Shown here: one piece after another, positions 1 through 64,000 of the stretch | Layout of the letters: each line of letters opens with the position of its first letter | Numbering within the stretch: the stretch's first letter is position 1 | Made by a program: the position numbers and the translations under genes | Notes under the pieces: generated by a model | Databases searched by the model: none | Told to the model about the DNA's origin: nothing | The model's input: only the letters and a program-made list of their open reading frames with translations | From: Motilimonas eburnea | GTDB taxonomy: Bacteria; Pseudomonadota; Gammaproteobacteria; Enterobacterales; CBDFNC01 | Reading direction: 5' to 3' | DNA length: 64,000 nt | Assembly (NCBI RefSeq): GCF_021295345.1 | Contig: NZ_JAIMJB010000006.1 | Coordinates: forward strand, 25,892 to 89,891

Positions 1-168
1 ACAATGAGGGTCTGAAATGTCTCTTCGGCCACCGTCGACTGAACAGGCTGTACCGAAATGCCTTCACCAGGCAATGATGCAGCCCAAGCCGAGGTGCTTA
101 ACGCTGCCCCCGCTAAGGTGCTGCACACGAGTTTTATCTGCCAAGCGCTAGGTTTATTGTGTTTCATG
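1..168 (-). CDS. proX: glycine betaine/proline ABC transporter periplasmic binding protein ProX, N-terminal part (gene continues beyond window start)
   Basis: Minus-strand translation from ATG at 168 gives [36 protein letters not shown]..., a signal peptide then binding-protein-like sequence, directly downstream of proW in the proVWX order. Confidence 0.55.
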
Positions 169-206
169 AAATACTCCTGTTTCGTTACGAAATATGTAGC
201 TTGAAG

Positions 207-1406
207 TTACGAGCGGCGTTTAACCAACAACGACACAGGGCCGCTGTGATACCAGCGGGCCTTGTTATCACGCGATTTAGCACCAACAGCCTGAGTGATC
301 CGATCCAGTAAGATCGCCAGAATCACTATGCCTAATCCCCCCACAGCAGCGAGCCCCATGTCTAATCGACCAATACCTCGAAGCACCATCTGCCCTAAGC
401 CACCCACGGCAATCATGGAGGCGATCACCACCATAGATAATGACAACATGAGGGTTTGGTTGACGCCCGCCATAATGGTAGGCATGGCGAGTGGCAATTG
501 AATGCGATACAGCATCTGCTTTGAGTCCGCACCAAAAGAATGCCCCGCTTCGATCAACTCTTCGGGGACTTGGTGAATACCTAAGATGGTCAAACGCACC
601 ACTGGAGGGAGAGCAAATATGATAGTGACAACGACCCCAGGTACATTACCGATACCAAACAACATCACAATGGGCACCAAATAGACAAAAGCGGGAGTAG
701 TTTGCATCGCATCTAATATGGGTCTGACCAATCGCGCCGCTGTCGCACTTCGCGCAAGCCAAATACCAAGAGGTAAGCCTATCACTAAACAGAAAAACAC
801 CGATGTCATCACCAGAGATAGGGTCGTCATGGCTTCGGACCAAACCCCTATCAAGCCAATCAAAATAAGAGAAACCAGTGCACTCACGCCCAACTTCAAA
901 CCGGCAAATTGCCAAGCGAGTAAGAATAGCAGCAGTAACATGACTGGCGCTGGCGTCGCCACCAATAAGGCTTCAAAGGTGGTTAACATAAAATCGATGG
1001 GGATACGGATAGCTTGAAACAACGGACGACCATGCTCAACGAGCCAGTTCAACCCCGTTTCTACCCATAGATCAAAAGGAATCAGTGCGTGTGCAAAAGG
1101 ATCGAGCCAAGAAAATTCGACCACGGATTCTGGCGAAGCATTAAGCCAATCATTGTTAGTGGTTGGCGTCGACCCGCCCCAAGGATCATCAGCGGTATTG
1201 GTTGCTGAGGCTCCCGCACTCCCCCAAGGATCAGATGCAGAGCTATCTTGAGTCACTGTCGTGCTTGACCAAGGGTCACTGTTATCGAGTGCACTATTAT
1301 CAGGCGTACTCTCTTGTTGAGTATCGGGCGCCTGCGAGGGCGCGGTGACCACGGAATTAGCCTGTTGATTTTCACTTTGGCTTTGCGTAATTGCTTGAGA
1401 CATCAT
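207..1406 (-). CDS. proW: glycine betaine/proline ABC transporter permease ProW, with a low-complexity Q/S/T/D-rich N-terminal extension
   Basis: 399-aa ORF with multiple TM helices and an ABC permease signature region (...[30 protein letters not shown]...). Its stop/start overlaps proV. Confidence 0.9.
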
Positions 1407-2593
1407 TATTCCCTATCTAAGGTTTTCAACAAGCGCGACTTGGTAATCACTCCTAGGTAATTGTTGTGCTCATCCACAACGGGTACGGCGTAAGGCACAC
1501 TGGCCACTTGACCAATGAGCTCACCCACAGGCATCTCCGGCGGCAAACTTAAGGTGTCATTGATGATCGCACTGGTCAGTGAGCTGCGCTGTTGATAGGC
1601 TTGCTTTAAGGAGTCGAGGGACACGATACCTAAGTATTGATTGCCCTTGTCCACGACCACACCATAATCTCTGTCGTGGTCGATTAAATACTGCATCGCC
1701 GATGCTGGCCCTTCATGCTCCGATTTTTTAAATACCGCGGCCGGTTTCTTCAATGCGATATCTTTAGCCGTGAATACGGTGGCAACATTCACACCACGGA
1801 AAAAAGAGCTCACATACTCATTAGCAGGGTTATGCAAGATATCATCGGGTGTGCCGACTTGTATTACCTCACCATTTTGCATAATGGCAATGCGGTCGCC
1901 AATACGCATGGCTTCGTCTAAGTCATGAGAAATAAATACGATGGTACGGCGATCGTCATTTTGCAGGCGAATTAACTCGTCTTGCATTTCGGTTCGGATT
2001 AATGGATCCAATGCGGAAAACGCTTCATCCATCAGCAAGATGTCGGGGTCGCACGCCAAGGCTCTAGCTAGTCCAACCCGTTGTTTCATGCCACCGGATA
2101 ATTCGTCGGGATAAGAGTCGCAATAGCTGTCTAGGCCAACCCGCTCAAGCGCAGCCATCGCCTGCTGCTGCCTGGTGGCTAATGCTATTCCCGCCAGCTC
2201 TAAACCAAATGCGGTGTTTTCGACCACTGTCATATGAGGCATCAAAGCAAAATTCTGAAACACCATGGAAATGTTATTTCGTCTAACGTCAATGAGTTCT
2301 TCTTTGGGGATTTGTGCGATGTCTTTACCATTGAGCAGGACGTGGCCGCGGGTTGGCTCGATGAGACGATTAAGTAAACGCACTAAGGTTGACTTACCCG
2401 AGCCTGAAAGCCCCATAATGACAAAAATTTCGCCCTTTTCGATGGACAAAGACACGTCATGAACGCCCACTGTCATGCCTGTTTTAGCAAAGATTTGCTC
2501 TTTGTCTAGGCCTTCCTCAATGAGGGGAAACGCGAGATCAGGTTTGTCGCCAAACACTTTGAACAAATTTTTAACTTCTAATATTGTTGACAT
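1406..2593 (-). CDS. proV: glycine betaine/proline ABC transporter ATP-binding protein ProV with tandem C-terminal CBS domains
   Basis: Walker [13 protein letters not shown] signature [15 protein letters not shown] and Walker [13 protein letters not shown]. The ~120-aa C-terminus is CBS-like and the length matches ProV (395 aa). Confidence 0.92.
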
Positions 2594-2773
2594 TACCCTT
2601 CCCTACCAAACACTCAAATATATTAGAGCTATAACTATTTTTTTGACCCCGCCGTTAACAACCTTGACCAAGAAAATGCAATAAAGCTAATACCATTAGC
2701 ACAAATCTAACGATTTAAGCATAGCTGTGTTTTAATAATCAGCTAAATATATTTAGATGACTAACAATTAATC

Positions 2774-3553
2774 TTAACTTCTTGATTGATTTAAGCTGCC
2801 ATAAAACTCAGGCTGCTCCAATAAAGCCGTTAACGCCGGGTCATGCTTCAACTCTTCGCGATAACTGTCACGACGTTGCACCGCTTCTGATAAATACTTC
2901 ATCGCTTTATCAAACTGCTCCATGGCGGTGTAAGCACAAGCCAGTTGATAAAAAGCATGGCTGTTTTCTTTATCTATTTTAAGAGCTTGATGACACAGAT
3001 TGGCTGCCCACTGTGGCTCATCCAACTCTAAAACGGCATCGGCTTTATAGGTTAAGGCTTCGCAGTCGGTTGGCCTGATTTTTAATAACTCATCATAAAT
3101 AAGAATTTTATTGGCCGATGAGCTTTCCTGTTGTGCCCGTAACCAAAGTGATTGCACCTCTTGGGTTCGCTCAATTTCTTCGCGGTTTTCTTCAATATGC
3201 AGCGTTTTTTGCTGCAATTGCGCTTCAATGGCGGCAAGGCGCTTTTCATATTCATTAATCAGCTTACTTATCTCTTCATCGGCCAAGGTATGTACCCTGT
3301 CTTTGATCTCTCGAATGGATGACCAACCAACTATCACCAAAACGGACGTCGCTGCTGCGATAAGGTAAAAGAAATAAGTGACGGTGTCGGTGGCATAAGC
3401 CACAGCGCGGTCGACCGATTTATGTTCGCGATCAACTATCTGTTGGATCAACTCCTGCTTAGCTTGAGCTTGTTCAATACGCAACTGTTTTAACTCATCA
3501 AGCACATAACGCTCTACGAAAGGGTTGTACAGAGGGGCTTCAAGGGCTTCCAC
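2774..3553 (-). CDS. hypothetical membrane-anchored coiled-coil/TPR-like protein
   Basis: 259-aa ORF with one central TM segment (FFYLIAAATSVLVIVGW), flanking heptad-rich helices and a C-terminal TPR-like region. I recognise no family. Confidence 0.45.
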   Translation of the reverse strand: MEALEAPLYNPFVERYVLDELKQLRIEQAQAKQELIQQIVDREHKSVDRAVAYATDTVTYFFYLIAAATSVLVIVGWSSIREIKDRVHTLADEEISKLINEYEKRLAAIEAQLQQKTLHIEENREEIERTQEVQSLWLRAQQESSSANKILIYDELLKIRPTDCEALTYKADAVLELDEPQWAANLCHQALKIDKENSHAFYQLACAYTAMEQFDKAMKYLSEAVQRRDSYREELKHDPALTALLEQPEFYGSLNQSRS

Positions 3554-3674
3554 TGTTTGTTCAACTTGTTCGCTTTGATCTTGGCTGGGTGTTGCTGCTT
3601 GGCTATTAATGGGGGGAGCAAGCCGCCCCCCATTAACATCAAGGCAATAACGAGGCCTAGGTTAACCTTGCGCA

Positions 3675-5174
3675 TTAACTGGCCAAGCATATGGCTTGTC
3701 CATGATTATGCACTTCAACTAAAGCGGCATGCAGACTCTTCACCGCCACATCATAGTCGGCTTCATTCACCACAAACTGCATATCCACCTCACGCATGGA
3801 TTGATGCATGGCTAACACGCTAATGTTGCGTGTCGCAATAGCTTGTACCGTGCGCGCGAGAATACCCGGAATTTTCAAGTCACTGCCAATCGCTGAAACA
3901 ATGGCCACCCGCTGCTGATTGATTTCAGCCTCTGGAAAACGGGCTTCCATGGCCGCACGAATTCGCTTCACGGTTTTTAGGTTGGCGGATAAATAATGGG
4001 TTAAGGTGTTCGCATTCATATCTTTAGAAACGATATGCCCTTTAAATCTGGCAATCACCTCTAATACTTCGCGCTCGTACTGATAGAGGTTACCCGCCAT
4101 ATCTTGATCAAACAGTTCAAGGGCATAAATGCCCTTACAACCTGCGATGATCTCAACACAGGGCGATTCACTGACGTAATCCCCCGTGATCAAGGTCCCG
4201 GCATGATCCGGCTCGAAGGTATTTTTAACCCTAAGGGGGATATTTTGCTGGCGCAGTCCTTTGGCGGCTTTCGGATGGATCGCTTCCATCCCTAAGTTAG
4301 CAAGTTGATCGGCGACATCATAATTTGTACGACCAATAGGCACCGCATTTTGCTCACCCACAAGGCGCGGGTCGGCGCTGCTTAAGTGAAACTCTTTATG
4401 GATAATGGCTTCTTTAGCCCCCGTTAGCACCGCGATACGGCTGAAGGTCATTTCACTGTAACCGCGGTCAAAGGTTGACATTAGCCCCTGCTCGCTATGG
4501 GCATAGCCTGTTACTATGGGTAATTCACTGCTTAAATCTAGCTTAGCAAATGCTTGCTGGACTCTTTGGTCTAGCGATATATGCTGTTCACTTTTCCAAC
4601 CCGTTAAATCGACAAACTTGGCATTCACCCCATCACGTTGTAATAAGGTTGCCGTATTCCACGCGCTGTGCGCTTCACCAATACTGGCCAACATTTCACG
4701 CACTGTGCTTAAGTGCGAGGCCAATTCAAAGTGGCCATGCTGACACAGGCTTTTCAGGTCCAGTAAGCATTGCTCAGCATCATCAAGCTTAGTCAGTATA
4801 AATTGATTAGCCTGCTCAAGCAGTTCCCCTTCAACGAACAAGGCGGTGTTAATATCCAGTAATTGCTGCTTTAATTCAGCTAATTTCTGCTGCCAGCCGG
4901 TGTCCACCATGCTGTTAGCGAAAAGAGCATAAACTCCGGCTTGCCCGGTTTTTTTGTATTCAAGTAATTGGTCGGTAATACCGCCATAGGCCGATACCAC
5001 AAAAACGCGCTGATAAAACTGGCTAGCGCCGGGGTTTAAAATAATGTTATCGCGCACCGATTCATAATCACTCATCGATGTGCCACCAATTTTTTCTACG
5101 GTATGCATGCTACTCCTTATCATCCTTAAAACATGATCGTGACGCGGTGACCTTGGGGTTTTAATTAAGGTCAC
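3675..5174 (-). CDS. ask: aspartate kinase, ectoine-pathway-associated (Ask_Ect type)
   Basis: 499-aa ORF with aspartokinase motifs (VVSAYGGITDQLL; C-terminal ACT-like region with ...AIVSAIGSDL...). It sits immediately downstream of ectC, as in ectABC-ask operons. Confidence 0.85.
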   Translation of the reverse strand: MTLIKTPRSPRHDHVLRMIRSSMHTVEKIGGTSMSDYESVRDNIILNPGASQFYQRVFVVSAYGGITDQLLEYKKTGQAGVYALFANSMVDTGWQQKLAELKQQLLDINTALFVEGELLEQANQFILTKLDDAEQCLLDLKSLCQHGHFELASHLSTVREMLASIGEAHSAWNTATLLQRDGVNAKFVDLTGWKSEQHISLDQRVQQAFAKLDLSSELPIVTGYAHSEQGLMSTFDRGYSEMTFSRIAVLTGAKEAIIHKEFHLSSADPRLVGEQNAVPIGRTNYDVADQLANLGMEAIHPKAAKGLRQQNIPLRVKNTFEPDHAGTLITGDYVSESPCVEIIAGCKGIYALELFDQDMAGNLYQYEREVLEVIARFKGHIVSKDMNANTLTHYLSANLKTVKRIRAAMEARFPEAEINQQRVAIVSAIGSDLKIPGILARTVQAIATRNISVLAMHQSMREVDMQFVVNEADYDVAVKSLHAALVEVHNHGQAICLAS

Positions 5175-5187
5175 ATCACGTGACTGG

Positions 5188-5586
5188 CTAGATAACGTCG
5201 GCCTCTAGCTCATAAGCGCCTTGGGCGTTATGCACTTCTTTACCGTTTAACGGAGGATTAAATACACAGGCTAGCTGCATTTCTTCACTGCAACGCAATA
5301 TGTGTTTGTCGTGCTTGTCAAGAATATAGATAGTCCCCGGCGCAATGCTGTGCTTGCTGCCATCTTCTAAACTTTCGATTTCACCTTTACCTGAAATGCA
5401 GTACACCGATTCCAAATGGTTTTGGTAGTGCATTTGGAAATCAGCCCCTTTGTAAATAGTGGTGATATGGAATGAAAAGCCCATTTGATCTTGCTTAAGT
5501 AATAAGCGCGTGCTTTCCCAATTGCCGTCTGGCGATACAATTCGACGATTTGACTGATTAGCTGTGGTTAGATCTCTTACTATCAT
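5188..5586 (-). CDS. ectC: L-ectoine synthase EctC (cupin)
   Basis: 132 aa beginning MIVRDL..., with a cupin core (...[33 protein letters not shown]...) typical of EctC. Confidence 0.92.
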
Positions 5587-5839
5587 GATGTTTTTCTTCT
5601 GATTCTGTGATTAAAAGGGTCATTGGCGTATGCGCTGATACGGTAGCAATGTCTGCTGCTGCAATGTTGATTTGCGCACCATTTGATATCGCCATGATCT
5701 GACTTCGAGACATGACGCGCAGGGCGCCTTGACCTCGTAGACAGGTAAGCAGGTATGAGCCCGAGTGAGAACGGCAACTTGGTAACAAGCGCCGTTCGCC
5801 AGACCCAACTTGTATGGTTTGGCTGGGCATCATAAGTTG

Positions 5840-7657
5840 TTATGAAGCTTTAAAGTAAGCCACCGTGGCTGGAATATCGTCGACCTTTGCGCAAACTTCA
5901 GCGATGGCTGATTCAACAATATCGATGCCTTTACGTAAGTTATCGTCGCTGATAGTCAGTGGACAGAAGAACTTAACAATGTGATCGTCTGCACCACTGG
6001 TTTCGATGATAACGCCTTTGGCAAAAGCGGCCTTGGTGATCTTGCCAGCGAGTTCACCACTGACACAGTTAATACCTTGGAATAAGCCACGGCCCTTAAT
6101 AGTAAAGTTACCCGTGCCATATTGCTTAACTATGTCGGTTAATCGCTCGGTGATGTAGCGGCCTTTTCGCTTAACATCATTGGCAAATTTGTTGTCGCTC
6201 CAGTAATGGTCGATGGCGGCTTTGGCTGCCACAAAGGCTAAGTTGTTACCTCTAAAGGTACCGTTATGCTCACCCGGCTTCCATTGGTCTAGCTCAGGCT
6301 TCATTAACACTACCGCCATCGGCAAGCCGTAACCACCAAGGGATTTTGAAAGGGTAATAATATCAGGCTCAATGCCTGCTTCTTCAAAACTAAAGAAGTC
6401 ACCAGTACGACCACAACCGGCTTGAATGTCGTCAACGATCATCAGGATTTTGTGTTTACGACAAACGGTTTGTAGGTTACGTAACCATTCAATGCTCGCG
6501 GCGTTAATGCCACCCTCGCCTTGTACGGTTTCAACCAATACCGCAGCGGGCGAGTTAATACCACTACTTGAATCACTGAGTACCTTGTCGAGGTATTCTG
6601 TGGTGTCAATATTGTCGCCAAGGTAACCATCAAATGGCATTCTATGCACACCGCTTAAGCTTACGCCAGCCGCATTACGGTGATGCGAGTTACCCGTTGC
6701 AGCCAATGCGCCTAAACTCACGCCATGGAAGCCATTGGTAAACGTAACAATATTTTGTTGGCCAGTCACATTACGCGCGATCTTCATGGCCGCTTCCACC
6801 GCATTGGTCCCCGTCGGACCGGTGAACTGCATTACGTATTCCATGCCACGAGGCTTTAAGATCTTATCGTTAAAGGTTTGTAGAAATTCACCCTTGGCTT
6901 TGGTGTGCATATCTAAACCATGAGTAATGCCATCTTCTGAAATGTAGTCGAGTAAAGCTTGCTTAAATAGGTCATTATTGTGACCGTAGTTTAAGGTACC
7001 GGCTCCAGCAAGAAAGTCGAGGTATCGATTACCGAACTCATCCCACATAAATTCGCCTTTGGCACGATTAAACACGCGAGGGAATGAACGGGCATAGCTT
7101 TGCACTTCCGATTCCATTTCCTTGAATATTTCCATCACCTGTACGGCGTGGTTAACAGGCTGATTGTTAAATGGGCCGATGCGCACTAAAGACTCTGAAG
7201 CGTGTTCGCCTTCAAAGTGCTCCTGCTCTTTTAGCCACACTTTTGAATTCATTTCAGCACTTAACTTGCTAGCAAAACTTTCAAATAATGACCAAGAAGC
7301 TAAATTGTCTTGCGTAATAGTGGTTTCAATATAGTGCACCCCTTTGCAATCAGTGCGATCCAAAATGTGCTGCAGCATATCCGATGCAAGGCCTTGACCA
7401 CGAACAGAAGTCGAAACGGCCACTTGCCAAATAAACAAAGTATCAGGACGCTCAGGCACTAAATAACCAGAAATAAAGCCAACTAACTCGTCATCAAGCT
7501 TAGCTGCGACGGAAGTACTTAGGAAATGGCCACATTGTAGAAAATTACAGTAACCAGAGTTGGTATCTAAAGGGGGGCAAGATGCAACAAGTCGAGAAAC
7601 AGCCATACCATCTGTTAATTCCGGTTGGCTTAACACTATCTTTTGCATGGAAGACAA
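5840..7657 (-). CDS. ectAB: bifunctional fusion: L-2,4-diaminobutyrate acetyltransferase (EctA, aa ~1-165) joined in frame to diaminobutyrate-2-oxoglutarate transaminase (EctB, aa ~176-605)
   Basis: The N-terminal GNAT is EctA-like (...PLDTNSGYCNFLQCGHF...LFIWQVAVSTSVRGQGLA...VRIGPF). A ~10-aa linker (NNQPVNHAVQV) leads into a class-III aminotransferase that starts MEIFKEMESEVQSYARSFPRVF, as EctB does. One continuous 605-aa ORF. Confidence 0.85.
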   Translation of the reverse strand: MSSMQKIVLSQPELTDGMAVSRLVASCPPLDTNSGYCNFLQCGHFLSTSVAAKLDDELVGFISGYLVPERPDTLFIWQVAVSTSVRGQGLASDMLQHILDRTDCKGVHYIETTITQDNLASWSLFESFASKLSAEMNSKVWLKEQEHFEGEHASESLVRIGPFNNQPVNHAVQVMEIFKEMESEVQSYARSFPRVFNRAKGEFMWDEFGNRYLDFLAGAGTLNYGHNNDLFKQALLDYISEDGITHGLDMHTKAKGEFLQTFNDKILKPRGMEYVMQFTGPTGTNAVEAAMKIARNVTGQQNIVTFTNGFHGVSLGALAATGNSHHRNAAGVSLSGVHRMPFDGYLGDNIDTTEYLDKVLSDSSSGINSPAAVLVETVQGEGGINAASIEWLRNLQTVCRKHKILMIVDDIQAGCGRTGDFFSFEEAGIEPDIITLSKSLGGYGLPMAVVLMKPELDQWKPGEHNGTFRGNNLAFVAAKAAIDHYWSDNKFANDVKRKGRYITERLTDIVKQYGTGNFTIKGRGLFQGINCVSGELAGKITKAAFAKGVIIETSGADDHIVKFFCPLTISDDNLRKGIDIVESAIAEVCAKVDDIPATVAYFKAS

Positions 7658-8106
7658 AATAACTCCTTATTTAGAACTAAAATAGATTCGACTAAATAAT
7701 CTTTATAGATGTAAAAGATATTTCCAAAAAGCTGTCACCACAGCCTTATGCAAATCCCAGTAAAATAGACAAAACCCTAGTAAAACCGGGAAAAGCGATC
7801 TTAGAAATCCATAAAAATCACTTACAACACTAAATATAGTACACTAAGTATTTTTTTATCTCTACCCTCGCACAGAAAGCATGAGTCGTGAAACTCAATA
7901 TTAAGACAGCATTTTGCCTCTAAGATGATTGCGTAACACGGCAGAAAATAACAACATAAAGCAAATAAAAATCAACCACTTAAGTTACGCCTCGCAAGTG
8001 CAATGTTTTACCTACTACCCAGCCCGTTAGTTAATGATTAAATTTTTACTACTAGATCAATTTATTGATGTAACAAAGCCGCAACAATTTATTTAGACTT
8101 GAAAGT

Positions 8107-8122
8107 AATTATCGATATAATT
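8107..8122. promoter_or_regulatory. imperfect 16-bp palindrome AATTATCGATATAATT in the divergent ect/ectR promoter region; candidate MarR(EctR)-type operator
   Basis: Palindrome seen in the sequence (core TATCGATA) about 37 bp upstream of the MarR start and inside the AT-rich 500-bp divergent intergenic region. Operator role is inferred. Confidence 0.3.
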
Positions 8123-8158
8123 GCCGCACCTTGAGCACGACAGCTTGATTACTAAAGT

Positions 8159-8686
8159 TTGACTGGAGTCGATATGAATAACATAGAAGAAGTACTTGTG
8201 GCCCTGCGCAGGGTGATACGCGCCACTGACTTACATTCAAAGCACCTAGCTAAAACGACAGGCCTTACTTCGCCACAAATTTTACTGCTGCAAACCATCC
8301 GCGATAAGGGTCAGGTGACCATAGGTGAAATTGCTAATGATATGAGTTTAAGTCAAGCCACGGTAACAACCATTATAGATAGGTTAGAAAAGCGCGGCCT
8401 AGTGGTACGAGAGCGCTCAACCACGGATAAGCGAAAAGTGCATGCCTTACTCACCGAGCAGGCAGTGGAAGTATTAAAAGAAGCCCCGTTACCATTACAG
8501 GATCACTTTGCGAAACAGTTCCATGATTTAAATGATTGGGAGCAAACCATGATCATTTCATCATTACAACGTGTTGCTCAAATGATGAATGCCCAACATA
8601 TTGATGCTTCACCCGTGTTAGACGTAGGTGTATTAGATCGCCACAGTACAGACCTAGAAAAGCCCGATGCCTTTAACAATAACTAG
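8159..8686 (+). CDS. ectR: MarR-family transcriptional regulator, EctR-like, divergent from the ect operon
   Basis: 175 aa with a winged-HTH MarR core (...TSPQILLLQTIRDKGQVTIGEIANDMSLSQATVTTIIDRLEKRGLVVRERS..DKRKV...). Position and orientation match EctR-type repressors. An alternative start is at 8174. Confidence 0.75.
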   Translation: MTGVDMNNIEEVLVALRRVIRATDLHSKHLAKTTGLTSPQILLLQTIRDKGQVTIGEIANDMSLSQATVTTIIDRLEKRGLVVRERSTTDKRKVHALLTEQAVEVLKEAPLPLQDHFAKQFHDLNDWEQTMIISSLQRVAQMMNAQHIDASPVLDVGVLDRHSTDLEKPDAFNNN

Positions 8687-8721
8687 GGACTAATCAGTCG
8701 GGGTCACCTGTGCGTAAGAAT

Positions 8722-8760
8722 AAAAAAAGCCGAAGTCACCACTTCGGCTTTTTGGGTTTT
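8722..8760. terminator. bidirectional rho-independent terminator between ectR(+) and the protease gene(-)
   Basis: Stem AGCCGAAGT/ACTTCGGCT with loop CACC, preceded by an A-run and followed by TTTTTGGGTTTT. Confidence 0.75.
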
Positions 8761-8819
8761 CAAACAAATGAAGGCCTAACCTACTGGCAGATGCATGTTT
8801 CAGTGCATCGCTAAGTTAT

Positions 8820-10499
8820 TTATTGTTTGATCCAAGCATCTTTCCAAGCTGTGCCTTCCCCTGGTGCGTAAGCTGAGCCACTACACCATAGGCCAAATGG
8901 CCAACCTTTACACTGGTAGACACTGCCTAGATTGCTAACAACATCACCCGGACCATAGCTGTTACCTGCAACATAAGGCTCAACACCGGTTGGTGGCTCA
9001 GTAGGTGCTACTGTTGGCGCTACCGTAGGCGCTACTGTTGGTTCAACCGTTGGCTCTGCCGTAGGAACAGGCGTTGGTGCTACCGTTGGCTCTGGCGTAG
9101 GTTGTGGGGTTGGTTGTGGCGTAGGCTCGGTGCCACATGAAGCTGCGCCGATTGCTTTCCATACACCCCAAGGTCCTGACTCAGAAGGGTTATCACCTTG
9201 TGTCCACCATTGTGCTTGCCATAATTGACCCGCCCAAATAACTTGCTCTTTGCCTTGATAAACCGAATTCGCATTCCACTCATTTGAGCAATTGCCAGTA
9301 GGCGGAGGCGTCGGCTCAACTTGCTGTTTTGCCGTCGCAGTGACCGATGCCGTGTAAGCCGTGGTGTTTTTGTCGATACCAAAGTTTAACGCAACGCCTG
9401 CTGTACCTGGATTCGCCGCACCAAATTGAACCCCAACCGAACAAGTGGCATTTGGCTGTAAGGTTTTTGCACTACAGTAGTCAAAGGTAACCACTAAATC
9501 AGACGCAACGCCCGTCGCTTGGGTGTTCACTGAGTCTAGGGTAAATTCAACATTACCCGCATTAGTAAGCTTAAAGGTGTGCTGTTTAGTTTCACCAATA
9601 ATGAATGAGCTGAGTGTTTGTGCCTTGGTATATCCCACGCTAACAAGATCGGCAGGGCCATTATCAATAATGCCATCCACCCAAGAGCGCAACGCTGCGA
9701 TATCACTGTAAACACCATATTTGCCAGGGCGAGCACAGCCAATACCCCAGCTTACGATACCCAGTTGTACCACTTGGCCACCTTGGTTGATCACAATCGG
9801 GCCACCGCTGTCGCCTTGACAAGAATCTTTTCCGCCTTGTGAGTAACCCGCACAGAAAGCGACATCACCGATATTTTGGTAACTACCACCCGCTTGACGA
9901 CATACTGCATCAGACACCAGTGGTACATCCACTTCTTGTAATACAGTTGGTGATAAACCACCTTCTTGAGTACGTCCTAGACCGGCCACTGTCAGTAGGT
10001 CACCCTCACGAACATATTGGCTTAGGGTTCCCTCAGCGATTTGCACCGTGACCGCACCTGGTAATTGACGGTCTAGTTTTAGCAGCGCGATATCATTGGC
10101 TAGGGTTCTCGTATTGTATTGCGGGTGAATAAAAATTTGTTCTACATTGGCGCGTTGTCCATCAGCTGCGCCGTAGCGGTAACCACCCACCTTCACAGCC
10201 ACTTGGCTAGGGGAGTCACCTACCACACAGTGTGCCGCGGTCAATACGTAGCCGTTACCTAAGTAACTTGCACCACAGTAAGAACGATTACCACTGCGGC
10301 TAACAAGCTGAGTATAAAACTCCCAGTCAGCTTGATTGGCATTGCCCCCACCGACAATTCGCGGAGTAACGATCTGATCATCTTCCAATGCCATTGCTTG
10401 GCTAGGCAATAATACTGACGAGATCATCGCTGCTAAAGCAGCTTGCTTAAACATCCTTGTTGAACTCATTGCTATCTTCCTTGTTATTTGGATTGCCAA
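8820..10499 (-). CDS. secreted trypsin-like (S1) serine protease with two C-terminal chitin/carbohydrate-binding (CBM5/12-like) domains separated by a Pro/Thr-rich linker
   Basis: Signal peptide, then IVGG... with catalytic-triad motifs TAAHC and GDSGGP. The C-terminal region has two W/Y-rich ~45-aa modules (AGQLWQAQWWTQG...; YVAGNSYGPGDVV..YQCKGWPFGLWC) flanking PTPQPTPQPTPEPTVAPT... repeats. Confidence 0.85.
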   Translation of the reverse strand: MAIQITRKIAMSSTRMFKQAALAAMISSVLLPSQAMALEDDQIVTPRIVGGGNANQADWEFYTQLVSRSGNRSYCGASYLGNGYVLTAAHCVVGDSPSQVAVKVGGYRYGAADGQRANVEQIFIHPQYNTRTLANDIALLKLDRQLPGAVTVQIAEGTLSQYVREGDLLTVAGLGRTQEGGLSPTVLQEVDVPLVSDAVCRQAGGSYQNIGDVAFCAGYSQGGKDSCQGDSGGPIVINQGGQVVQLGIVSWGIGCARPGKYGVYSDIAALRSWVDGIIDNGPADLVSVGYTKAQTLSSFIIGETKQHTFKLTNAGNVEFTLDSVNTQATGVASDLVVTFDYCSAKTLQPNATCSVGVQFGAANPGTAGVALNFGIDKNTTAYTASVTATAKQQVEPTPPPTGNCSNEWNANSVYQGKEQVIWAGQLWQAQWWTQGDNPSESGPWGVWKAIGAASCGTEPTPQPTPQPTPEPTVAPTPVPTAEPTVEPTVAPTVAPTVAPTEPPTGVEPYVAGNSYGPGDVVSNLGSVYQCKGWPFGLWCSGSAYAPGEGTAWKDAWIKQ

Positions 10500-10732
10500 T
10501 AATTAACAACCACTAAATGAAGCAAAAATGATAGTTTTCAACACCAAGAACAACAAGTTCAAAAAGCATGAGTTTGCCTTTACCAAATGTAACAAGCGTC
10601 ACAAAATTGTAAAAAACTTCAAACTAGCGTTTAATCCCTTAGGCATCACATATATCAAATGCGTTAATCCGATTAGGCATTAATGCTGATACAATTAAAA
10701 ATAGCAGCTAAATATTCACCTACATAATAAGG

Positions 10733-11743
10733 CTAGTTACTGCAACACTTGGTTAGCATACTGTAAACATCCGTTGCAATGGTTTGCTTGTCTCCGGCTT
10801 GGCGGGGAAAAATAAACTCTATTTGACTGCATGCCTGTTTATCAATCACCTCGATATGGATTTCGTTATCTATTTGATTCACTTTAATGGCGCCAATTTC
10901 GGTATTGAGTACACCTTTCACTCTCAAGGCATTGAATTGGGCCAACCCCTTCTCTAAACAGCTGCGTTCAAAACACACCGTCTCTGCAAACTGCCAACCT
11001 AGGCTAAAAAAATCATCTGTTGCGGCGGGCGCAGATAATGACAACGGGCCTTCTTTTATTAAGTGAGCCATCCCGCCAACCTGTGGTTCAAAACTGCGGA
11101 TCTGAGTTATCCCTTTGACTTGTTTCAAATTAGCCAAAGGCAGCCAAGCAAGGGGAAGCTGAGCGTGATGAAGAGGGCGAATGGCGGGTGAGTTTACTAA
11201 CTTGAGTTCAGATACTAATACTTCTAAATCAGCCACTTCTTGGTTTAGGTATAAGTCCGCTTTGCTGGCTAAGATAAGATCGGCAATCTCAATTTGCTGT
11301 CGAAAGATGTCATGTTCACGATAGCGCGGCTGACTTAATACTCTGGCATCAACTAAAGTGGTTACCCCCTGTACATCAAGGACTCCTTTGTACTCAGGCT
11401 GTTGTAAAGCAGCAAGGACTTGTTTTGGGTGCCCCAACCCAGTTGGCTCAATAAATAGGCGGTCGGGTTTCATTTTAGTGAGTAATTGATTGAGCGCAAC
11501 CACCATAGGTACACCCGCCGTACAACACATGCAACCACCGGGAACCTGCTGAATGTGAATACTTGTGGTATTACTTTGCTGCGTTTCCAGCAACGCCTTA
11601 TCCAAGCCTATTTCACCAAATTCGTTGACCAATACCGCCCAACGCTCAGTGGCAGGACACTGAGATAGCAAGTGCGCTATCGCACTGGTTTTCCCTGCCC
11701 CTAAAAAGCCACAGATCAAATGGGTTTTTACATTTTTAATCAT
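10733..11743 (-). CDS. COG0523-family (CobW/ZigA/YjiA-like) metal-chaperone GTPase
   Basis: P-loop GFLGAGKTS, CxCC motif GGCMCCTAG and a CobW C-terminal domain. 336 aa. Confidence 0.85.
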   Translation of the reverse strand: MIKNVKTHLICGFLGAGKTSAIAHLLSQCPATERWAVLVNEFGEIGLDKALLETQQSNTTSIHIQQVPGGCMCCTAGVPMVVALNQLLTKMKPDRLFIEPTGLGHPKQVLAALQQPEYKGVLDVQGVTTLVDARVLSQPRYREHDIFRQQIEIADLILASKADLYLNQEVADLEVLVSELKLVNSPAIRPLHHAQLPLAWLPLANLKQVKGITQIRSFEPQVGGMAHLIKEGPLSLSAPAATDDFFSLGWQFAETVCFERSCLEKGLAQFNALRVKGVLNTEIGAIKVNQIDNEIHIEVIDKQACSQIEFIFPRQAGDKQTIATDVYSMLTKCCSN

Positions 11744-11873
11744 GATTTTACGCTCTTGGATTTCAATGGGTTGATTTTACTAAAGAGAAAATCGGTATAT
11801 TTATTTGACTTCAAATCAAGGTGTTTAATAATAGCGCCTAGCCATTTCAATCGTTCAACGACAGGGACAGTTT

Positions 11874-12413
11874 ATGCTGCGAATAATACCCGCTGCTATC
11901 GCTTTGGCCATCATAGATGTGGCTTTATTAAGCGGTAGCTTCTACTTCCAAGGTGCCAGCTTAGCACAAGAGCTTACACTGCAATTTAATCAGACCATGG
12001 AGTCATCGCTGACGGCATTGGGACTGATTTTACAAAATACCTTGCTCGGTGGCGACGAAGTGATGGCTGAAACCATCATTAATGCCATGTTTGATGGCAG
12101 TATGTTGCAAAGTGTGACGCTCAAAGATCTGGACGGTTTAATTGCCTTTAACCGCATGTTTGGTGAGCCGACCGCCAATTATCCTCATTGGTTGGCACAA
12201 CTTTATCCCATTGGCGATCTCAGCCGAGATATGGAAATGACCGATGGCTGGAACATCTTAGGCGATTTATATGTGGCCAGTCACCCGCACCACTTTTATC
12301 AAGCGATGTGGAACGTACTCAGCGATCGCCTTGCGACCCAAGGGACAATAGCGCTCGGCGCTTGGCTATGCCAAGTGATCACTCTTATCTGGCTAGCAAC
12401 AAGGAAACGTTAA
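11874..12413 (+). CDS. LapD/MoxY N-terminal periplasmic domain protein; looks like a LapD truncated right after TM2 (no HAMP-GGDEF-EAL)
   Basis: 179 aa: TM1, a periplasmic domain, TM2, then stop. Closely parallels the LapD N-terminus (LSGSFYF...; ...YPHWLAQLYPIGDLSRDMEMTDGWNILGDLYVASHP...), with the GW of the LapG-binding hairpin conserved. Confidence 0.65.
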   Translation: MLRIIPAAIALAIIDVALLSGSFYFQGASLAQELTLQFNQTMESSLTALGLILQNTLLGGDEVMAETIINAMFDGSMLQSVTLKDLDGLIAFNRMFGEPTANYPHWLAQLYPIGDLSRDMEMTDGWNILGDLYVASHPHHFYQAMWNVLSDRLATQGTIALGAWLCQVITLIWLATRKR

Positions 12414-12415
12414 TC

Positions 12416-13378
12416 ATGCGTAAATCGTTATTTACCTCTTTATACTTTGCAGCTTGTGCGCTTTTAACTAGCCATGTATACGCAGAGCAGATCAAACCTA
12501 AACTGGTGACCATCGCATCAGGCTCGACACAAGGGATCTATTTTCAGGTGGCTTCTGAAATATGTCGCCTCACCAGTGCCAGCAAGGCAGAGCACGGTTA
12601 TCGCTGCGGCGCTATCCCCACCGAAGGTTCGGAAGAAAACTTAACGCTACTACTCGCCGGCGAAGTTGACTTTGCTATCGTCCAATCTGATACCTTGTAT
12701 TTTGCTGCTCAGCAGTACCCAAGCCAATTACAAGCCGTATTGGCAACCCATGCCGAGCCACTGACGATTGTGACGACGCCAGACGCAGAGATCCAGCGTG
12801 CAATGGACTTAAACGGTAAGATACTCAATATCGGCGGCCAAGGCTCCGGCACAAACACCTCATTAAAACGTTTATTAGCCGTCCCAAAATGGGATCAGCA
12901 GCCACAAGTCACCGAAGATAACAATTGGGAAGCCTTTGAAAACCTTTGCTTAGGTGAAATAGACGCGTATGCCGCGATTATCGGCCACCCTAATCGCTTG
13001 GTTAATCGCACCAGTAAACGTTGTGATATCCAGTTTGTGAGTGTGAATAGTCAGGCCTTAGCGGATAGTGAAGGTAACTTGCCTCCTTATCTTATGCCTG
13101 GGCATATTCCTGGCCGGTTGTATCGAGGCAATAAAGAGAAAACCCCAACCATCTCTTTTTCGGCTAACTTAGTCACTCGAAAAGATGTCGACCCTGCTTA
13201 TGTCAAAGCCGTGGCCAAGGCCATCTTTGGTCAAGAAAAGTCATTTGGCAAAAACATCACGGCTTATGCCAATGTATTTAGATCAATTGAAACCATGACA
13301 GGTGATGCGGTGGTGATCCCGCTGCACCCTCAAGTCGAGCAGCTCAAAGCAACAGCCCAAGCGGCTAAAGCAGACTAA
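12416..13378 (+). CDS. TAXI-family (TRAP-associated) periplasmic solute-binding protein, orphan
   Basis: Signal peptide, then ...VTIASGSTQGIYFQVASEICRL....EENLTLLLAGEVDFAIVQSDTLYFAA, typical of TAXI/Imp receptors. The start was chosen at MRKSLFTS rather than the ORF-track start at 12188. Confidence 0.7.
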   Translation: MRKSLFTSLYFAACALLTSHVYAEQIKPKLVTIASGSTQGIYFQVASEICRLTSASKAEHGYRCGAIPTEGSEENLTLLLAGEVDFAIVQSDTLYFAAQQYPSQLQAVLATHAEPLTIVTTPDAEIQRAMDLNGKILNIGGQGSGTNTSLKRLLAVPKWDQQPQVTEDNNWEAFENLCLGEIDAYAAIIGHPNRLVNRTSKRCDIQFVSVNSQALADSEGNLPPYLMPGHIPGRLYRGNKEKTPTISFSANLVTRKDVDPAYVKAVAKAIFGQEKSFGKNITAYANVFRSIETMTGDAVVIPLHPQVEQLKATAQAAKAD

Positions 13379-13410
13379 AAAATAAGGAGGCTTAGCCTCC
13401 TTATTTCATC
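13379..13410. terminator. bidirectional rho-independent terminator between the TAXI gene (+) and the BTLCP gene (-)
   Basis: AAGGAGGCT-TAGCCTCCTT hairpin with A/T runs on both sides. Confidence 0.6.
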
Positions 13411-13478
13411 TAACCACTCATCAAACCAGTTATCAAACCGCTCATAAAACCAAGGGATAGCAAACCTTTGAGAGGGGA

Positions 13479-14177
13479 TTATAAAACGGTACGAGGCGAT
13501 TTTAATTTTTGGCTAGAAAAGCGCGATTTAACACTTTTCCATTCAGAGAGTTTATCTGCGTTACCCACTGGCTCCCCTTTTTTGGCCTTGCCCATTACCC
13601 AAAGGTGCTTGGCATTAAAGCTATAGACAGGGATCAGATCTTTACGCCTTGAAGCGGGTTTAATATCGTACTCTAAGTTATCTAAAATTAATGGGTTGGC
13701 TCTACGGCTAGGGTAATAAGCCAGCACCATATGGAATTGATCATATTTAACGGCCTTAACATACACCAAGCGCAGTTGGTCTTCGCCAACACCTAACTCC
13801 ATTAAGCTGTAATATTTAGCAATAGAATAATCTTCACAGTCACCGCCTTTGGCTCCGACAAATTCTAGCGGCGATGCCCAGTAATCATTTTGCCCCCACA
13901 ACTTTTTATCTTGGGCATAAACCAGCATATTAAAGAAATTATTAATCTCGGTTAGCTTTTGTTTATCGGACATAGATTTAGCATCACGCAAGGTGTTCAC
14001 TAACGCATCTATGCGTTTAATGGCTTTGTCACCATAGGTATCCGCCATTCGTTGTCTAATCGACTGCTGGCTTAAAAACGCTTCTAAATCCGAGGCTTGC
14101 ACAAGGCAAGGGAGTATTAAGCTGACACAAAGGGTCGCTGTGAATAGTAAATTAGTGAGAGGTTTTAACATGGCCAT
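13479..14177 (-). CDS. periplasmic bacterial transglutaminase-like cysteine proteinase (BTLCP), LapG-like
   Basis: Signal peptide plus a ...GGDCEDYSIAKYYSL... Cys motif with downstream His/Asp. 232 aa, matching the LapG/DUF920 size. Confidence 0.8.
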   Translation of the reverse strand: MAMLKPLTNLLFTATLCVSLILPCLVQASDLEAFLSQQSIRQRMADTYGDKAIKRIDALVNTLRDAKSMSDKQKLTEINNFFNMLVYAQDKKLWGQNDYWASPLEFVGAKGGDCEDYSIAKYYSLMELGVGEDQLRLVYVKAVKYDQFHMVLAYYPSRRANPLILDNLEYDIKPASRRKDLIPVYSFNAKHLWVMGKAKKGEPVGNADKLSEWKSVKSRFSSQKLKSPRTVL

Positions 14178-14313
14178 CCTAGCTTAACGGTACGATTAAT
14201 GAGCATTCATCCTTGCTTTACCCCAGCAGCACAGCCTTAACTGCAATCAGCTCAGCACAAAAATCATAGCGTAGAAAGCGTCAACTTTGAATCAAATGTT
14301 TGACCAATGGCAT

Positions 14314-14338
14314 GAAAAAAGCGCCATTTGGCGCTTTC
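14314..14338 (-). terminator. rho-independent terminator downstream of deoD (minus strand)
   Basis: On the minus strand: AAGCGCC-AAA-TGGCGCTT followed by TTTTTTCAT. Confidence 0.6.
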
Positions 14339-14358
14339 AAATTAATCAGATAATAAGC

Positions 14359-15063
14359 TTAGATCAGTGAGTCTAAGGTCATCACTATCATATCGTTAAA
14401 GGTGGTTTGACGCTCATCTGACGTGGTTTGCTCACCGGTGCGGATATGATCCGATACCGTTACCACACACAGGGCATTGGCGCCGTATTCCGCTGCCACG
14501 CCATATAAGCCGGCGGCTTCCATTTCGACCCCTAAAACACCCATTTTTTCCATGTAATCAAACATCTCAGGATCTGGGGTATAGAACAAATCAGCAGAAA
14601 ATACGTTACCGACTTGGACTGGAATATTGGCTTGCTCAGCGGCGTTAACCACCTTGCGTAATAGGCCAAAATCAGCAATCGCGGCAAAGTCATGATCTTT
14701 AAAGCGCATGCGGTTAACTTTAGAGTCGGTACAAGCGCCCATGGCCACGATCACATCGCGCACCTTGATTTTTTCACTCACCGCACCACAACTGCCAACA
14801 CGAATCAGGTTTTTCACCCCGTATTCGGTGATCAGCTCTTTTGCATAAATTGAACAAGAAGGTATGCCCATGCCTGAGCCCATCACAGAAACGCGTTTAC
14901 CTTTGTAAGTCCCAGTAAAACCTAACATGTTGCGCACATCGGTCACTTGAACTGGGTTTTCTAGAAAGGTTTCGGCAATGTATTTGGCGCGCAGTGGATC
15001 GCCTGGAAATAATACCGTTTCGGCAAAGTCGCCTGCTTTTGCATTGATATGTGGAGTAGCCAA
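14359..15063 (-). CDS. deoD: purine nucleoside phosphorylase DeoD-type
   Basis: 234 aa, [34 protein letters not shown]..., a near-canonical DeoD. Confidence 0.92.
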
Positions 15064-15094
15064 TTTAAATATCCTCGAATTCGTTAAGCAAAAA

Positions 15095-15865
15095 TTAATA
15101 ACCGCTGCTGCTAAGATCGTGCTGCACTTCTAAGGTGGTCAGCAAATCTGCCAGTAGGCTAGACGCGCCAAATCTAAAGTGGGCTGGACTGATCCAGTCT
15201 TGACCCAGAATATCTGTGACTAGGCTTAAGTATTGCTCGGCTTGTGCTGCGGTTTTCACGCCGCCCGCAGGTTTAAAGCCGATATTGATATTGGTATCAC
15301 GGATCACTTCAAGCATCACTTTAGCCGAGGCTAAGGTGGCATTTTCGGCAACCTTGCCGGTGCTGGTTTTAATAAAGTCCGCACCTGCCGCGATGGCAAT
15401 TTCACTGGCTTGCTTAATTAACTCAGGCGACTTGATTTCACCCGTTTCTAAAATCACTTTCAGTAACACGCCCTCGCCGCACGCTTGCTTACACGCTTTC
15501 ACTAGCTCAAAGCCGATGTCTTTATTACCTGCTAAGAATGCACGGTATGGGAACACCACATCCACTTCATCGGCGCCATAAGCCACGGCGGCTTTGGTTT
15601 CGGCGAGTGCAATTTCAATATCATCATTACCGTGGGGAAAGTTAGTCACGGTGGCAATTTTGATGTCGCTCGCCCCAATTTGCTTTAGGGTTTTACGCGC
15701 AATGGGAATAAAACGAGGGTAAATACAAATCGCTGCTGTATTGCCCGCTGGGCTTTTCGCTTGATGACACACCTTGATCACATCGGCATCGGTGTCATTA
15801 TCGTTTAGGGTAGTAAGATCCATTAGTCCCAGCGCGGTGCGCGCGACTGATTTAAGATCTGTCAT
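15095..15865 (-). CDS. deoC: deoxyribose-phosphate aldolase
   Basis: Aligns with E. coli DeoC from MTDLKS... through ...RFGASSLLA. Start chosen at MTDLK; the ORF track extends 9 codons upstream. Confidence 0.92.
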
Positions 15866-16227
15866 GTCTCTTCTCCATTCAAAAAAATGCACCTAAGGTG
15901 CAACGCTGACGGACTTGGTTCCTTGAAGACAGTTATCATCAACTGTTGACGTAACTATGCTAGTTTTAAAGCATGTTGTTGAATACGTTGTTAAATCCAT
16001 TTAACCGATCATGATTGATTTGTAAGCCCAATTTGGCTAATACATCTCACTTGTGACAACATAATTAACTCAATACCGGTGATTTCGAAGTTGAAATAAC
16101 TCGACATGAGCCAATAAAAAACACAAGACGCTTACAATAACGCCAGTTGTGAACCGATACAAGGGCGATATTTATGGGATTGATGAACTCTTAATCAAAA
16201 GTGTTCAGGTTTGAATATAGCTCAAAT

Positions 16228-16986
16228 TTAGCGCTGAAATAGGCTTTGACTGGTTTGCCAAATCACCTGTTTGATCTGCTCGGCAGGCTCAGGGCGCAAC
16301 TGGCATAGCGCATCAAATATAAGCGGGATATTTTGCGGGGTATTCACACCACCAGTCTGATTGGCCAATGGCATGTCTGGCGCATCGGTTTCTAGCACTA
16401 AGGCTTCAAGGGGCACGCGTGCTAGCGTGGCACGGGTTTTAGCGGCGCGCTCATAGGTAATGACGCCGCCTATACCTAATTTAAACCCTTTATCAATAAA
16501 GGCCATCGCCATTTCATAGCTGCCGGAAAAAGCATGTAGCACACCGCCATAAGGAAATGACTTTAGCTCGGCCAATAAATTAGAAGCGGTTTTGCGCTGA
16601 TGCAAGATCAAGGGCAGTTGATGTTTTCGCGCTAATGCGATTTGCGCGCGAAACACAAAAAGCTGTAATGCCATAGGAATATCAACGCAGGCATCAAGGC
16701 CGATTTCACCCAAGGCGGCGGGACGTTCCTCGGTTAATCGCCTATCCAGTTGCCCTAAATGGGCTTGTTGAAAGTCAGCCAAAAAATACGGATGTAAACC
16801 TAGAGCATAATCCAGCTGAGGCTGCTGTTTGCATAAGGTTATTAGAGCTGGCCAAGTCGCCGCCTTGACGCCTGGCACCATGATTTTTTGCACACCTAAT
16901 GCAAGTGCCTTGGCTATTTCCTGCTCTCGGCAAGTATCAAATTGGGCAAAATCGAGGTGACAATGGCTGTCCATAAAAGCTGACAT
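16228..16986 (-). CDS. TatD-family metal-dependent hydrolase (YjjV-like)
   Basis: N-terminal DSHCHLD metal-binding motif and TIM-barrel TatD length (252 aa). Confidence 0.8.
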   Translation of the reverse strand: MSAFMDSHCHLDFAQFDTCREQEIAKALALGVQKIMVPGVKAATWPALITLCKQQPQLDYALGLHPYFLADFQQAHLGQLDRRLTEERPAALGEIGLDACVDIPMALQLFVFRAQIALARKHQLPLILHQRKTASNLLAELKSFPYGGVLHAFSGSYEMAMAFIDKGFKLGIGGVITYERAAKTRATLARVPLEALVLETDAPDMPLANQTGGVNTPQNIPLIFDALCQLRPEPAEQIKQVIWQTSQSLFQR

Positions 16987-17093
16987 AAGCTAGCTCGCGA
17001 TTGGGTACTTGGTAACAATAGTACAGACCAAACAACAACGGCGCCATGGGCGCCGCTGTACCTAAACTAAAATACGTAATTAATGGTAAGCCA

Positions 17094-18683
17094 TTAATGC
17101 TCGCGCGTTTTTCTGAAGTTGATATCAGGGTAGCGCTCCATGGCAAGATTTAGGTTCACCATGGTTGGCGCGATATAAGTTAAATTATCGCCGCCATCCA
17201 GAGCAAGGTTGTCATAGGCTTTTTTCTCAAACTCATTCATCTTGGTTTGATTATCGCTTTCAACCCAGCGCGCCGTTGCCACACTGATGCTTTCGTAAAT
17301 GGCCTCTACCTTGTATTCTGCTTTTAAACGGGCAGTCACCACTTCAAACTGCAGCACACCGACCGCACCCACGATCAAGTCGTTGTTACGCAGTGGCCTA
17401 AACACTTGCACCGCACCTTCTTCCGATAACTGAACTAGGCCCTTGAGCAATTGTTTTTGCTTGAGTGGATCTTTTAGGCGAATACGGCGGAACATTTCAG
17501 GCGCAAAGTTAGGAATGCCGCTGAATTTAAGATCTTCACCTTGGGTAAAGGTGTCACCGATTTGGATAGTACCGTGGTTGTGTAAACCGATAATGTCACC
17601 GGCGTAGGCTTCTTCAGCGGCACTGCGATCGCCGGCCATAAAGGTAACCGCATCAGAAATGGTGATGTCTTTACCAATGCGTACATGGCGCATCTTCATG
17701 CTCTTTTCGTATTTGCCTGATACCACACGCATAAAAGCAATACGGTCACGGTGTTTAGGATCCATGTTGGCTTGGATCTTAAATACGAAACCACTGAACT
17801 TCTCTTCTGTCGCCTCGACGTCACGCTCTTGCGTCGCACGTGGCATGGGTGCGGGAGCCCAGTCGGTCAGACCTTCTAGCATATGATCAACACCAAAGTT
17901 GCCTAAAGCGGTACCGAAATAGACAGGCGTTAGCTCACCCGCTAGGAATAATTCTTGGTCGAATTCATGAGCCGCACCTAATACCAGTTCGATCTCTTCG
18001 CGTACCGACTCAGCCAGCACATCACCGATGGCCGCGGTCACTTCATCATTATCGATGCCCTTAATAACACGGCGCTCTTGAATGGTGTGACCTTGACCAG
18101 TTTGATACAAGATCACTTCATCGCGATGAATGTGATACACCCCTTTAAACTCTTTACCACAACCAATCGGCCAAGTGACAGGAGCACACGCCATTTTCAG
18201 CTCGTTTTCAACTTCGTCAAGTAGCTCCATTGGATCACGGGTATCGCGGTCCAACTTGTTCATAAAGGTCACGATAGGTGTGTCGCGTAAACGGGTCACT
18301 TCCATTAACTTACGAGTACGATCCTCAACACCTTTAGCGGCGTCGATGACCATCAAACACGAGTCCACCGCCGTTAACGTACGGTAAGTATCTTCCGAAA
18401 AGTCTTCGTGTCCTGGGGTATCGAGCAGGTTAACCAGACAATCGTTAAACGGAAATTGCATCACAGAGGTGGTGACCGAGATCCCCCGCTCTTTTTCCAT
18501 TTCCATCCAGTCAGATTTAGCGTGCTGGGCACTGCCCTTACCTTTTACACTGCCCGCCGTTTGAATTGCGCGTCCGTGTAACAGGACTTTTTCGGTGATG
18601 GTGGTTTTACCCGCATCCGGGTGCGAGATGATGGCGAAGGTTCTTCGCTTGTTTATTTCACTCAGAAATTGCTTGTCGGCCAT
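17094..18683 (-). CDS. prfC: peptide chain release factor 3 (GTPase)
   Basis: Near-identical conserved blocks to E. coli RF3 ([21 protein letters not shown]..., [16 protein letters not shown], ...[12 protein letters not shown]). Start chosen at MADKQ. Confidence 0.95.
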
Positions 18684-18853
18684 GGAATTGTTCTTTTTTT
18701 GCAACAGATTGAGCCAACGCTAAATGACAACAACAAGCATTTATGGGCTTCAAATCTGTTTTGTTAATCGAAATTGTCGGCTATTTTCGCTTATCTAGCC
18801 TGTATAAACAATCTTACGTTGCAGCAGCCCGCCTTAGGCTCACTGCTTTGGGT

Positions 18854-19897
18854 TTAACTTGTCGCGCGCGAGAGTCGATCGTTAATGGCACGCCACGGGT
18901 CACCTTGAGGCGGTTGCTCAACGATAATTTGCGCAGCACCTTGTTGGTCTACTTGATATAAGGTGACATAAAGCTGCTGACCATATTGCGCGGCCGTTGC
19001 CGGCATCACACGCCATTGCGCGCGCTCGTTGCTCTCTTGTAAATGGCGCTGCGCTTGCTCTGACCAGACTAAAAAGAAACTATTAGCCGCATTCAAGCGC
19101 TCGGCTTGGGCCATGATTTGCTCCGTACTGAGGAGTTTAGCGGGCGTGGTCGGCTGATAATGGGCTTTAACATTGCCCGGCACCACTTCAACATGTTGCG
19201 CTGGTAATAGCACTTCACAACCTAGGGCATCCGTTAATTGCTGTTGGCTGATAGGACCTGCGCGCAATATGCGTGGTTGCTCACTGACTAAATCTAAAAT
19301 GGTGGACTCTAAGCCGTGATCGCAAGCTCCGCCTTCTAACACACCAGCAATACGCCCAGCTAAACCACGCGTGACTTGCTCGGCGATGGTAGGACTAAGC
19401 TGCTTGTAGCGATTAGCCGAGGGCGCGGCCAAACCGCTATCCAGTTTAGTTAACACGGATAAAAATAAGGGATGCGCAGGCACTCGCAAGGCGATGGTGT
19501 CTAAGCCGCCAGTGACACAAGTATCGACATCAGGTGCTTTTTTTAACAGTAAGGTTAATGGTCCCGGCCAAAACTGTTCCGCTAAGGCATAAGCTGACTC
19601 TGGGATATCCATTGCCCAACGAGATAAATGTGATACATCTGGAATGTGCACAATAAGGGGATGGTTTTTGGGTCTGCCTTTAGCGGTGAAGATTTTATCT
19701 ACCGCAGCAGGGTTCGCCGCATCCGCCGCGAGACCATATACCGTTTCTGTAGGTAGTGCGACGCATTCTCCTTGCTGCAACAAACTAACAGCTTGATTTA
19801 CTGCGTCTTCTCCCGTTAATAGGACGGTATTATAGCCTTGGCTCATGTTGGTTTTCTCACGGATAACAAAATTGACAACAGAGATGGCTGAGGGCAT
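18854..19897 (-). CDS. L-threonylcarbamoyladenylate synthase, long Sua5/YwlC type (YrdC domain plus Sua5 C-terminal domain)
   Basis: YrdC-like N-domain (...ECVALPTETVYGLAADAANPAAVDKIFTAKGRPKNHPLIVH...) plus a ~130-aa C-terminal extension. The true start is possibly MSQGYN at 19846. Confidence 0.8.
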   Translation of the reverse strand: MPSAISVVNFVIREKTNMSQGYNTVLLTGEDAVNQAVSLLQQGECVALPTETVYGLAADAANPAAVDKIFTAKGRPKNHPLIVHIPDVSHLSRWAMDIPESAYALAEQFWPGPLTLLLKKAPDVDTCVTGGLDTIALRVPAHPLFLSVLTKLDSGLAAPSANRYKQLSPTIAEQVTRGLAGRIAGVLEGGACDHGLESTILDLVSEQPRILRAGPISQQQLTDALGCEVLLPAQHVEVVPGNVKAHYQPTTPAKLLSTEQIMAQAERLNAANSFFLVWSEQAQRHLQESNERAQWRVMPATAAQYGQQLYVTLYQVDQQGAAQIIVEQPPQGDPWRAINDRLSRATS

Positions 19898-20144
19898 TTA
19901 ATGCGCTAAGCACAATGACACCAACCTCCATCGCAGATTCAAGGGGCGGATTTTACCTGATGTGTGATCAAACTGCACATAGAATGAGCGAGGTCGATAT
20001 AATAAACTCAATCAACCTAGAGGCGTCCAAATTCTTTCATTAGCGAGCCTAGTATTGAAAACTCGGTGTCGCTCTGAAACATACATCTATAAATGGATTG
20101 AGTATAGGTGTGGCCGCAGTGTAAACAGCCACATCATTTGGCAT

Positions 20145-20810
20145 TTACTCGACTAAATAATCTTCGATATCAAAGGCGTGATTCAGTAAGACATTCAGCT
20201 GTTTTTGCTCAGCTGCAAATTGAGGGTGGCGCAACATAGTAATGTAGTTAGGTAATGACTCAGGCGAAGGCACGGTATCTTCGTCATCATCATAGGCAAT
20301 ATCCGCTTTTAAGGTATCAATGCGATCGGGTACCCAGTAATAAGCTGTTTCAACGGTCTCACTATACCCATCAGCCAAGGTTCTTAGGCCTTCCGATAAC
20401 TCAATTAATAACTCTGCATCGATATCTTTTTGTTCGGCAATATCATCGAGCAAATCCGCGCTGATGCAGGCCATGTTGGTGACGCCAAATTCCAGCATTT
20501 GAATAAATTCGGTTGCCGCGATCACCAATAAATTGTACTCACGCTTGGCGGCGAGGCTGTCTGGCATGCCGATATTTCGGGTCACATCATTTAAAATGCG
20601 GGTGCGGATCTGACACAACAGCGTATTCAGCGGCGACACTTGCGCATTATTGCCCCTCAGACTCGCTAAATGCTGTGATAGGGTGAGCGTGCGCTCATCA
20701 ATACGCTTTGTTAGGTTAGCCACTTTGGCCTCAAGCAATTTAATTTGCTCGTCCTTGGCTTTGAGTTGCTCAGCCACTTCATTGGGGTTGGCTAAAGATG
20801 ATGGTTCCAT
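20145..20810 (-). CDS. hypothetical coiled-coil protein
   Basis: 221-aa ORF with an N-terminal heptad-rich segment. No recognised motifs. Confidence 0.45.
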   Translation of the reverse strand: MEPSSLANPNEVAEQLKAKDEQIKLLEAKVANLTKRIDERTLTLSQHLASLRGNNAQVSPLNTLLCQIRTRILNDVTRNIGMPDSLAAKREYNLLVIAATEFIQMLEFGVTNMACISADLLDDIAEQKDIDAELLIELSEGLRTLADGYSETVETAYYWVPDRIDTLKADIAYDDDEDTVPSPESLPNYITMLRHPQFAAEQKQLNVLLNHAFDIEDYLVE

Positions 20811-21162
20811 GCTGTCACTACCTCAACCGCTATGTATCAATTTAAAAATTCAATATATTAAAAGCCTGTGGCGAAAGGCGCCAGCATTATATTACTGTGA
20901 GCAAGGGACTAACGCTCACCCAACGACACACGTTTGATGGTAACTTTGGCAAATAATGGTCGTTTTGGATAGATTGAATGTGAGTTTTTTATGACTGCAT
21001 CATCAAATTAGCAATCCTCAACATACAGCAGCATTAAAAAACATTAAGATGCGCTTTAATGAGGCCCATTAAGCTAAGGTTTAGGCAAGCTCATATAGCC
21101 TAGCCCCCATGATAAAGCCAAACAACCAAGCAATCGGGCCGCAAGATGTACATGAGGCAATT

Positions 21163-21837
21163 ATGAAAATTTTGTTAGTGGAAGATGACCAGATTCTTCG
21201 TCACCATTTAAAAACCCAGTTAGAAGCCATAGGCAATCAGGTTTATGATGCTGAAAACGCCGAAATGGGCGACTATTACGCGCACCAATACCCGATTGAT
21301 GTCGCCATTGTCGACTTAGGGTTACCGGATATGGACGGATTAGAGCTGGTCAAAAAACTACGTCAACAAGAATTAAGCTTTCCTATTCTAATCTTAACGG
21401 CACGTGGCAACTGGCAAGAAAAGGTAGCTGGTTTAGAAGCTGGCGCGGACGACTATGTGGTTAAACCCTTCCAACAAGATGAGCTATGGGCGCGCCTTAA
21501 TGCCTTGGTCAGACGCAGTGCGGGTTTTATCAAGCCACAAATCGAAGCCGGTCCATACCTTCTTGATTTAGCCAAAAAGAGCTTGCAAATTGAACAACAA
21601 GATGTGGAATTGACCGCATTTGAGTATCAAATTCTGGAATACTTAATGCGCAATCATGGTCAGGTGATTTCCAAACAGCAATTACTGGATCAACTCTACA
21701 GCGATAGCGAAGGGGATCCTAACGTGGTAGAAGTCATGGTCAGCCGTCTGCGTAAGAAAATGGACAAGGATGGCAACCTTAAGCCCATTAATACCATTCG
21801 TGGCCAAGGATATATTTTTACTCTGTCATGCAAATAA
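21163..21837 (+). CDS. phoP: OmpR-family response regulator PhoP
   Basis: Receiver domain (MKILLVEDDQ...DVAIVDLGLPDMDG...) plus a winged-helix output domain. Overlaps the phoQ start by 10 bp. Confidence 0.8.
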   Translation: MKILLVEDDQILRHHLKTQLEAIGNQVYDAENAEMGDYYAHQYPIDVAIVDLGLPDMDGLELVKKLRQQELSFPILILTARGNWQEKVAGLEAGADDYVVKPFQQDELWARLNALVRRSAGFIKPQIEAGPYLLDLAKKSLQIEQQDVELTAFEYQILEYLMRNHGQVISKQQLLDQLYSDSEGDPNVVEVMVSRLRKKMDKDGNLKPINTIRGQGYIFTLSCK

Positions 21838-23231
21838 AATTATCTCTAAAGTTCAAGCTATTATCTACCAGCCTGTTAGTACTGCTGATAGGCTTATATA
21901 CCTTTAGCTATTATCAAATTCTCAATCACAGGGAACAATTATTACAACAACAGCAAAACCTGCTGCAAAACATCATGACAGGGTTATTTTCGGAAGGGCT
22001 GATGCAGGAAGAAACCATCAATATGCCCAAGCGAGTCTCCTACGGCACACTCAATATTCCCAATGCCAACCTCGTCGCTATCGTTTGCGATCAGGGTAGC
22101 CAGCAAATCATCTGGAGCTCTATCTCCGGCGCTCACATCCCCAGAGATGGTCAGGCTTGCCCCTTGCTAAGTAGCTTAGTCGGTGATGAATTTTCACAAA
22201 TGTTAACCTTTAATATCAATGGGGTAGAAAGTCGCTATGGGGAGCTTGAAATTAACCAAGAACCCATGATTATTCAATTAGCGCAGTTGCAGCAACATCG
22301 CGCAGAAATGAATAAAAACTACGTGATTGCCGTTGCCAAGGATGCCGATGACCTTGAACAAGCCATGACCGCCTTCACCCGCAAGGTGTATCGTCGTAGT
22401 ATTTTCCTATTCTGTTTCTTCACTGCCCTTTTTTACTTAACCATAAAATGGAGCTTATCCAGCTTGACTCGGTTGACGCGCGAGCTAAACAGCATCAAGG
22501 CCGGTGAACGCGAAGCCCTATCACGCCATTACGAGCCAGAGTTGCAATCACTGACTTCGGCCTTGAATCAGTTACTCCATAGTGAGCGCGAACAAAAAAC
22601 CCGTTATCAACACTCGATGAATGATCTGGCGCATAGTTTAAAAACCCGATTAGCCTTGCTCAAGGCGGTCAGTGAAGAGCAAAACACCACCAGCAAAGCG
22701 TTTAACCACACTCTCAATGATCAAATAAGTCAAATGGATCAAATTGTTCATTATCAATTACGCCGCGCGGTTTCGGGCCGACAAAACATCATTGGCAAGC
22801 CCATTGCCATTGCGCCGGAAGTAACTAAACTAATGAATACATTGGACAAGGTTTATCGACACAAGCGCATTCAATTTGAATTATCCGATCCCGATAACGC
22901 GATATTTTTTGGTCAACAAGACGACTTAATGGAGCTAATGGGGAATTTACTTGATAATGCCTGTAAATTTACCTTAAGCCAGATACATATCAGTGCAAAG
23001 TTTGAAAAAAATAAAGGCCTAAGCCTGATCATCGAAGATGATGGATTAGGCATAGATACGGCCATTAGAAACCAGATCCTCAAACGCGGTGTGCGCGCCG
23101 ATAGCTCTGGAGGCCAAGGCATAGGCCTAGCGGTCACCAGTGAAATCGTTCATTCATACGGTGGTGATATAGAGATCTTTGATAGCGAATTGGGAGGCGC
23201 GGGATTTAAACTCTTTTTCCCTGTCGCCTAA
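21828..23231 (+). CDS. phoQ: sensor histidine kinase PhoQ
   Basis: Two TM segments flank a periplasmic domain. The HAMP/H-box region (...RYQHSMNDLAHSLKTRLALL...) and the ATPase region (LLDNACKF...EDDGLGI..GQGIGLAV...) align block for block with E. coli PhoQ. Confidence 0.8.
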   Translation: MQIKLSLKFKLLSTSLLVLLIGLYTFSYYQILNHREQLLQQQQNLLQNIMTGLFSEGLMQEETINMPKRVSYGTLNIPNANLVAIVCDQGSQQIIWSSISGAHIPRDGQACPLLSSLVGDEFSQMLTFNINGVESRYGELEINQEPMIIQLAQLQQHRAEMNKNYVIAVAKDADDLEQAMTAFTRKVYRRSIFLFCFFTALFYLTIKWSLSSLTRLTRELNSIKAGEREALSRHYEPELQSLTSALNQLLHSEREQKTRYQHSMNDLAHSLKTRLALLKAVSEEQNTTSKAFNHTLNDQISQMDQIVHYQLRRAVSGRQNIIGKPIAIAPEVTKLMNTLDKVYRHKRIQFELSDPDNAIFFGQQDDLMELMGNLLDNACKFTLSQIHISAKFEKNKGLSLIIEDDGLGIDTAIRNQILKRGVRADSSGGQGIGLAVTSEIVHSYGGDIEIFDSELGGAGFKLFFPVA

Positions 23232-23259
23232 TCGGCTTTTGAGCGAATAAGGAACATGT

Positions 23260-23823
23260 ATGAATAAACGGCAATTAGTGACTCGCTTAGTTATCTTGCT
23301 TGCGCTTGCGATTATAGCCAGCCTTTACTTGCTGTTTTTTCATGTAAAACCCCAACACCATGTATCGGCAAAAGACGGCTGGTTAATTGGCTTTGACCAG
23401 CTGCCTTATGCCAAGCAACTCTCTGCCCAGCAAAACAACCCCTTGTTTATCTATTTTACCCGCTCCCCTTGTAAAGACTGTGATACTTTTGAAAACGACT
23501 ATTTAACCTTAGGGAGCGTTCGTTCCCAAATCGCTGCTGCGGTCAAGTTAAAAATCAAGGTAGATAACGACAACAGTCAAATCCAAGCTTTATTAAAGCG
23601 CTATCAAATCATTCGCTTACCTGCAATGGTCATCAAACACAGCCCAGCAACTGAAGCAATCCGAGTACATGTGTTGATGGATTTACAACAAGTCTGGCTA
23701 CCTATACCTGATTATAAAAGAGGGAACTATACCCCACTTTCCGAAACGACCCTCAATGTCGCCCTAGAGCGCACCTTTGCCATTGCAAAAGATTTAGCCA
23801 TACAGCAAACGGAGCCGAAATAA
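23260..23823 (+). CDS. hypothetical membrane-anchored protein with a thioredoxin-like CxxC region
   Basis: N-terminal TM, then ...YFTRSPCKDCDTFEND... Confidence 0.45.
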   Translation: MNKRQLVTRLVILLALAIIASLYLLFFHVKPQHHVSAKDGWLIGFDQLPYAKQLSAQQNNPLFIYFTRSPCKDCDTFENDYLTLGSVRSQIAAAVKLKIKVDNDNSQIQALLKRYQIIRLPAMVIKHSPATEAIRVHVLMDLQQVWLPIPDYKRGNYTPLSETTLNVALERTFAIAKDLAIQQTEPK

Positions 23824-23988
23824 GGCTTGGATAAAAGTATCAAATGAGCAGGCAGGATAAAGCGCAGAGTGAAGGTTTAACGCTGGATGAGCTTAGGGTT
23901 AACACAAAGAACAGCGTGTTTGAGCCTCAATGGGCGACAAGGTGAAGACAATCCACAGCACCATACCCAGTGGCAAGGTATCGCTCGA

Positions 23989-24213
23989 TTACTTCTTCAA
24001 TTCAATGTGTAATGGGGCGATATTAACTTGAGCCTGAGCGTGGTTCATCTCATTTTGCACGGGGGTAGTTTCTGCTTGGGTCATAAAAGTGTATAGCAAA
24101 AACAAGCTTACAAAGATAATCCCACCTACATTTTTCAAAAAGTGCAATAAAGACATGAGCCACCTCCCTTGATGAATTGTTACTCGGTTATTGATATAAC
24201 TAAGTGTAAACAA
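23989..24213 (-). CDS. small hypothetical membrane protein (probable start at MSLLHF, ~55 aa)
   Basis: Short ORF with one hydrophobic helix. Weak. Confidence 0.25.
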   Translation of the reverse strand: MFTLSYINNRVTIHQGRWLMSLLHFLKNVGGIIFVSLFLLYTFMTQAETTPVQNEMNHAQAQVNIAPLHIELKK

Positions 24214-24243
24214 AAAAACATCAAGGGTGGTTACATTGGTCGC

Positions 24244-25056
24244 TTAATGCTGCCATTCATCGGGTTGTACGTGATAATAAGCCGCCAATATTTGGTATAG
24301 CTCTGGATGCTTGTGCTTGAGCTGCGCTGGTTTTTCGAAAAATGTCTCCGTCACCACCGCAAAAAACTCCGCAGGCTCACTAGCACCATAATCATCCATC
24401 ACGCTCTTTAGGCCAAGCATATGATTATGCTGCAATTGTGCAAACTCTTTGGACATCACTTTAGCCCAAGATTGATATGCATTTGGTGAGTCTAAATAGG
24501 GTGCACCATTGGTCGAGCCATCTTCAGAATCCAATTGATGAGCAAACTCATGGAGCACCACATTGTGCCCATCATGGATATTCCTTGCGCCTTTTTTCAC
24601 GTCATCCCAAGATAAGACAATCCGGCCATTGCCCCATGATTCACCCGCTAAGCCTATTTGTTCAACACTGACTAAGCCATTTTCATCAACCTGCGTATGC
24701 GCAGCAATAAATGCCGCCGGATAAACCAAAATGGATTTTAACTTAGCATACTCACTGGTTTTACGGTTAAGCAGCAACAAACAGGCCTGTCCAGCAATGG
24801 TCACCTTGATCTCATCTGTCATCTCGAGATCTTGGCAAGGATAGAAGTTTTTACGGTGGATAAAACTGTTGACCAATAAGTGCAACTGCATTTTCAGTTC
24901 ATCGGGCAACACGAGATATAACGGCATATTGCGCTCTAAGATTTCCCGCCATGGCGCGGGAAACGGTGCAAAACGTGCTTTTCTATCTTTGTAGACAGGC
25001 AAAAACAGTAAGATACTTAAAATGATGACACCAAAGGTGATAAACACGGCATTCAT
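24244..25056 (-). CDS. mtfA: MtfA-family (M90) zinc-dependent peptidase
   Basis: HEFAHQLD zinc motif, N-terminal TM, 270 aa, general similarity to E. coli MtfA. Confidence 0.75.
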   Translation of the reverse strand: MNAVFITFGVIILSILLFLPVYKDRKARFAPFPAPWREILERNMPLYLVLPDELKMQLHLLVNSFIHRKNFYPCQDLEMTDEIKVTIAGQACLLLLNRKTSEYAKLKSILVYPAAFIAAHTQVDENGLVSVEQIGLAGESWGNGRIVLSWDDVKKGARNIHDGHNVVLHEFAHQLDSEDGSTNGAPYLDSPNAYQSWAKVMSKEFAQLQHNHMLGLKSVMDDYGASEPAEFFAVVTETFFEKPAQLKHKHPELYQILAAYYHVQPDEWQH

Positions 25057-25081
25057 GATTGGCTTAGTTCCTGTCGCTGGT

Positions 25082-26317
25082 TTAACACTGTTCTAATGCG
25101 GCACTAAAGTCATCTAGCAAGTCTTGCGTATCTTCAATCCCTATCGAACAACGGATCATGTTTTCGCTGATGCCCATGGCTTGGCGCGCGGCTAAACCCA
25201 TTTCAAAGTAGATAGTAGACGCAACGGGTAAGGCTAAGGTGCGATTATCGCCTAAATGGGTCGCGCTGATCACCCATTGCAATTGGTTTAAAAAGGCACA
25301 ACAGTCAATGCCATCGACCAAATCAAAGCTCAAAATAGCACCAAAGTCATTAAATAAGGTTTTTGCCCTTTGATGCTCTGGGTGATCCGCCAAGCCCGGA
25401 TAGTACACCTTAGCCACTTTAGGATGCGCATCTAACAACTTGGCTAAACTCATAGCATTGTGACACTGGCGCTGCATTCGCAGAGCTAAGGTATCTGAGC
25501 CAACAGACAACATATGCGCCGCCTCTGAACTTAAGCTGCCGCCCATATCACGCAGACCCTTTTTCTTAATTTGGTTAATGCCCCACATTTTCTCATCACC
25601 TTTACGGTAACCAGCAAAAATGTTGTCGTATTGGCGCCAATCAAACAGGCCCGTATCGGTAACACTGCCGCCTAAGGCATTACCATGGCCACCGAAGTAT
25701 TTCGACAATGAGCTAATAATTAAGCTGGCATGAACGGATTTTGGTTGGAATAAATAAGCCGAGGTCATGGTGTTATCAACGGCATAAATCAATTTTTCAG
25801 CTAAACAAAACTCACCGATTTCTGCTAGGGCAGCAATTTGTGTCACTGGGTTAGCGATGGTTTCGACAAACACCATTTTGGTATTGTCTTGCTTAGCCCC
25901 TCTCACCTCGTCAATATTGGTGGCATCAACAAGGCTCACTTCAATGCCGTAGCCTTGTAACGTCGCCATCACACTCGAGGTATTACCAAACACAAAGCGG
26001 CTACAAATTAGGTGATCGCCTTTTTTTAATAAGGTTAAAAAAGCGGCGCAGATAGCGGCCATCCCAGTGCCAAACACTAAGGTCGCCACGCCTTGCTCTA
26101 ACTGACAAATTTTATGGCTTAAGGCATCCATGGTCGGAGTGGATTGACGTGCATAAGCGTGACCCGCTTGTTTACCCTGAAACACATCGACTAAGTCATT
26201 GACGTCTTGATAACCATAGGGCACCGATGGATGAATCGGTGCATGAATGGCACCGTGCTCTAGCCCAGATAATCGATCACAGTGGATCAGTTGTGTGGTA
26301 AACCCTTTTCTTGACAT
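25082..26317 (-). CDS. Cys/Met-metabolism PLP-dependent enzyme (cystathionine gamma-synthase / O-succinylhomoserine sulfhydrylase family)
   Basis: Trans-sulfuration fold with PLP-lysine motif SLSKYFGGHGNALGG. Start chosen at MSRKGFTTQLIH. Confidence 0.8.
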   Translation of the reverse strand: MSRKGFTTQLIHCDRLSGLEHGAIHAPIHPSVPYGYQDVNDLVDVFQGKQAGHAYARQSTPTMDALSHKICQLEQGVATLVFGTGMAAICAAFLTLLKKGDHLICSRFVFGNTSSVMATLQGYGIEVSLVDATNIDEVRGAKQDNTKMVFVETIANPVTQIAALAEIGEFCLAEKLIYAVDNTMTSAYLFQPKSVHASLIISSLSKYFGGHGNALGGSVTDTGLFDWRQYDNIFAGYRKGDEKMWGINQIKKKGLRDMGGSLSSEAAHMLSVGSDTLALRMQRQCHNAMSLAKLLDAHPKVAKVYYPGLADHPEHQRAKTLFNDFGAILSFDLVDGIDCCAFLNQLQWVISATHLGDNRTLALPVASTIYFEMGLAARQAMGISENMIRCSIGIEDTQDLLDDFSAALEQC

Positions 26318-26531
26318 AATTTTTATCCTTGACCGTGTGTTCATGTTAATGGAATGATAAACTGACCAACAAGCTCTCATATGGGTAGATAATGTACTTC
26401 ATTCTCAGCGGTAAAAACATAAACCCAATCAAATCGCTGCGTTTTTTAAGATTACTGCCCAACACGACTGCATCAATCTAAGCATGGGGCCAGAGAGCCT
26501 CAATTGATGCCGCTAGATCAAGGATGACAAG

Positions 26532-28115
26532 GTGAAGTACCAAATTATTGCTGGGATTATTTTATTTCTTGGCGCCACTCTCTCAATTGGTTCATGGCAC
26601 TACCTGAAATGCTACGAAACCCAATTTATTCAATCGGAAGTGGCAAGCCAAAGCCATAACATCGCCAAGGTCATCAAGGTTCAACTGACCGAACAAGTAC
26701 AATCGTTGAAGCGCATGGCAAAGCGCTGGGAATACAACAATGGCACCCCATTTGATCAATGGCTATTTGATGCCATGAACTTCATGACCTACGAACAGGC
26801 TTACCACAGCCTGGCCTGGGTAGATAAATACAATGAAATCCAATGGGTTGCACCAATAAAACAGGTCGGTGAAGTCAACAAGCTACTCAATGAAGTAAAC
26901 CAGTACCATAACAACGCGCTCTCACAAGCGAAGCAAAGCCAAACCGTCGCGATTTCGCAAAGTTTAGAGCTAGCCCAAGACGGCAAAGGCTTTGTGGTGA
27001 TCATCCCCCTATTCCCCAAAGGCCAATTTGATGGGTATCTGATCGGCATTTTTAGCTTCAATCAATTGATGAGCGTGATCCTAGAAACCGGCCACTTTGA
27101 TACGCCCATCACCATGATGGAGTCTGGCCAAATTGTCTATCAGCAAGTGCCAGAAGACACCCGTGTCGATCAAAATATGCTACAGACAAAACTGCCCGTG
27201 TTTGGTCGCCATTGGGAGATCTACAACTGGCCTTCACAATCTTTACTCACCAAAAGTAAAAGTTTATTACCGGCCATGGTGCTCACTTTTGGTTTATGTA
27301 TTTCATTCTTACTGTCATTTTCATTTTACTTTGCCCGCCAAGTTGAGCGCAAAAAACACGAACTAGAAATGAAGAATGAAGAGTTACGTTTGAAAAACAA
27401 GGAGATTGCCAACACCCAATCGCAGCTTGTCCATTCCACAAAACTGGCCTCACTGGGAGAAATGGCAACGGGGATCGCCCATGAGCTCAATCAACCCTTA
27501 CAAGTGATCAGCATGAATGCTGAAATGGGACCCGAATACCTTGCTCAAGGTAAAACCAACCGTGTGGTCAAGGCATTCACCGATATTATGCAGCAAGTCG
27601 ACCGAGCACAAAGTATCATTAAACAACTGCGCTGCTTTGGTCGTGATTCGGCTCACGATGAACATCAAAGCATTAGTTCAGAAGAGCTAATAAAAAGCAG
27701 CTTAATGTTTTTAAAGCGCCAATTTACCAGTAAAAACATCGAAGTCAGAGAAAACATCGCGCCAGCCCTGCCGCAAATAAAGTGCAATAAAGTGCAAATC
27801 GAACAGGTATTGCTGAACTTACTGGTGAATGCCCGTGATGCGGTAGAAAATTGCGAAGAAAAAGTGGTGGGTATTAAAGCCTTTCAAAAAGATCGTCGAC
27901 TCTATATCGAAGTCTATGACAACGGCACGGGGATCCCGCAAGCCGCTCTCGATAAAATATTTGATCCTTTCTTCACCACTAAAGAAGTCGGTAAAGGCAC
28001 TGGATTAGGTTTGTCCATCAGCCATGCCATTATCGAACAACACGGCGGTGAAATTTCCGTAGAAAGTCAGCCCGCTAAAGGCACTCAGTTTCTGGTGCAA
28101 TTACCTTTGAACTAA
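26532..28115 (+). CDS. orphan sensor histidine kinase with a large periplasmic sensing domain
   Basis: TM1 (aa 5-22), a ~220-aa periplasmic domain, TM2, a coiled-coil, a HisKA H-box (GIAHELNQPLQ) and a HATPase_c (N, G1, G2 boxes). No adjacent response regulator. Confidence 0.8.
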   Translation: MKYQIIAGIILFLGATLSIGSWHYLKCYETQFIQSEVASQSHNIAKVIKVQLTEQVQSLKRMAKRWEYNNGTPFDQWLFDAMNFMTYEQAYHSLAWVDKYNEIQWVAPIKQVGEVNKLLNEVNQYHNNALSQAKQSQTVAISQSLELAQDGKGFVVIIPLFPKGQFDGYLIGIFSFNQLMSVILETGHFDTPITMMESGQIVYQQVPEDTRVDQNMLQTKLPVFGRHWEIYNWPSQSLLTKSKSLLPAMVLTFGLCISFLLSFSFYFARQVERKKHELEMKNEELRLKNKEIANTQSQLVHSTKLASLGEMATGIAHELNQPLQVISMNAEMGPEYLAQGKTNRVVKAFTDIMQQVDRAQSIIKQLRCFGRDSAHDEHQSISSEELIKSSLMFLKRQFTSKNIEVRENIAPALPQIKCNKVQIEQVLLNLLVNARDAVENCEEKVVGIKAFQKDRRLYIEVYDNGTGIPQAALDKIFDPFFTTKEVGKGTGLGLSISHAIIEQHGGEISVESQPAKGTQFLVQLPLN

Positions 28116-28141
28116 ACCGATCCAAAAAGAGAGCGTTCCTT

Positions 28142-29185
28142 ATGTTAATTTACGTTGGCGGCTACAACTTGCCTCATCAGCCAAGTATCCATGCACTGAA
28201 AATAACGAAGCAAGATCAACAATGGCAGTGCCAACCACAAGCAACATTAAGTGCATTAGACAGTGCGAGCTTTTTAACCTTTGATCATGACAACAAACAA
28301 CTTTATGCCGTCAGTGAAATTGACTCTGGAGCAGACCAAGCCAGTGGTTGGGTTGGCCAGTTTGACTTAACCGCTCCCCTAGAGCCTCAATTCGTTAGCA
28401 AACAATTAAGTCAAGGCAGTCACCCATGCCACCTAGCCTTATCAAAGCACGGGTTAATTTGTTCTAACTATAGCGGTGGCAATGTAGCCTTATTTCAACT
28501 CTCGGGTCATAAGCAGCTAAGCGCAGCCGAGCAAGTGTTTCAGCACACAGGCTCAAGCATCATTGAGGCGCGTCAGCGCCAAGCCCATATTCACAGTGCT
28601 AAGGTGTCACCAAATGGTCAATGGGTTGTCGTCGCTGATTTAGGCAGTGATACTTTAACCACTTATGGCTTTGACCAGACAAACCAATTACAACAAACAG
28701 CGAGTTTTAGCATGCCTGCAGGCAGTGGCCCACGCCATTGTGCATTTCACCCTGATGGCACTAGCCTGTACGTGGCTAATGAATTAAACAATACTATTAG
28801 CCAGCTGACTATCTCTGGCTCGGGCGAGCTAGCCTTAATAGAAACCCTAGCCGCCACCGACAATGACACCCTCAGCTACCCGGGTGAAATCACCTTAGAT
28901 AGCACTGGGCAATTTTTATACGTGAGTAACCGTGGGGACGATTCCATTAGCTGGTTTGAAATTGACCCTCTGCAACATAAACTTAAGTACGTATCTAGTT
29001 GTGCTAGCGGCGGTCAATTCCCACGCCATTTTGCCTTAAGTCCAGATGAACAGTTTCTAGTAGTAGCGAATCAACAAAGTAACCGCATCAACCTACTCAG
29101 CCGCGACGCAACCACAGGCCAGCTCACCCTAACCGATTTTTCTGTGGCGCTTAACGCCCCTGCTTGTGTTTGCTTTGTTGATTAA
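28142..29185 (+). CDS. lactonase-family 7-bladed beta-propeller protein (6-phosphogluconolactonase / 3-carboxymuconate cyclase-like)
   Basis: 347 aa with the repeated blade pattern typical of the Pgl-type lactonase family (...HPDGTSLYVANELNNTIS..., ...SPDEQFLVVANQQSNRI...). Confidence 0.7.
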   Translation: MLIYVGGYNLPHQPSIHALKITKQDQQWQCQPQATLSALDSASFLTFDHDNKQLYAVSEIDSGADQASGWVGQFDLTAPLEPQFVSKQLSQGSHPCHLALSKHGLICSNYSGGNVALFQLSGHKQLSAAEQVFQHTGSSIIEARQRQAHIHSAKVSPNGQWVVVADLGSDTLTTYGFDQTNQLQQTASFSMPAGSGPRHCAFHPDGTSLYVANELNNTISQLTISGSGELALIETLAATDNDTLSYPGEITLDSTGQFLYVSNRGDDSISWFEIDPLQHKLKYVSSCASGGQFPRHFALSPDEQFLVVANQQSNRINLLSRDATTGQLTLTDFSVALNAPACVCFVD

Positions 29186-29272
29186 AATTGATTCGTGGCG
29201 GTGGGAGCTGGGCTTGGGTTACCCTTGCTCGGCGAATAAAACCATTCCCGGAGCAAGCTCCGGTCCCACAAC

Positions 29273-29360
29273 CACATAATCACATAATCACATAATCACA
29301 TAATCACATAATCACATAATCACATAATCACATAATCACATAATCACATAATCACATAAC
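29273..29360. repeat. 11 tandem copies of the octamer CACATAAT (last copy CACATAAC); microsatellite-like array
   Basis: Counted directly in the sequence. Flanked by near-identical 12-13-bp direct repeats (t/g)CTCGGCGAATAA at 29228-29240 and 29392-29404. Confidence 0.95.
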
Positions 29361-29426
29361 CAGACAATACACACCTTTGGCAGGCGTGCTTTCTCGGCGA
29401 ATAATATTAACGTGAATGGATTAGAT

Positions 29427-29454
29427 AAAAAAATGCCCAACGCTGGGGTTGGGC
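29427..29454 (-). terminator. rho-independent terminator (minus strand), copy 1 of a duplicated ~40-bp element
   Basis: Minus strand: GCCCAAC-CCCAGC-GTTGGGC followed by ATTTTTTT. Confidence 0.6.
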
Positions 29455-29512
29455 TAAGGGTATTGCAACTGACAAGCACCTTGCTTGATAACTTAATCCA
29501 CATATTTCAGGC

Positions 29513-29540
29513 AAAAAAATGCCCAACGCTGAGGTTGGGC
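29513..29540 (-). terminator. rho-independent terminator (minus strand), copy 2 of the duplicated element, ~100 bp downstream of the small ORF at 29644
   Basis: Minus strand: GCCCAAC-CTCAGC-GTTGGGC followed by ATTTTTTT. Copy 2 sits 86 bp from copy 1 and includes the flanking TAAGGG. Confidence 0.6.
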
Positions 29541-29549
29541 TAAGGGGAT

Positions 29550-29594
29550 GGTGACAAGCACAATAGAAACTTTGGTGACAAGCACAATAGAAAC
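29550..29594. repeat. tandem duplication of 21-bp GGTGACAAGCACAATAGAAAC (period 24 bp including a TTT spacer; a third partial copy GACAAGCACC at 29471)
   Basis: Seen directly in the sequence. Confidence 0.85.
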
Positions 29595-29643
29595 TGGAAA
29601 CAAACACAAATTAGAAAAAAACAAACACACAACAAGCTAATGA

Positions 29644-29907
29644 TTACATAGGGTTAATGACCTTCTCACCATTACTCCAAACGGTTTTAGCCTTGGCCTT
29701 AGTTGCAAAGGGTCCCTTGGCATTGCGCACCGCAGCAACCAATAGTAGCGTCATGCCCGCCAATAACTGCATACCCAGCAATAGAACTAAAAGCGGCAGT
29801 GCTAAGAAAAAGAAAGTCACTAAAAGAAGGCTTCTTAGCACGGCCTGAAAACCACTACGTGATTGATTCTGAAGTAATACTTGCATATAAGACGAATAAG
29901 CTTTCAT
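29644..29907 (-). CDS. small hypothetical membrane protein (87 aa)
   Basis: One or two hydrophobic helices and a basic C-terminus. Followed on its strand by the two terminators above. No recognised family. Confidence 0.35.
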   Translation of the reverse strand: MKAYSSYMQVLLQNQSRSGFQAVLRSLLLVTFFFLALPLLVLLLGMQLLAGMTLLLVAAVRNAKGPFATKAKAKTVWSNGEKVINPM

Positions 29908-30256
29908 AAGGCTCCTCTATGGGTTGCTGCGGCCATTGACAGTCTCGTCAATCGTTGGTACTTGATTTGGTCAACAAAACAGCAACCTTGTTAAGTTGAC
30001 GACATCTTATAACCCCATTAGTAAATATCCGGTGTTTACAGGATTAACTTTCGTTAATTAGCGCAAGGAATAATCAAGCAATAAAACAACTGGTTGTACA
30101 GATTGTGATGGTAGCGTTATAGATAGAAAAAACGACAACAAATAGTCAAAACCACAATTGCGCCAACTATGTATAGCTGATATAAACAGGCATTTATTTT
30201 TGATTAGTTGATCATCTTCAGCAGAATAATTCTTGATATAAGGTAAGGGTTACATA

Positions 30257-30859
30257 ATGAGCATGTTTTATAGTCTTGCATTTGCCTTTCCAACTGCCCT
30301 TTTTACTGCTTTTGTACTGCTCATTTCTCTTTATTGGGCCGTGACTGTGATTGGTATGACGGAAATTGAGATGCTCGATGTTGATGACTCCTTGCTCGAT
30401 TTTTCCGGTTTAATGGCCAAGCTCAAACTCGATGGCGTGCCCGTCACCATTGCTTTGTCATTACTGTTTTATTTCTCTTGGGTTGTCAGCCTCATTATTC
30501 AAAATCAACTTAACCAAATGTTAGCGCCAGGGATCACCTACTATGGTTTTGGCCTGCTCGCGATGCTCGTCAGTTTATTACTCGGCGATCTCATCGCTAG
30601 CCAATGTGTTAAACCATTGCGCAAGATCTTTCGTGACCAAGAGGTACTCAGTAAACAAGACCTTGTCGGTAAAACGGCCATCGTCAGAACAACCAGCGTG
30701 ACCGATAGTTTTGGTGAAGCCAACTTTAATGATGGCGGCGCCGGAATCATTATAAAAATAAGAGCACATCAACCTAACCAACTTAATCGTGGCGACTCAG
30801 TGTTACTGGTGGAATATTTGCAAGAGCAAGATTCCTATATTGTCACCGCCCATTTGTAA
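30257..30859 (+). CDS. yqiJ: NfeD/YqiJ-like inner-membrane protein (membrane domain plus C-terminal OB-fold), partner of the flotillin
   Basis: 200 aa: multiple N-terminal TM helices then a soluble ~70-aa beta-rich C-terminus. Only 22 bp upstream of the SPFH gene, which is the YqiJ-YqiK arrangement. Confidence 0.65.
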   Translation: MSMFYSLAFAFPTALFTAFVLLISLYWAVTVIGMTEIEMLDVDDSLLDFSGLMAKLKLDGVPVTIALSLLFYFSWVVSLIIQNQLNQMLAPGITYYGFGLLAMLVSLLLGDLIASQCVKPLRKIFRDQEVLSKQDLVGKTAIVRTTSVTDSFGEANFNDGGAGIIIKIRAHQPNQLNRGDSVLLVEYLQEQDSYIVTAHL

Positions 30860-30880
30860 TCATCGTTTTAGGGAAAAACT

Positions 30881-33121
30881 ATGTTAGATATCACTACCAT
30901 ATTGATCATTGTCGGCATCGGCTTTGGCATCTTGTTGGGCTTTGCTTTATTGGTTAAAGCCTTTTATATCAAGGTACCTCAGGGCACGGCCTTGATCGTT
31001 AACACCACTCAAACCACACCTAAGGTTCGCTTCACGGGTGCCCTTGTTATCCCCGTGATCCACAAGATGGAAAAAATGCGTATATCCTTGATCACGCTAG
31101 AGATAGATCGCCGAGGTAAAGATGGCCTTATCTGTTTAGATAACATGCGCGCCGACATTACCGTTGCCTTCTATTTACGTGTAAACGAAACAGCTGAAGA
31201 CGTACTTAAAGTCGCCAAATCCATCGGTGCCGATCGCGCTTCCGATAAAGATGCAGTGAACGAGTTATTTAATGCCAAATTCTCTGAGGCATTAAAAACC
31301 GTGGGTAAAAAAATGGAGTTCTTACAACTGTTTGAAGAGCGAGCATTTTTCCGCGATGAGATTGTTAAAACCATAGGTAATGACTTAAACGGTTATGCCC
31401 TTGAAGACGTGGCGATCGATTACTTAGAGCAAACGCCAAAATCCGCTCTAGATCCTAACAACATCATGGACTCGGAAGGTATTCGTAAAATCACCGAAGT
31501 CACCTCCAAAGAGAACGTTAAAACCAACGAATACATTCGTGATGAAGAGCGTGCCATCAAAAAGAAAAACGTTGAAACCATTGAGCATTTACTCGTGCTT
31601 GATCGCCAAGAGAAAGAAGCACGAGCGAAACAAGAGCGTGAAGTGGCCAACATTAAAGCGCGCGAGAAGTCTGAACAGCTTAAGGTGGAAGAAGAAGAGC
31701 GCCTCAAGGCCGAATCAGCACGTATTCAAACCGAGCAAAATATTGCCATCCAAGAAGAAAACAAACTTCGTGAAATTGAAGTGTCGCAGCAAAACCGCGA
31801 ACGTGCGATTGGCGTTGAGCAAGAGCGGGTACAACGTGCCAAAGATCTTGAAGTGGTATCACGCGAACGTGAAGTCGCGCTGCAAACCATAGAGAAAGAG
31901 CGTGCCCTCGAAGTTGAGAAGAAAGAAATCGCCAACGTGGTACGTGAGCGTATCGCCGTTGAGAAAACCGTGGCTGAAGAAGAAGAGCGCATTAAAGAAG
32001 TACGTGAAGTCTCTGAAGCCGATCGTAACCGCCAAGTGGTGATCCTACAGGCCGAAGCACAAGCCCAAGAAGAGCTAGTTAAACAGGTTAAACAAGCCGA
32101 AGCCGATGAAATTAAAGCGCGCCACGAAGCGCAAAAAATCATCACTATGTCCCAAGCCGATCTCGAAGCTGCAGCGAAAAATGCCGACGCCATGAAGAAA
32201 ATGGCCGAAGGTATCGAAGCTGAAAACTCAGCACCGGGTCTGGCCGAAGCCCGCGTGAAAGAAGCCCTAGCCGATGCCCTAGAGAAAGAAGGCCTAGCCA
32301 AAGCTAAGGTAGAGCAAGAAACCTTAGTGGCTCGCGCCCAAGGTGATGAGCAAGTGGGTCTGGCTAAAGCGCGCGTACTCGAAGCGAACGCCAGCGCCAA
32401 AGAAAAAGATGGCCTTGCCGAAGCCAAAGTATTGGCTGAAAAACTCACAGCACAAGCTCAAGGTGATAAAGATATCGGTCTTACTGAGGCCATGGTATTG
32501 GCTGAGAAATTGAGCGCTCAAGCCAAAGGCGATAAAGACATTGGCTTGGCTAAAGCCTTGGCTTCTCGCGAGCTAGGTACTGCCGAAGCGGACGTGTTAG
32601 CGCTGAAACTGTCTGCCCAAGCTAAGGGTGATAAAGAGCAAGGCATGGCAGAAGCGGAAGTACTCAGTGCCAAATTCCACGCCGAAGCCCAAGGTCTGGT
32701 TGAGAAATTCAGCGCCATGGCAACCATGTCAAAAGAAGCTCGCGAGCACGAAGAGTTCCGTATGCAGCTTGAGAAAGACTTTGAGCAAGCCATGCAAGCC
32801 ATTAGCGTTAATAAGGACGTTGCTGTCCAGCAAGCGCAAGTGCTGTCTTCTGCCCTTGAAAAAGCCAACATCGACATCGTGGGAGGCCAAGGCGATTACT
32901 TCAACTCGTTAAGTAAAGCCCTGACCGTCGGTAAGTCCATCAATGGTCTGGTTGGTAAAACACCTTCGGTTGCGGCATTGCTGAATAAATTCATTGGCGG
33001 TGAAGAGTCAAAGCTATCGCCAGAGCAAACCGCAAAACAAAACTCATCTGATGTATTAGGTGGCTTATTAAACGAAAAAGCCAATGCAAACCAAGCAACT
33101 TCCGAGTCTAAAGACGCTTAA
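30881..33121 (+). CDS. yqiK: flotillin-like SPFH/band-7 protein (YqiK/FloT family), unusually long (746 aa) with an extended E/A/K-rich coiled-coil and imperfect ~21-aa repeats
   Basis: N-terminal TM, then SPFH core (...KVPQGTALIVNTTQ...ISLITLEIDRRGKDGLICLDNMRADITVAFYLRV...). Long EA-repeat region AQGD(K/E)(D/Q)(I/V)GL(A/T)(E/K)A(K/M)VLA(E)KLSAQ repeated about 5 times. Confidence 0.85.
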   Translation: MLDITTILIIVGIGFGILLGFALLVKAFYIKVPQGTALIVNTTQTTPKVRFTGALVIPVIHKMEKMRISLITLEIDRRGKDGLICLDNMRADITVAFYLRVNETAEDVLKVAKSIGADRASDKDAVNELFNAKFSEALKTVGKKMEFLQLFEERAFFRDEIVKTIGNDLNGYALEDVAIDYLEQTPKSALDPNNIMDSEGIRKITEVTSKENVKTNEYIRDEERAIKKKNVETIEHLLVLDRQEKEARAKQEREVANIKAREKSEQLKVEEEERLKAESARIQTEQNIAIQEENKLREIEVSQQNRERAIGVEQERVQRAKDLEVVSREREVALQTIEKERALEVEKKEIANVVRERIAVEKTVAEEEERIKEVREVSEADRNRQVVILQAEAQAQEELVKQVKQAEADEIKARHEAQKIITMSQADLEAAAKNADAMKKMAEGIEAENSAPGLAEARVKEALADALEKEGLAKAKVEQETLVARAQGDEQVGLAKARVLEANASAKEKDGLAEAKVLAEKLTAQAQGDKDIGLTEAMVLAEKLSAQAKGDKDIGLAKALASRELGTAEADVLALKLSAQAKGDKEQGMAEAEVLSAKFHAEAQGLVEKFSAMATMSKEAREHEEFRMQLEKDFEQAMQAISVNKDVAVQQAQVLSSALEKANIDIVGGQGDYFNSLSKALTVGKSINGLVGKTPSVAALLNKFIGGEESKLSPEQTAKQNSSDVLGGLLNEKANANQATSESKDA

Positions 33122-33139
33122 TGTTGCCATTGTTTATCT

Positions 33140-33205
33140 GCCGACTTGAGCCTTCAAGTCGGCACTAAAGTAAAGGCGCTAAAGTAAAAAGCACTAAAGT
33201 AAAGG
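33140..33205 (+). promoter_or_regulatory. 10-bp-stem hairpin (GCCGACTTGA-GCCT-TCAAGTCGGC, no U-tract) immediately followed by three tandem 14-15-bp direct repeats (GCACTAAAGTAAAGG / CGCTAAAGTAAAAA / GCACTAAAGTAAAGG) ending 4 bp before the giant ORF start codon
   Basis: Seen directly in the sequence. Sits in the 88-bp gap between the floT stop and the 1673-aa ORF start. Function (attenuator, processing site, operator or translational element) is inferred. Confidence 0.4.
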
Positions 33206-33209
33206 ATGC

Positions 33210-36200
33210 ATGATGTCGGATCACACTGTTGCAGAGAATGAACAAGATCTTGCCGCCGTTGCCGAAGGCGGCGCCTACCAAGTTATTCGCGCTCGCCTTA
33301 ACCAGCAAGGCAACGAGCTAGAGCAAAAAACCCAAAAACTCAATCAAGCCAGACTGAAAGAGTTTGGCCGCGAAGACATGCACGTACTTGGCCGAGTTCG
33401 CGTGCGCACTGAAAACAACTGCCAAGCCCGCGACATCGTCTGCGCGGGAGATTATTTACTGTTTGGCTACAATGTTTTTATCGGTCTCAAACAAGAAATT
33501 AAAATATCCGACGTCTTTGGTCTCTATAAGCTCAACCACACCGACGCCGGCTATGAAATGCACCATGAGCCGATCGCTGGAAGCTTTTTAGACAACCCCA
33601 GATTTGACCAAGACTTCACCGAGCTTTACACCTATTACAAAGAAGCTCGCCTACTTAGACTCACCATTCGCGATGGTAAGCTGCTGGCCAGTTTTCAGAT
33701 TGGCCTAAAAATGTCGGATGTCAGGGTGTTTCGCTGGAGCATCAGTAGCGATGGTAAAACCCTAGAATACATAGACAACCGCGGCGAGCGCGACCTCGTG
33801 CCGCCGGCCCAATACGATTTTGAATGGCAAGAATGTAGCCGTGAAAACGAAGTGGCGGGACGTTTCCCCCACATGAATATTTTAGACACCTTGTTTGTAG
33901 AAACCACCCAAGGTGATCTGACCGTCAAGATAGAAAACAATACCGACTCAGGCCTAGGCATCTACGCCGAAGACGTTGAAGACGACAACCAATCCCTTGA
34001 TGATGCGCGCTTTTTATATGCCGAAGTGGGCTCGCTGATCCTATTAAAGATACTGCCTTATCGCGAAGAAAAGTGGCGCTACTTGGTCTTTAACCGCAAC
34101 ACTGAAACCGTGGTGCGCATTGACCATATTGGCCACGCCTGTCGCCAGTTGCCTGAAAATCACGGCATCATCTTCCCCGGCGGTTATTACCTGCAAAATG
34201 GCGATTACAAAACCTTTGATGATGATATTACCGGCCTTGAATATCGCCAAACCATCAAGAGCCCTAATGGCGAAGACGTGTTGTATGTGTTTTATGAGCC
34301 AATCGAAGGCAAAGTCGGCCTTTATGCCTATAACCTGATCAACAAAAGCTTAGAAAACCCCTTGTTTGGTCACGGCTACGCCGCCCTAAATGATGGCCGC
34401 GTGGTGCTGTTTTATGCCGAAGGTGAGCCGACTCGCGTACACCCCATGCAAATTTGGCAAACGCCATTTTGCTCCGACGAGTACGCCAGCGCCCAGCCAA
34501 CTAAACAGAGCTTTTACGGCAAAATCGGCAACGCCGAACTCGTACGCGGCATCTCGGAATTATTTAGCACAGTTAAAGCCATCAACAACCAAACCGTTTC
34601 CACTAAGCTCTACAGCGAGTTGATTAAAAACGTCAACCGCATGTTTGATAGCTATCATTGGATGGCGGCACAACAAGTCGATGGTATCGAAAGCCTGCTG
34701 CGTCAAATTGCGGCCACGGCAGAGCTCGTGCTTGATGAGTTTGAAAAAGTTGAAACCATTCGCCAGCAAGCGCGCCAAGCCTTGCAACAAGCGCAGCAGC
34801 AACAAAGCAAGATATTATCTGAGATCACCCCTGATTCGTGGCAGACACCGGAAAAGTTTGTTGGCGGCCTTGATGCCATACGCAAACAAAAAGGCCACTT
34901 GCTGACCATCAAAACCATGCGTTACATGGAAGCCGAGCCATTAGCGCAAATGGGGCAAAAGCTGGAGCAAGCCGAGGCTAGCCTGAGCCAAAAAACCGTG
35001 GAGTTTTTGGCCAAAGAATCTTCATTAGCGCCCTATAACGATAAGCTAGCCAGCTTAAATACCGAGCTTGAAAAAGTGGTGTCGGTGGCCGAACTAGAGC
35101 CCGTTGCCGAGCAGCTTGAGCAAATGGCGGCCGGACTGGATTTACTGTCCGAGCTGATGGCAACCTTAAAGGTCAATGATGCCACGGTACGCACCCGCAT
35201 CATCGATACCATTTCGGAGATTTATGGCCGCTTAAACCAAACCAAGGCCAATGCGAAACATAAAAAGCAAAGCCTTGGCAGCGCCGAATCCCTAGCGCAG
35301 TTTTCTGCGCAATTTAAGCTGTTCAGCCAAAGTATTACCAATGCCTTGGGTCTGGCCAATACACCCGAAAAAGCCGATGAACAACTATCGCGCCTGTTGG
35401 TGCAGCTTGAAGAGTTAGAGAGTCAATTTAGCGAGCAGGAAGAATTTCTCACGGATATTCTGACCAAACGTGAAGAAGTCATAGAAAGCTTTGAAAGCCA
35501 TCGCCAACGTATGGTCGAAGCGCGCCAACGCAAGGCTAGCACGTTAAAAGACGCGGCCGAGCGGATCTTAGCCAGCATTGCCCGCCGGGTGCAAAAGTTC
35601 ACAGAACTAGAGCAGCTCAATACCTTTTTCGCTTCCGATGCCCTCGCCCTTAAAATTTACGATCTAGTGGCGCAGCTGCGCGAGATTGACGATTCGGTCA
35701 AAGCCGATGACATCGAAGCCAAATTTAAAAACAGCAAAGACCAAGCCATTCGCTCGCTGCGTGATAAAAGCGAAATCTTTGAAGACGGCGGCAACGTTAT
35801 CAAACTGGGGCCACGCCATAAGTTTACCGTGAACACCCAAGAGCTGGATCTCACCTTACTGCCTAAAGGTGATGAGCTAGTGTTCCACTTAACCGGTACC
35901 GACTACTTTGATGTTGCCAGTGACGCCGAGCTAAATCGTCTGCAAGATTACTGGACCCAAGAAATTGAATCAGAAACCAAGCAGGTTTATCGCGCCGAGT
36001 ACTTGGTTAAACAAATACTGGATAGCGCCGAACGAAATGAAGCAGGTTTAAGCACAGAGCAGCTAAGATTAGCACAAACGGATCCAGCCCAATTAAACCA
36101 ATTGGTCCGCGATTTTGCCGCGCCGCGCTACAAAGAAGGCTACGAACGCGGTATTCATGATCACGATGCCAGCTTGATTTTAAGTCAGCTGTTACCGGCT

Positions 36201-38231
36201 CTAAGTCAAGCCGATGTGCTCAGGTTTCCGCCATTAAGCCGTGGATTTAGCGCCATTTTTTGGGCTAACTGCCAACAAGATACGCCGATGCAAACTTGGC
36301 CAGAGCGGGCCAAATCGGCATTGCGTATGGAAGCCATCTTTAACTCAAGTGACGCGAAGCATTTACTTGAGCAAGAAATTAAACAAGCGCAGCAAGCCTT
36401 TGCCAAAGCCAATGAACTGCCCTTGGATAACACCGCCATTGATCTTAGCGCCCGCTATTTAGTGCAAGAGCTAGCCAAGGAGCCAGTGGTATTTGCCACC
36501 AGTAAATACGCCGACCATCTGGCGCAAGAGCTCAGACGCGCCATGGACACAGAGTCTTGGAATTCCTACCAGCATAGTTTAGAAAAACTCAAAGGTAAGA
36601 TAGGTCAGCGCTGGGCCCTAACTCAAGCTTGGCTGCAAGCCTTAGTCAGTAATAAAGCCATGGCAAAATGGCAAGCCTACATTCCAGAAGCCGTGGCCTT
36701 GATTAACGGTGAAGGCCGCCTTAGCCGCCGCGTCCATGAAGTCGAGCTAGAGTTTCAGGTAGAGGGCTTAATGGGCCAGCATAGCCGGATAAAAGATCGT
36801 AAGCTTGATCTTTCTTTAGATGACTTTTTGCAGCGCCTTGAACATCACCAACAAGCCGTATTACCCGGCTACAACGAGTTCTTAAGTGTTCGTAATCAGG
36901 TCACTCAAAAGCAAAAAACACAGCTGCGCTTAAGCGAGTTTAAGCCTAGGCCGCTGTCGTCTTTTGTACGAAATAAGTTAATCAATGATGCGTATTTGCC
37001 CATCATAGGTGATAACTTGGCCAAACAAATGGGTACAGTGGGCGAAAGTAAGCGAACCGATTTGATGGGCTTGCTCATGCTTATCTCCCCACCGGGCTAT
37101 GGTAAAACCACCTTGATGGAATACATCGCCAGCCGGTTGGGCTTGATTTTTATGAAAATCAACTGTCCCTCTATCGGTCATGTGGTGGACTCGCTCGATC
37201 CCGCGCAGGCGCCCAACGCCACCGCCAAAGCCGAGTTAATTAAACTCAACCTAGGCTTAGAAATGGGTAACAACGTGATGCTGTATCTCGATGATATTCA
37301 GCACACTAACCCTGAATTTTTACAAAAATTCATTTCTTTGTGTGATGGCACGAGGCGCATCGAAGGTATCTGGCAAGGCCAGCCAAAAACCTATGATCTG
37401 CGCGGTAAAAAGTTCTGCGTGATCATGGCGGGTAACCCTTACACCGAATCCGGTGAAGCATTTCAAATCCCCGACATGCTGGCCAACCGCGCCGACATAT
37501 ACAACCTAGGTGATATTTTAGGTGGCATGGATGAGGCCTTTGCCTTGAGTTACCTTGAAAATGGCATGACCTCCAACCCCGTACTGGCGCCACTGGCGAC
37601 GCGTTCACAGCAAGATTTCTATAAGCTGGTTGAGCTGGCCAAAGGCAATCAAGTGGATAGCAGCGAATTAGAGCACGGCTACAGCGGCGCCGAGCTGAAT
37701 GAAATCACTGGCGTGTTGGCCAAGTTACTGCAAATTCAACAAGTGGTACTGGCCGTCAACCAAAGCTATATTGCCTCGGCGGCCCAAGCCGATAAGTATC
37801 GCACCGAGCCGCCCTTTAAGCTGCAAGGCAGTTATCGCAACATGAACAAGATGGCCGAAAAAGTCTCTTCGGTCATGAATGATGACGAGCTGATGCAACT
37901 CATTGAAGATCATTACCTAGGTGAAGCGCAAATGTTGGCCGCGAGCGCCGAGGAAAACTTACTCAAATTGGCCGAGCTGCGCGGTAACATGACACCAGAG
38001 CAAGCTCAGCGCTGGCAACAAATCAAAGATGATTATGTTAAGCATCAGACATTGGGTGGCGACAGTGATGTTACCCTCAAGGCCGTGTCGCAATTGTTAG
38101 ATATGAATGCCAACCTGAACAGTATTAACGATACCTTAAGCCAAACCCGTTATCGCTTTAAACGTTCCACCACAGAAACGGGTAAAACTCAGGTCAGCAT
38201 CAGCAAAAAGCCAAAGCATGTGAAGGAATAA
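33210..38231 (+). CDS. giant (1673-aa) multidomain cytoplasmic protein: N-terminal ~430-aa beta-rich domain, ~800 aa of Q/E/L/A-rich coiled-coil/helical repeats, C-terminal MoxR/AAA_5-like P-loop ATPase module plus a ~300-aa helical tail
   Basis: Continuous ORF. Walker A LISPPGYGKTTLMEY at aa ~1290-1300 (nt ~37086-37112). Walker B-like VMLYLDDIQH (DD rather than DE) at aa ~1356-1363. Sensor-1-like CVIMAGNP. No TM or signal peptide. Family not recognised. Confidence 0.8.
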   Translation: MMSDHTVAENEQDLAAVAEGGAYQVIRARLNQQGNELEQKTQKLNQARLKEFGREDMHVLGRVRVRTENNCQARDIVCAGDYLLFGYNVFIGLKQEIKISDVFGLYKLNHTDAGYEMHHEPIAGSFLDNPRFDQDFTELYTYYKEARLLRLTIRDGKLLASFQIGLKMSDVRVFRWSISSDGKTLEYIDNRGERDLVPPAQYDFEWQECSRENEVAGRFPHMNILDTLFVETTQGDLTVKIENNTDSGLGIYAEDVEDDNQSLDDARFLYAEVGSLILLKILPYREEKWRYLVFNRNTETVVRIDHIGHACRQLPENHGIIFPGGYYLQNGDYKTFDDDITGLEYRQTIKSPNGEDVLYVFYEPIEGKVGLYAYNLINKSLENPLFGHGYAALNDGRVVLFYAEGEPTRVHPMQIWQTPFCSDEYASAQPTKQSFYGKIGNAELVRGISELFSTVKAINNQTVSTKLYSELIKNVNRMFDSYHWMAAQQVDGIESLLRQIAATAELVLDEFEKVETIRQQARQALQQAQQQQSKILSEITPDSWQTPEKFVGGLDAIRKQKGHLLTIKTMRYMEAEPLAQMGQKLEQAEASLSQKTVEFLAKESSLAPYNDKLASLNTELEKVVSVAELEPVAEQLEQMAAGLDLLSELMATLKVNDATVRTRIIDTISEIYGRLNQTKANAKHKKQSLGSAESLAQFSAQFKLFSQSITNALGLANTPEKADEQLSRLLVQLEELESQFSEQEEFLTDILTKREEVIESFESHRQRMVEARQRKASTLKDAAERILASIARRVQKFTELEQLNTFFASDALALKIYDLVAQLREIDDSVKADDIEAKFKNSKDQAIRSLRDKSEIFEDGGNVIKLGPRHKFTVNTQELDLTLLPKGDELVFHLTGTDYFDVASDAELNRLQDYWTQEIESETKQVYRAEYLVKQILDSAERNEAGLSTEQLRLAQTDPAQLNQLVRDFAAPRYKEGYERGIHDHDASLILSQLLPALSQADVLRFPPLSRGFSAIFWANCQQDTPMQTWPERAKSALRMEAIFNSSDAKHLLEQEIKQAQQAFAKANELPLDNTAIDLSARYLVQELAKEPVVFATSKYADHLAQELRRAMDTESWNSYQHSLEKLKGKIGQRWALTQAWLQALVSNKAMAKWQAYIPEAVALINGEGRLSRRVHEVELEFQVEGLMGQHSRIKDRKLDLSLDDFLQRLEHHQQAVLPGYNEFLSVRNQVTQKQKTQLRLSEFKPRPLSSFVRNKLINDAYLPIIGDNLAKQMGTVGESKRTDLMGLLMLISPPGYGKTTLMEYIASRLGLIFMKINCPSIGHVVDSLDPAQAPNATAKAELIKLNLGLEMGNNVMLYLDDIQHTNPEFLQKFISLCDGTRRIEGIWQGQPKTYDLRGKKFCVIMAGNPYTESGEAFQIPDMLANRADIYNLGDILGGMDEAFALSYLENGMTSNPVLAPLATRSQQDFYKLVELAKGNQVDSSELEHGYSGAELNEITGVLAKLLQIQQVVLAVNQSYIASAAQADKYRTEPPFKLQGSYRNMNKMAEKVSSVMNDDELMQLIEDHYLGEAQMLAASAEENLLKLAELRGNMTPEQAQRWQQIKDDYVKHQTLGGDSDVTLKAVSQLLDMNANLNSINDTLSQTRYRFKRSTTETGKTQVSISKKPKHVKE

Positions 38232-38234
38232 ATC

Positions 38235-38921
38235 ATGGACCAACAACATATAGAGCAAGTATTGCTGGCTAGTCTTGAAGACAACAAGCTCGATCGGGAT
38301 GAAAAACATGCCCTTGCCGAGTTAACTCAAAGCTTGCAAACCCAACCCGATAACATCAGCTTTATTCGCAATAAAGCCTTTGCTTTGCTATTGGCCAGCC
38401 ATGACTTTAATGAGGAGCAGTTTCGTGCCATTAAATGGCTGGAAAACGTGGTCAAAACCTTAGATAAAAACAGCCAGCAACCTAGCATCGTCGCCGATGC
38501 GTGCTTTAGCCCGGGCACAGATTGTTTAAATCGGATCGAGAGTTTGTGCCAACAAGCTAGGCGCAGTATCGATATCTGTGTGTTTACGATTTCGTGTAAC
38601 GAAATCACCGATGCGATATTGCAAGCCCACCAGCGCGGCATCACGGTGCGCATTATTTCTGATAATGATAAGCGTAATGACAAGGGCTCTGACGTCTATC
38701 GCTTAAGCGACGCAGGCATTCCTGTGGTGGTGGATAAGACCGACCATCATATGCACCACAAGTTTGCCCTGTTTGACCAAAAAGTGTTGCTCAACGGCAG
38801 CTTTAACTGGACCCGTAGCGCGTCTAAATACAATCAAGAGAACATCGCGACCACCGACAATCCTAAATTGGTTGCCGCCTTTAGCCGAGAGTTTGACCGC
38901 CTTTGGCATAAATTAGGTTAG
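38235..38921 (+). CDS. Nuc-like phospholipase-D-family nuclease (single HKD motif) with a ~90-aa N-terminal helical extension
   Basis: HxK(x4)D(x6)GSxN motif HHKFALFDQKVLLNGSFNWTRSA at nt ~38752-38820. Start is 4 bp after the giant ORF stop, with an AGGA RBS overlapping that stop (translational coupling). Confidence 0.8.
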   Translation: MDQQHIEQVLLASLEDNKLDRDEKHALAELTQSLQTQPDNISFIRNKAFALLLASHDFNEEQFRAIKWLENVVKTLDKNSQQPSIVADACFSPGTDCLNRIESLCQQARRSIDICVFTISCNEITDAILQAHQRGITVRIISDNDKRNDKGSDVYRLSDAGIPVVVDKTDHHMHHKFALFDQKVLLNGSFNWTRSASKYNQENIATTDNPKLVAAFSREFDRLWHKLG

Positions 38922-39111
38922 TTCCCGTCTAGGCCAGTTGCTCTGCACTGGCCTAATCAAACCTGCCCCACAAACATAAACAATAATTAAGTATGCCCTG
39001 TCGCGATAAGTTGCTATGTTAACCCGCTTACTCAAGCGTACATTCAGTTGGACTTCACTGAGTTCAAACTTTAATCGTTAGCCACTTTACTTTTAGCGCA
39101 CGCATTGCAGA

Positions 39112-41955
39112 ATGAGCAAGGTGCTTGCTTGGCAAAAAGCTGTTTCAGGGAAATTTATGCTAGACCGGAGTTGTCGAAATCTCATCCGCTATTATCGAGC
39201 TTGTTACCAAGCCGACAATCGAGATTTAACTCTATTTAATGTTTATCACCGTGATTGTGAGTACACTCGCTTTATGCAAGGGCGAGAAACCCTGATCAGC
39301 AATGATATTCCTCGCCTGCCCTTAGCAAAAAGCTATGGCGAAACCCTGTATCAAGCGCAAAACACCTACCAAAGAGAAAAGACCTTACTTTATTGCAGCT
39401 TTTTTTTGCTCGGTAAGTTACCTTCGAGTTACCCCGGAAAACGCAAGGTGTGCGCACCGCTACTCTATTATCATGCTCAAGTCAGCATAGATAACAATGA
39501 GTACTATCTCAGCATAGATAAAAGTAAGCCCATCGTTAACTGGCCCTTATTGCGCTGGGCGTTAGCGGAAGGCAAACAGCCAAATGAGCCGGAGTTTATC
39601 ACTCAGGGCATCACCGAACTTGATGTGGCTAAACTGAGCCACTGGCTGAGTTCAATGAGCGATAAGATAAATTGCCTTGAATTATATCATTACCCCAATT
39701 TGACCAGTGAAGATGACATTGAGGCTAAACAGCATCAGGAAGGCGAATTTAACCTCGTCTCGGCTTCTGCGATCACCTTAGTCAAATACTCACTGGCTTC
39801 GCGGGGGATCTTACACGATCTCAAGGCGATGGCGGTCTCTTCCTACCTGCCACAATCGGTCAATATGCTACTCACGGGAGCACAACAAGCCACATCATAC
39901 CCTCGCCAATCATCAACCAGCGCACCCTCAACAGGGCGAGAATACCTCAGTGGTTTAACCGCAGCCGATCCCGATAATATTCCCGCATTACTCAGCCATG
40001 CCCAACGCCAAGCCTTGATCAATGCAGCACGTTTTCCTGTTAGCCAAATTGTTGGGCCACCGGGCACGGGCAAATCCTATACCATTGCCTGTTTAGCCCT
40101 AGAGCGCTATCTACAAGGTGAGTCGGTATTGGTGGTGGGACAAAACAATGAAAGCGTAAACATTGTTGGCGACAAAATAGAGGCCATGCTGGGCCAACAA
40201 GATTTTGTCGTACGAGTGGGTGATGCCAGTTATCACAAAAAATTAAAGCGCTATTTAAAAGACCTGCTCAGTGGCTACCTGACCCAACAAGAAAACCGAG
40301 CTAAGCAACATGGCAGTGAAAGCCTACTCAAGCAAAAACAAAAGATGCAGCGCCTCGAGAAGCAATTTGCCAAACGCTGTCAAAAAGCCATTCGTTACGG
40401 CATGCACACCTGGAAAGCGCAGCAACATGACTCGCTATGGAACCGCTTTAATGCATGGCGTGCAAAACGAGCCACCCTCAAACAAGATATTTTGTTTGAC
40501 GTATTTGCCGAGATAACCAAACAACAGCGTATTCGACACCTGGCCCTAGGCCATTATATTAGCCAAAGCCGTCGGCGACGCTTGCACCATGTGCTCAATC
40601 ACCACCGCGCGCAATTGAATCGATTTCGCGAAGCAATCAACGCCACCAATTCAAGTGAGCAAGCCAGCCGATTTGACACCATTGATTACCCCATTCTACT
40701 CAAGGCGATGCCGGTGTGGCTGGGCACCTTAGGTGACTTGCATCGAAGCTTGCCATTAAAAGCGGAATTGTTTGATTTGGTCATCATCGACGAAGCCAGC
40801 CAATGTGATATTGCCAGTACCTTGCCGGCCGTGTTTAGAGCTAAGCATGTCGTCATCGTAGGCGATGATAAGCAACTTAGGTTTATTTCGTTTTTATCTA
40901 AGGACAAGCAAGGGAAATTGCAATCGCGCTATGATTTATCAAACCAAACGGGTGAGTTCGATTATCGTAATGTCAGTGTGTTAGACCTAGCTAACCGTCA
41001 TATCAAGCAGCAACAGGCGATTGTTGTATTAGATGAACACTTTCGCAGCAAAAGTGCATTGATTGATTTTAGTAACCGTAAGTTTTACCACCAGCAGCTC
41101 AAAGTGATGCGCCATAAACCGGGCAATAACACGGACTATCCTTTATCGATAGTGCCTTGCCAAGGACAATATAAAAATGGCAAAAACCAACAAGAAGCGC
41201 TAGATGTCATGGCGTTTTTGCAGACCAAGCTACATCAACAGAGCGCCATGGGTTTACACTCCAGTATCGGCATTCTATCGCCTTTTCGTGAACAGACCAT
41301 GCTGTTGCAAAAGCTATTACCTCGGTATGCCACGCCCGACCAAATCAATCATCATCGCATAAAAATTGAAACCCCTTATGGTTTCCAAGGCGAAGAGCGC
41401 GACATCATACTACTGAGTATGTGTGTGGATGAACAAAGCAGCGGCCATCAATTTCGATATATCAATCGCCCTGATGTGTTTAACGTTGCGGTGACGCGCG
41501 CACGCGACGAACAATATGTTTTTTTATCAAGTCGGCCGCACCGTTTACCTTCACAATCGCTGTTATTTGAATACATCCACAGTATCGAACGGAATCATCA
41601 ATACGCGTTAGATGAAAACAACGATTTTGATGCCTTTCAGGCCGAAGTATCCCGATTGTTGACCTTAAATGGCATTAACACATGGAAAAACTACCCCATA
41701 GCAGGGGCAGAGCTTGATTTAATGTGCGAGTATGGAGATAAAACCTTAGCCATCGACTTGATTGGCTACCCAGGCGAATCTCAGGACTACTACCACCTCA
41801 GCCGCTACCAAATTTTTCAACGTGCTGGCCTAACCTTATATCCCCTGACCTATACTCGCTGGGTTAACCAAAAACACCGAGTATTAAAACAAATAATCCA
41901 ACTATTGGGGGCCAGCGAAACGGGCTTGACCAGTCAGGAAAACAGCATTTACTGA
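39112..41955 (+). CDS. Upf1/DNA2-like superfamily-1 helicase (DUF4011-like N-region, AAA_11/AAA_12 core) with a C-terminal DUF559/PD-(D/E)xK-like nuclease-fold domain
   Basis: Motif I GPPGTGKS (nt ~40054). Motif II VIIDEASQ (nt ~40780). Motif III VVIVGDDKQL. Motif V ILSPFREQ. Motif VI VAVTRAR. The C-terminal ~130 aa (...ELDLMCEYGDKTLAIDLIGYPGE...RYQIFQRAGLTLYPLTYTRW) resembles DUF559. Confidence 0.85.
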   Translation: MSKVLAWQKAVSGKFMLDRSCRNLIRYYRACYQADNRDLTLFNVYHRDCEYTRFMQGRETLISNDIPRLPLAKSYGETLYQAQNTYQREKTLLYCSFFLLGKLPSSYPGKRKVCAPLLYYHAQVSIDNNEYYLSIDKSKPIVNWPLLRWALAEGKQPNEPEFITQGITELDVAKLSHWLSSMSDKINCLELYHYPNLTSEDDIEAKQHQEGEFNLVSASAITLVKYSLASRGILHDLKAMAVSSYLPQSVNMLLTGAQQATSYPRQSSTSAPSTGREYLSGLTAADPDNIPALLSHAQRQALINAARFPVSQIVGPPGTGKSYTIACLALERYLQGESVLVVGQNNESVNIVGDKIEAMLGQQDFVVRVGDASYHKKLKRYLKDLLSGYLTQQENRAKQHGSESLLKQKQKMQRLEKQFAKRCQKAIRYGMHTWKAQQHDSLWNRFNAWRAKRATLKQDILFDVFAEITKQQRIRHLALGHYISQSRRRRLHHVLNHHRAQLNRFREAINATNSSEQASRFDTIDYPILLKAMPVWLGTLGDLHRSLPLKAELFDLVIIDEASQCDIASTLPAVFRAKHVVIVGDDKQLRFISFLSKDKQGKLQSRYDLSNQTGEFDYRNVSVLDLANRHIKQQQAIVVLDEHFRSKSALIDFSNRKFYHQQLKVMRHKPGNNTDYPLSIVPCQGQYKNGKNQQEALDVMAFLQTKLHQQSAMGLHSSIGILSPFREQTMLLQKLLPRYATPDQINHHRIKIETPYGFQGEERDIILLSMCVDEQSSGHQFRYINRPDVFNVAVTRARDEQYVFLSSRPHRLPSQSLLFEYIHSIERNHQYALDENNDFDAFQAEVSRLLTLNGINTWKNYPIAGAELDLMCEYGDKTLAIDLIGYPGESQDYYHLSRYQIFQRAGLTLYPLTYTRWVNQKHRVLKQIIQLLGASETGLTSQENSIY

Positions 41956-42494
41956 TCGCCTTGTAATAAATCGGGTGATAAAGACACCGAGCCTGACTCC
42001 GTGCTCACTAGCACTTCCCCATCTTGAACGGACACTTGCACATCCATGGTTTTTTGAAACAACTGGGCTAGCGCTTGCGTTTGCTCATAGGCAAGGTTGT
42101 ATACCGTCAGCTTAGGCAATTTAGCGAGTTGCTTTTGGTTTTGTTGCCACCAAATATCTGCACTGCCGCCGCCATAACTGTAAAGCACGACTTGTTTAGA
42201 TCTGGCGCAAGCTTTTTTCAAACGCTTCTCTTCTGGTGTGCCCAGTTCCACCCATAATTCAATGTCATCCGTTAAAGATTTAGCCCATAACTCAGGCTCA
42301 TCATCGGCACATAGGCCTTTAGTAAACGTGAGGTTATCCCTTGCCTGCAGGGCAAAGGCTAACAATCTAACCATCAAACGCTGGGCATTTTCCGAAGGAT
42401 GCTGAGCCAAGGTTAAATTGTAATCTTGGTATAAATGCGTGTCCATGTTGGCAAGTTGTAACCTTGCCTTGATAATCGTTGCGCCTATTGCCAT
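41949..42494 (-). CDS. yaeQ: YaeQ-family protein
   Basis: 181 aa, colinear with E. coli YaeQ (...QHPSE..R.M.R.LAF...PELW.KSL.D.I.LW.E.G.P...Q.K..V.Y.Y....W...). Convergent with the helicase gene, overlapping it by 7 bp. Confidence 0.85.
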   Translation of the reverse strand: MAIGATIIKARLQLANMDTHLYQDYNLTLAQHPSENAQRLMVRLLAFALQARDNLTFTKGLCADDEPELWAKSLTDDIELWVELGTPEEKRLKKACARSKQVVLYSYGGGSADIWWQQNQKQLAKLPKLTVYNLAYEQTQALAQLFQKTMDVQVSVQDGEVLVSTESGSVSLSPDLLQGDQ

Positions 42495-42564
42495 TTATCA
42501 TTCCTTTTCGCCACGTCCAATGCGGCGTTCTGTTTAAGCTAAGCCAGACTAAGTTAAGCTGACA

Positions 42565-43665
42565 CTAACTTCCTAAAATTTTTAACGGTAGACCTAGCAT
42601 GGCATCGCCAGTGCCAGCTAAGTGCCAAATAATCGCGACAAAGCTTGCCACTGTGGCCACATACCAGATTAAAGAAACCCATTGAGCGTAACGGTTAAGG
42701 GGTAATAAATGGCTTTGATGGCGCATTTTCCATTCCATTAATATCTCAATCGATCCGATTAAGAGTAAAAAGCCTAACAAGGCGAGGCCAAAATGATAGC
42801 TGACCCAAACACCTAGCCCAGCGCCTACCACACAAGCGATCAAGCCAGTTACGCTATTCATTGAGAAACTGATGCTTTTTAAAATATGACCGCCATCTAA
42901 GGGCAACACAGGCAGCAAATTAAATAAATTTAGCAGCGCATTAAAGGCTGCTAATCCAGCAAAAAAGAGGTTGCCCGTTAACCAATAAGCCAGGAGGCAA
43001 GCCAGCGACATGAGCAAGCCAAAAAACGGTCCCATAATCGAGATCACCACATCTTGCCATCGCGTGTTGATTTTTTCATCGCTGAGAGCCAAACCACCCA
43101 AAAAAGGAATTAAATATATGCCTTTGGTTTTCATGCCAAAATACTTCATCGCGCGAATGTGGCCGTATTCGTGAAACACTAAACAGGCTAGCAAAGCCAA
43201 TGCAAACTGAAAGGAAAATAACCAAGAATAAGCAGCAAGGCTAGCGCCAGCAAATGCCACTTTGATCATCTTGGCGCTTTTGAACAGTTTAAACCCTAAG
43301 GACAATAAGCCTAGGGTACTCCATTTCTTTTCTGCGACGATCGGCTGGCTCGGCTGCTGCTTTTCTATGTCCTTTTCATTGCGTTCACCTTGGGCTTTGA
43401 TCATGCCATTACTGGTTAAGCAATAAATTAACTTAAATGGCTGCCAACTTAAGTTAACTTCTAGCTCTACGACTAAGGCGTTGTCGTCTTGGTCGTTAAG
43501 TTCAAATCGATGAGTTTGTAAGGCTCTTTCATTTACCTGCTGTTGTAATGAAGACACCAGCTGCCCTTGCCAATACAGTTTTTGCTCACCATTGGTCGAT
43601 GCTTCTAACCGCAAAGGTTGCTCAAAAAGGGTTAAATTCAGTAATTCCAAAACGGGCGTTCTCAT
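42565..43665 (-). CDS. site-2-protease (M50) family membrane metalloprotease with a ~130-aa N-terminal soluble domain
   Basis: HEYGH zinc motif inside a TM helix and an LPVLPLDGG (LDG) motif. Multi-TM. Confidence 0.7.
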   Translation of the reverse strand: MRTPVLELLNLTLFEQPLRLEASTNGEQKLYWQGQLVSSLQQQVNERALQTHRFELNDQDDNALVVELEVNLSWQPFKLIYCLTSNGMIKAQGERNEKDIEKQQPSQPIVAEKKWSTLGLLSLGFKLFKSAKMIKVAFAGASLAAYSWLFSFQFALALLACLVFHEYGHIRAMKYFGMKTKGIYLIPFLGGLALSDEKINTRWQDVVISIMGPFFGLLMSLACLLAYWLTGNLFFAGLAAFNALLNLFNLLPVLPLDGGHILKSISFSMNSVTGLIACVVGAGLGVWVSYHFGLALLGFLLLIGSIEILMEWKMRHQSHLLPLNRYAQWVSLIWYVATVASFVAIIWHLAGTGDAMLGLPLKILGS

Positions 43666-43838
43666 TGTGACTTAAGATAATTGGCCAGCATTATGCCTAG
43701 TGAGTAAGGAATCGCAATGATTTGCCTGTCGATTAGTCAATTTATCTCACCCTTTAGCAATCGGGGCAAAAAAATATTTAGCTCACAGTGATGTGTTTTT
43801 GACTAAACTAGCAATAAGGTTTTTATCAACAACGCGAA

Positions 43839-46805
43839 ATGGAGTATCCATTGCTAGCAGCGCTATTTTATACCAGTGCAGGGATTTGTTTATTTGCTGC
43901 TATATTCAGTGGCTTTGTCGCACTCTTGAAAGACAAGTCAAACATATTTCTCAACTTCTCATGCATTTGCTTATGTATTGCTGGCTACCAAATCTTTTCA
44001 CTGCACTATTTTCAAGCCGATCAACTCTCCCCAGCCATTGAGCTGTTGCGTTGGCAAGTGTTCTGCGTCTTGTTCATGACCCCTTCCTTTTATGCTTTTA
44101 TTGCTGCCTACACAGGCGCTAAAAAGCAGCGCGCTTTGTTGCTGGCAATCGGCATTATTTGCTGCTTTTTCGCCTACTTAAACTTTACCCAGCCACTTAC
44201 TATTCGCTTCAGTCAGGTCACGGAATTAATCCAAGTTCCCCTGCCTTGGCCTGGGCATATATCCATTATTAAAGGAGAGCTGGCCCTGTGGGGCAAGTTC
44301 ATACACGGCTTATATTGGTTGTTACTTTGCTGGGTGGGCTATCGCAGCTGGCGCCTTTATCAAAAAAAGGAACTCAGGGTCGCCATTTTTTTTAGTGTCT
44401 ACCTAGCGATTCAAATCGTCACTGTGATGGTGGGATTAATGATTGACATTGGCATGGTGCATTTTTTCTATGTGACCGGTTTTTCCTTTGTCATTTTGAT
44501 CATGTTAATGTGTTTTAGCCTAGCCATTGACTTTAAGAACACCAATCACCGCATTTTAGCGCAAACCATTAAGCTGACGACGGAACGACGCCAGCGCCTA
44601 ATGGCACAGAAAAATCTCAATATGATGGCCCAAGTGGTGGATCAGTCCCCCTCTGCCATGATGATCTTAGATCTCAGCGGCCGAGTGATAGAAACTAATC
44701 AAGCGTGCGATGACTTTTGGCAACGCTCCTTGGTATTAGAAAAAGTCAATTTTCTTGATTTCTTATGCCTACTCTACCCCACTAAAAGTCATCTGATCAA
44801 AGAGATCAGTCAACAAGAAAAAATACAATTACCCCCGATTTACATGAATGAAGTGTCGACCCCCTATTTTGCCGCCAGTCGAAAAAAATCCATTCTAACG
44901 TTTAGGCTATTTATTACTCGGGAATACAATCAGGCTAAGCAAATCGTGGTGTCATGCTCCGATGTCACCTCTTCGCAACAGCAAATGCAGGCGATACGTC
45001 ATATTGCCAGTGGGGTGACGACTGGCGAAGGAGGCCATGTTTACCATGATTTGATCACTAACCTAGTGAAGCTGTTTAAAGCCAAGTATGGTTTCATTGG
45101 GTTTATTCAGCCTCAGGATCCACAAGTGATTCGTACCTGCTCCGTTGTGGGGGCGGGCAAAATCATGGGGAACTTCACTTATTCTCTGGTGCATTCGCCT
45201 TGTACTCACTTAACTAAAACGAACATCTGCCACTTTCCACAGCATGCAAAAAAACTATTCCCGCAAGATGACTTAATCAGCAAGATGGACGTTGAGAGTT
45301 ATATCTGCACAAAAATTGTTGATGAAGAGGGACAAACCAAAGGCTACATTGTGCTGATGCACACCGAGCCACTCCATGATGATGCTCAATTACGAGATAT
45401 TTTAGATATCTTCTCCACGCGTGCAGGTACGGAGATGCAACGTAATGAAGCACAAAATAAAATCAGAAAAATGGCGTATGAAGACTACCTTACTCACTTA
45501 CCTAATCGCGCCCTGCTTCTTGAGCATTTAACAGAACAAATCACTCAACATAAATCAAATCAAACTCTGGGATTGATGGTGGTGATGGATCTTGACCACT
45601 TTAAATCCATTAATGATGTGCTGGGGCATGATATCGGTGACAACATTTTACGTTGCATCGCTAAGTTGCTATCCGAACACTGCCTTCACGACTTTTTCAT
45701 CGCGCGACAAGGTGGCGACGAATTTGCGTTAATCAGCCGTAAACCTTGTTTGCATCTAGCCCAATTGACCGAAGCCATGTTCAAGTTAGAAAAGCTCCTC
45801 AATCAGCCGTTACAAGTGGGCGAGCACAAAATAGATTTGGGCGCCAGCTTTGGTGTGTGCCAGTTTCCTACTACCAATGAAAGTGCGCTGGATGTCATCC
45901 GGCATGCAGAGCTGGCCTTATACAAAGCCAAAAGCAGCGGCAGGGGAAGATATAAGATCTATGAACACAGCCTAGAGACGATTGCTCAAGAACGCATGGA
46001 AATGCAACAGGCACTGAAACACGCGATTGCCAATGAGGAGCTCTCACTTTACTTTCAGCCACAACTCGACAGCCAAGGCCAACTATTTGGCACAGAAGTG
46101 TTATTACGCTGGTTTTCACCTCGGTTTGGTTTTGTTTCACCAGCAAAATTTATCCCATTGGCGGAAGAAACGGGTTTGATACACAAAATCGGCGAATGGG
46201 TATTTACGAGTGCATTGAGTAGTTTGCGCCAGTGGCAAACCAACTCGATTCCGTTTCAGGGGCATTTATCTGTTAATGTGTCTGCTTGGCAATTTGCCCT
46301 GCCCCATTTTGCCGAAGACGTCATAAACAAGGTAAAAGCACAAGAAATCTCACCTCATAACTTAATGCTAGAAGTGACAGAAACCGGGCTGCTTGTCGAT
46401 ATCCCTGACACCATACAAAAGCTCTCATTAATCCGTCAATTTGGTATTGAAATCGCCCTCGACGACTTTGGCACGGGCTACTCTTCCATGGCTTACTTAA
46501 AAGAGCTCCCCTTGGATCTCCTTAAAATAGATAAGACATTTATTGACGAACTGGCCCAACACGATCACTCCCCCATCACGGAGTCCATTATTTCTATCGG
46601 TAAGAATATGCAATTAAAAGTCATTGCAGAAGGCGTAGAAACCCTTGATCAAGCCAAGCGCCTCGCTGATTTGGGCTGTCACATATATCAAGGTTATTAT
46701 TTTGCTAAGCCTATGCCAGAACAAGACTTCATTGCTTGGCTGTTTAAACACGGCGAGAAACAGTTACAAGCCAACTCAACGCCTCAGCACCTCAATCGAG
46801 CTTAG
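43839..46805 (+). CDS. multi-TM sensor with PAS-GAF-GGDEF-EAL domains (bifunctional diguanylate cyclase/phosphodiesterase candidate)
   Basis: About 8 N-terminal TM helices, PAS/GAF-like middle, intact GGDEF (RQGGDEFALI), and EAL-domain residues (EVTETG..., DDFGTGYSS, KIDKTFI, EGVET). Confidence 0.85.
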   Translation: MEYPLLAALFYTSAGICLFAAIFSGFVALLKDKSNIFLNFSCICLCIAGYQIFSLHYFQADQLSPAIELLRWQVFCVLFMTPSFYAFIAAYTGAKKQRALLLAIGIICCFFAYLNFTQPLTIRFSQVTELIQVPLPWPGHISIIKGELALWGKFIHGLYWLLLCWVGYRSWRLYQKKELRVAIFFSVYLAIQIVTVMVGLMIDIGMVHFFYVTGFSFVILIMLMCFSLAIDFKNTNHRILAQTIKLTTERRQRLMAQKNLNMMAQVVDQSPSAMMILDLSGRVIETNQACDDFWQRSLVLEKVNFLDFLCLLYPTKSHLIKEISQQEKIQLPPIYMNEVSTPYFAASRKKSILTFRLFITREYNQAKQIVVSCSDVTSSQQQMQAIRHIASGVTTGEGGHVYHDLITNLVKLFKAKYGFIGFIQPQDPQVIRTCSVVGAGKIMGNFTYSLVHSPCTHLTKTNICHFPQHAKKLFPQDDLISKMDVESYICTKIVDEEGQTKGYIVLMHTEPLHDDAQLRDILDIFSTRAGTEMQRNEAQNKIRKMAYEDYLTHLPNRALLLEHLTEQITQHKSNQTLGLMVVMDLDHFKSINDVLGHDIGDNILRCIAKLLSEHCLHDFFIARQGGDEFALISRKPCLHLAQLTEAMFKLEKLLNQPLQVGEHKIDLGASFGVCQFPTTNESALDVIRHAELALYKAKSSGRGRYKIYEHSLETIAQERMEMQQALKHAIANEELSLYFQPQLDSQGQLFGTEVLLRWFSPRFGFVSPAKFIPLAEETGLIHKIGEWVFTSALSSLRQWQTNSIPFQGHLSVNVSAWQFALPHFAEDVINKVKAQEISPHNLMLEVTETGLLVDIPDTIQKLSLIRQFGIEIALDDFGTGYSSMAYLKELPLDLLKIDKTFIDELAQHDHSPITESIISIGKNMQLKVIAEGVETLDQAKRLADLGCHIYQGYYFAKPMPEQDFIAWLFKHGEKQLQANSTPQHLNRA

Positions 46806-46816
46806 TAAGATACAAG

Positions 46817-46849
46817 TGTTGACATCAACATGGATTAACGGCTAAATTT
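46817..46849 (+). promoter_or_regulatory. candidate sigma-70 promoter (-35 TTGACA, -10 CTAAAT) for the cus cluster, with the perfect inverted repeat TGTTGA-CA-TCAACA overlapping the -35
   Basis: Sequence pattern only. Located ~45 bp upstream of the 142-aa ORF that precedes cusC. Confidence 0.3.
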
Positions 46850-46875
46850 ATGATTCTTTCATCAAGGATTGTGTC

Positions 46876-47304
46876 ATGCTGTTATCGCGTTTACACAAAA
46901 TTTGGATTTCATGCTTAGTCATCGCCAGCTTGGCCATGTCTGGCGTGGTTTCTGCCTCGATGATGTCCATGCCAACCATGATGATGGCATCTGCCACCAT
47001 GACAACAAACGATTCTCACCATAGCAATGCTGCAAGTGGCTATGCTGAGAGTAAAGTGGATTGTCATAGTTCAGCCTCAGCTCAAGATCACGTAACACAG
47101 TCCCCAAGCAAAAATAAGAGTCAATCACATTGTGACAAGCTGATGGCCAGTGATTGCTGTCCAGCGGTTTGCGTCAGTCTTGGCCTGCTATCGCCAACCA
47201 CACAACTAATGGCTCGCCAGCCACATCGCAGTAAATTACCAAGCGAAGCCAGCGTAACTGTTATTGCCCGCGCTTCATCTTTATATCGCCCTCCGATTAG
47301 CTAA
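46876..47304 (+). CDS. hypothetical secreted Met/His/Cys-rich protein (candidate periplasmic metal-binding protein) leading the cus cluster
   Basis: Signal peptide, then SMMSMPTMMMASATMTTNDSHH... and a Cys cluster HCDKLMASDCCPAVCVS. No family recognised. Confidence 0.45.
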   Translation: MLLSRLHKIWISCLVIASLAMSGVVSASMMSMPTMMMASATMTTNDSHHSNAASGYAESKVDCHSSASAQDHVTQSPSKNKSQSHCDKLMASDCCPAVCVSLGLLSPTTQLMARQPHRSKLPSEASVTVIARASSLYRPPIS

Positions 47305-47423
47305 TTCCAATACTCCTTTTTCCGCGGCGATAAGCTGCGCGTAAATCGAGTCAAAAATCTATACCCCTGTTGAGCTTGGTTATTTTAAGAATTCCAGCTT
47401 GATTTAACGTATGTTTTTAATGA

Positions 47424-48818
47424 TTGGAAAATACCGTGAAAACAAAACTATCCCTTATAGCGCTCGCGATTTTTGCTAGCTCAGGGTTGCTATCGCCTAC
47501 ATGGGCAAATTCAGCGGCCAAGACGCAAACAAGTGAGAGTCGCAGCGAGGCTAATATTAGCCTTAACCAGCTGATTGAGTTTGCCCTTAACCGCGATGCC
47601 ACACGTGAGCAATTACTCACTCAATCCATGGCCCTTAGAGAAACCGGCGTGGCCAGCGCCAGTTTGATGGATCCCAAGATGAAAGTTGGCATTGGTGGCT
47701 TACCTACCGACAGCTTTCGCTTTGATGATGATCCCATGACGAATGTCTCGATTGGCTTTATGCAGCAATTTAGTCGCGGTGATACCTTGGCATTGCAACA
47801 GCAAAAATTTAATCAACAAGCCGATGGTGTCGAACGTCAACTTGGCGCGCGTGAATTAGAAGTCGCCAATAGCATCACTAAGTTATGGCTTGAGCTAGGC
47901 TATCAACAACAAGCCGCCGAGATCCTCAACCAAAATCGCAGCCTAATGCTAGAAATGGTTGGTTTTATCAACACCAACTACGCCATCGGCAAAGGCGAAA
48001 GCCAAGACCTATTACAAGCACAATTACAAGTCAGCCAACTAGATGAGAAATTACAAGCGAACCACCAAATGCAGCGCCGTATTATGGCGCAGTTATCACA
48101 GTGGTTAGGGCTTGAATGGCTTAAAGATGAACGCCCATTTGTCGCCAGCCATTCATTAAGCTGGCAACAACTAGAGCGCCAACTCAAGCAAGTAGGTCAA
48201 GGCGATGACTTCTACCCCTTGTTACAACATCATCCATTGGTGCAAATGAGCAATAGCAATATTGCCGGCAACGAAACCCAAGTCGCCATTGCCAATGAAG
48301 CCTATAAACCGGAATTTGGCGTTGAGGTGATGTATGCCAATCGCCAAGCCAATGGCATGGGTGGCAAGCCGGCTTCAGACTTAGTGAGTGCTTACCTAAC
48401 CATCGACATTCCACTGTTTACCGGTAACCGCCAAGACCGCAATTACGCTGCGGCGCAATATCAACTTGGCGCCGCCAAATTGCAGCGCGATCAACTATTG
48501 CGACAAATGAACGCTGAGGTCCACGCCCTATTGGTTGACAAACACAACCTCACTGAGCGCATAGCCTTATACCAAGACACCTTAATCAAGCAAGCCAAAG
48601 CCACAACTAAAGCGGTAGAGCGCGGCTATGAAAACAACACCGCACAATTTAACGACGTTATCGCCGCCCTGCGCGCTGAGTTGACCCTAAGCCTAGAGCA
48701 AACCCGTTTGATCACCGATCTCAATATCAGTCAGAGCAATTTAGCCGCCTTATTACAGGGTTTTGAATACCAAGTAGCGCTACCAGAAATAGCAAAACCT
48801 AACGCCAGAATGAAGTGA
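47424..48818 (+). CDS. cusC: outer-membrane efflux factor (TolC/CusC family) of the heavy-metal RND system
   Basis: Signal peptide and two OEP-type repeats. 464 aa. Overlaps the cusB start. Confidence 0.8.
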   Translation: MENTVKTKLSLIALAIFASSGLLSPTWANSAAKTQTSESRSEANISLNQLIEFALNRDATREQLLTQSMALRETGVASASLMDPKMKVGIGGLPTDSFRFDDDPMTNVSIGFMQQFSRGDTLALQQQKFNQQADGVERQLGARELEVANSITKLWLELGYQQQAAEILNQNRSLMLEMVGFINTNYAIGKGESQDLLQAQLQVSQLDEKLQANHQMQRRIMAQLSQWLGLEWLKDERPFVASHSLSWQQLERQLKQVGQGDDFYPLLQHHPLVQMSNSNIAGNETQVAIANEAYKPEFGVEVMYANRQANGMGGKPASDLVSAYLTIDIPLFTGNRQDRNYAAAQYQLGAAKLQRDQLLRQMNAEVHALLVDKHNLTERIALYQDTLIKQAKATTKAVERGYENNTAQFNDVIAALRAELTLSLEQTRLITDLNISQSNLAALLQGFEYQVALPEIAKPNARMK

Positions 48819-50557
48819 GAGTAGATAGAATGAAGACCTTCAGTATTGCCACCATCACCTTACTTGTCGGCGCAGCCCTTGGCTATGTCGCCAGCGATGT
48901 GGGCCAGCCTTTGATGAATCAATTACTCGGTGCACCAGCGCATCAAGACCACCAGCAGGCTGGGGCCGCTGCTAACGAGCCACTTTATTGGGTGGCGCCA
49001 ATGGATCCCAATTACAAACGCGACAAACCGGGCAAATCCCCCATGGGCATGGATTTAGTTCCCGTTTATGCTGAAGATCTCGCGGGAAGTAATGATGCCC
49101 CTGGCACAGTCACCATCAGCCCTGCGGTTGAAAATAACCTAGGCGTGAAAACCGCCGCCGCAAAAATGGTGCCCCTTAGTCCACAAATTGAAACCGTAGG
49201 CTACATCGCCTTTGATGAAAGTCGTTTGTGGCAGACCAATGTGCGCGTCAGTGGCTGGGTTGAAAAGCTCTATATCAATGCCATTGGTGAGCGAGTACAG
49301 CGCGGTGATGTGCTCTTTACCTTGTACTCACCCGAGCTAGTCAAAGCGCAAGAAGAGCTACTCAACGCTTATCGCACCCAGCGCAGTGGTTTAATTAAGG
49401 GCGCCACCGAGCGTTTAGTGACCTTAGGTGTTGATAGAGCGCAAATCAAACAAATCGTACGCAGCGGGAAAGCGCTGCAAAATATCCAAGTTAAAGCCTT
49501 AGATAGCGGTATTATCGCCAGCCTTAACATTCGCGAAGGCGGCTATTTATCGCCCGCGCAAGCCGTGATCAGCGGCGGCCCCATTGATGAAGTTTGGGTC
49601 GATGCCGAAGTTTTTGAGCGCCAAGCCCATTGGGTGAGTGCTGGCAGCCAAGCCGTGATGACCCTAGATGCTATTCCCGGCCAAACTTGGCAAGGTGAAG
49701 TGGACTATGTTTACCCGATTTTAGATGCTAAAACCCGCACCTTAAGAATGCGTTTAAAGTTCGACAATCCAGATTTTGCCTTAAAACCAAATATGTTTGC
49801 CAACATCACCTTGCAGCCAAAAACCCAGCAAGCCGTGTTGACCATCCCTCGCTCTGCGGTGATCCGCTCCGGTGATATGACCCGCGTGGTGCTGGCCTTA
49901 GGACAAGGAAAATTTCGCTCGGCGCGCATTGAAGTCGGCCGCGAGGCAGGCGAACAAATCGAAGTGTTAGCCGGCCTAAACGAGCAGGATCTGGTTGTTA
50001 CCTCGGCGCACTTCTTACTGGACTCAGAATCCAGCCAAAGTGCGGACTTGTCACGCATTAATGGTGTCGACGCCGCAGCCAAACGGGTATGGGCCAAAGG
50101 CGAAATTACTCAGGTGATGGCAGGCCACAACATGCTCACCATCAATCACCAACCCGTTAAGGAGTGGGATTGGCCGGGCATGATCATGGATTTTAGCGTG
50201 ATAGAATCCCTTGATTTAGCTGATGCCCAAATCGGTCAAGGAATCGAATTTGAAATGCAAAAAACCGCCGCGGGCGGCTATGAAATTACCGACTTTAAAC
50301 TCAGCGAAAGCAGTGCACCAAGCCAAGTTTGGGTAGAAGGCAAGATCACCATGCTGATGGCAGACTTTGGCATGATCACCCTAGCACACCAAGCTGTCTC
50401 AGAGCTTGGCTGGGAAGCCGGTGAAATGAATTTCAGTGTAGATGACAAGGTTGACTTAACTCAGCTCAGTGAAGGTCAAGCCGTGCGATTTTTACTGCAA
50501 AAAGAGGGTAGCGAATTTCGCTTAATCCAGGTCGTGGATAACGGGAGCGAGTCATGA
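48815..50557 (+). CDS. cusB: CusB-type membrane fusion protein carrying two tandem C-terminal CusF-like metallochaperone domains
   Basis: N-terminal Met-rich metal site (YWVAPMDPNY...SPMGMDL), MFP core to ~aa 400, then two CusF-like modules (...TINHQPVKEWDWPGMIMDFSV... and ...TLAHQAVSELGWEAGEMNFSV...). 580 aa versus ~410 for E. coli CusB. Confidence 0.85.
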   Translation: MRVDRMKTFSIATITLLVGAALGYVASDVGQPLMNQLLGAPAHQDHQQAGAAANEPLYWVAPMDPNYKRDKPGKSPMGMDLVPVYAEDLAGSNDAPGTVTISPAVENNLGVKTAAAKMVPLSPQIETVGYIAFDESRLWQTNVRVSGWVEKLYINAIGERVQRGDVLFTLYSPELVKAQEELLNAYRTQRSGLIKGATERLVTLGVDRAQIKQIVRSGKALQNIQVKALDSGIIASLNIREGGYLSPAQAVISGGPIDEVWVDAEVFERQAHWVSAGSQAVMTLDAIPGQTWQGEVDYVYPILDAKTRTLRMRLKFDNPDFALKPNMFANITLQPKTQQAVLTIPRSAVIRSGDMTRVVLALGQGKFRSARIEVGREAGEQIEVLAGLNEQDLVVTSAHFLLDSESSQSADLSRINGVDAAAKRVWAKGEITQVMAGHNMLTINHQPVKEWDWPGMIMDFSVIESLDLADAQIGQGIEFEMQKTAAGGYEITDFKLSESSAPSQVWVEGKITMLMADFGMITLAHQAVSELGWEAGEMNFSVDDKVDLTQLSEGQAVRFLLQKEGSEFRLIQVVDNGSES

Positions 50558-53500
50558 TCCCAAGTATTATTCGCTGGTCTATTCATAATCGTTTTTTAGT
50601 CTTGGTTGCCACCGTCTTTTTGGTGTTAGGTGGTTTGTATAGCGTTAAAAATACCCCGGTTGATGCCCTGCCCGATCTTTCCGATGTGCAGGTCATCATC
50701 AAAACCAGCTATCCGGGACAAGCGCCGCAAGTCGTTGAGGACCAAGTGACTTATCCCCTCACCACCGCCATGTTGGCAGTGCCGGGCGCAGAAACGGTAC
50801 GCGGCTATTCGTTTTTTGGTGATTCCTATGTTTACATCATTTTTAACGATGACACCGACATGTACTGGGCGCGTTCACGTGTGCTGGAATATTTAAGCCA
50901 AGTTGCGCCAAAATTGCCGGCCAGTGCCAAGCCCACGCTGGGCCCTGACGCGACCGGTGTGGGTTGGATTTTTAGCTATGTATTGCAGGATAAAACCGGC
51001 CAACACGATCTGGCTGAGCTGCGCAGCTTGCAGGATTGGTTTTTAAAGTACGAACTGCAAACCGTTGATGGCGTATCGGAAATCGCCACCGTGGGCGGCA
51101 TGGTCAAGCAGTACCAAGTGCAAATCGACCCTGCTAAGTTACGCGCCTACAACTTGACCTTACAACAGGTCAATATGGCGATTCAAAACGGCAACCAAGA
51201 AAGCGGGGCTTCGGTGATTGAAGTGGCCGAAGCCGAGCATATGGTGCGCACCACGGGATACTTATCGAGTATTAAAGATATCCAATCGCTCCCGCTTAAG
51301 GTTACCGATAAAGGTACGCCGTTATTACTGGGCGATATTGCCGATATTAGCTTAGGGCCACAAATGCGCCGCGGTATTTCCGAGCTAAACGGTGAAGGCG
51401 AAGCGGTTGGCGGCGTGGTGGTGATGCGCTTTGGCGAGAATGCCAGCGAGGTCATTGCTAAGGTCAAAACCAAACTCAGTGAGTTGCAACTAGGCTTACC
51501 GGAAGGGGTCGAGATAGTGACCACTTACGATCGCTCAACCTTGATCAACGCCGCAGTCGATAACCTTTGGACCAAACTCGCCGAAGAATTTATCGTGGTG
51601 GCCATCGTTTGTGCGCTATTTTTATTCCATATTCGCTCATCCTTAGTGATCGCATTAAGTTTGCCTGTGGGCATCTTATCGGCTTTTATCATCATGCATT
51701 GGCAAGGTATTAACGCCAATATCATGTCGCTGGGGGGGATCGCCATTGCTATCGGCGCCATGGTTGATGGCGCAATTGTGATGATAGAAAACGTGCACAA
51801 ACACATAGAGCGCACGCCGCTGACCGATAAAAACCGCTGGCAAGTGATTTCTAAAGCCGCCGAGGAAGTGGGCGCGCCGCTGTTTTTCTCATTGCTGATC
51901 ATTACCTTAAGCTTTTTACCTGTGTTTGCCTTAGAAGGCCAAGAGGGCAAGATGTTCTCGCCACTGGCCTTTACCAAAACCTATGCCATGGCGGCGGCGG
52001 CCGGTTTAGCCATCACCTTAGTGCCTGTGCTAATGGGCTACTTTATTCGCGGTAAAATTTTGCCTGAGCACAAAAACCCAGTGAACAAAGGCTTAGTCGG
52101 CATGTATCGCCCTTTGCTAAAACTCAGCCTGCGTTTTCCTAAATCCATGATCTTACTTGCTCTTATCCTGATGGGCTCGGCTTACTACCCGATGTCTAAA
52201 CTAGGCGGCGAGTTTATTCCGCCCCTTGATGAAGGCGACTTAATGTACATGCCGACCACCTTTCCCGGTGTGTCCATCGGTAAGGCCCGCGAGCTATTAC
52301 AACAGACCAATAAGCTGATCAAAACACTGCCCGAGGTAGAAACGGTTTGGGGCAAGGTGGGGCGCGCGGAATCGGCTACCGACCCTGCGCCTTTGACCAT
52401 GATAGAAACCGTGATCCAATTGAAACCCAAGGATCAATGGCGTGAAGGCATGACATCGGAAAAACTGCGTAAGGAGTTAGATCAGCTGATCCAATTTCCA
52501 GGTTTAACCAATGCTTGGGTGATGCCAATCAAAACCCGCATCGACATGCTGGCCACGGGGATAAAAACCCCTATCGGCATTAAGGTTGCGGGCCCCGATC
52601 TAAAACAAATCGAGCGCATTGGCGCCGCCCTTGAGCCCATCTTAAATCAACTGGATGGCACCGCATCGGTTTATGCCGAGCGGGTGGCAGGCGGGCGCTA
52701 CGTGACCATAGATATTAAACGCCACCACGCGGCGCGTTATGGCCTTAATATCAATGAAGTTCAGCAAGTTATCTCCACGGCGGTGGGCGGTATGAACGTC
52801 AGCGAAACCGTTGAGGGTCTGCAGCGCTACCCTATCAATGTACGTTATCCGCAAGATTACCGTGACTCTGTGGTCAAATTGCAGAACTTACCCTTGGTAA
52901 CCCCCAATGGCGCCCGTATCGCTCTGGCCGATGTGGCCGATATTCGCTACGAAGACGGCCCTCCTATGATTAAGACCGAAAATGCACGCCCTAATGGCTG
53001 GGTATTTGTCGATATCGAAGGACGCGATCTTGGCTCTTACGTGGCCGAGGCAAAACAAGCCGTGGCCGAGCAGCTGGATTTGCCAGCGGGCTACTCCTTG
53101 GCTTGGTCTGGGCAATATGAGTACATGGAGCGCGCCAAGGCACGTCTGAGTATCGTCACGCCGATCACCCTAGCCATTATTATGCTGCTGCTTTACTTAA
53201 GTTTTCGCCGCGTGGGTGAAGTGTTGATCATCATGGCAACCCTGCCACTGGCGATGGTGGGAGGTCTGTGGTTAATGCACTACTTAGGTTACAACTTCTC
53301 TATTGCGGTTGGGGTTGGCTTTATTGCCTTAGCCGGGGTCGCCGTTGAAATTGGTGTGATCATGCTGGTGTATTTAAACCAAGCTTGGCACTACAAAAAG
53401 CTGGATGCCAAAGAGCGCGAACAAGCACTGAACGCCGCTGATTTGGCCAGCGCTATCGAACAAGGTGCCGGCCTGCGGGTGCGCCCCGTGATGATGACGG

Positions 53501-53694
53501 TGCTCACGGTGATCATTGGCCTGATCCCGATTATGTACGGCACAGGAACCGGCTCGGAAGTGATGCAACGCATCGCCGCGCCGATGATTGGCGGTATGGC
53601 CTCGGCATTAATGCTGACCTTATTGGTTTTACCCGCCATTTTCCAGCTTTGGAAAAGCAGAGAAATACAGCTAAACCCACTGACAGATAAATAA
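50554..53694 (+). CDS. cusA: heavy-metal efflux RND transporter (CusA/CzcA family; CusA-like by context)
   Basis: 1046 aa, 12-TM RND architecture with a conserved HME N-terminus (MIPSIIRWSIHNRFLVL...). Confidence 0.85.
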   Translation: MIPSIIRWSIHNRFLVLVATVFLVLGGLYSVKNTPVDALPDLSDVQVIIKTSYPGQAPQVVEDQVTYPLTTAMLAVPGAETVRGYSFFGDSYVYIIFNDDTDMYWARSRVLEYLSQVAPKLPASAKPTLGPDATGVGWIFSYVLQDKTGQHDLAELRSLQDWFLKYELQTVDGVSEIATVGGMVKQYQVQIDPAKLRAYNLTLQQVNMAIQNGNQESGASVIEVAEAEHMVRTTGYLSSIKDIQSLPLKVTDKGTPLLLGDIADISLGPQMRRGISELNGEGEAVGGVVVMRFGENASEVIAKVKTKLSELQLGLPEGVEIVTTYDRSTLINAAVDNLWTKLAEEFIVVAIVCALFLFHIRSSLVIALSLPVGILSAFIIMHWQGINANIMSLGGIAIAIGAMVDGAIVMIENVHKHIERTPLTDKNRWQVISKAAEEVGAPLFFSLLIITLSFLPVFALEGQEGKMFSPLAFTKTYAMAAAAGLAITLVPVLMGYFIRGKILPEHKNPVNKGLVGMYRPLLKLSLRFPKSMILLALILMGSAYYPMSKLGGEFIPPLDEGDLMYMPTTFPGVSIGKARELLQQTNKLIKTLPEVETVWGKVGRAESATDPAPLTMIETVIQLKPKDQWREGMTSEKLRKELDQLIQFPGLTNAWVMPIKTRIDMLATGIKTPIGIKVAGPDLKQIERIGAALEPILNQLDGTASVYAERVAGGRYVTIDIKRHHAARYGLNINEVQQVISTAVGGMNVSETVEGLQRYPINVRYPQDYRDSVVKLQNLPLVTPNGARIALADVADIRYEDGPPMIKTENARPNGWVFVDIEGRDLGSYVAEAKQAVAEQLDLPAGYSLAWSGQYEYMERAKARLSIVTPITLAIIMLLLYLSFRRVGEVLIIMATLPLAMVGGLWLMHYLGYNFSIAVGVGFIALAGVAVEIGVIMLVYLNQAWHYKKLDAKEREQALNAADLASAIEQGAGLRVRPVMMTVLTVIIGLIPIMYGTGTGSEVMQRIAAPMIGGMASALMLTLLVLPAIFQLWKSREIQLNPLTDK

Positions 53695-53717
53695 AGTAAC
53701 TGATTTAACAAGAGGAA

Positions 53718-54305
53718 ATGAATATGAAAAAGTCACTAATAGCCCTAAGCCTAGCCCTAGTTGTTAACGCCAGTTGGGCTGCTGAAAAAATGGATCATAG
53801 CAACATGGATCACGGCGACATGGACCACAGCAGCATGAATCATGGTGAAATGGACCACGGCGATATGGACCATAGCAAGATGGATCATTCAAACATGGAT
53901 GCCGATACCATGGCAGCCATGCCGGGGATGACAGATGTGGGCATGCCTGCACCAGGCGCTAAGCCCGATAAGGTCGTTCATGTGATCTTAAGTGATGATA
54001 TGAAAATCACCTTTAAACAAGAAGGCACCATCAAGCCCAATGACGTCGTACAATTTGTGGTGATGAATACAGGAAAAATCGACCATGAATTTGCCATTGG
54101 CTCTGCCAAAGAAATGCAAGAACATCGCGAAATGATGAAAACCATGCCGCATCATGCTCACGATGCGACTAACTTGGTTAAGGTTGAACCCGGTAAAGCT
54201 AAACAGTTACTTTGGCATTTTCATGGCGAACCAAATGTAGAGTTTGCCTGCAATATCGATGGCCATAGTGAAGCGGGCATGGTGAAAAAGGTCACCTTAC
54301 AATAA
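53718..54305 (+). CDS. CopI-like periplasmic cupredoxin with an N-terminal His/Met-rich repeat region
   Basis: Signal peptide, about 8 MDH-type pentapeptide repeats, then a ~100-aa cupredoxin-like C-terminal domain (...KITFKQEGTIKPNDVVQFVVMNTGKIDHEFAIGS...HGEPNVEFACNIDGHSEAGM...). Confidence 0.6.
   Translation: MNMKKSLIALSLALVVNASWAAEKMDHSNMDHGDMDHSSMNHGEMDHGDMDHSKMDHSNMDADTMAAMPGMTDVGMPAPGAKPDKVVHVILSDDMKITFKQEGTIKPNDVVQFVVMNTGKIDHEFAIGSAKEMQEHREMMKTMPHHAHDATNLVKVEPGKAKQLLWHFHGEPNVEFACNIDGHSEAGMVKKVTLQ
53790..53909 (+). repeat. eight in-frame 15-bp tandem repeats (ATGGAYCAYRGCRAC-like) encoding the MDHxx metal-binding repeats of the CopI-like protein
   Basis: Counted directly in the sequence. 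Confidence 0.9.
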
Positions 54306-54377
54306 GCCAAGATGGCAGAGCGCCATTATTTAACGACAAATTAAAGTGCGCTCTGCATTAGCCAACAAGGAATCAAG

Positions 54378-54905
54378 ATGAAACAGCTGCTTGTGTTAGC
54401 CATGCTATTACTGCTTAGCAATCCCAGTTATGCCGATAAAGATTTATACCTTAAGGCGGGCGGTTATGGCTGCGCCGCTTGCCACGGTAAATATGCTCAT
54501 GGGGGGAACAATGTGGGCGGTAATATCCGCGGCGCAGATTTAGCCAAGCTAAATGATGCCCTTGCTAATGAGCCAACCATGCAGCTACTTGGCCCGACAC
54601 TGGATGAGCAGCAACGCGCATCCTTGGTGCAATACTTGGCCGAGCTAGATCAATACCAATTGATCGAATGGCAACTCAAAGATGGCTCAAACACAGTCAC
54701 GGCCACATTTACTCAAGACCGGCCGCTGCAATTGGTTATCTTTAATAGTACCTTACAAGCCGTCAGCTTAGATTTAACGCCCATAGGGCAAAGCGCAAGC
54801 CTAACTATTACCCCTTACGACACCCAAAGTGTTGAGTTACAAGCCAATCAGCCCAGCTATACTTTGACCATTAATCAGCAAAAACTTGTTTTAAAAAAGC
54901 AATAA
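54378..54905 (+). CDS. secreted protein with a single CxxCH heme-binding motif (c-type cytochrome-like) in the copper cluster
   Basis: Signal peptide plus GYGCAACHGKYAHGG. 175 aa. Confidence 0.45.
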   Translation: MKQLLVLAMLLLLSNPSYADKDLYLKAGGYGCAACHGKYAHGGNNVGGNIRGADLAKLNDALANEPTMQLLGPTLDEQQRASLVQYLAELDQYQLIEWQLKDGSNTVTATFTQDRPLQLVIFNSTLQAVSLDLTPIGQSASLTITPYDTQSVELQANQPSYTLTINQQKLVLKKQ

Positions 54906-54916
54906 GAGAGAAGTCA

Positions 54917-55354
54917 ATGAAACTAATCAAACCGTTATTTAACCTTACCTTACTATTATGGAGTGGTTGGGTATTTGCTGACCCTATTATTGAGCTCTAT
55001 AAGTCCCCCACCTGCGGCTGCTGCACCGAGTGGGCCCAAATCATGGAGCAAAAGGGTTATGAGGTGAAGGTTCATCACCAGTCAGATTGGAGCGAGCTGA
55101 AACAGGCTCACGGCATGCCGCCACAATTACAGTCTTGCCATAGCGCCATCATTGATGGCTATTTAATCGAAGGCCATGTACCAGAGGCCGACATAGCACG
55201 CCTGTTAAAAGAGCGTCCAGCAAATATTAAAGGATTGGCGGCGCCTGGCATGCCAATGCATTCACCCGGTATGGCCAAACCAGGTGAAGCCTATAAAGAT
55301 TTTGATGTGATCGCTTTTTCTGAAGACGGTCTAAGCATTTATAAAAAATACTAA
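54917..55354 (+). CDS. DUF411 (CopG-like) periplasmic metal-binding protein
   Basis: Signal peptide plus a CGCC motif (KSPTCGCCTEWAQ) and size (145 aa) typical of DUF411 proteins in copper-resistance islands. Confidence 0.7.
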   Translation: MKLIKPLFNLTLLLWSGWVFADPIIELYKSPTCGCCTEWAQIMEQKGYEVKVHHQSDWSELKQAHGMPPQLQSCHSAIIDGYLIEGHVPEADIARLLKERPANIKGLAAPGMPMHSPGMAKPGEAYKDFDVIAFSEDGLSIYKKY

Positions 55355-55406
55355 ACCTTTGGGGAGAGTAAGATCTCCCCCTTTCACCCAAACCAAGGAG
55401 TCGGTT

Positions 55407-55754
55407 TTGCGTCTAACTTATTTATGCTCGCTGATGATTATCAGCCTTATGACCATTAATGTCAGCTTTGCTCATACTCAATTACAGTCTTCACAGCCCA
55501 GCGCTGGGGCAAGCCTGTCACAAGCGCCCAGCTCACTGCAGTTGACCTTTACTAACCCCATTCAATTGATTGCCGTGAGCTTATATAGCGCTCAGCAAGA
55601 AATTGAGATTGATTTCTCACCCCAAACGAACGCGCAACAGGCGTTGCAAATCCCCCTGCCAAACTTAGCGCCTAGCCAGTATCAGGTTAAATGGCGTGGC
55701 TTAGGCGAAGATGGCCACCTGATGAAAGGCGATTTCGGCTTTGAGCTGAAATAA
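55407..55754 (+). CDS. copC: copper resistance protein CopC
   Basis: Predicted mature N-terminus HTQLQSSQPSAGASL (CopC-type His1 copper site) after a 22-aa signal peptide. A TTG start at 55407 with an AAGGAG RBS is preferred over the upstream ATG at 55359. Confidence 0.7.
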   Translation: MRLTYLCSLMIISLMTINVSFAHTQLQSSQPSAGASLSQAPSSLQLTFTNPIQLIAVSLYSAQQEIEIDFSPQTNAQQALQIPLPNLAPSQYQVKWRGLGEDGHLMKGDFGFELK

Positions 55755-55768
55755 CCCTGGACGCCGTT

Positions 55769-56632
55769 ATGACCCATTGGGAAATCGCGATACTTATATG
55801 CAGAGTCGCTATCTATGCCAGCATCGCGGGCGCGATTGGTGGCGGCATTAGCTGCTTAATCGCTCGACCTGATTTTAGCCTTTATCCTAAGTTACGCCGT
55901 TACTGTTACCTCAGTTGTACGATGGGATTAATTGCAAGTGGCGCCATGCTCCTTTTGCGCAACGGCGAAATGTTAGATGTTGGCTGGCGGGGCTTATTCA
56001 ATACTGACATGTTAGCTATCACCTGGCAAAGTGCGCTGGGTAATGCGCTGCGCCCGCGTTGGCTTGGCTTTGCACTCATATTACTGTGCTTAATCCTCAT
56101 AAAGCGGCTGCCCAAAGCACTCTGTGGTTGCATCATCATCTTTGCGAGTTTGATGCTGTGTGGTGCATTTACTCAAGCTGGACACGCCATTGGTCAACCT
56201 TTTTGGCACAGCATCGCCTTAGTCGTCCATAGCCTAACGGCTGGGCTATGGCTTGGGTCCTTTTACCCCCTATGGCTGGTATGTCGTCATTTGCCTTACC
56301 ACCAAAGCCATAAAATATTAACGACTTATGGACAATGGGCCAGACTGCCCATGCTGCTTCTGTTAAGCTGTGGGCTGCTGATGAGTTATCAACTAACTCA
56401 TTGGCAAGGGCTAAGTGATAACTTATATGGCAATACCTTGATAGCCAAAATCACACTCGTTGGCCTGATGCTCGCTATCGCTGCGTGGCATAAATTTTAT
56501 GCCACCAGCCAAATCTTACAACATCAACATTGCCGTATTTGGCTGCGCAGTTTTTATCTCGAAGTGGCCTTAGCCGTTACCATTTTAGCTATCACAAGCG
56601 CCCTCACCAGCATAATGGGGCCATCCCACTAA
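55769..56632 (+). CDS. copD: copper resistance protein CopD (8-TM inner-membrane protein)
   Basis: Multi-TM 287-aa protein directly after copC. Confidence 0.8.
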   Translation: MTHWEIAILICRVAIYASIAGAIGGGISCLIARPDFSLYPKLRRYCYLSCTMGLIASGAMLLLRNGEMLDVGWRGLFNTDMLAITWQSALGNALRPRWLGFALILLCLILIKRLPKALCGCIIIFASLMLCGAFTQAGHAIGQPFWHSIALVVHSLTAGLWLGSFYPLWLVCRHLPYHQSHKILTTYGQWARLPMLLLLSCGLLMSYQLTHWQGLSDNLYGNTLIAKITLVGLMLAIAAWHKFYATSQILQHQHCRIWLRSFYLEVALAVTILAITSALTSIMGPSH

Positions 56633-56734
56633 CCAACAAGGATTTTCATAGTCAACGCTAGCTGCTAGAAACCAAGCAGCCACCAACATTCGCCACACAT
56701 CATCTATACTGAGACTAGATCTCAGCTTGGCTAA

Positions 56735-57580
56735 ATGAATCTGCGGGAGGCGATGATGAGATGGCTGTTACTATTGTTAGTGCTACTGAGTGGTTCAGCT
56801 TGGGCTTGCGAGTTAATAATGGGCTATCGCACCACCCAGCGTCCTCCTTTTATCGCTGGTGCGCCAGACAATACAGGTTTATATAAAGAACTTTATGAGA
56901 CGGCAGCCGCTAAAATGGGCTGCCAGTTAACCATTATTCGCAGCAGTAAAAGCCGAATATTGGCAAAACTTGAATCGGGCGATATCGACTTCTACCCCGG
57001 CCTGACACCCACATCAGAACGAGCCCAATACGTGCACTTTTTCCCTAATGGCTTAGTCGATGGCTATATGGGCATATCCCATCTCGACTTAGCTGATATC
57101 ACCCATCATGCCCAGTTATCCGGTAAAACTTTACTTATCGCTAAAGGCGGTCCCAAGCTCGTTAGTGACGACCTCGACGTTATCATCAAACAGCCACCTG
57201 AACTGTCCGTTGCCATGGCGGCTGAAATGATTGACCAACAAAAGGCCGATTTTTACATGTATAACTTCACCTCGCTTATCGAGTTTATGAAGCACAATAA
57301 GCACCTTAACATTAAATTACATCGGCAATGTTGCGGTGAGTTCCAGCCGATGCAACTTGGCTTTTCACTGAAATCTGAGCTGATAAAAACCACGCCAAAT
57401 AATCAGTTAAGAGTCCGTTACCCCTATAACAATCAACAGCTAGAGGGAGAATCAAAAGCGCTGCAATTAAAAAAAGCATTAGCAGAAATGAAGCAGGATG
57501 GCACCACGGCAGGCATTTTTTATAAGCACTTTAATTACCCCATGCCACGGTTAACGCCCAATAACCAGCAAGTTGACTAG
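56735..57580 (+). CDS. periplasmic solute-binding protein, family 3 (amino-acid-binding-like), orphan
   Basis: Signal peptide and an SBP_bac_3-like sequence. No adjacent permease or ATPase. Confidence 0.55.
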   Translation: MNLREAMMRWLLLLLVLLSGSAWACELIMGYRTTQRPPFIAGAPDNTGLYKELYETAAAKMGCQLTIIRSSKSRILAKLESGDIDFYPGLTPTSERAQYVHFFPNGLVDGYMGISHLDLADITHHAQLSGKTLLIAKGGPKLVSDDLDVIIKQPPELSVAMAAEMIDQQKADFYMYNFTSLIEFMKHNKHLNIKLHRQCCGEFQPMQLGFSLKSELIKTTPNNQLRVRYPYNNQQLEGESKALQLKKALAEMKQDGTTAGIFYKHFNYPMPRLTPNNQQVD

Positions 57581-57685
57581 GCTGCCATGTAACATTATGT
57601 AACACTCGTTCTCTTTCTTTGCCAAGTTTAAAAGGATAAACTACTAACTTAAGACTTAATTACCCTATTCCCTTCTGGAGGTGCC

Positions 57686-58498
57686 ATGCCTGTGCTTTTT
57701 GTTAGTGATCTAGACGGAACCCTATTACAAGAGGATCACTCTTTAGCGGCAGAAACGATAACCGCTATTCGTAATTTACATGATGCAGGACGCACCTTTG
57801 CTATCGCTACCGGACGCCACCATACCGATGTTGCCGATTTAGCTAAAAAAATTGACCGGCCCATCGGTATGATCAGTTGTAACGGTGGCATGGCTATCGC
57901 CCCCAATGGCGATATCATCGCCAGTGCTTATATCCCAGATGCGATAACGCAAGATCTCGTGCATCATCCGATGCCAGAAGGTGTCTTTTTAAATATGTAC
58001 ACCGACTATAATTGGTACGCAACCGAGACCAATCCTAAGTTGGAAGCGTACAGTGAAAAGGCCGGCTTTAAGTGTGAACTGGTTACTCCCCAGTTTATCC
58101 AAGATAAGCGTGCGGTTAAATTTTTCTTGTGGGGCGACAGAACGGGTCTGCTAGCGCTGCAAGCTGAGCTAACAACTAAGTATAAAGGCCAGCTGGATTG
58201 CTTGTTCTCCTTACCTCATTGTTTAGAGTTAATGCCTAAAGGCATATCAAAGGCGACTGCCGTTGATGCACTTTGTCGGCATTTAAACCTTGATGCGACC
58301 CATGTGATGGCCTTTGGCGACGGTGAGAATGACATTGAGATGCTAAAATACGCAGCACACCCTAAAGTGATGCTAAATGCGGCAGAATCCGTTAAAGCAG
58401 CCGTGCCTCATGCCGAGATCATCGGCCATGCTCACCAGCTTGGCGTAGCTAACTATCTCTCTAGCGCTATATTGGCACACTTAGAGCAAGCATCATAA
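57686..58498 (+). CDS. Cof-type HAD-IIB family sugar-phosphate phosphatase
   Basis: N-terminal motif FVSDLDGTLL and C-terminal FGDGENDIEML. Confidence 0.8.
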   Translation: MPVLFVSDLDGTLLQEDHSLAAETITAIRNLHDAGRTFAIATGRHHTDVADLAKKIDRPIGMISCNGGMAIAPNGDIIASAYIPDAITQDLVHHPMPEGVFLNMYTDYNWYATETNPKLEAYSEKAGFKCELVTPQFIQDKRAVKFFLWGDRTGLLALQAELTTKYKGQLDCLFSLPHCLELMPKGISKATAVDALCRHLNLDATHVMAFGDGENDIEMLKYAAHPKVMLNAAESVKAAVPHAEIIGHAHQLGVANYLSSAILAHLEQAS

Positions 58499-58605
58499 AG
58501 TCACCTTGGCATATTGGCTGATCAACCACATAAAAATGCATCTTATTTACTCAGTTTGCCGCCTGTTAGGTATAATGACGCGCCAAACAAAAGAGGGTAG
58601 CAAGC

Positions 58606-59298
58606 ATGAAGTGGTTACTAAAAATATGCCTCAGTTTGATCTTAACGTTACTGATAGGTAGCGTTCTCATCACTCTGCCCTTAAAATTCGTGAACCCTAT
58701 TTTTTGGAGCTGGCAACTGCAGCGAGAGTTTAATCCTCCCGCCACTTACCCAGAGCAAGCCAGTTATGCTTGGGTAGAAATAACTGAAATATCTAAGCAC
58801 TTACAGCTCGCCGTGATTGCGGCAGAAGACCAACAGTTTAATAACCATCGGGGGATAGATGTCGCGGCGACCGAGCAGGCATTTCATGACATGCTGGCAG
58901 GAAAATCCATGCGAGGAGCCAGCACCTTAAGTCAGCAAACCGTGAAAAATCTGTACCTCTGGCCGGGCAAAAGTATGATTCGAAAGGGAATCGAAGCTTG
59001 GCTTGCCCTCTTAATTGAATGGCAATGGGATAAGCCGAGGATCCTTGAGATATACCTTAATATTGTCGAATTTGGTCCGGGTATTTATGGCGCGCAGGCC
59101 GCAAGCCAACACTTTTTTGGCGTGTCCGCCGCACAGTTAACGCCTGCACAAAGTGCGCGCTTGGCCGCGGTGTTGCCCAATCCCTATCGATTTAATGCAG
59201 CTCGGCCCTCCGCTTACCAAATAAAGCGCGAGGGCTGGATACGAAAACAAATGAGCCAGTTAGGATACGCTTATCTCACCACATTAGAAGATAAATAG
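58606..59298 (+). CDS. mtgA: monofunctional biosynthetic peptidoglycan transglycosylase
   Basis: Colinear with E. coli MtgA (VIAAEDQQF..., RGASTLSQQTVKNLYLW, ...LAAVLPNPYRF...). Confidence 0.88.
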   Translation: MKWLLKICLSLILTLLIGSVLITLPLKFVNPIFWSWQLQREFNPPATYPEQASYAWVEITEISKHLQLAVIAAEDQQFNNHRGIDVAATEQAFHDMLAGKSMRGASTLSQQTVKNLYLWPGKSMIRKGIEAWLALLIEWQWDKPRILEIYLNIVEFGPGIYGAQAASQHFFGVSAAQLTPAQSARLAAVLPNPYRFNAARPSAYQIKREGWIRKQMSQLGYAYLTTLEDK

Positions 59299-59325
59299 TC
59301 AGGGGCCTCCCCTGAGCTATCAAGC

Positions 59326-60228
59326 CTAGAAGTGGCCTTCAAAGGCCAACCCCATCATGGCAATACCCACCAAGCCAAACGTTAAAAACAGGCTTAAATA
59401 GCCCATGATTAATCCCGCTAATGCCATGCCATCTCCGGCCAGCTTACCTTGACTTTGACGAATATTACTGCGGGCAATGTGGCCACAGATCACGGCAATT
59501 AATGAACCAAAAAAGAACAAACCAAGGATACCAAAGATAAGACTGACGATGGCTAGGGAAGAAGTATCTGGTGACCTTACTGCATTCGCGGCCACATTTT
59601 TCCCTGCTTGATTGATGGTTTCACTAAGCTGTCCTTCAGGCGGTGTTGAGCTCGCAACTTGCGTTCCCATTAATATCACGTGTCGCACTTCACCTTGCTC
59701 CAGCACGATATCCACTTTATCCAACGCCCTTGGTGGCTTAGCGCCTTGCCACAGGGACAAAGGGAACTCATAGCGCTGATCGTCTTCACCTTTTAGCAGG
59801 CCGATTTGCTCTGCTTCGTTTATATCCAAAATGGTGGCAGGGACAGTTTGCGACGCTGTCGCTGAGTCGGTTAGCGGGGGTGAACTCGGCTGCGCTTGTT
59901 CGGCGCCCTCTTCAGGCAACACAGATTCAACGGACGCGATTTCATCAACTTCAGGCGGCGAGGTTGGCGTCTCTTGTGGCGCAGTGGTTTCTGCTTCGTC
60001 AATATGACTAAAGGTTAGCTTCTTAGCAGCAACAAACTTGACTACCCCTTGTTCAACAAAAAACTCGACCTTGTCCATCACTCGAAGGGGCGAGCGCTCC
60101 TGCCACAACACCAAAGGAAAGGGATAACGCTCACCCTCTTCACAGCGTATGACGCCCTCTTGGGTGACAGAGTTAACATCTATAACGGTACCAAACATGA
60201 AATCACTACTTCTTCTAAAAACAATCAA
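59326..60228 (-). CDS. hypothetical membrane protein: two tandem ~60-aa N-terminal repeats, a Pro/Glu/Ser-rich linker, and a C-terminal DUF4190-like TM region
   Basis: Internal repeat (...RYPFPLVLWQERSPLRVMDKVEFFVEQGVVKFV and ...RYEFPLSLWQGAKPPRALDKVDIVLEQGEVRHVIL). C-terminal helices IVSLIFGILGLFFFGSLIAVICGHIA... Confidence 0.5.
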   Translation of the reverse strand: MIVFRRSSDFMFGTVIDVNSVTQEGVIRCEEGERYPFPLVLWQERSPLRVMDKVEFFVEQGVVKFVAAKKLTFSHIDEAETTAPQETPTSPPEVDEIASVESVLPEEGAEQAQPSSPPLTDSATASQTVPATILDINEAEQIGLLKGEDDQRYEFPLSLWQGAKPPRALDKVDIVLEQGEVRHVILMGTQVASSTPPEGQLSETINQAGKNVAANAVRSPDTSSLAIVSLIFGILGLFFFGSLIAVICGHIARSNIRQSQGKLAGDGMALAGLIMGYLSLFLTFGLVGIAMMGLAFEGHF

Positions 60229-60381
60229 TTTAATATATTAAAGCGAGAATGGGAGTGCGAGAACAATCGTTCACTTCAACCAAAAAATTACTGCTAGCTC
60301 ACTTTTCATCTATGACTCAAGCAATGAGCTCATTGACCCACGCAGCATTAGCCATAATAATGTCCGCTTTTAGGAACTCTC

Positions 60382-61119
60382 TTGAGCAATAAAATACTCT
60401 TTCAAGGGCAAGACGATTGGGGTCCCTTACTGGTGATCGAGGAAGACGGCATACGCAAGCTGTCTTTTGGCCCAGGGGATGAACAAAGTCGTCAAAACAG
60501 CCAATCTCCCACCATGCCAGAGCATGAATACATTCAGGCAATGCTACTTTCTTTGCTATTTATCGAGCCCAAACGGGCCTTAGTATTGGGACTCGGTGGC
60601 GGGTGCCTAGTCAATGCATTGCATCACAGCGTAGCCGGCATAAACATTACCGCCGTTGAGCTAAGAAGCACCGTCATTGATCTTGCCTTGCGCTTTTTTC
60701 GCCTGCCTCATGGAAAAAAAATCACCTTAGTGAATGATGATGCCAATCACTACCTAACCCAACCTAATAAGAAGGTAGATCTGCTCTATGCCGATATTTA
60801 TCAAGCAACGGGCGTCGACGAAACCCAACTGAGCGATGCATTTCTGCAAGCTTGTTGCGCACAGTTAAAACAACAAGGCTACCTTATTCTAAATTGTTGG
60901 CACGAACACAGTGAAAGCCAATTATTTGCACACAACCTGCGCCGACATTTTTGTCATTTATACGGCTGTCATGTCAGTTCGGGTAACTGGATAGTCTTTG
61001 CCAGCAACCAGACACAAGCACTGGAGTTAGCACACCTTAAGTCTCAAGCCTTGCACTTAAAAAAATCAAAAAACATTGATTTAACTCGCTTTTTAAGTCA
61101 GTTTAAAAAAATATATTAA
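60382..61119 (+). CDS. spermidine-synthase-like (PABS-fold) methyltransferase-family protein
   Basis: ...RALVLGLGGGCLVNALHH...ITAVELRSTVIDLA..., a Rossmann/PABS-like motif arrangement. Confidence 0.55.
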   Translation: MSNKILFQGQDDWGPLLVIEEDGIRKLSFGPGDEQSRQNSQSPTMPEHEYIQAMLLSLLFIEPKRALVLGLGGGCLVNALHHSVAGINITAVELRSTVIDLALRFFRLPHGKKITLVNDDANHYLTQPNKKVDLLYADIYQATGVDETQLSDAFLQACCAQLKQQGYLILNCWHEHSESQLFAHNLRRHFCHLYGCHVSSGNWIVFASNQTQALELAHLKSQALHLKKSKNIDLTRFLSQFKKIY

Positions 61120-61297
61120 AAAAATTCAATAAACAAACAAAAAACGTTGAACCTTTGGTATTTGCCATGGTCATACTTAGTACAATTGCTCCAAAGACTC
61201 AGCACCTTTTCAGCAATCATTAGCTAGCAAGATTAGCTCTCTCGAAGTAATTTAACGTTTTACAAACGGTACCTAAGTCCCCTTACTGGTACCCTTC

Positions 61298-61330
61298 AGG
61301 CCTCAAAATGAGGCCTTTTTATTATCTTTT
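61298..61330 (+). terminator. rho-independent terminator (AGGCCTC-AAAAT-GAGGCCT then TTTTATTATCTTTTTTG)
   Basis: Seen in the sequence, 180 bp downstream of the preceding CDS. Confidence 0.65.
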
Positions 61331-61424
61331 TTGCGTCGTATCACGCACCAAGTACGACAACCCAATATATAATAAACAGATATGCTAAATTCAGCAGATA
61401 ACTCAACACAATAAAGAAGTCGAA

Positions 61425-62006
61425 ATGCAGTTATTCAGTTTACGTGTCTGGTTTGTTCTTTCCTGCTTGCTTATCTCTCAGGCCTCACTGGCTGCGCCAG
61501 AGATTACCATTCGTTACAAACACATAGGTTTTTATGGTCAAAGCACCGAAGCCGTACTAGAGCAGCTGAGTAAGCAAAACGCCCACTTTGCACAAACTCG
61601 CACCTTTCATAACAGCAACGAGTGGCAAAAAGATTGGGTTTTTATTACCGAGCAATCTAACAAAGGCTGTCGCATTTCCCATGTAAATACTTGGCTAAAA
61701 GCAGATTACAATTTACCTCGGTGGTTGGATCAAGCCAGTGCCCCCGATACAGTACAAGCCCCCTGGCACGATTTTTACCAAGGGGTGCAAGATCACCTAA
61801 ATGGCCACAAAACCATTGCAATAGAAACCCTTGCTGATATTGAAAAAGCCGTTTTGAAATTGCCTGCCCAGTCAAGCTGCGATATCGTCAAAGCGCAAGC
61901 ACAAGCCTTGGCACAGCAAATGTTAGACACGCAGCTGCCCGCTAAAGAAGCTCAGTATGACAATGATACGCAATTTGGTTTAACCCAAGGCGCTTACTGG
62001 CCTTGA
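61425..62006 (+). CDS. hypothetical secreted protein
   Basis: Signal peptide (MQLFSLRVWFVLSCLLISQASLA). 193 aa. Family not recognised. Confidence 0.45.
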   Translation: MQLFSLRVWFVLSCLLISQASLAAPEITIRYKHIGFYGQSTEAVLEQLSKQNAHFAQTRTFHNSNEWQKDWVFITEQSNKGCRISHVNTWLKADYNLPRWLDQASAPDTVQAPWHDFYQGVQDHLNGHKTIAIETLADIEKAVLKLPAQSSCDIVKAQAQALAQQMLDTQLPAKEAQYDNDTQFGLTQGAYWP

Positions 62007-62053
62007 TCTGAATAATATCCCAGTTAGTTTAACTTCAGGGCTAATTGGCCTGA

Positions 62054-62794
62054 TTAGTTACGCTTAAAATTATCTAAGATGATGGCCCCAGCCATTGCCA
62101 CATTAAGTGACTCGGCTTGACCAAAATTCGGGATCGTTATTTTATGATTGATGGAGTCGGCAACGGCCCCACGGATACCATGAGACTCACTGCCTAACAC
62201 TATGATGCCAGATTGGGCTAGTTTAGCTTGGTGTATATTCTCCCCTTCCAAAAAAGCACCATAAATAGGGCAAGTTTGCTGATTAAGAAACGCGGCCAAG
62301 TCTAGACGATGTAAACGCACCCGACAAAAAGACCCCATGGTCGCGCTGATCACTTTAGGATTATAAAAATCGGCACTGTCTTGGCTAACAACGATGTCGG
62401 TAATGCCATACCAGTCAGCCAAACGGATCAAGGTGCCCAAGTTACCAGGATCGGAAACCCCATCTAATGCAAGCAGTAACTTATTAGCCGTATCGACATC
62501 AATATCAGACTGGCTAGGTACCTTGACCAAGGCAAGAGCACTATTATTGGAACTGAATGTGCCGGCTTTAGCAAGGGCGTCAGGGGTGGTGATCACGACA
62601 TGCTTAGCCCTTAGTTCACCTTGGTGTTGGCTAACAAACGCCTCAGTTGCAAACACTTGGTGCAACTCGTAGTCGGAGCGAAACAGCTCAACCACATTTT
62701 TTTCGCCTTGCACTAAAAAAAGCCCGTGTTGCTTACGGTACTTTTTTTGAGCAAGGGAATTGATTAATTTAAGTTGGTTTTTCGTGATCATCAC
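62054..62794 (-). CDS. SpoU/TrmH-family RNA 2'-O-methyltransferase (RlmB/YfiF-like)
   Basis: N-terminal substrate-binding domain plus the SPOUT catalytic region (...LLALDGVSDPGNLGTLIRLADWYG...GSESHGI...). Confidence 0.8.
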   Translation of the reverse strand: MMITKNQLKLINSLAQKKYRKQHGLFLVQGEKNVVELFRSDYELHQVFATEAFVSQHQGELRAKHVVITTPDALAKAGTFSSNNSALALVKVPSQSDIDVDTANKLLLALDGVSDPGNLGTLIRLADWYGITDIVVSQDSADFYNPKVISATMGSFCRVRLHRLDLAAFLNQQTCPIYGAFLEGENIHQAKLAQSGIIVLGSESHGIRGAVADSINHKITIPNFGQAESLNVAMAGAIILDNFKRN

Positions 62795-62909
62795 AAGGCT
62801 CCTTGGCTATCGGCGAGATTATTCCACTAAACGCTTCATTAAGCAAAAACCTCAACGTTTAGCTCAAACTCAACCCCATTGGCTAGGCGGCCTGATGACA
62901 GTGAGTCGC

Positions 62910-63869
62910 TCAAGGCGAGCCTGCGGAAAACCTCATCGACTTACTCGGCGCTACCGCTTGGCCTTCTATGTCCAATAAAAAAGGCACCGCAACCAGCTCG
63001 CCAGCTTGATTGATTTGGACCGCAAAATGAAGATGGGGGCCTGTACTAAACCCTGTATTTCCAGAGAGCGCTAAGGTTTGGCCTTTATTAACCCGCTGCC
63101 CGACCCTCACCTTGGATGAAAACGTTTTTAAATGTGCGTAAACCGTCATGCTGCCGTCATCATGGGCCAAACGCACCACGTTTGCTTTAGTTTTGGCAAA
63201 GTCCGCCGTGGCCGCTCCGGTATTGTTTTCCACCACTTCAACCACCACACCCGCCCGAGCGGCCAATACCGGCGTTCCCTCGGGTAAAGGAATGTCAATG
63301 GCATAACGACTATGGGGTTCACTATGAGTAAAGGCGCCATTAAAGCCCTGCGACACTTGAGTTGTTTGAGTAAGAGAAAACGGAACCTGATAAGCGTAAT
63401 TAGCGTCGTAATTGGGATTAAACGAGCCAGGTGTAAAGCTATATTGATACTGAAAACGCCATTGGCCAGGGGCTGCTGGCATCACGTCTAATATGGCTTG
63501 GCGCGAGTTGGCATCAAGGTGAAATAATTCAGTTAACGGTTTAGACAGCTTCGCATTATCCAGTTGAGTAAACGACAAACTTAGGGTCACCGGCATGGCG
63601 TAATTATTCACGGCGATAATTTGGGCCGATTGATTTCCTTCGCTGACCTTATGTAGCACACGAACCGGCGAAATGTCTGGCTCGGCAACTTGCTGATGAG
63701 AGACGTCAAATTCCACTTTTGGACGGATATCACTGAATACCCAATTGCCCTCGTCATCTTGATATTTATAAATATCACGCGCAGCGTGCACCCCAGTTGT
63801 CATCAATAACAAAGCGAGGATGACGAGAGAAGAATAAGGTTTACAGGTAACAGCACATAATAATGGCAT
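62910..63869 (-). CDS. M23-family (LytM-type) metallopeptidase with signal peptide
   Basis: HxxxD...HLHFAV motifs (...TGFSTGPHLHFAVQ...). Start chosen at MPLLCAVTC to avoid a long overlap with rimI. Confidence 0.75.
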   Translation of the reverse strand: MPLLCAVTCKPYSSLVILALLLMTTGVHAARDIYKYQDDEGNWVFSDIRPKVEFDVSHQQVAEPDISPVRVLHKVSEGNQSAQIIAVNNYAMPVTLSLSFTQLDNAKLSKPLTELFHLDANSRQAILDVMPAAPGQWRFQYQYSFTPGSFNPNYDANYAYQVPFSLTQTTQVSQGFNGAFTHSEPHSRYAIDIPLPEGTPVLAARAGVVVEVVENNTGAATADFAKTKANVVRLAHDDGSMTVYAHLKTFSSKVRVGQRVNKGQTLALSGNTGFSTGPHLHFAVQINQAGELVAVPFLLDIEGQAVAPSKSMRFSAGSP

Positions 63870-64000
63870 CTTCGCGTCCCTCCTGTGCGGGGTAATATCC
63901 CTTTCTACGATCGACTTCAACAAACCCGAGCTGTTGATATAACTGGTAAGCCGCGACATTAGAGACCCGCACTTCTAGCCAAATTTCTTCCAACTGCTTT
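63841..64000 (-). CDS. rimI: ribosomal-protein-alanine N-acetyltransferase RimI, C-terminal part (gene continues beyond window end)
   Basis: Minus-strand frame gives ...KQLEEIWLEVRVSNVAAYQLYQQLGFVEVDRRKGYYPAQEGREDAIIMCCYL*, matching the RimI C-terminus. Confidence 0.6.
   Translation of the reverse strand, partial: KQLEEIWLEVRVSNVAAYQLYQQLGFVEVDRRKGYYPAQEGREDAIIMCCYL

Follow-up and report, generated by a model that had tools for sequence, protein, structure and literature searches.

A fused EctA-EctB protein as a variant of the ectoine pathway in Motilimonas eburnea

The window, that is the whole 64,000-nucleotide stretch of Motilimonas eburnea DNA that was analysed, contains a cluster of genes for ectoine, a salt protectant, in which ectA and ectB share one reading frame, ectAB. 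The cluster is laid out as a divergent ectR followed by ectAB, a small ORF, ectC and ask_ect, and the 64-kb window carries no further copy of ectA or ectB. Its features are listed here by position.

3675..5174, minus strand: ask_ect, ectoine-dedicated aspartokinase (NF006614, 756 bits, cutoff 536)
5188..5586, minus strand: ectC, ectoine synthase (PF06339, 194 bits; NF009806, 190 bits)
5558..5833, minus strand: small ORF of 91 aa between ectAB and ectC, predicted mini-cupin
5840..7657, minus strand: ectAB, fused EctA-EctB, 1,818 nt; 605 aa when read from TTG, ending at the stop codon 5840..5842
5843..7135, minus strand: EctB domain (aa 175-605), PLP-dependent diaminobutyrate:2-oxoglutarate transaminase (TIGR02407, PF00202, PDB 9s1q/6rl5)
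6344..6346, minus strand: codon of Lys438 in the motif TLSKSLGG, presumed PLP Schiff-base lysine, assigned by motif position
7133..7135, minus strand: ATG codon for Met175, where ectB formerly started; at least 90% of fused proteins retain this Met
7136..7165, minus strand: linker NQPVNHAVQV (aa 165-174), taken to be the translated former ectA-ectB spacer after comparing the junction DNA with that of unfused relatives
7166..7630, minus strand: EctA domain (aa 10-164), L-2,4-diaminobutyrate N-gamma-acetyltransferase of GNAT fold (TIGR02406, PF00583, PDB 3d3s)
7663..7668, minus strand: Shine-Dalgarno (SD) sequence AAGGAG, followed after 5 nt by the TTG start at 7657..7655
8159..8686, plus strand: MarR-family regulator at the EctR position, divergent (PF01047, 71 bits)

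According to the ORF list and the sequence itself, ectAB is a single uninterrupted ORF on the minus strand with no stop between its halves; counted from the ATG at 7648..7646, where the RefSeq product starts, it is 602 aa long. Residues 10-164 matched the EctA equivalog TIGR02406 (NCBIfam) over its full length (model 2-157/157), scoring 186.4 bits where the cutoff is 120.6. The GNAT family PF00583 was matched in this domain with 58 bits (Pfam), and aa 8-167 matched the EctA structure 3d3s with an E value of 5e-36. Residues 176-586 gave a full-length match to the EctB equivalog TIGR02407 (NCBIfam; 664.2 bits, cutoff 552.2, model 1-411/412), a match to Aminotran_3 (PF00202, 272 bits; Pfam) marked this domain as a class-III aminotransferase, and the PDB search aligned aa 175-590 with solved EctB structures at E values of 2.6e-167 (9s1q) and 1e-163 (6rl5). 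The same search returned no solved chain covering both domains. Two full-length matches above cutoff in the same frame go far beyond what chance would give. The single 605-aa ORF joining EctA to EctB that the initial annotation had proposed was thus borne out by the ORF list and the two equivalog matches, and the junction it gave (...VRIGPF-NNQPVNHAVQV-MEIFKEME...) is exact in the sequence. The ectoine operon setting was also correctly recognised, as ectC, ask_ect and the divergent MarR/EctR-type gene adjoin ectAB.

Lys438 is invariant across alignments A1 and A2. The PLP lysine of the class-III aminotransferase EctB from Paenibacillus lautus is Lys274 (PMC6915088), and K438 is presumed to be its PLP-binding counterpart.

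An open frame of the same 1,818 nt was present in Motilimonas sp. KMU-193 and in two M. cestriensis assemblies (together L001-L003), the KMU-193 fusion having 97% aa identity to M. eburnea ectAB. Products of 602 aa are recorded from M. eburnea, M. cestriensis, KMU-193 and unclassified Motilimonas, in at least four genomes. Synonymous sites are saturated among the Motilimonas loci (dS > 1) and the dN/dS ratio is 0.016-0.046 for the EctA domain and 0.009-0.031 for the EctB domain, values which indicate that both domains are under strong purifying selection.

The translation signals were compared by the energy of the duplex formed with the anti-SD sequence. All four Motilimonas loci share the arrangement AAGGAG-5 nt-TTG, and the duplex is stronger for the TTG start (-8.8 kcal/mol) than for the ATG at 7648..7646 (-5.9 kcal/mol). 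Before the Met175 ATG the energy is +0.5 kcal/mol in M. eburnea and +1.4 kcal/mol in its closest relative, L001, compared with a median of -4.5 kcal/mol before ectB in unfused loci and an ORF-wide background median of -2.2 kcal/mol; by this measure neither M. eburnea nor L001 has a usable SD sequence in front of the internal ATG. These energies indicate that the old ectB ribosome-binding site has decayed in this Motilimonas lineage, so that EctB is most likely made there solely within the ~67-kDa fusion, whose translation begins at the conserved AAGGAG-TTG start. The long-linker fusions L008, L013, L017, L024, L025 and L028 have GGAG or GGGAGG 7-8 nt upstream of the internal ATG, with duplex energies of -5.8 to -10.3 kcal/mol, equal to or stronger than those of unfused loci. 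A scan for promoter and terminator consensus sequences gave fewer sites than shuffled controls, none of them on the minus strand upstream of ectAB, and an Rfam scan of 3400..8800 gave no match.

Fused forms are found well beyond Motilimonas. About 25 further clusters of fused proteins, with 61-92% identity, stem from isolates, MAGs and metagenomes, and two others (P0138 and P0179) are more distant fusions of a GNAT domain with an aminotransferase. At the DNA level, 11 of 80 loci from related GTDB species were fused according to a strict scan for in-frame stops, a frequency that is not unbiased because the selection procedure for these loci favours in-frame ectA-ectB arrangements. Four candidates (L044, L045, L078 and the truncated locus L079) were ruled out since tblastn alignments had run through the stop codon. 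The unfused state was verified in the DNA of L005, L007, L081 and L083. Protein length alone is unreliable for this distinction, and the unfused comparators P0116 and P0023 were therefore also checked in DNA; a 431-aa record in GenBank may derive from a fused ORF.

In the EctB tree the fused and unfused forms are interleaved. Monophyly of the fused forms was recovered in 0 of 100 neighbour-joining bootstrap replicates, and the fused P0003 clustered with the unfused Microbulbifer protein P0116 in all 100, the two having an EctB identity of 95.1% and both states being confirmed in DNA. The fused forms are thus not monophyletic, and these trees, on which the count of independent origins is based, indicate that EctA-EctB fusions arose repeatedly.

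The linkers suggest how this happened. They differ between fused lineages both in sequence and in length, from 10 to 36 aa, and they evolve fast, with a dN of 0.22-0.35 vs 0.02-0.06 in the EctA and EctB domains. The junction DNA of L005, which is unfused and has an in-frame TAA, was compared with that of the fused L004, and the comparison supports a linker derived from the spacer. L081 and L082 differ by a 1-nt indel at the junction, and the old SD sequence GAGAAGAGA now codes for NEKR. Such pairs indicate that the linkers are former ectA-ectB spacers that have come to be translated, through loss of a stop codon or a 1-nt indel. In Motilimonas the ectA stop codon was probably lost and the short spacer read in frame, the spacer becoming the linker; similar joins have occurred repeatedly elsewhere in bacteria, through either a substitution in the stop codon or a 1-nt indel. 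The matched pairs L004/L005 and L082/L081, in each of which the first locus is fused and the second unfused, show at base resolution how neighbours in an operon become one gene.

Taken from sequence, the frame at 5840..7657 on the minus strand very probably encodes a genuine, selectively maintained bifunctional EctA-EctB enzyme. The EctB domain would convert aspartate semialdehyde and glutamate to L-2,4-diaminobutyrate, the EctA domain of the same chain would acetylate the diaminobutyrate with acetyl-CoA, and EctC, encoded downstream, would cyclise the acetylated product to ectoine. Because they belong to a single polypeptide, we infer that the EctA and EctB activities are coupled at a fixed 1:1 stoichiometry. 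With irreversible acetylation close to it, the reversible transamination may be drawn forward and less free diaminobutyrate may be lost, and the covalent linkage makes channelling of diaminobutyrate between the two domains plausible. The AF2 monomer model (mean pLDDT 74) has two folded domains, with an alpha/beta domain at aa 8-160, joined by a low-confidence linker (pLDDT < 50 at aa 165-191), and the linker is predicted to be flexible and disordered. EctA is dimeric. EctB is reversible and tetrameric, and is active with an N-terminal tag (PMC6915088). No ectoine measurement in any Motilimonas was found in the literature, where only a genome subsystem is mentioned.

Other explanations of the locus were weighed against this bifunctional enzyme. 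The initial annotation had allowed that ectA and ectB are truly separate genes and that the ectA stop codon was lost by a base-calling, indel or assembly error. The genes are indeed separate in most bacteria, as verified in the four unfused loci above, and in several unfused loci one base change would unite them. This suggestion is contradicted, however, by the close relatives, which are not uniformly split; KMU-193 and both M. cestriensis assemblies are all fused, with dN/dS ratios of 0.01-0.05. Since an open frame of equal length persists in four independent assemblies, representing at least three species, despite dS > 1, an assembly error is rejected, and with dozens more fused clusters from isolates, MAGs and metagenomes and strong purifying selection on both halves the chance of an artefact is negligible. 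Alternatively, EctB might be the only functional product, made from the internal ATG as a 431-aa protein, with the EctA-like part as a decaying remnant or an untranslated leader. GenBank holds a 431-aa product from the same ORF in M. eburnea, M. cestriensis and sp. E26, Met175 is retained, and a Motilimonas genome paper from 2026 lists only ectB and ectC and no stand-alone ectA (PMC13182010). Nevertheless, the EctA half has a low dN/dS over saturated dS and scores over its full length above the equivalog cutoff. It is also preceded by a strong SD sequence, conserved across the four Motilimonas loci, whereas the internal ATG here lacks one, and with no stop codon in between, ribosomes starting at the EctA start necessarily yield the fusion. 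As the conserved ectC would be left with no substrate if EctA were absent, it is highly unlikely that EctB acts alone.

Two further explanations accept translation of the whole frame and differ in what follows from it. Internal initiation at Met175 could give free EctB beside the fusion, and hence an EctB:EctA ratio above 1. The widespread retention of the methionine at the old ectB start and the strong SD sequences before the internal ATG of the long-linker fusions would fit such dual products, which are plausible for other lineages. For M. eburnea the case is weak, as the SD sequence is absent both here and in L001, where the duplex energies are weaker than the ORF-wide background, and we consider dual products improbable overall. 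The fusion might also be translated as one chain and then cut in the linker, giving ordinary EctA and EctB; being poorly conserved and predicted to be disordered, the linker should be accessible to proteases. It has no conserved cleavage motif, however, its sequence and length vary among lineages, and we know of no precedent for processing of ectoine enzymes, so that cleavage is very improbable. Set against all of these, the bifunctional enzyme remains the preferred reading. A broader proposal is that the fusions reflect a physical EctA:EctB assembly common to ectoine producers at large, in which the reversible transaminase passes diaminobutyrate straight to the irreversible acetyltransferase, with single-nucleotide changes toggling between a fused form of strict 1:1 ratio and a split form of adjustable EctB:EctA ratio; the two forms would be interconvertible, since many linkers still contain the spacer together with the old ribosome-binding site and the ATG. 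This is a speculative idea which we think is unlikely to be right.

The EctA-EctB fusion is a real, if modest, new variant of the known ectoine pathway. With the canonical ectABC(-ask_ect) operon (Halomonas elongata, P. lautus; PMC5924519) the Motilimonas cluster shares its enzymes, the order ectA-ectB-ectC-ask_ect and the upstream MarR/EctR-type regulator, and unfused EctBs, that of Agarivorans gilvus among them, match its EctB domain at 83-86% identity; MarR genes also lie upstream of ectA in L047, L081, L082 and L083. It differs from the canonical operon in having no stop codon or functional ribosome-binding site between ectA and ectB, and in the extra 91-aa ORF between ectB and ectC. No description of a natural EctA-EctB fusion was found in the searchable literature, and the ectoine reviews that were searched mention neither such a fusion nor a metabolon. 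Close parallels are the single-ORF fusions EctA-EctC and EctA-EctC-EctD of the protists Vexillifera sp. and Azadinium spinosum (Harding et al. 2016, PMC4987115), which likewise make one multifunctional ectoine polypeptide with EctA at the N-terminus. Those fusions are eukaryotic, come from transcriptome data alone and link steps 2 and 3 (and 4), whereas the EctA-EctB fusion belongs to bacteria, links steps 2 and 1, occurs in many lineages and has evidence of its origin at the DNA level. In glycine betaine synthesis, the genes for glycine/sarcosine and dimethylglycine methyltransferase (GMT-DMT) are fused in Actinopolyspora halophila and in some Rhodospirillaceae and Rhodobacteraceae (PMC7824335). 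As with EctA-EctB, these are adjacent genes for consecutive steps towards a compatible solute that some lineages have fused and others keep separate, but the enzymes and chemistry are unrelated and the GMT-DMT fusion was already described.

Annotation pipelines label the fused protein only as 'diaminobutyrate--2-oxoglutarate transaminase' or predict the 431-aa EctB portion alone. As it is thereby annotated as EctB alone, surveys based on gene lists score ectA as absent, and recognising the fusion restores a complete pathway in genomes credited with two of the three ectoine genes. The repeated covalent link between EctA and EctB is also a Rosetta-stone clue to the two enzymes acting near each other. 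Ectoine is an industrial product, and these natural fusions, whose linkers span 10 to 36 residues, are ready-made material for its engineering.

The small ORF between ectAB and ectC had no Pfam match, and a word-based search gave homologues from Motilimonas only. Its frame is open in L001-L003, at 78-91 aa, with a dN/dS ratio of 0.09-0.30, and a 78-aa homologue lies at the equivalent position in Agarivorans (L083). The AF2 model of the protein has a pLDDT of 83, and its best PDB matches include cupin folds, EctC among them.

The frame running through both halves of ectAB is uninterrupted and both protein families are matched over their full length, which bears out the initial annotation of a single 605-aa in-frame EctA-EctB ORF. 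The features of the gene are:

5840..7657, minus strand: ectAB, one open frame, 605 aa from TTG, with no stop between the halves
7657..7655, minus strand: TTG, the likely true start, giving 605 aa, with AAGGAG 5 nt upstream
7165..7136, minus strand: linker NQPVNHAVQV, joining the EctA and EctB domains
7135..7133, minus strand: former EctB Met, the start codon of the old ectB

Residues 10-164 form a complete EctA (NCBIfam TIGR02406; 186.4 bits, cutoff 120.6, covering 2-157 of the 157 model positions) and residues 176-586 a complete EctB (TIGR02407; 664.2 bits, cutoff 552.2, covering 1-411 of 412); the Pfam domains are GNAT and Aminotran_3. Among solved structures, residues 8-167 matched EctA 3d3s (E 5e-36) and residues 175-589 the EctB chains 9s1q (E 2.6e-167) and 6rl5 (E 1e-163), and no chain spanned both domains. 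Lys438, in the motif TLSKSLGG, is invariant across the alignments and by motif position is the presumed PLP lysine. Every sequence criterion tested placed the two halves in the EctA and EctB families, and a separate cistron was the sole feature of the canonical operon that the locus lacked. Judged by sequence, the components of the fusion are ordinary EctA and EctB.

The suspicion that the ectA stop codon had been lost by sequencing or assembly error did not survive comparison with other Motilimonas genomes. The closest loci, from Motilimonas sp. KMU-193 (97% identical in amino acids) and two assemblies of M. cestriensis (about 90-93%), are all fused rather than uniformly split, and the 1,818-nt frame is identical in length in all three, despite synonymous sites being saturated between these species (dS 1.1 to >3). 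Between them dN/dS is 0.016-0.046 for the EctA part and 0.009-0.031 for the EctB part; the linker changes its amino acids about ten times faster than the domains (dN 0.22-0.35) and never acquires a stop or frameshift. Products of 602 aa are on record for KMU-193, for M. eburnea and M. cestriensis, and for unclassified Motilimonas. Some GenBank records of the same contigs show only a 431-aa EctB from an internal ATG, a difference of gene caller, not of DNA. The gene is one ORF, conserved across species, whose two domains are intact and under selection. The fusion is a real feature and gives a known pathway a new variant form.

The RefSeq start is an ATG three codons downstream of the TTG (602 aa), at a Shine-Dalgarno (SD) spacing of 14 nt. 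The arrangement AAGGAG-5 nt-TTG is kept in all four Motilimonas loci, with an anti-SD duplex of -8.8 kcal/mol. By duplex energy, no SD precedes the internal Met175 in the window (+0.5 kcal/mol) or in KMU-193 (+1.4), the medians being -2.2 for the within-ORF background and -4.5 for unfused loci. We infer that EctB in this lineage would be made solely as part of the fusion. Six fusions with long linkers (L008, L013, L017, L024, L025 and L028) carry GGAG or GGGAGG 7-8 nt before the internal ATG (-5.8 to -10.3 kcal/mol); these lineages may produce both the fusion and free EctB, and a single stop mutation could restore split genes.

Two pairs of related loci show how such linkers arise. At the junction of the unfused L005, ...GPFNSHS*PFNKRGN-M, a TAA stands in frame. 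The fused relative of this locus, L004, has ...GPFNISKLNKRPV-M there and retains the AAGAGA ribosome-binding motif as codons. Protein length can mislead, and the states of the other pair were therefore verified in the DNA: L081 carries two genes, of 168 and 431 aa; in L082 the flanking genes are the same and a single gene encodes 605 aa. These two loci differ by an indel of 1 nt, lying upstream of the TAA, that brings ectA into frame with ectB, and in L082 the old SD GAGAAGAGA is now read as Asn-Glu-Lys-Arg. In other unfused relatives the two genes overlap at an ATGA stop-start or are separated by 8-27 nt; their translation is already tightly coupled, and a single mutation would fuse them. Linker length ranges from 10 to 36 aa across lineages. 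The linkers are read as translated ectA-ectB spacers.

In a protein search, full-length fusions of 585-643 aa (61-92% identity) fell into 25 clusters, among them Ketobacter and Pseudomonadales MAGs as well as a 3.65-Mb genome. In a strict in-frame stop scan, 11 of 80 loci from GTDB species representatives, selected by a procedure favouring in-frame arrangements, were fused:

Motilimonas: 3 loci
Ketobacter: 2 loci
Candidatus Macondimonas: 2 loci
Pseudomonadales NAT4: 1 locus
a Pseudomonadota MAG: 1 locus
Gammaproteobacteria AC2.38: 1 locus
L047, on the 62% G+C contig JBFWQA010000007.1: ectR-ectAB(629 aa)-ectC-ectD-ask_ect

L047 is an independent fusion, and its linker is unrelated. It is labelled a Flavobacteriaceae MAG; the contig is probably mis-binned, because its EctB clusters with alphaproteobacterial sequences.

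In the neighbour-joining EctB-domain tree fused and unfused forms are interleaved, and monophyly had bootstrap support of 0/100 both for all fused forms and for those with short linkers. Fused P0003 (locus L082) and its unfused counterpart from Microbulbifer sp. JMSA002 (locus L081), 95.1% identical, fell together in 100/100 replicates. The EctB domain of the window is 85.8% identical to that of Agarivorans, whose split state was confirmed in the DNA, against at most 84.9% to any fused protein outside Motilimonas. Overall the fusion is widespread yet rare and has more than one origin. Representatives at 50% identity, searched exhaustively, also included more distant GNAT-aminotransferase fusions: P0138 (602 aa; 44% identical) and P0179 (767 aa). 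In seven other proteins (P0140, P0142, P0143, P0144, P0150, P0163 and P0169) EctB-like diaminobutyrate transaminase domains have unrelated partners: NRPS-type adenylation/PCP/thioesterase modules, a haem-oxygenase-like domain, GARS ATP-grasp, dephospho-CoA kinase, ketopantoate hydroxymethyltransferase and amino-acid kinase.

AlphaFold2 (27-sequence alignment) gave two folded domains with a mean pLDDT of 74, falling below 50 at residues 165-191, the linker and first EctB helix. EctA is reportedly a homodimer (a statement attributed to Richter et al. 2020). EctB, a reversible, homotetrameric PLP enzyme, retains its activity when a tag and linker are attached at the N-terminus (PMC6915088), and therefore an N-terminal extension is tolerated in principle. 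One polypeptide of about 67 kDa would perform the first two steps of ectoine synthesis at a fixed 1:1 stoichiometry, and placing the irreversible acetylation beside the reversible transamination might favour forward flux, with less free diaminobutyrate escaping. Diaminobutyrate might, more speculatively, be channelled in the strict sense.

In the main ectoine review, in the paper on EctB and in a number of genome surveys, a natural EctA-EctB fusion is nowhere mentioned. Closest in print are the EctA-EctC(-EctD) single ORFs of protist transcriptomes (PMC4987115) and the GMT-DMT gene fusions in betaine synthesis (PMC7824335). The fusion, under current product naming, would produce just what the Motilimonas genome paper (PMC13182010) lists, ectB and ectC without ectA. 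Its recognition would overturn nothing. It corrects ectoine pathway calls, provides a clean example of operon neighbours fusing recurrently and makes natural fusion enzymes available to ectoine engineering.

The neighbouring genes are:

3675..5174, minus strand: ask_ect, ectoine-specific aspartokinase, downstream of ectAB
5188..5586, minus strand: ectC, downstream of ectAB
5558..5833, minus strand: 91-aa ORF between ectAB and ectC, filling the 250-nt 'gap'
8159..8686, plus strand: MarR-family gene in the EctR position, divergent from ectAB

The G+C content of ectAB is that of the window, which holds no second copy of ectA or ectB elsewhere in its 64 kb. Near ectAB, scans turned up neither an Rfam family nor a convincing consensus promoter or terminator.

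Between ectAB (or ectB) and ectC, the small ORF (78-91 aa) is conserved across four Motilimonas loci as well as in Agarivorans, with homologues at ~6826..7083 in KMU-193 (L001), 6831..7067 in M. cestriensis (L002/L003) and 3814..4050 in Agarivorans (L083); Cycloclasticus L007 has a degraded trace. Its dN/dS is 0.09-0.30, NCBI names its product 'hypothetical protein' and no Pfam family matched. Ectoine synthase is among the best PDB matches of its AlphaFold2 model (pLDDT 83, alignment of only 4 sequences), at E ~1e-4 and 13% identity, and no metal-binding histidines are conserved; the model predicts a minimal cupin.

A 559-aa ORF (8820..10499, minus strand) looks like a secreted serine protease from its translation, with a signal-like N-terminus, a trypsin-type GDSGGP, a Pro/Thr-rich repeat linker and a C-terminal Trp-rich domain.

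Follow-up and report, generated by a model that had tools for sequence, protein, structure and literature searches.

An output-domain-only LapD-like protein encoded with a TAXI solute-binding protein and a second LapG in Motilimonas

The window, the whole 64,000-nucleotide stretch of Motilimonas eburnea DNA that was analysed, carries a gene, lapD-N, whose product is an inner-membrane protein made of a LapD output domain only, held between two transmembrane (TM) helices. It is followed by a gene for a TAXI-family periplasmic solute-binding protein (SBP) and by lapG2, a convergent gene for a LapG-like protease. We tentatively favour the hypothesis that lapD-N, the TAXI gene and lapG2 together make up a working accessory Lap module, in which lapD-N would be a dock for LapG whose grip is set by the TAXI protein, a reading that we consider quite possible, if short of probable. 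A natural LapD of this kind, encoded with a TAXI protein and a second LapG, would represent a departure from the Lap systems known so far. The features of the locus are the following.

11805..11832, + strand: sigma-70-like promoter upstream of lapD-N (TTGACT, 16 nt spacer, AATAAT), a 10/12 consensus match only
11874..12413, + strand: lapD-N, 179 aa; TM1, LapD/MoxY periplasmic PAS-like domain and TM2; HAMP, GGDEF and EAL absent
11883..11945, + strand: TM1, approximately residues 4-24 (approximate boundaries), hydrophobic IIPAAIALAIIDVALLSGSFY, at the start of AF2 helix H4-58
12093..12095, + strand: codon of D74 in NAMFDG, aligned (3pjv) to D72 of P. fluorescens LapD, a LapG-binding hot spot
12243..12251, + strand: D124-G125-W126 hairpin tip, alignment equivalent of the LapG anchor W125 of LapD and W126 of CdgS9
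12333..12398, + strand: TM2, approximately residues 154-175, in AF2 helix H138-177; only RKR and the stop follow
12416..13378, + strand: orphan TAXI-family periplasmic solute-binding protein, 320 aa, with a Sec signal peptide (...VYA/EQ)
13379..13478, no strand: convergent intergenic spacer of 100 bp between the TAXI gene and lapG2, from gene coordinates
13479..14177, - strand: lapG2, 232 aa (230 aa in the NCBI call), periplasmic BTLCP (Ca-dependent cysteine protease) paralogous to LapG; signal peptide ...VQA/SD

The original prediction read the 179-aa ORF as TM1, a LapD/MoxY periplasmic domain and TM2, an architecture that is confirmed. Pfam LapD_MoxY_N (PF16448) covers residues 31-146 (1e-24, 87 bits against a cut-off of 25), the NCBIfam LapD model NF045673 is matched over positions 9-168 of its 647 (39 bits against a cut-off of 1020), and phmmer finds the LapD output-domain structures 4u64 (1.5e-10) and 3pjv (7e-6). 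The AF2 model (pLDDT 82.5) displays a PAS-like domain borne on a TM helical hairpin and has 4u64 as its top PDB match in Foldseek (TM 0.71, rmsd 2.8 Å). Similarity to the LapD N-terminus, announced as strong, is moderate (23-29% identity). The LapG-capturing GW hairpin is there in part: W126 lies in the hairpin 'MTDGWNILG', placed by the AF2 model between strands E117-123 and E128-136, but the motif reads GWNI and the Gln of the canonical GWxQ is not kept. Both D74 and W126 are invariant across the subfamily alignment. The polypeptide ends in ...WLATRKR, about 3 residues past TM2, where the HAMP motif (RLLKPL / LLxPL) of longer relatives begins, which agrees with the proposal that the ORF stops where HAMP-GGDEF-EAL should start. 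The protein has thus the TM1-output domain-TM2 arrangement and the docking Trp and Asp of a LapD, and lacks HAMP and GGDEF-EAL. Because the cytoplasmic domain is absent, lapD-N cannot itself sense c-di-GMP; since both TM helices are kept, it is anchored in the membrane, probably as a dimer.

The promoter-like element (TTGAC...TAATAAT) is kept in M. eburnea, KMU-193 and M. cestriensis, the M. pumila region being not alignable, and a ribosome-binding site is conserved as well. An Rfam scan of positions 11400-14600 yielded a single chance match to an sRNA (18.8 bits, short of the gathering score, 382) and no c-di-GMP riboswitch, after which RNA control of the operon was dropped as a candidate.

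The TAXI gene starts with the ATG at 12416, 2 nt after the lapD-N stop codon (TAA 12411-12413) and preceded by AGGAA. Its product is well supported as a TAXI protein by TIGR02122 (176 bits against a cut-off of 84), by PF16868 (8e-41) and by the PDB entries 9oz4 (5.5e-41) and 8s4j (2.4e-39). With the TAXI-TRAP binding proteins 9oz4, 8s4j and 1us4 it shares the family, the signal peptide and a conserved N-terminal Cys pair. TAXI-TRAP systems encode a TRAP membrane subunit (fused DctQM-type), whereas the module TAXI gene is linked to a LapD-like gene instead; no TRAP permease was found among the window ORFs scanned nor among the genes tabulated for 13 related loci. Module TAXI proteins are 35-38% identical to each other and 31-35% identical to transporter TAXIs, that is, only slightly less. 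A word-index search retrieved TAXI homologues only from Motilimonas, together with two Aeromonadaceae-like proteins. A conserved lipobox was looked for in the TAXI proteins and not found, so that the idea of a lipoprotein was abandoned; that of a LapG substrate was dropped as well, no TAAG-like site being seen by eye. The dN/dS ratio of the gene in Motilimonas is 0.06, with dS above 1. The TAXI gene had been called unrelated to its neighbour, which is contradicted by its stop/start coupling to a LapD-like gene in every locus of Motilimonas and Aeromonadaceae that reaches far enough, more than 40 altogether. This gene arrangement marks it as part of the same unit as lapD-N.

A LapG-like BTLCP gene was rightly placed in convergent orientation 100 bp beyond the TAXI gene (13479-14177, - strand); no terminator-like hairpin was reported in the spacer 13379..13478. 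The lapG2 product carries Peptidase_C93 (Pfam PF06035; 1e-14, 55 bits against a cut-off of 27) and aligns to P. fluorescens LapG (4u65_E, 2e-47) with GDCEDY, FHMV, ILDN and PVYSFN all in register. The first three, which hold the Cys-His-Asp triad, align also with L. pneumophila LapG, and the D-C-E-D acidic residues that flank the catalytic Cys within GDCEDY are matched in both 4u65_E and 4fgo_A. Acidic residues around the LapG catalytic Cys reportedly bind Ca. The NCBIfam LapG model (NF045674) gives 207 bits, under its equivalog cut-off of 320. LapG2 is 47% identical to Motilimonas LapG1 and groups in a tree with the LapGs of Aeromonadaceae modules (bootstrap 79/100), apart from the canonical LapGs including LapG1. 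Its dN/dS in Motilimonas is 0.05-0.06, again at dS above 1. Judged by sequence, lapG2 is a distinct LapG paralogue.

An ORF scan revealed no adhesin or type 1 secretion system (T1SS) in the 64-kb window, as the original prediction stated. The only OEP/MFP genes of the window belong to a Cus-type RND pump, and a 1673-aa ORF codes for a DUF3686 ATPase. The proposed genome search for a LapA-like adhesin and a full-length LapD found both in the genus: elsewhere in Motilimonas genomes a canonical lap locus encodes a 5244-aa LapA-like adhesin, ABC, MFP and OMP components, then lapG1 and lapD1. This locus is described from relatives including KMU-193, the closest to M. eburnea, the latter being represented by its LapG1 orthologue (P0277). 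The operon context of lapG-lapD beside a T1SS and an adhesin is absent at lapD-N. Contrary to what the suggestion of a decayed lap locus implied, this was never a canonical lap locus; it appears as a paralogous accessory module in genomes that hold the complete canonical locus elsewhere.

The order LapD-like gene, TAXI gene (stop and start overlapping or 2 nt apart) and convergent LapG gene is found in all Motilimonas loci and in nearly every Aeromonas, Aeromonadaceae and Pseudaeromonas locus sampled, some 40 species; the loci without the full order are at a contig edge or split (L018, L023, L027, L054). Genes flanking the module vary between lineages, and the canonical lapG-lapD loci of the same scan never contain a TAXI gene. 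The nearest relatives of lapD-N outside the genus, LapD2, are 426-442 aa long and 38-45% identical to it, with the hairpin E(M/L/I)TDGW(N/R)(I/M)LG common to the Motilimonas and Aeromonadaceae periplasmic domains. Their segment after TM2 aligns to the LapD HAMP/S-helix (hhalign 90%) and their C-terminal domain has a degenerate EAL-like fold (AF2 and Foldseek; LapD EAL 3pjt, E 4e-6). Both are present in P0008-P0011 and absent in all Motilimonas proteins, which end at TM2. No GGDEF was found in these relatives of about 430 aa. Sequence searches with the Aeromonas-type C-terminal part gave nothing in Pfam, noise and a weak BlrP1 EAL match (E 1.8) in a PDB profile search, and HAMP/S-helix only in hhalign against canonical LapD. 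Several stand-alone LapD-N matches of 160-210 aa came out of a search of 1.8 billion proteins, none near the Motilimonas clade; by eye these look like fragments from contig ends or frameshifts, with tails that are unusually basic or rich in Cys, or with termini within HAMP, and they were set aside. A clearly degraded module without TAXI in a Psychromonadaceae MAG (L083) indicates that the module can decay. The Motilimonas module probably descends from the LapD2-TAXI-LapG2 set common to Aeromonadaceae, of which it would be the most reduced version, lapD-N having presumably derived from a longer protein. A literature search found no description of the Aeromonadaceae module and no relevant paper on LapD with TAXI or another SBP.

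The output-domain fold between two TM helices is common to lapD-N and to P. fluorescens Lap, L. pneumophila CdgS9, Shewanella BpfD/BpfG and Aeromonas MbpD/MbpG. The Trp-hairpin and Asp docking determinants and the LapG-family Ca-dependent cysteine protease partner are shared likewise, as are, at the level of the genus, the LapA-like adhesin and T1SS. The LapD/LapG systems receive c-di-GMP input via HAMP, GGDEF and EAL, which lapD-N lacks. Their gene order is lapG then lapD, whereas in Motilimonas it is lapD-N, TAXI and a convergent lapG; the module is also unlinked to adhesin and T1SS genes, its LapG2 belongs to a separate paralogue clade and its hairpin is GWNI in place of GWxQ.

The recombinant LapD output domains (3pjv, 4u64, 4u65) correspond to essentially the same segment as lapD-N and bind LapG without c-di-GMP (PMC4359373); lapD-N differs from them by keeping both TM helices and by its coding coupled to TAXI. 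Such isolated domains bind LapG readily, are 'deregulated' and populate a high-affinity state, and the substitutions W125E and D72K abolish LapG binding by LapD (PMC4359373). By extension from these experiments, LapG binding would be intrinsic to lapD-N since HAMP/GGDEF-EAL autoinhibition is absent. LapG2, and possibly LapG1, would be kept tied to the membrane and apart from the retention module at the N-terminus of a LapA-like adhesin. Judging from its genetic coupling, the TAXI protein, which is co-translated and encoded without a transporter, would supply a periplasmic regulatory input, its ligand-bound or ligand-free form altering the lapD-N dimer or competing with LapG for lapD-N. Adhesin release may then answer an external solute, instead of or besides c-di-GMP. 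The missing Gln of GWxQ, module TAXIs that are barely closer mutually than to transporter TAXIs and two unrelated genes inserted between TAXI and lapG2 in M. pumila speak against this module hypothesis. Because the output domain in isolation is a poor competitor of full-length LapD for LapG (PMC4359373), the free-standing domain could be a weak dock.

The original prediction of a c-di-GMP-blind LapD-N that acts as a decoy stands for its blindness, given the absent cytoplasmic domain and the docking determinants kept, and survives for its constitutive action as a live but unlikely rival. LapD-N would titrate LapG2 and/or LapG1 at a fixed level and set a threshold for adhesin cleavage, with TAXI as an ordinary uptake SBP that plays no regulatory part and is in the operon by chance. 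Lack of a cytoplasmic input domain, dispensability of c-di-GMP for LapG binding by isolated output domains (PMC4359373) and a sequence typical of TAXI SBPs are consistent with it. However, the TAXI linkage with its overlapping stop and start is kept across two families and more than 40 species while all flanking genes change, no TRAP permease lies near TAXI in any locus, and a pure titrator needs no partner at dN/dS 0.06.

A different substrate for LapG2, another periplasmic or outer-membrane protein possibly linked to TAXI, with lapD-N as a mere tether, is distinctly unlikely. In its favour, the module is never beside an adhesin or T1SS in any genome, LapG2 forms its own clade and, at 207 bits, misses the LapG equivalog cut-off of 320, and Aeromonas already has a complete MbpA/D/G system. 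Against this stand the catalytic, Ca-binding and LapD-interface motifs of LapG, all kept in LapG2, the lack of another substrate apparent at the locus, and the lack of an obvious TAAG-like di-alanine site near the TAXI N-terminus (by eye).

LapD1, seen in two Motilimonas lineages only, lacks the equivalents of W125 and D72 that lapD-N keeps. Between these two species its periplasmic domain is 25% identical, against 71% for its TM1, 55-67% for its cytoplasmic HAMP, GGDEF and EAL domains and 77% for lapD-N of the same pair; with dN of 0.87 versus 0.19, the rate for the LapD1 output domain is about 4.7 times that of lapD-N. The GW is retained in a related canonical LapD (L097), and LapG1 has intact PVYSFN and YY interface motifs. 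LapD1 seems to have lost its LapG-docking surface. A LapD split in two, in which LapD1 gave up docking and a putative LapD1/lapD-N heteromer formed via TM and periplasmic helices keeps c-di-GMP control, draws on these features, but we regard it as highly unlikely: lapD-N is encoded with TAXI and LapG2 and not with LapD1, LapD1 and LapG1 may have evolved another interface, the LapD1 evidence comes from those two lineages, and the Aeromonas parent module coexists with a canonical LapD (MbpD) whose inactivation yields the phenotype predicted for loss of LapD, which argues that the module was not born as a LapD1 partner. Under the module hypothesis, the same observations could mean a rewired Motilimonas Lap switch, with LapD1 devoid of docking, docking transferred to lapD-N and the grip on LapG2, possibly LapG1, set by TAXI; we hold this extension as unlikely.

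The other suggestion of the original prediction, a decayed lap locus in which deletion of the cytoplasmic half of a LapD-like gene would have left the 179-aa ORF as a pseudogene fragment, finds some echo in the longer gene (about 430 aa) that occupies this place in relatives outside the genus and in the damaged versions of the Psychromonadaceae MAG and of A. molluscorum (L054), but is barely credible in view of a constant frame and length in all Motilimonas lineages (orthologues of 179-181 aa with 55-88% identity in at least six), a dN/dS of 0.086-0.119 at saturated synonymous sites (dS >1) that largely refutes it, a clean TAXI junction downstream of lapD-N without coding remnants, invariant docking residues and the conserved promoter-like element and ribosome-binding site. 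Relaxed selection, variable length and remnants, the features of a pseudogene, are not seen in lapD-N, which by these measures is not a recent pseudogene. An intact lapD in relatives and a recent deletion, named as what would reveal one, are found only in the weak sense of that longer gene outside the genus; the truncation is ancient and the remaining part evolves under purifying selection.

LuxP-LuxQ and TorT-TorS are other pairs of an SBP and a membrane receptor. A parallel to the module hypothesis is NspS-MbaA of Vibrio cholerae, where an SBP gene lies beside the gene of a biofilm-circuit receptor, as TAXI beside lapD-N, and the SBP is proposed to pass the ligand signal to the receptor periplasmic domain (PMC8079147, PMC8967002); TAXI/lapD-N would be a putative analogue, with a TAXI protein in place of a PotD-like SBP. 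The output of those three systems is cytoplasmic (c-di-GMP turnover or kinase), whereas that of lapD-N would be periplasmic, without transmembrane signalling. The Aeromonadaceae LapD2-TAXI-LapG2 module has the gene order, the stop/start coupling with TAXI and the convergent LapG2 of Motilimonas; its LapD2 retains the HAMP/S-helix and degenerate EAL-like domain where the Motilimonas protein ends.

Inside-out signalling has its textbook example in the Lap system, where cytoplasmic c-di-GMP controls a periplasmic protease. As lapD-N is an output-domain-only LapD under selection and co-encoded with an SBP and a second LapG, LapG sequestration could be driven directly from the periplasm and adhesin release may be steered there without the usual c-di-GMP signal. 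LapD-N also offers a minimal natural system to study LapD-LapG docking, and the docking residues lost in LapD1 and kept in lapD-N provide a test of receptor modularity. The LapD2-TAXI-LapG2 module, for which no earlier description was found and which occurs in almost all Aeromonas species sampled, could add a second level of control over adhesin or biofilm in this genus, whose members include pathogens of fish and humans. If the Motilimonas Lap switch is indeed rewired in this way, lapD-N would provide the first example in nature of LapG-mediated adhesin release controlled outside-in by a solute, without transmembrane signalling, and the Aeromonadaceae module would be the c-di-GMP-capable precursor of that of Motilimonas.

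The ORF at the head of the following three-gene group encodes a LapD output domain that stands alone.

11874-12413 (+): lapD-N, stand-alone LapD output domain of 179 aa
12416-13378 (+): TAXI solute-binding protein gene
13479-14177 (-): lapG2, encoding a LapG-like BTLCP

LapD-N matches an NCBI entry of Motilimonas eburnea at 100% identity. Domain matches and neighbouring genes agree with the original prediction, which had read the ORF as two transmembrane helices with a LapD/MoxY periplasmic domain between them. Pfam PF16448 matches at 87 bits (1e-24; cut-off 25), LapD output domains of solved structure are hit (4u64 at 1.5e-10, 3pjv at 7e-6), and only positions 9-168 of the 647 in the NCBIfam LapD model are covered. 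The resemblance to LapD is thus present, but moderate rather than strong as first described. The polypeptide ends in ...ATRKR about three residues past TM2, at the predicted point where the HAMP segment begins in longer relatives. Its AF2 model (pLDDT 82.5) is a transmembrane helical hairpin bearing a PAS-like domain, with 4u64 as top PDB match (TM 0.71, rmsd 2.8 Å). The anticipated GW hairpin has the tip MTDGWNILG, whose W126 aligns with LapD W125 and CdgS9 W126, and D74, within NAMFDG, aligns with LapD D72. LapD W125 is the main anchor entering a hydrophobic pocket of LapG, and both W125E and D72K abolish LapG binding (PMC4359373). Membership tests place LapD-N outside LapD on HAMP, GGDEF-EAL, equivalog score and operon context; it is not a LapD, and carries a LapD output domain including the functional residues.

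The TAXI gene has its ATG two bases downstream of the lapD-N stop codon (TAA, 12411-12413). Its 320-aa product scores 176 bits against TIGR02122 (cut-off 84) and is, by membership tests, a family member without a transporter. The protease gene expected in convergent orientation is found 100 bp beyond the TAXI stop; its product matches P. fluorescens LapG (4u65_E) at 2e-47, with GDCEDY, FHMV, ILDN and PVYSFN all aligned, and is classed as a LapG-family protease, yet not an equivalog. No riboswitch was found around the lapD-N operon. Neither an adhesin nor a type 1 secretion system is present in the window, as had been noticed: its OEP and MFP genes are parts of a Cus-type RND pump and its largest ORF is a DUF3686 ATPase. 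Further features of the window are these.

8820-10499 (-): secreted trypsin protease resembling VesB that carries an Ig-like domain, CBM5/12 and a linker of PT repeats; it is encoded two genes upstream of lapD-N and keeps that place in M. cestriensis
30257-41955 (+): defence-like island with GC raised to 0.49 and a strong AT skew, containing two ORFs (200 and 746 aa) without Pfam match, a 1673-aa DUF3686/DUF7902/AAA ATPase without PADLOC match, a PLD-family nuclease (DrmC-like, 2e-9) and a 947-aa helicase with REase domain (MkoC 9e-47, MkoA 2e-33)
43839-46805 (+): 988-aa GGDEF-EAL protein, possibly a c-di-GMP enzyme with a sensor of unknown type; Pfam matches nothing in its N-terminal 545 residues
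47424-53694 (+): operon for Cus-type RND metal efflux (OEP; CusB, which has an HMBD and CusF fused to its C terminus; CusA), GC 0.50-0.51, above the window average

The TAXI gene had been regarded as unrelated to its neighbour, a view that does not hold, since it is coupled to a LapD-like gene in Motilimonas and Aeromonadaceae loci. Its start abuts or overlaps the lapD-N stop in all Motilimonas genomes, and the trio stays together in M. pumila, where its flanks are entirely different from those of other Motilimonas. In that species (L004:11684-13147 / L016) TAXI and lapG2 are separated by two inserted genes, one for a class-A-like beta-lactamase and one for a TM2-domain protein. When 1.8 billion representatives are searched exhaustively with HMMER, the closest LapD-N relatives outside Motilimonas are proteins of 426-442 aa with 38-45% identity; typical LapDs of ~650 aa share only 25-33%. 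All four of these relatives are encoded in the order LapD-like, TAXI (start overlapping), convergent LapG, within unrelated neighbourhoods. Scanning a single genome from each GTDB species for the motifs [IV]NAMFDG[SG] and E[MI]TDGWNI of the subfamily, followed by ORF calling and phmmer, yielded 80 loci, a sample biased by the patterns used, which split cleanly into two arrangements. In the 34 type A loci (Photobacterium, Oceanimonas, Alginatibacterium, Desulfobacterales and Deferribacterales) lapD follows lapG on the same strand, its product of 635-684 aa includes GGDEF-EAL, and TAXI is absent. Type B comprises ~42 loci of Aeromonas, Pseudaeromonas and Aeromonadaceae together with three of Motilimonas, and every complete locus reads LapD-like, TAXI, convergent LapG; the exceptions (L018, L023, L027, L054) are due to a locus cut off where its contig ends, a split ORF, or the caller overlooking the LapD-like ORF. 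As sampled, TAXI linkage is absolute within the LapD-N/LapD2 subfamily, and the TAXI gene belongs to the lapD-N unit.

The module is found in nearly every Aeromonas species sampled (L005-L013, L017-L058; Aeromonas, Pseudaeromonas, Aeromonadaceae). The window and the gene tables of related loci contain no TRAP permease gene, so that the module TAXI proteins are transporter-less; in a weakly defined clade they stand separate from two transporter TAXIs of solved structure and from an extra TAXI of Aeromonas cavernicola. The latter, divergent in sequence and encoded divergently upstream of lapD2 (L005:9009-9920 / L018:5925-6836), groups with the transporter TAXIs, not with those of the module. In A. 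molluscorum 848 (L054:1613-2944) lapD2 is split into ORFs of 115 and 321 aa by a frameshift or assembly error. A Psychromonadaceae MAG (L083:6191-7939) has a lapG2-like gene and, after it on that strand, a LapD2-like ORF of 337 aa, without TAXI; an internal deletion takes out the GW hairpin and TM2 of this ORF, apparently a further decay route of the module and probably a non-functional one.

Aeromonadaceae LapD2 retains more than LapD-N does. The 64 residues past TM2 align to the canonical LapD HAMP/S-helix (hhalign 90%, E 1.4e-6). Sequence-only methods gave no identification of the C-terminal domain: neither Pfam nor PDB sequences match the remaining ~190 residues; AF2 folds them as an alpha/beta barrel (pLDDT 74; 80-89 in the domain) that Foldseek matches to EAL domains including LapD EAL 3pjt/3pju (E ~4e-6, TM ~0.5). 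The alignment and the EAL-like fold thus give a three-step domain series: canonical LapD with HAMP, GGDEF and EAL; Aeromonadaceae LapD2, lacking GGDEF, with HAMP, a degenerate EAL-like domain and TAXI; Motilimonas LapD-N with nothing past TM2, and TAXI.

Aeromonas and Motilimonas also have canonical systems. That of Aeromonas is MbpA/MbpD/MbpG, with an MbpD gene of 1926 nt (bioRxiv 10.1101/2022.07.25.501442), and the LapD2-TAXI-LapG2 module is separate from it. A search with the window LapG found a second Motilimonas LapG, LapG1 (238 aa, 47% identity to LapG2; WP_233070861.1 in M. eburnea). Its locus in M. cestriensis and KMU-193 reads adhesin, ABC transporter, MFP, OMP, lapG1, lapD1, and supplies the adhesin and full-length LapD sought outside the window: a LapA-like adhesin of 5244 aa with LapA, VWA and RTX domains, and a GGDEF-EAL LapD1 of 645-647 aa.

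L094:10727-12670: lapD1 of M. cestriensis Spo1_1
L100:8726-10663: lapD1 of Motilimonas sp. KMU-193

According to TXSScan, Motilimonas genomes have several T1SSs (PMC13182010). An NJ tree puts LapG2 together with the LapGs of the Aeromonadaceae module (bootstrap 79/100) and LapG1 within the canonical gammaproteobacterial clade (94/100). The lapD-N trio is a paralogous system, not the only Lap system of Motilimonas.

Judged from its sequence, Motilimonas LapD1 has a degenerate periplasmic domain. This domain reaches only 19 bits with Pfam LapD_MoxY_N, below the cut-off, reads NEQLLQ or AEQ--Q at the NAMFDG position and has PVSDSAIGE or LPQQEQAAY as hairpin, so that the D72 and W125 equivalents are both lost. 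GW is kept by all other sampled LapD-like proteins except the internally deleted one of L083, and also by a Thalassotalea-like canonical LapD adjoining a 238-aa LapG1-like protease.

Amino acid identity and dN between M. cestriensis and KMU-193
LapD1 periplasmic domain: 25%, dN 0.87
LapD1 TM1: 71%, dN 0.16
LapD1 HAMP: 55%, dN 0.35
LapD1 GGDEF: 61%, dN 0.32
LapD1 EAL: 67%, dN 0.25
LapD-N: 77%, dN 0.19

PVYSFN and YY, the equivalents of V205, Y206 and Y176 that cross-link to LapD in P. fluorescens LapG (PMC4359373), are kept in both LapG1 and LapG2. The stand-alone LapD-N appears to be the sole Motilimonas protein with a canonical LapG-docking surface.

Isolated LapD output domains bind LapG readily: they are 'deregulated', populating the high-affinity state spontaneously, since they lack the regulatory domains by which the off state is locked, though they are poor competitors against activated full-length LapD (PMC4359373). 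As an output domain of this type held in the membrane, LapD-N would be a c-di-GMP-blind LapG dock, and any regulator would have to work from the periplasm or within the membrane. The obvious candidate is the TAXI protein, which is obligatorily co-encoded and has no transporter; it may act on LapD-N much as NspS acts on the periplasmic domain of MbaA (PMC8079147, PMC8967002). We tentatively favour this combination of a c-di-GMP-blind dock with TAXI as putative periplasmic regulator. The spontaneous binding would also suit a constitutive decoy for which TAXI is irrelevant; TAXI linkage to the subfamily is kept in all complete loci, and we consider this decoy unlikely. That LapG2 cleaves a substrate other than an adhesin would fit the adhesin-free window; against it, LapG2 aligns with LapG at every motif named, and this is less probable still. 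If LapD1 signalled through LapD-N as one split LapD, a receptor with a degenerate periplasmic domain would be paired with a dock without cytoplasmic domains; LapD-N is encoded beside TAXI and LapG2 rather than LapD1, and we consider this the most doubtful of the three.

That lapD-N is a pseudogene or recent truncation, and the locus a decayed lap locus as the original prediction allowed, is highly improbable and is rejected on constant length, purifying selection and a clean TAXI junction. Every orthologue has 179-181 aa, with identity from 88% down to 55%; the set covers Motilimonas sp. KMU-193, M. cestriensis and its relatives, M. pumila and three lineages known from metagenomes. Pairwise Nei-Gojobori dN/dS, estimated with saturated synonymous sites (dS >1), is 0.086-0.119 for lapD-N, 0.06 for TAXI and 0.05-0.06 for lapG2. 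The junction leaves no space for a cytoplasmic-domain remnant, and a promoter-like TTGAC...TAATAAT with RBS AGGGA/AGGA is kept upstream in three of four species.

Our literature search found no paper linking LapD/LapG to TAXI or another solute-binding protein, and the Aeromonas literature found treats the canonical Lap system only. LapD-N is a natural, selected 'output-domain-only' LapD, and it points to a seemingly undescribed LapD2-TAXI-LapG2 module across Aeromonas. In Motilimonas the docking function would apparently have shifted from the canonical receptor to LapD-N.

Follow-up and report, generated by a model that had tools for sequence, protein, structure and literature searches.

Do five co-directional genes of Motilimonas eburnea constitute an undescribed multi-gene system, as was proposed in a preliminary description of the sequence? 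All five open reading frames are on the forward strand of the analyzed window, which is the whole 64-kb stretch of DNA, and their coordinates were reproduced exactly by an open reading frame recount (Table 1). The intergenic gaps between g1 and g5 are 21, 88, 3, and 190 nt in order. The previously given lengths of 88 and 190 are correct, while those of 22 and 4 were each off by one. The gene order is shared with M. cestriensis, and within the genus the five genes form a linked set. By sequence comparison, g1–g4 are an already described, widely conserved membrane-stress operon; only the Upf1-like helicase attached to it, an accessory gene in a minority of loci, is undescribed.

Table 1. Positions and assignments of the identified features in the Motilimonas eburnea window.
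Feature	Position	Strand	Description
g1	30257-30859	+	200 aa; YqiJ/NfeD-like (DUF1449-type) inner-membrane protein
g2	30881-33121	+	746 aa; long flotillin, YqiK-like
g2-g3 intergenic region	33122-33209	+	stem-loop, then three direct-repeat copies
g3	33210-38231	+	1673 aa; cytoplasmic beta-propeller/coiled-coil/AAA+ giant
g4	38235-38921	+	228 aa; single-HKD PLD, Zucchini/MitoPLD (PLD6) type
PLD-helicase spacer	38922-39156	+	hairpin-bearing
g5	39112-41955	+	932-947 aa (947 from first ATG); SF1B Upf1/Sen1/IGHMBP2-like helicase
yaeQ	41949-42494	-	Pfam YaeQ E = 7.6e-73

The operon was described previously by comparative genomics as PspA-associated and was proposed to function in sub-membrane dynamics; a phospholipase D (HKD) was also found in the operon of some Proteobacteria (Ravi et al., 2024; PMC11237479). 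Positions 30257–38921 of the window match the "abbreviated" form of this operon, without the CesT/Tir-PspA pair. In Pseudomonas aeruginosa, bacABCDEF were shown by RT-PCR to be co-transcribed. A bacA mutant expressed bacA-F at 6- to 13-fold higher levels, and the bac genes influence biofilm, rhamnolipid, and virulence traits (PMC10948618). Synteny, matched via P. paraeruginosa L043, equates bacC–bacF with g1–g4 of Motilimonas, in which g1 is BacC-like, g2 is BacD-like, and g4 is BacF/PA3727-like; g3 is BacE/PA3728-like. Thus, the claim that no system with such a combination had been described was wrong for g1–g4 (PMC11237479, PMC10948618), although attachment of the helicase was not found in the literature searched.

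The linkage of these genes was surveyed in 79 species-level loci, with denominators that vary by gene (66–71). The YqiJ gene is directly upstream of the flotillin gene, and the two precede the giant ATPase gene in 70/71 loci. CesT-PspA genes are found upstream of YqiJ-flotillin in 49/68 loci. Genes for a rhomboid and a Zn-ribbon protein accompany the operon in 30/70 and 20/70 loci, respectively. The PLD gene follows the giant in 24/70 loci, where it is often start/stop-overlapped with its upstream neighbor. The helicase gene follows the giant in only 6/66 loci, every one of which is PLD-positive (Fisher p = 0.0015, with related genomes counted as independent), and its linkage probably has only 2–3 independent origins among the 79 loci. 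The giant is therefore syntenic with YqiJ-flotillin regardless of PLD or helicase, which counts against the preliminary proposal, while the linkage of PLD to the giant is itself conserved. Absence of CesT-PspA is rare among PLD-bearing loci (2/24), and no PspA or CesT gene was found within the 64-kb window. The Motilimonas window is thus unusual twice over, as it lacks CesT-PspA and carries the helicase.

The YqiJ-flotillin-giant triad was also found in Streptomyces and Deinococcus, and Hymenobacter possesses a full set of Tir-chaperone, PspA, DUF1449, 722-aa, and giant proteins. The identities of the operon core were 55–62% across orders and 40–49% across phyla, and the order of the core genes is kept across phyla. 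No match to the core family was found in 50,697 phage records, and 13 of 72,556 plasmid records matched, mostly megaplasmids or chromids. These comparisons point to a widespread, slowly evolving, vertically conserved core.

At its 3′ end, g5 is convergent with yaeQ as first described, and the two overlap by 7 nt. YaeQ, which we take to be a PD-(D/E)xK-fold family, is a conserved neighbor of the operon 3′ end in Motilimonas and Pseudomonas-group genomes. In 16 Pseudomonas-group loci, a YaeQ homolog lies downstream of the giant/PLD genes, and at some of these loci it comes directly after PLD on the same strand; no homolog was found at the stand-alone helicase loci. The region upstream of g1 is also rich in repeats and terminators as claimed, containing CACATAAT (10.9 copies), two palindromic elements, and a 24-nt repeat. 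However, the argument that these borders mark an inserted accessory module is weak, as yaeQ also adjoins the operon in Pseudomonas, the flanking genes are housekeeping genes, and phage and plasmid matches are absent or few.

Neither g1 nor g2 has a Pfam match of its own, for g2 even at E = 10, and their YqiJ/NfeD-like and flotillin assignments were borne out by hhalign. The g1 family profile (22 members) aligned with YqiJ of Escherichia coli at a probability of 94% (E = 1.4e-7, 148 columns), and the g2 family profile with E. coli YqiK at 99.9% (E = 5.7e-35, 400 columns), the latter spanning the transmembrane and SPFH regions. YqiJ_N was matched by 3/22 g1 family members and Band_7 by 3/22 g2 family members (best E = 2e-8). 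In the g1 polypeptide, N-terminal transmembrane helices are followed by a soluble, beta-rich domain at the C-terminus, and its Hymenobacter counterpart is annotated as 'DUF1449 family protein'. The g2 polypeptide, whose Streptomyces counterpart is annotated as 'flotillin family protein', starts with an N-terminal transmembrane helix and continues with an SPFH/band-7 domain, a coiled coil that is rich in Ala and Glu and contains internal repeats of ~27–28 aa, and a C-terminus of the flotillin type. Its gene has an internal 27-nt repeat at 32243–32304.

The giant g3 matches Pfam AAA/AAA_5, in agreement with its earlier assignment as an AAA+ protein, as well as DUF3686 (E = 4e-196) and DUF7902. 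The predicted model consists of an N-terminal helix (7–52), a beta-propeller (~58–417) within DUF3686, helical bundles (423–709) that include DUF7902, and a helical C-terminus. There is a single AAA+ module, with Walker A GPPGYGKTT at ~1294–1301 and Walker B LYLDD at 1358–1362. The low quality of the model for this module (pLDDT 64) and the lack of a clear clade placement make a Vps4-like role of g3 on PspA/flotillin an analogy only. In source annotations the giant is named 'DNA repair ATPase/protein', and Pfam describes DUF3686 as 'ATPase involved in DNA repair'. By this account, the giant would work on DNA, in repair or chromosome function, together with PLD, helicase, YaeQ and, in Pseudomonas, also RecJ, and nucleic-acid enzymes (PLD, helicase, YaeQ, and RecJ) do cluster at the operon 3′ end. 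However, literature searches on DUF3686 and PF12458 returned no papers, and no experimental basis for the name was found. Moreover, the invariant partners of the giant are membrane proteins (70/71) and PspA/CesT (49/68) rather than DNA enzymes, and RecJ/YaeQ adjacency is limited to the Pseudomonas group and Motilimonas, with that of RecJ looking like plain synteny. We regard a joint role on DNA as very improbable.

The junction between g3 and g4 reads GAAGGAATAAATCATG, and the Shine-Dalgarno sequence of g4 is inside g3. Both fit the suggestion that g4 is translationally coupled to g3, which is probably the case. The single-HKD PLD assignment of g4 was confirmed by its match to PLDc_2 (E = 7.5e-31) and by an intact HxK(x)4D(x)6GSxN motif (HHKFALFD...GSFN). 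The g4 polypeptide also has a conserved helical N-terminal extension of ~95 aa, and no transmembrane segment or membrane anchor is evident in its sequence. Its family comprises 2,266 matches of ~228 aa with ~50% identity over the full length. The best solved relatives were deposited as 'mitochondrial cardiolipin hydrolase' (9lkx, E = 3.8e-28, 102 bits; 4ggj, E = 1e-26), and the scores against Nuc (1byr) and NucT were 49 and 40 bits, respectively. Cardiolipin/phospholipid hydrolysis was the activity first proposed for MitoPLD, and lipase and nuclease activities have both been assigned to MitoPLD-type enzymes. Zucchini and MitoPLD are now generally viewed as single-strand nucleases.

The g5 polypeptide matches Pfam AAA_11 (E = 1.8e-23) and AAA_12 (E = 2.9e-22), and its PDB matches are Sen1, Upf1, IGHMBP2, and DNA2. 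It contains all SF1 helicase motifs, including GPPGTGKS, DEAS, GFQGEERD, and VAVTRAR, and a family-specific N-terminal domain (~16–290). Its C-terminal domain is REase_MTES_1575-like (Vsr/DUF559-related) at 22.8 bits, which is below the cut-off of 38.2; MTES_1575 was matched by 8/24 family members. Of the earlier Upf1-like helicase/DUF559 assignment, the helicase and a restriction-endonuclease-like tail hold, whereas DUF559 itself had no Pfam match in g5. The true start of g5 is probably the ATG at 39157 (MLDRSCRN...), which is kept in M. cestriensis, whereas a stop codon rules out the upstream ATG in that species; the NCBI gene model has 932 aa. The distance to this start from PLD is ~235 nt, compared with 190 nt to the first ATG. 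The spacer contains a hairpin (stem GGCCAGU...ACUGGCC, z = -2.1) without a T-run, and no sigma-70-like or sigma-54-like site was matched in the gap. A hairpin is found at the same position in M. cestriensis, where the gap is similar in length (147–211 nt to the first in-frame start). This long hairpin-bearing gap suggests that the Motilimonas helicase may be transcribed independently. In five Pseudomonas-group loci the PLD and helicase genes overlap (-4, -1, or -28 nt), but in P. alcaligenes they are 297 nt apart.

Members of the helicase family mostly stand alone, and ~30 of ~40 full-length metagenomic loci had no genes of the system in their available flanks, yet the family recurs beside this and other PspA/polyamine operons in different arrangements. 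The order is giant-helicase-DUF2339-PLD in L115, and a polyamine-type gene cluster lies between giant and helicase in L108. A more distant homolog (~30% identity) is divergent from CesT-PspA in L065, and the helicase is ~1 kb from a yjf-type DUF2170-PspA operon in L086 and L100. In L172, a close relative, PLD and helicase are ~10 kb apart. A helicase-PspA operon link was not found in the literature searched.

These arrangements bear on whether the PLD acts on lipid. As a cardiolipin/phospholipid hydrolase at flotillin/PspA sites, it would alter membrane curvature or composition, with the helicase a bystander under its own promoter. The names of its closest solved relatives, the membrane or membrane-remodeling nature of all other partners (flotillin, YqiJ, PspA, rhomboid, and DUF2339), the gap before g5, the 10-kb separation in L172, and the mostly stand-alone helicase are consistent with this function. 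However, the helicase follows the giant only in PLD-positive operons and overlaps the PLD stop in the five Pseudomonas-group loci. It also turns up close to this operon and to other PspA operons in at least five distinct layouts, which chance adjacency is unlikely to produce. Given also the prevailing view of Zucchini/MitoPLD and the lack of an evident membrane anchor in g4, lipid remodeling by the PLD with a bystander helicase is quite doubtful. The presence of the helicase, which follows the giant only where PLD does, argues that the PLD cuts nucleic acid rather than lipid.

PLD and Upf1-like helicase are domains common to Mokosh, an experimentally shown defense system, and to the pair of PLD6 and MOV10L1. 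The earlier statement that the two genes are the gene content of Mokosh is correct for the domains, while Mokosh itself was rejected, because the PADLOC matches of g4 and g5 are domain-level and cover 35–45% of the MkoA/MkoB profiles. Those of g4 are weak (DrmC, MkoC, DpdK, and MkoB, 26–35 bits), and those of g5 are confined to the helicase core (MkoC, E = 9e-47; MkoA, E = 2e-33; PDC-S37; Hhe). The g5 polypeptide also matches NCBIfam ProA. No PADLOC model matched g1–g3. In an anti-phage system, flotillin/YqiJ/giant would sense membrane perturbation by phage adsorption, injection, or lysis proteins, and Mokosh-like or piRNA-like PLD and helicase effectors would degrade phage or host nucleic acid. 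Besides these domain matches, the variable operon 3′ end (rhomboid, PLD, Zn-ribbon, helicase, and DUF2339 present or absent) resembles effector swapping, and PA3728-PA3732 of the orthologous operon were up-regulated in all P. aeruginosa samples infected with two virulent phages (PMC12041424). Such induction, however, is also expected of a general envelope-stress (Psp) regulon, and the reported bac mutant phenotypes are not phage sensitivity (PMC10948618). Unlike typical defense genes, the core is vertically conserved with 0 phage and few plasmid matches; its surroundings are housekeeping genes rather than a defense island, and most operons have neither PLD nor helicase. Dedicated defense against phages is therefore possible but unlikely.

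We consider it probable from homology that the system, which is phage-induced in P. aeruginosa, functions in flotillin-scaffolded maintenance under envelope stress and has PLD/helicase as its nucleic-acid arm, rather than being a dedicated mobile defense island. For envelope-stress maintenance, g1 and g2, judged by their homologs, would form an SPFH/flotillin scaffold that is anchored in the inner membrane and lies on its cytoplasmic side. Via its propeller and long helical arm, the giant may dock on this scaffold or on polymers of PspA whose gene lies elsewhere in the genome, and its single AAA+ module would assemble, remodel, or clear the scaffold under envelope stress. The Zucchini/MitoPLD-like PLD, probably translationally coupled to the giant, would be the enzymatic effector brought to the platform, with the Upf1-like helicase and its restriction-endonuclease-like tail as a facultative partner. 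The putative PLD substrate is nucleic acid, probably ssRNA or ssDNA near the membrane, rather than lipid.

Finally, the hairpin and triple direct repeat reported for the 88-nt g2-g3 gap were both found: an 11-bp hairpin (MFE -25.4 kcal/mol, z = -2.74 vs. shuffles) and 3.1 copies of GGCACTAAAGTAAA, of 14–15 nt each, the last of which contains the Shine-Dalgarno sequence of g3. In the corresponding gap of M. cestriensis, the hairpin at this position is a different one and is followed by a U-run, and the triple repeat is missing. The g2-g3 region of the window may serve as an attenuator or as an mRNA-stability element and thereby set the ratio of flotillin to ATPase. The giant gene is also more GC-rich than its neighbors, as had been noted by eye, although the excess is small (0.490 vs. 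0.464 for the window); the GC3 of g3 and g4 is 0.55, compared with 0.44–0.49 for neighboring genes.

The locus represents a known, widespread operon in a variant form, without PspA and with a helicase. The five co-directional open reading frames (ORFs) on the + strand that the preliminary description had reported were all present with exact coordinates. That observation was confirmed, and its interpretation as an undescribed system with Mokosh-like content stood only in part. CesT/Tir-PspA together with YqiJ/YuaF, band-7/flotillin and beta-propeller/coiled-coil AAA+ proteins has been described by Ravi et al. (2024, mSystems; PMC11237479), who also reported that "abbreviated" operons without PspA are widespread and that a phospholipase D (PLD) is found "in some Proteobacteria" (PMC11237479). 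The families of g1-g4 and their order are identical to those of this operon. Thus, g1 is a multi-TM protein of the YqiJ/YuaF type encoded beside a flotillin, and g2 has the TM, band-7/SPFH, coiled-coil and flotillin architecture. Similar to the giant protein of Ravi et al., g3 is a large ATPase that combines an N-terminal coiled coil and a beta-propeller with a C-terminal AAA+ module, and g4 is the optional HKD PLD directly downstream of the ATPase. Different from the operon of Ravi et al., however, the window lacks CesT-PspA yet keeps the PLD, and it carries an additional Upf1-like helicase, g5. No PspA or DUF2170 homolog was found in the 64-kb window, and the CesT/Tir-PspA pair was also absent from the locus of the congener M. 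cestriensis. Lack of CesT-PspA at the 5' end therefore places the window with the "abbreviated" rather than the full form.

Features of the Motilimonas eburnea locus and its immediate flanks
Feature	Position (nt)	Strand	Size	Description
Tandem array	29273-29359		10.9 copies	Perfect array of CACATAAT, intergenic, 3' of the lactonase gene
Palindromic elements	29425-29460 and 29511-29545			Two near-identical elements, AAAAAATGCCCAACGCTG(G/A)GGTTGGGCTAAGGG
Direct repeat	29549-29609		2-2.4 copies of 24 nt	Next to the palindromic elements
Small ORF	29644-29907	-	87 aa	Between the repeat region and g1, divergent from the operon
g1	30257-30859	+	200 aa	YqiJ/NfeD-like protein
g2	30881-33121	+	746 aa	YqiK-like flotillin
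Antisense ORF	31726-32448		240 aa	Spurious, antisense to g2
g3	33210-38231	+	1673 aa	Giant beta-propeller/coiled-coil/AAA+ protein
g4	38235-38921	+	228 aa	PLD
g5	39112-41955	+	947 aa from first ATG	Upf1-like helicase
yaeQ	41949-42494	-		Conserved neighbor of the operon 3' end in Motilimonas

By synteny in the sister species P. paraeruginosa, the bac cluster of P. aeruginosa is predicted to be the same operon, with bacC-bacF as the counterparts of g1-g4. The P. paraeruginosa locus (L043) has the order CesT(DUF2170)-PspA-YqiJ-like-flotillin-like-giant-PLD, and its giant protein was 59% identical to g3. The "biofilm-associated cluster" bacABCDEF (PA3732-PA3727/PA14_16140-16200) is one transcript by RT-PCR, in which bacA encodes a DUF2170 protein and bacB encodes PspA (PMC10948618). 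In a bacA mutant all Bac partners are up 6- to 13-fold, and bac mutants have defects in biofilm formation, rhamnolipid production and virulence (PMC10948618). In addition, 17 genes are up-regulated in every phage-infected sample, PA3728-PA3732 included (PMC12041424). Different from the bac cluster, the Motilimonas locus is without bacA and bacB, and no sigma-54 promoter (-24/-12 element) was found upstream of g1 or in the g4-g5 gap. The P. aeruginosa-type loci, in turn, are without the helicase. The operon is found in full-length form from Gammaproteobacteria to Actinomycetota, Deinococcota and Bacteroidota and is strongly conserved and PspA-linked. Its phenotypes in P. aeruginosa concern biofilm, virulence and phage induction, yet no biochemical activity is known for any of its proteins. 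That the locus is this operon and serves stress maintenance is, in our assessment, fairly probable.

The g1 and g2 sequences themselves matched no entry of Pfam and NCBIfam, even at E = 10, and their family profiles had no match in the PDB. Their homology was set only by hhalign of 22-member family profiles against YqiJ and YqiK of E. coli K-12. The g1 family profile aligned with YqiJ at a probability of 94% (E = 1.4e-7), and 3 of the 22 members matched YqiJ_N directly. The g2 family profile aligned with YqiK at a probability of 99.9% (E = 5.7e-35) over the TM, SPFH and coiled-coil regions, and Band_7 was matched directly by 3 of its 22 members. The two-gene order and short spacing of g1-g2 are shared with the NfeD-flotillin pairs of E. 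coli (yqiJK) and B. subtilis (yuaFGI). In E. coli K-12, however, no giant ATPase, PLD or helicase is found downstream of yqiK. Moreover, g2 is longer than YqiK and has additional Ala/Glu-rich repeats. These tandem repeats of ~27-28 aa, such as AEAKVLAEKLTAQAQGDKDIGL, occupy residues ~440-600 (positions 32243-32304 included). Because of them, g2 is longer than most of its homologs (~620-700 aa), a spurious ORF appears on the antisense strand, and the GC excess of g2 sits in the first codon positions.

The Pfam matches of g3 were DUF3686 (residues 36-483, E = 4e-196), DUF7902 and one AAA/AAA_5 module at residues 1289-1412. For residues 1-710, the AlphaFold model (pLDDT 80.5) predicts an N-terminal helix, a beta-rich domain (58-417) and helical bundles. 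The AF2 model of residues 1131-1673 was poor (pLDDT 64). Foldseek searches with this poor AAA+ model gave E values of at least 2e-3 and TM scores of 0.15-0.39, with a weak resemblance to MoxR/NorQ/CbbQ/Mdn1, which is only a hint that the module may be of the MoxR/NorQ/CbbQ type. Searched against the PDB, neither the single g3 sequence nor a profile built from the C-terminal part gave an AAA+ match, only coiled-coil noise. Similar to ESCRT-III/Vps4, most operon loci pair PspA, a member of the ESCRT-III superfamily, with a dedicated AAA+ ATPase, an analogy also made by Ravi et al. (PMC11237479). However, the AAA+ module of g3 is not recognizably Vps4-like or of the classical clade, as its weak matches are AAA_5/MoxR-type modules, no MIT domain was found in g3, and the window itself is without PspA.

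More than 5,491 homologs of g3 were found, with ~60% identity across gammaproteobacterial orders, and full-length relatives with identities of 40-49% were found in Streptomyces, Deinococcus and Hymenobacter. The N-terminal 710 residues alone gave 290 clusters at 50% identity (E <= 1e-30; 1.84 billion representatives). The annotated Streptomyces record reads hypothetical/"flotillin family protein"/"DNA repair ATPase", and that of Hymenobacter reads "molecular chaperone Tir"/"PspA/IM30"/"DUF1449"/722-aa protein/"DNA repair ATPase". The last is a database name with no literature found behind it, and literature searches for DUF3686 and PF12458 returned no papers. A function in DNA repair, as the name has it, is highly improbable.

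To compare gene neighborhoods, six-frame ORFs of 80 species-representative loci were scored with the window proteins as well as with PspA, DUF2170, rhomboid and Zn-ribbon proteins from two annotated loci; the denominator for each feature is the number of loci with enough flank. The YqiJ-like and flotillin-like genes were directly upstream of the giant gene in 70 of 71 loci, and CesT(DUF2170) and PspA were further upstream in 49 of 68. Downstream of the giant gene, a rhomboid was found in 30 of 70 loci, a PLD in 24 of 70, a Zn-ribbon protein in 20 of 70 and a helicase in 6 of 66. In most cases, the PLD gene comes next after the giant gene or a giant-rhomboid pair (gaps of -4 to 15 nt). Among the 24 PLD-positive loci, only those of Motilimonas and Corallincola (2/24) were without CesT-PspA. 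The rhomboid-family intramembrane protease (~185 aa) is encoded directly 3' of the giant gene, often with a 4-nt overlap with its stop codon (L003, L005, L007 and others), and the Zn-ribbon protein of the scored loci is ~180 aa long. Motilimonas has neither gene.

The helicase g5 is an SF1B helicase of the Upf1/Sen1/IGHMBP2-like type. SF1 motifs I-VI, within AAA_11/AAA_12, were invariant in 128 family members. It also has a conserved family-specific N-terminal domain and a putative C-terminal endonuclease domain of the Vsr/DUF559-like kind, similar to REase_MTES_1575. The MTES_1575 match of g5 scored 22.8 bits, below the cut-off of 38.2, and 8 of 24 family members matched this model (best E = 4.9e-6); DUF559 (PF04480) was not matched by g5. 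The C-terminal region is conserved with the pattern AG..D...AIDLIGYPG. Members of the family are ~900 aa long, share 35-39% identity over their full length and are common in marine Gammaproteobacteria. They are mostly stand-alone: the contexts in Thalassotalea and Pseudoalteromonas are unrelated to the operon, and no gene of the system was found in the flanks of ~30 of ~40 full-length metagenomic helicase loci. The helicases linked to the operon form two clades, one of Motilimonas and one of Pseudomonas. Identity between the two clades, as well as between either clade and the stand-alone helicases, is 37-41%, and the operon-linked members may go back to one ancient link or to repeated recruitment.

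The recurrent link of the helicase to the operon, in several layouts, is new in this study; the words "helicase" and "rhomboid" are absent from the main text and one supplementary file of Ravi et al. All six helicase-bearing loci were PLD-positive (Fisher p = 0.0015, with relatedness ignored). The order giant-PLD-helicase was found in Motilimonas and, with a 297-nt gap, in P. alcaligenes, and giant-rhomboid-PLD-helicase with start/stop overlaps was found in five Pseudomonas or Ectopseudomonas species. One metagenomic locus (L115) has the order flotillin-giant-helicase-DUF2339-PLD-286 aa, followed by AdoMet decarboxylase. Another (L108) has the giant gene, a polyamine-type cluster (DUF4178, DUF350 and a Spermine_synth-domain protein) and the helicase, and L087 has the order TelA-helicase. 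A more distant helicase homolog (~30% identity) is divergent from CesT-PspA-YqiJ-flotillin-giant in Reinekea (L065). In L086 (Microbulbifer) and L100, the helicase is ~1 kb upstream of a yjf-type operon comprising DUF2170, PspA, Ion_trans_2, DUF2491, DUF350, DUF1190 and GSP_synth. Several of these layouts (L086, L100, L108, L115 and L087) thus place the helicase beside other operons of the PspA/polyamine network. A Motilimonas relative whose giant protein is 77% identical (L172) has its PLD and helicase ~10 kb apart, which counts against a strict link.

In L115, the DUF2339 membrane protein between helicase and PLD has 1229 aa (9117-12806), and the 286-aa protein after the PLD (13492-14352) has no Pfam match; 4-nt overlaps are found on either side of the PLD gene. 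Both proteins may be further accessory members, judging from this arrangement. The genes between PLD and helicase in L172 (383-9085) are unrelated; among them are those for an ABC-F ATPase, NYN, ASCH, a 5'-nucleotidase and a UvrD-type helicase that has a Zn ribbon. The g5-type helicase of this locus is still near GGDEF, PilZ and YaeQ.

The start of g4 lies 3 nt past the stop codon of g3. The protein is a single-HKD PLD with a PLDc_2 match and an intact catalytic motif. Its best solved relatives by phmmer were of the MitoPLD/Zucchini type (9lkx, E = 3.8e-28, 102 bits; 4ggj, E = 1.1e-26, 97 bits), compared with 49 bits for Nuc (E = 9e-12) and 40 bits for NucT (E = 4e-9). The PADLOC models DrmC, MkoC, DpdK and MkoB gave only 26-35 bits. 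Thus, g4 is predicted to be a PLD of the Zucchini/MitoPLD (PLD6) type, and of neither the Nuc/NucT nor the Mokosh type, an assignment that is new for the PLD of this operon. The bacterial PLD family was likewise far closer to PLD6/Zucchini than to Nuc or NucT in simple phmmer comparisons, and this closeness bears on the proposed Mokosh origin of PLD6. Several metagenome annotations (P0271, P0296, P0299 and P0340) name members of the family "mitochondrial cardiolipin hydrolase".

Similar to animal Zucchini/MitoPLD, which acts with Armitage/MOV10L1 in piRNA biogenesis at the mitochondrial surface, g4 is found beside an Upf1-like SF1 helicase, and both pairs have a membrane-platform context, in which they either work or are encoded. 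Different from Zucchini/MitoPLD, however, g4 has a different N-terminal domain with no membrane anchor evident: its first 95 residues are polar and helical by eye, and no hydrophobic segment is evident there. Different from Armitage/MOV10L1, g5 has a putative restriction-endonuclease-like tail. The kinship of g4/g5 to Zucchini-Armitage/MOV10L1 exists at the domain level only. We know of no small-RNA pathway like that of piRNA in bacteria. Alternatively, the PLD could act on lipids only, with the helicase as a bystander; we regard this reading as quite unlikely. If the helicase link were mere synteny, the locus would be an ordinary member of a known, functionally uncharacterized operon.

The PLD and helicase had also been the ground for comparing the locus with Mokosh, an anti-phage system whose type I consists of MkoA and MkoB and type II of MkoC (Millman et al., 2022; Cury et al., 2022). 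Both Mokosh and g4/g5 combine an Upf1-like SF1 helicase domain with a PLD domain, and residues 552-839 of g5 and 103-203 of g4 align to consecutive stretches of the fused MkoC profile. Coverage of the PADLOC profiles, however, rejects membership, as only the PLD and helicase cores are matched. Residues 298-799 of g5 covered positions 620-1068 of 1112 (PDLC03920) and 1026-1560 of 1607 (PDLC03921) of MkoA; the N-terminal half was unmatched, with ~600 N-terminal MkoA positions uncovered. The 228-aa g4 covered positions 227-440 of 610 of MkoB (E = 1e-6, 26 bits, compared with 102 bits for PLD6/Zucchini) and is no full-length MkoB-type PLD. Of the 1136 positions of MkoC, g5 covered 669-981 and g4 covered 999-1111. 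The helicase and PLD genes adjoin in the window in the reverse of the type I order, with a gap of 190-235 nt, and they are two genes, PLD then helicase, rather than one type II polypeptide in which the helicase is N-terminal and the PLD C-terminal. In 18 of the 24 PLD-positive loci, the PLD is tied to the giant ATPase with no helicase. Moreover, different from Mokosh, the pair is embedded in a conserved membrane operon with no known defense phenotype.

A dedicated anti-phage defense system would be in line with the phage induction of the operon in P. aeruginosa, its variable 3' end and a domain content that resembles Mokosh and the piRNA pathway. Against it, g1-g3 matched no PADLOC model, g4/g5 cover only the cores of MkoA, MkoB and MkoC, sequence conservation is high, the flanks are housekeeping and yaeQ is no island boundary. 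In addition, none of 50,697 phage records matched the giant family, and of 72,556 plasmid records only 13 did, most of them megaplasmids or chromids. Dedicated defense is thus unlikely.

For the operon as a stress-maintenance system, we infer a mechanism of four steps. The g1 and g2 proteins would form a flotillin-type scaffold on the inner membrane. The giant g3 would bind this scaffold or PspA polymers via its propeller and helical arm, and its AAA+ module would remodel them. The coupled Zucchini-like PLD, g4, would be the effector. Where present, the helicase would be the partner of the PLD, an arrangement that speaks for a nucleic-acid substrate. Together, the Zucchini-type PLD and the repeated joining of the helicase suggest that nucleic acids may be the target of part of the "phage-shock"-type envelope response. 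If true, this would be unexpected for the Psp/flotillin field and would bear on the proposed bacterial ancestry of piRNA-biogenesis enzymes. In a more far-reaching and decidedly speculative version, PLD and helicase would be a nucleic-acid-degrading arm that the giant protein recruits and licenses on flotillin/PspA platforms upon envelope damage, for instance by phage. It would provide membrane-damage-triggered RNA/DNA surveillance or immunity and would be a bacterial counterpart, possibly an evolutionary relative, of Zucchini-Armitage/MOV10L1; the helicase family would then be an unnoticed part of the PspA/CesT/polyamine envelope-stress network.

The g1-g2, g2-g3, g3-g4 and g4-g5 spacers are 21, 88, 3 and 190 nt long. 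At the g3/g4 junction, GAAGGAATAAATCATG, the Shine-Dalgarno sequence of g4 lies within g3, and the junction would therefore fit with translational coupling. Within the g2-g3 spacer, an 11-bp hairpin (MFE -25.4 kcal/mol, z = -2.7) precedes three copies of GGCACTAAAGTAAA. The corresponding spacer of M. cestriensis has another hairpin in this position, with a U-run after it, and does not keep the triple repeat. It is plausible that the hairpin between the flotillin and giant genes is a conserved attenuator or stabilizer. The true start of g5 is most likely ATG 39157: the residues MLDRSCRN encoded there are conserved, M. cestriensis has the upstream ATG closed, and the NCBI model has 932 aa. With this start, the g4-g5 spacer would be ~235 nt long. 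It contains one hairpin without a T-run, and no recognizable promoter was found in it.

The GC excess of the giant gene that had been noticed by eye is real and slight (0.490 for g3 compared with 0.464 for the window). GC3 of g3 and g4 was 0.55, compared with 0.44-0.49 for their neighbors. This shift is small and limited to these two genes, the locus is kept within the genus, and the flanks are without mobility genes and all housekeeping (histidine kinase, lactonase, YaeQ, M50 peptidase and GGDEF-EAL), which argues against a recently inserted island. Nor does yaeQ mark an island boundary, as it is a conserved neighbor that follows the operon in 16 Pseudomonas-group loci as well (L035, L037, L039, L041-L047, L049, L053, L055, L063, L081 and L173). 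In some of these, yaeQ comes directly after the PLD gene on the same strand, with gaps of ~38-117 nt and RecJ next. It is absent from the stand-alone helicase loci. YaeQ may be an additional nuclease-fold partner, or its position may be plain synteny.

Upstream of g1, the palindromic elements and the 24-nt repeat look like REP elements. Both palindromic elements score as minus-strand terminators and lie downstream of the small divergent ORF. The 87-aa product of this ORF has no Pfam match, and an 83-aa gene takes its place in M. cestriensis.
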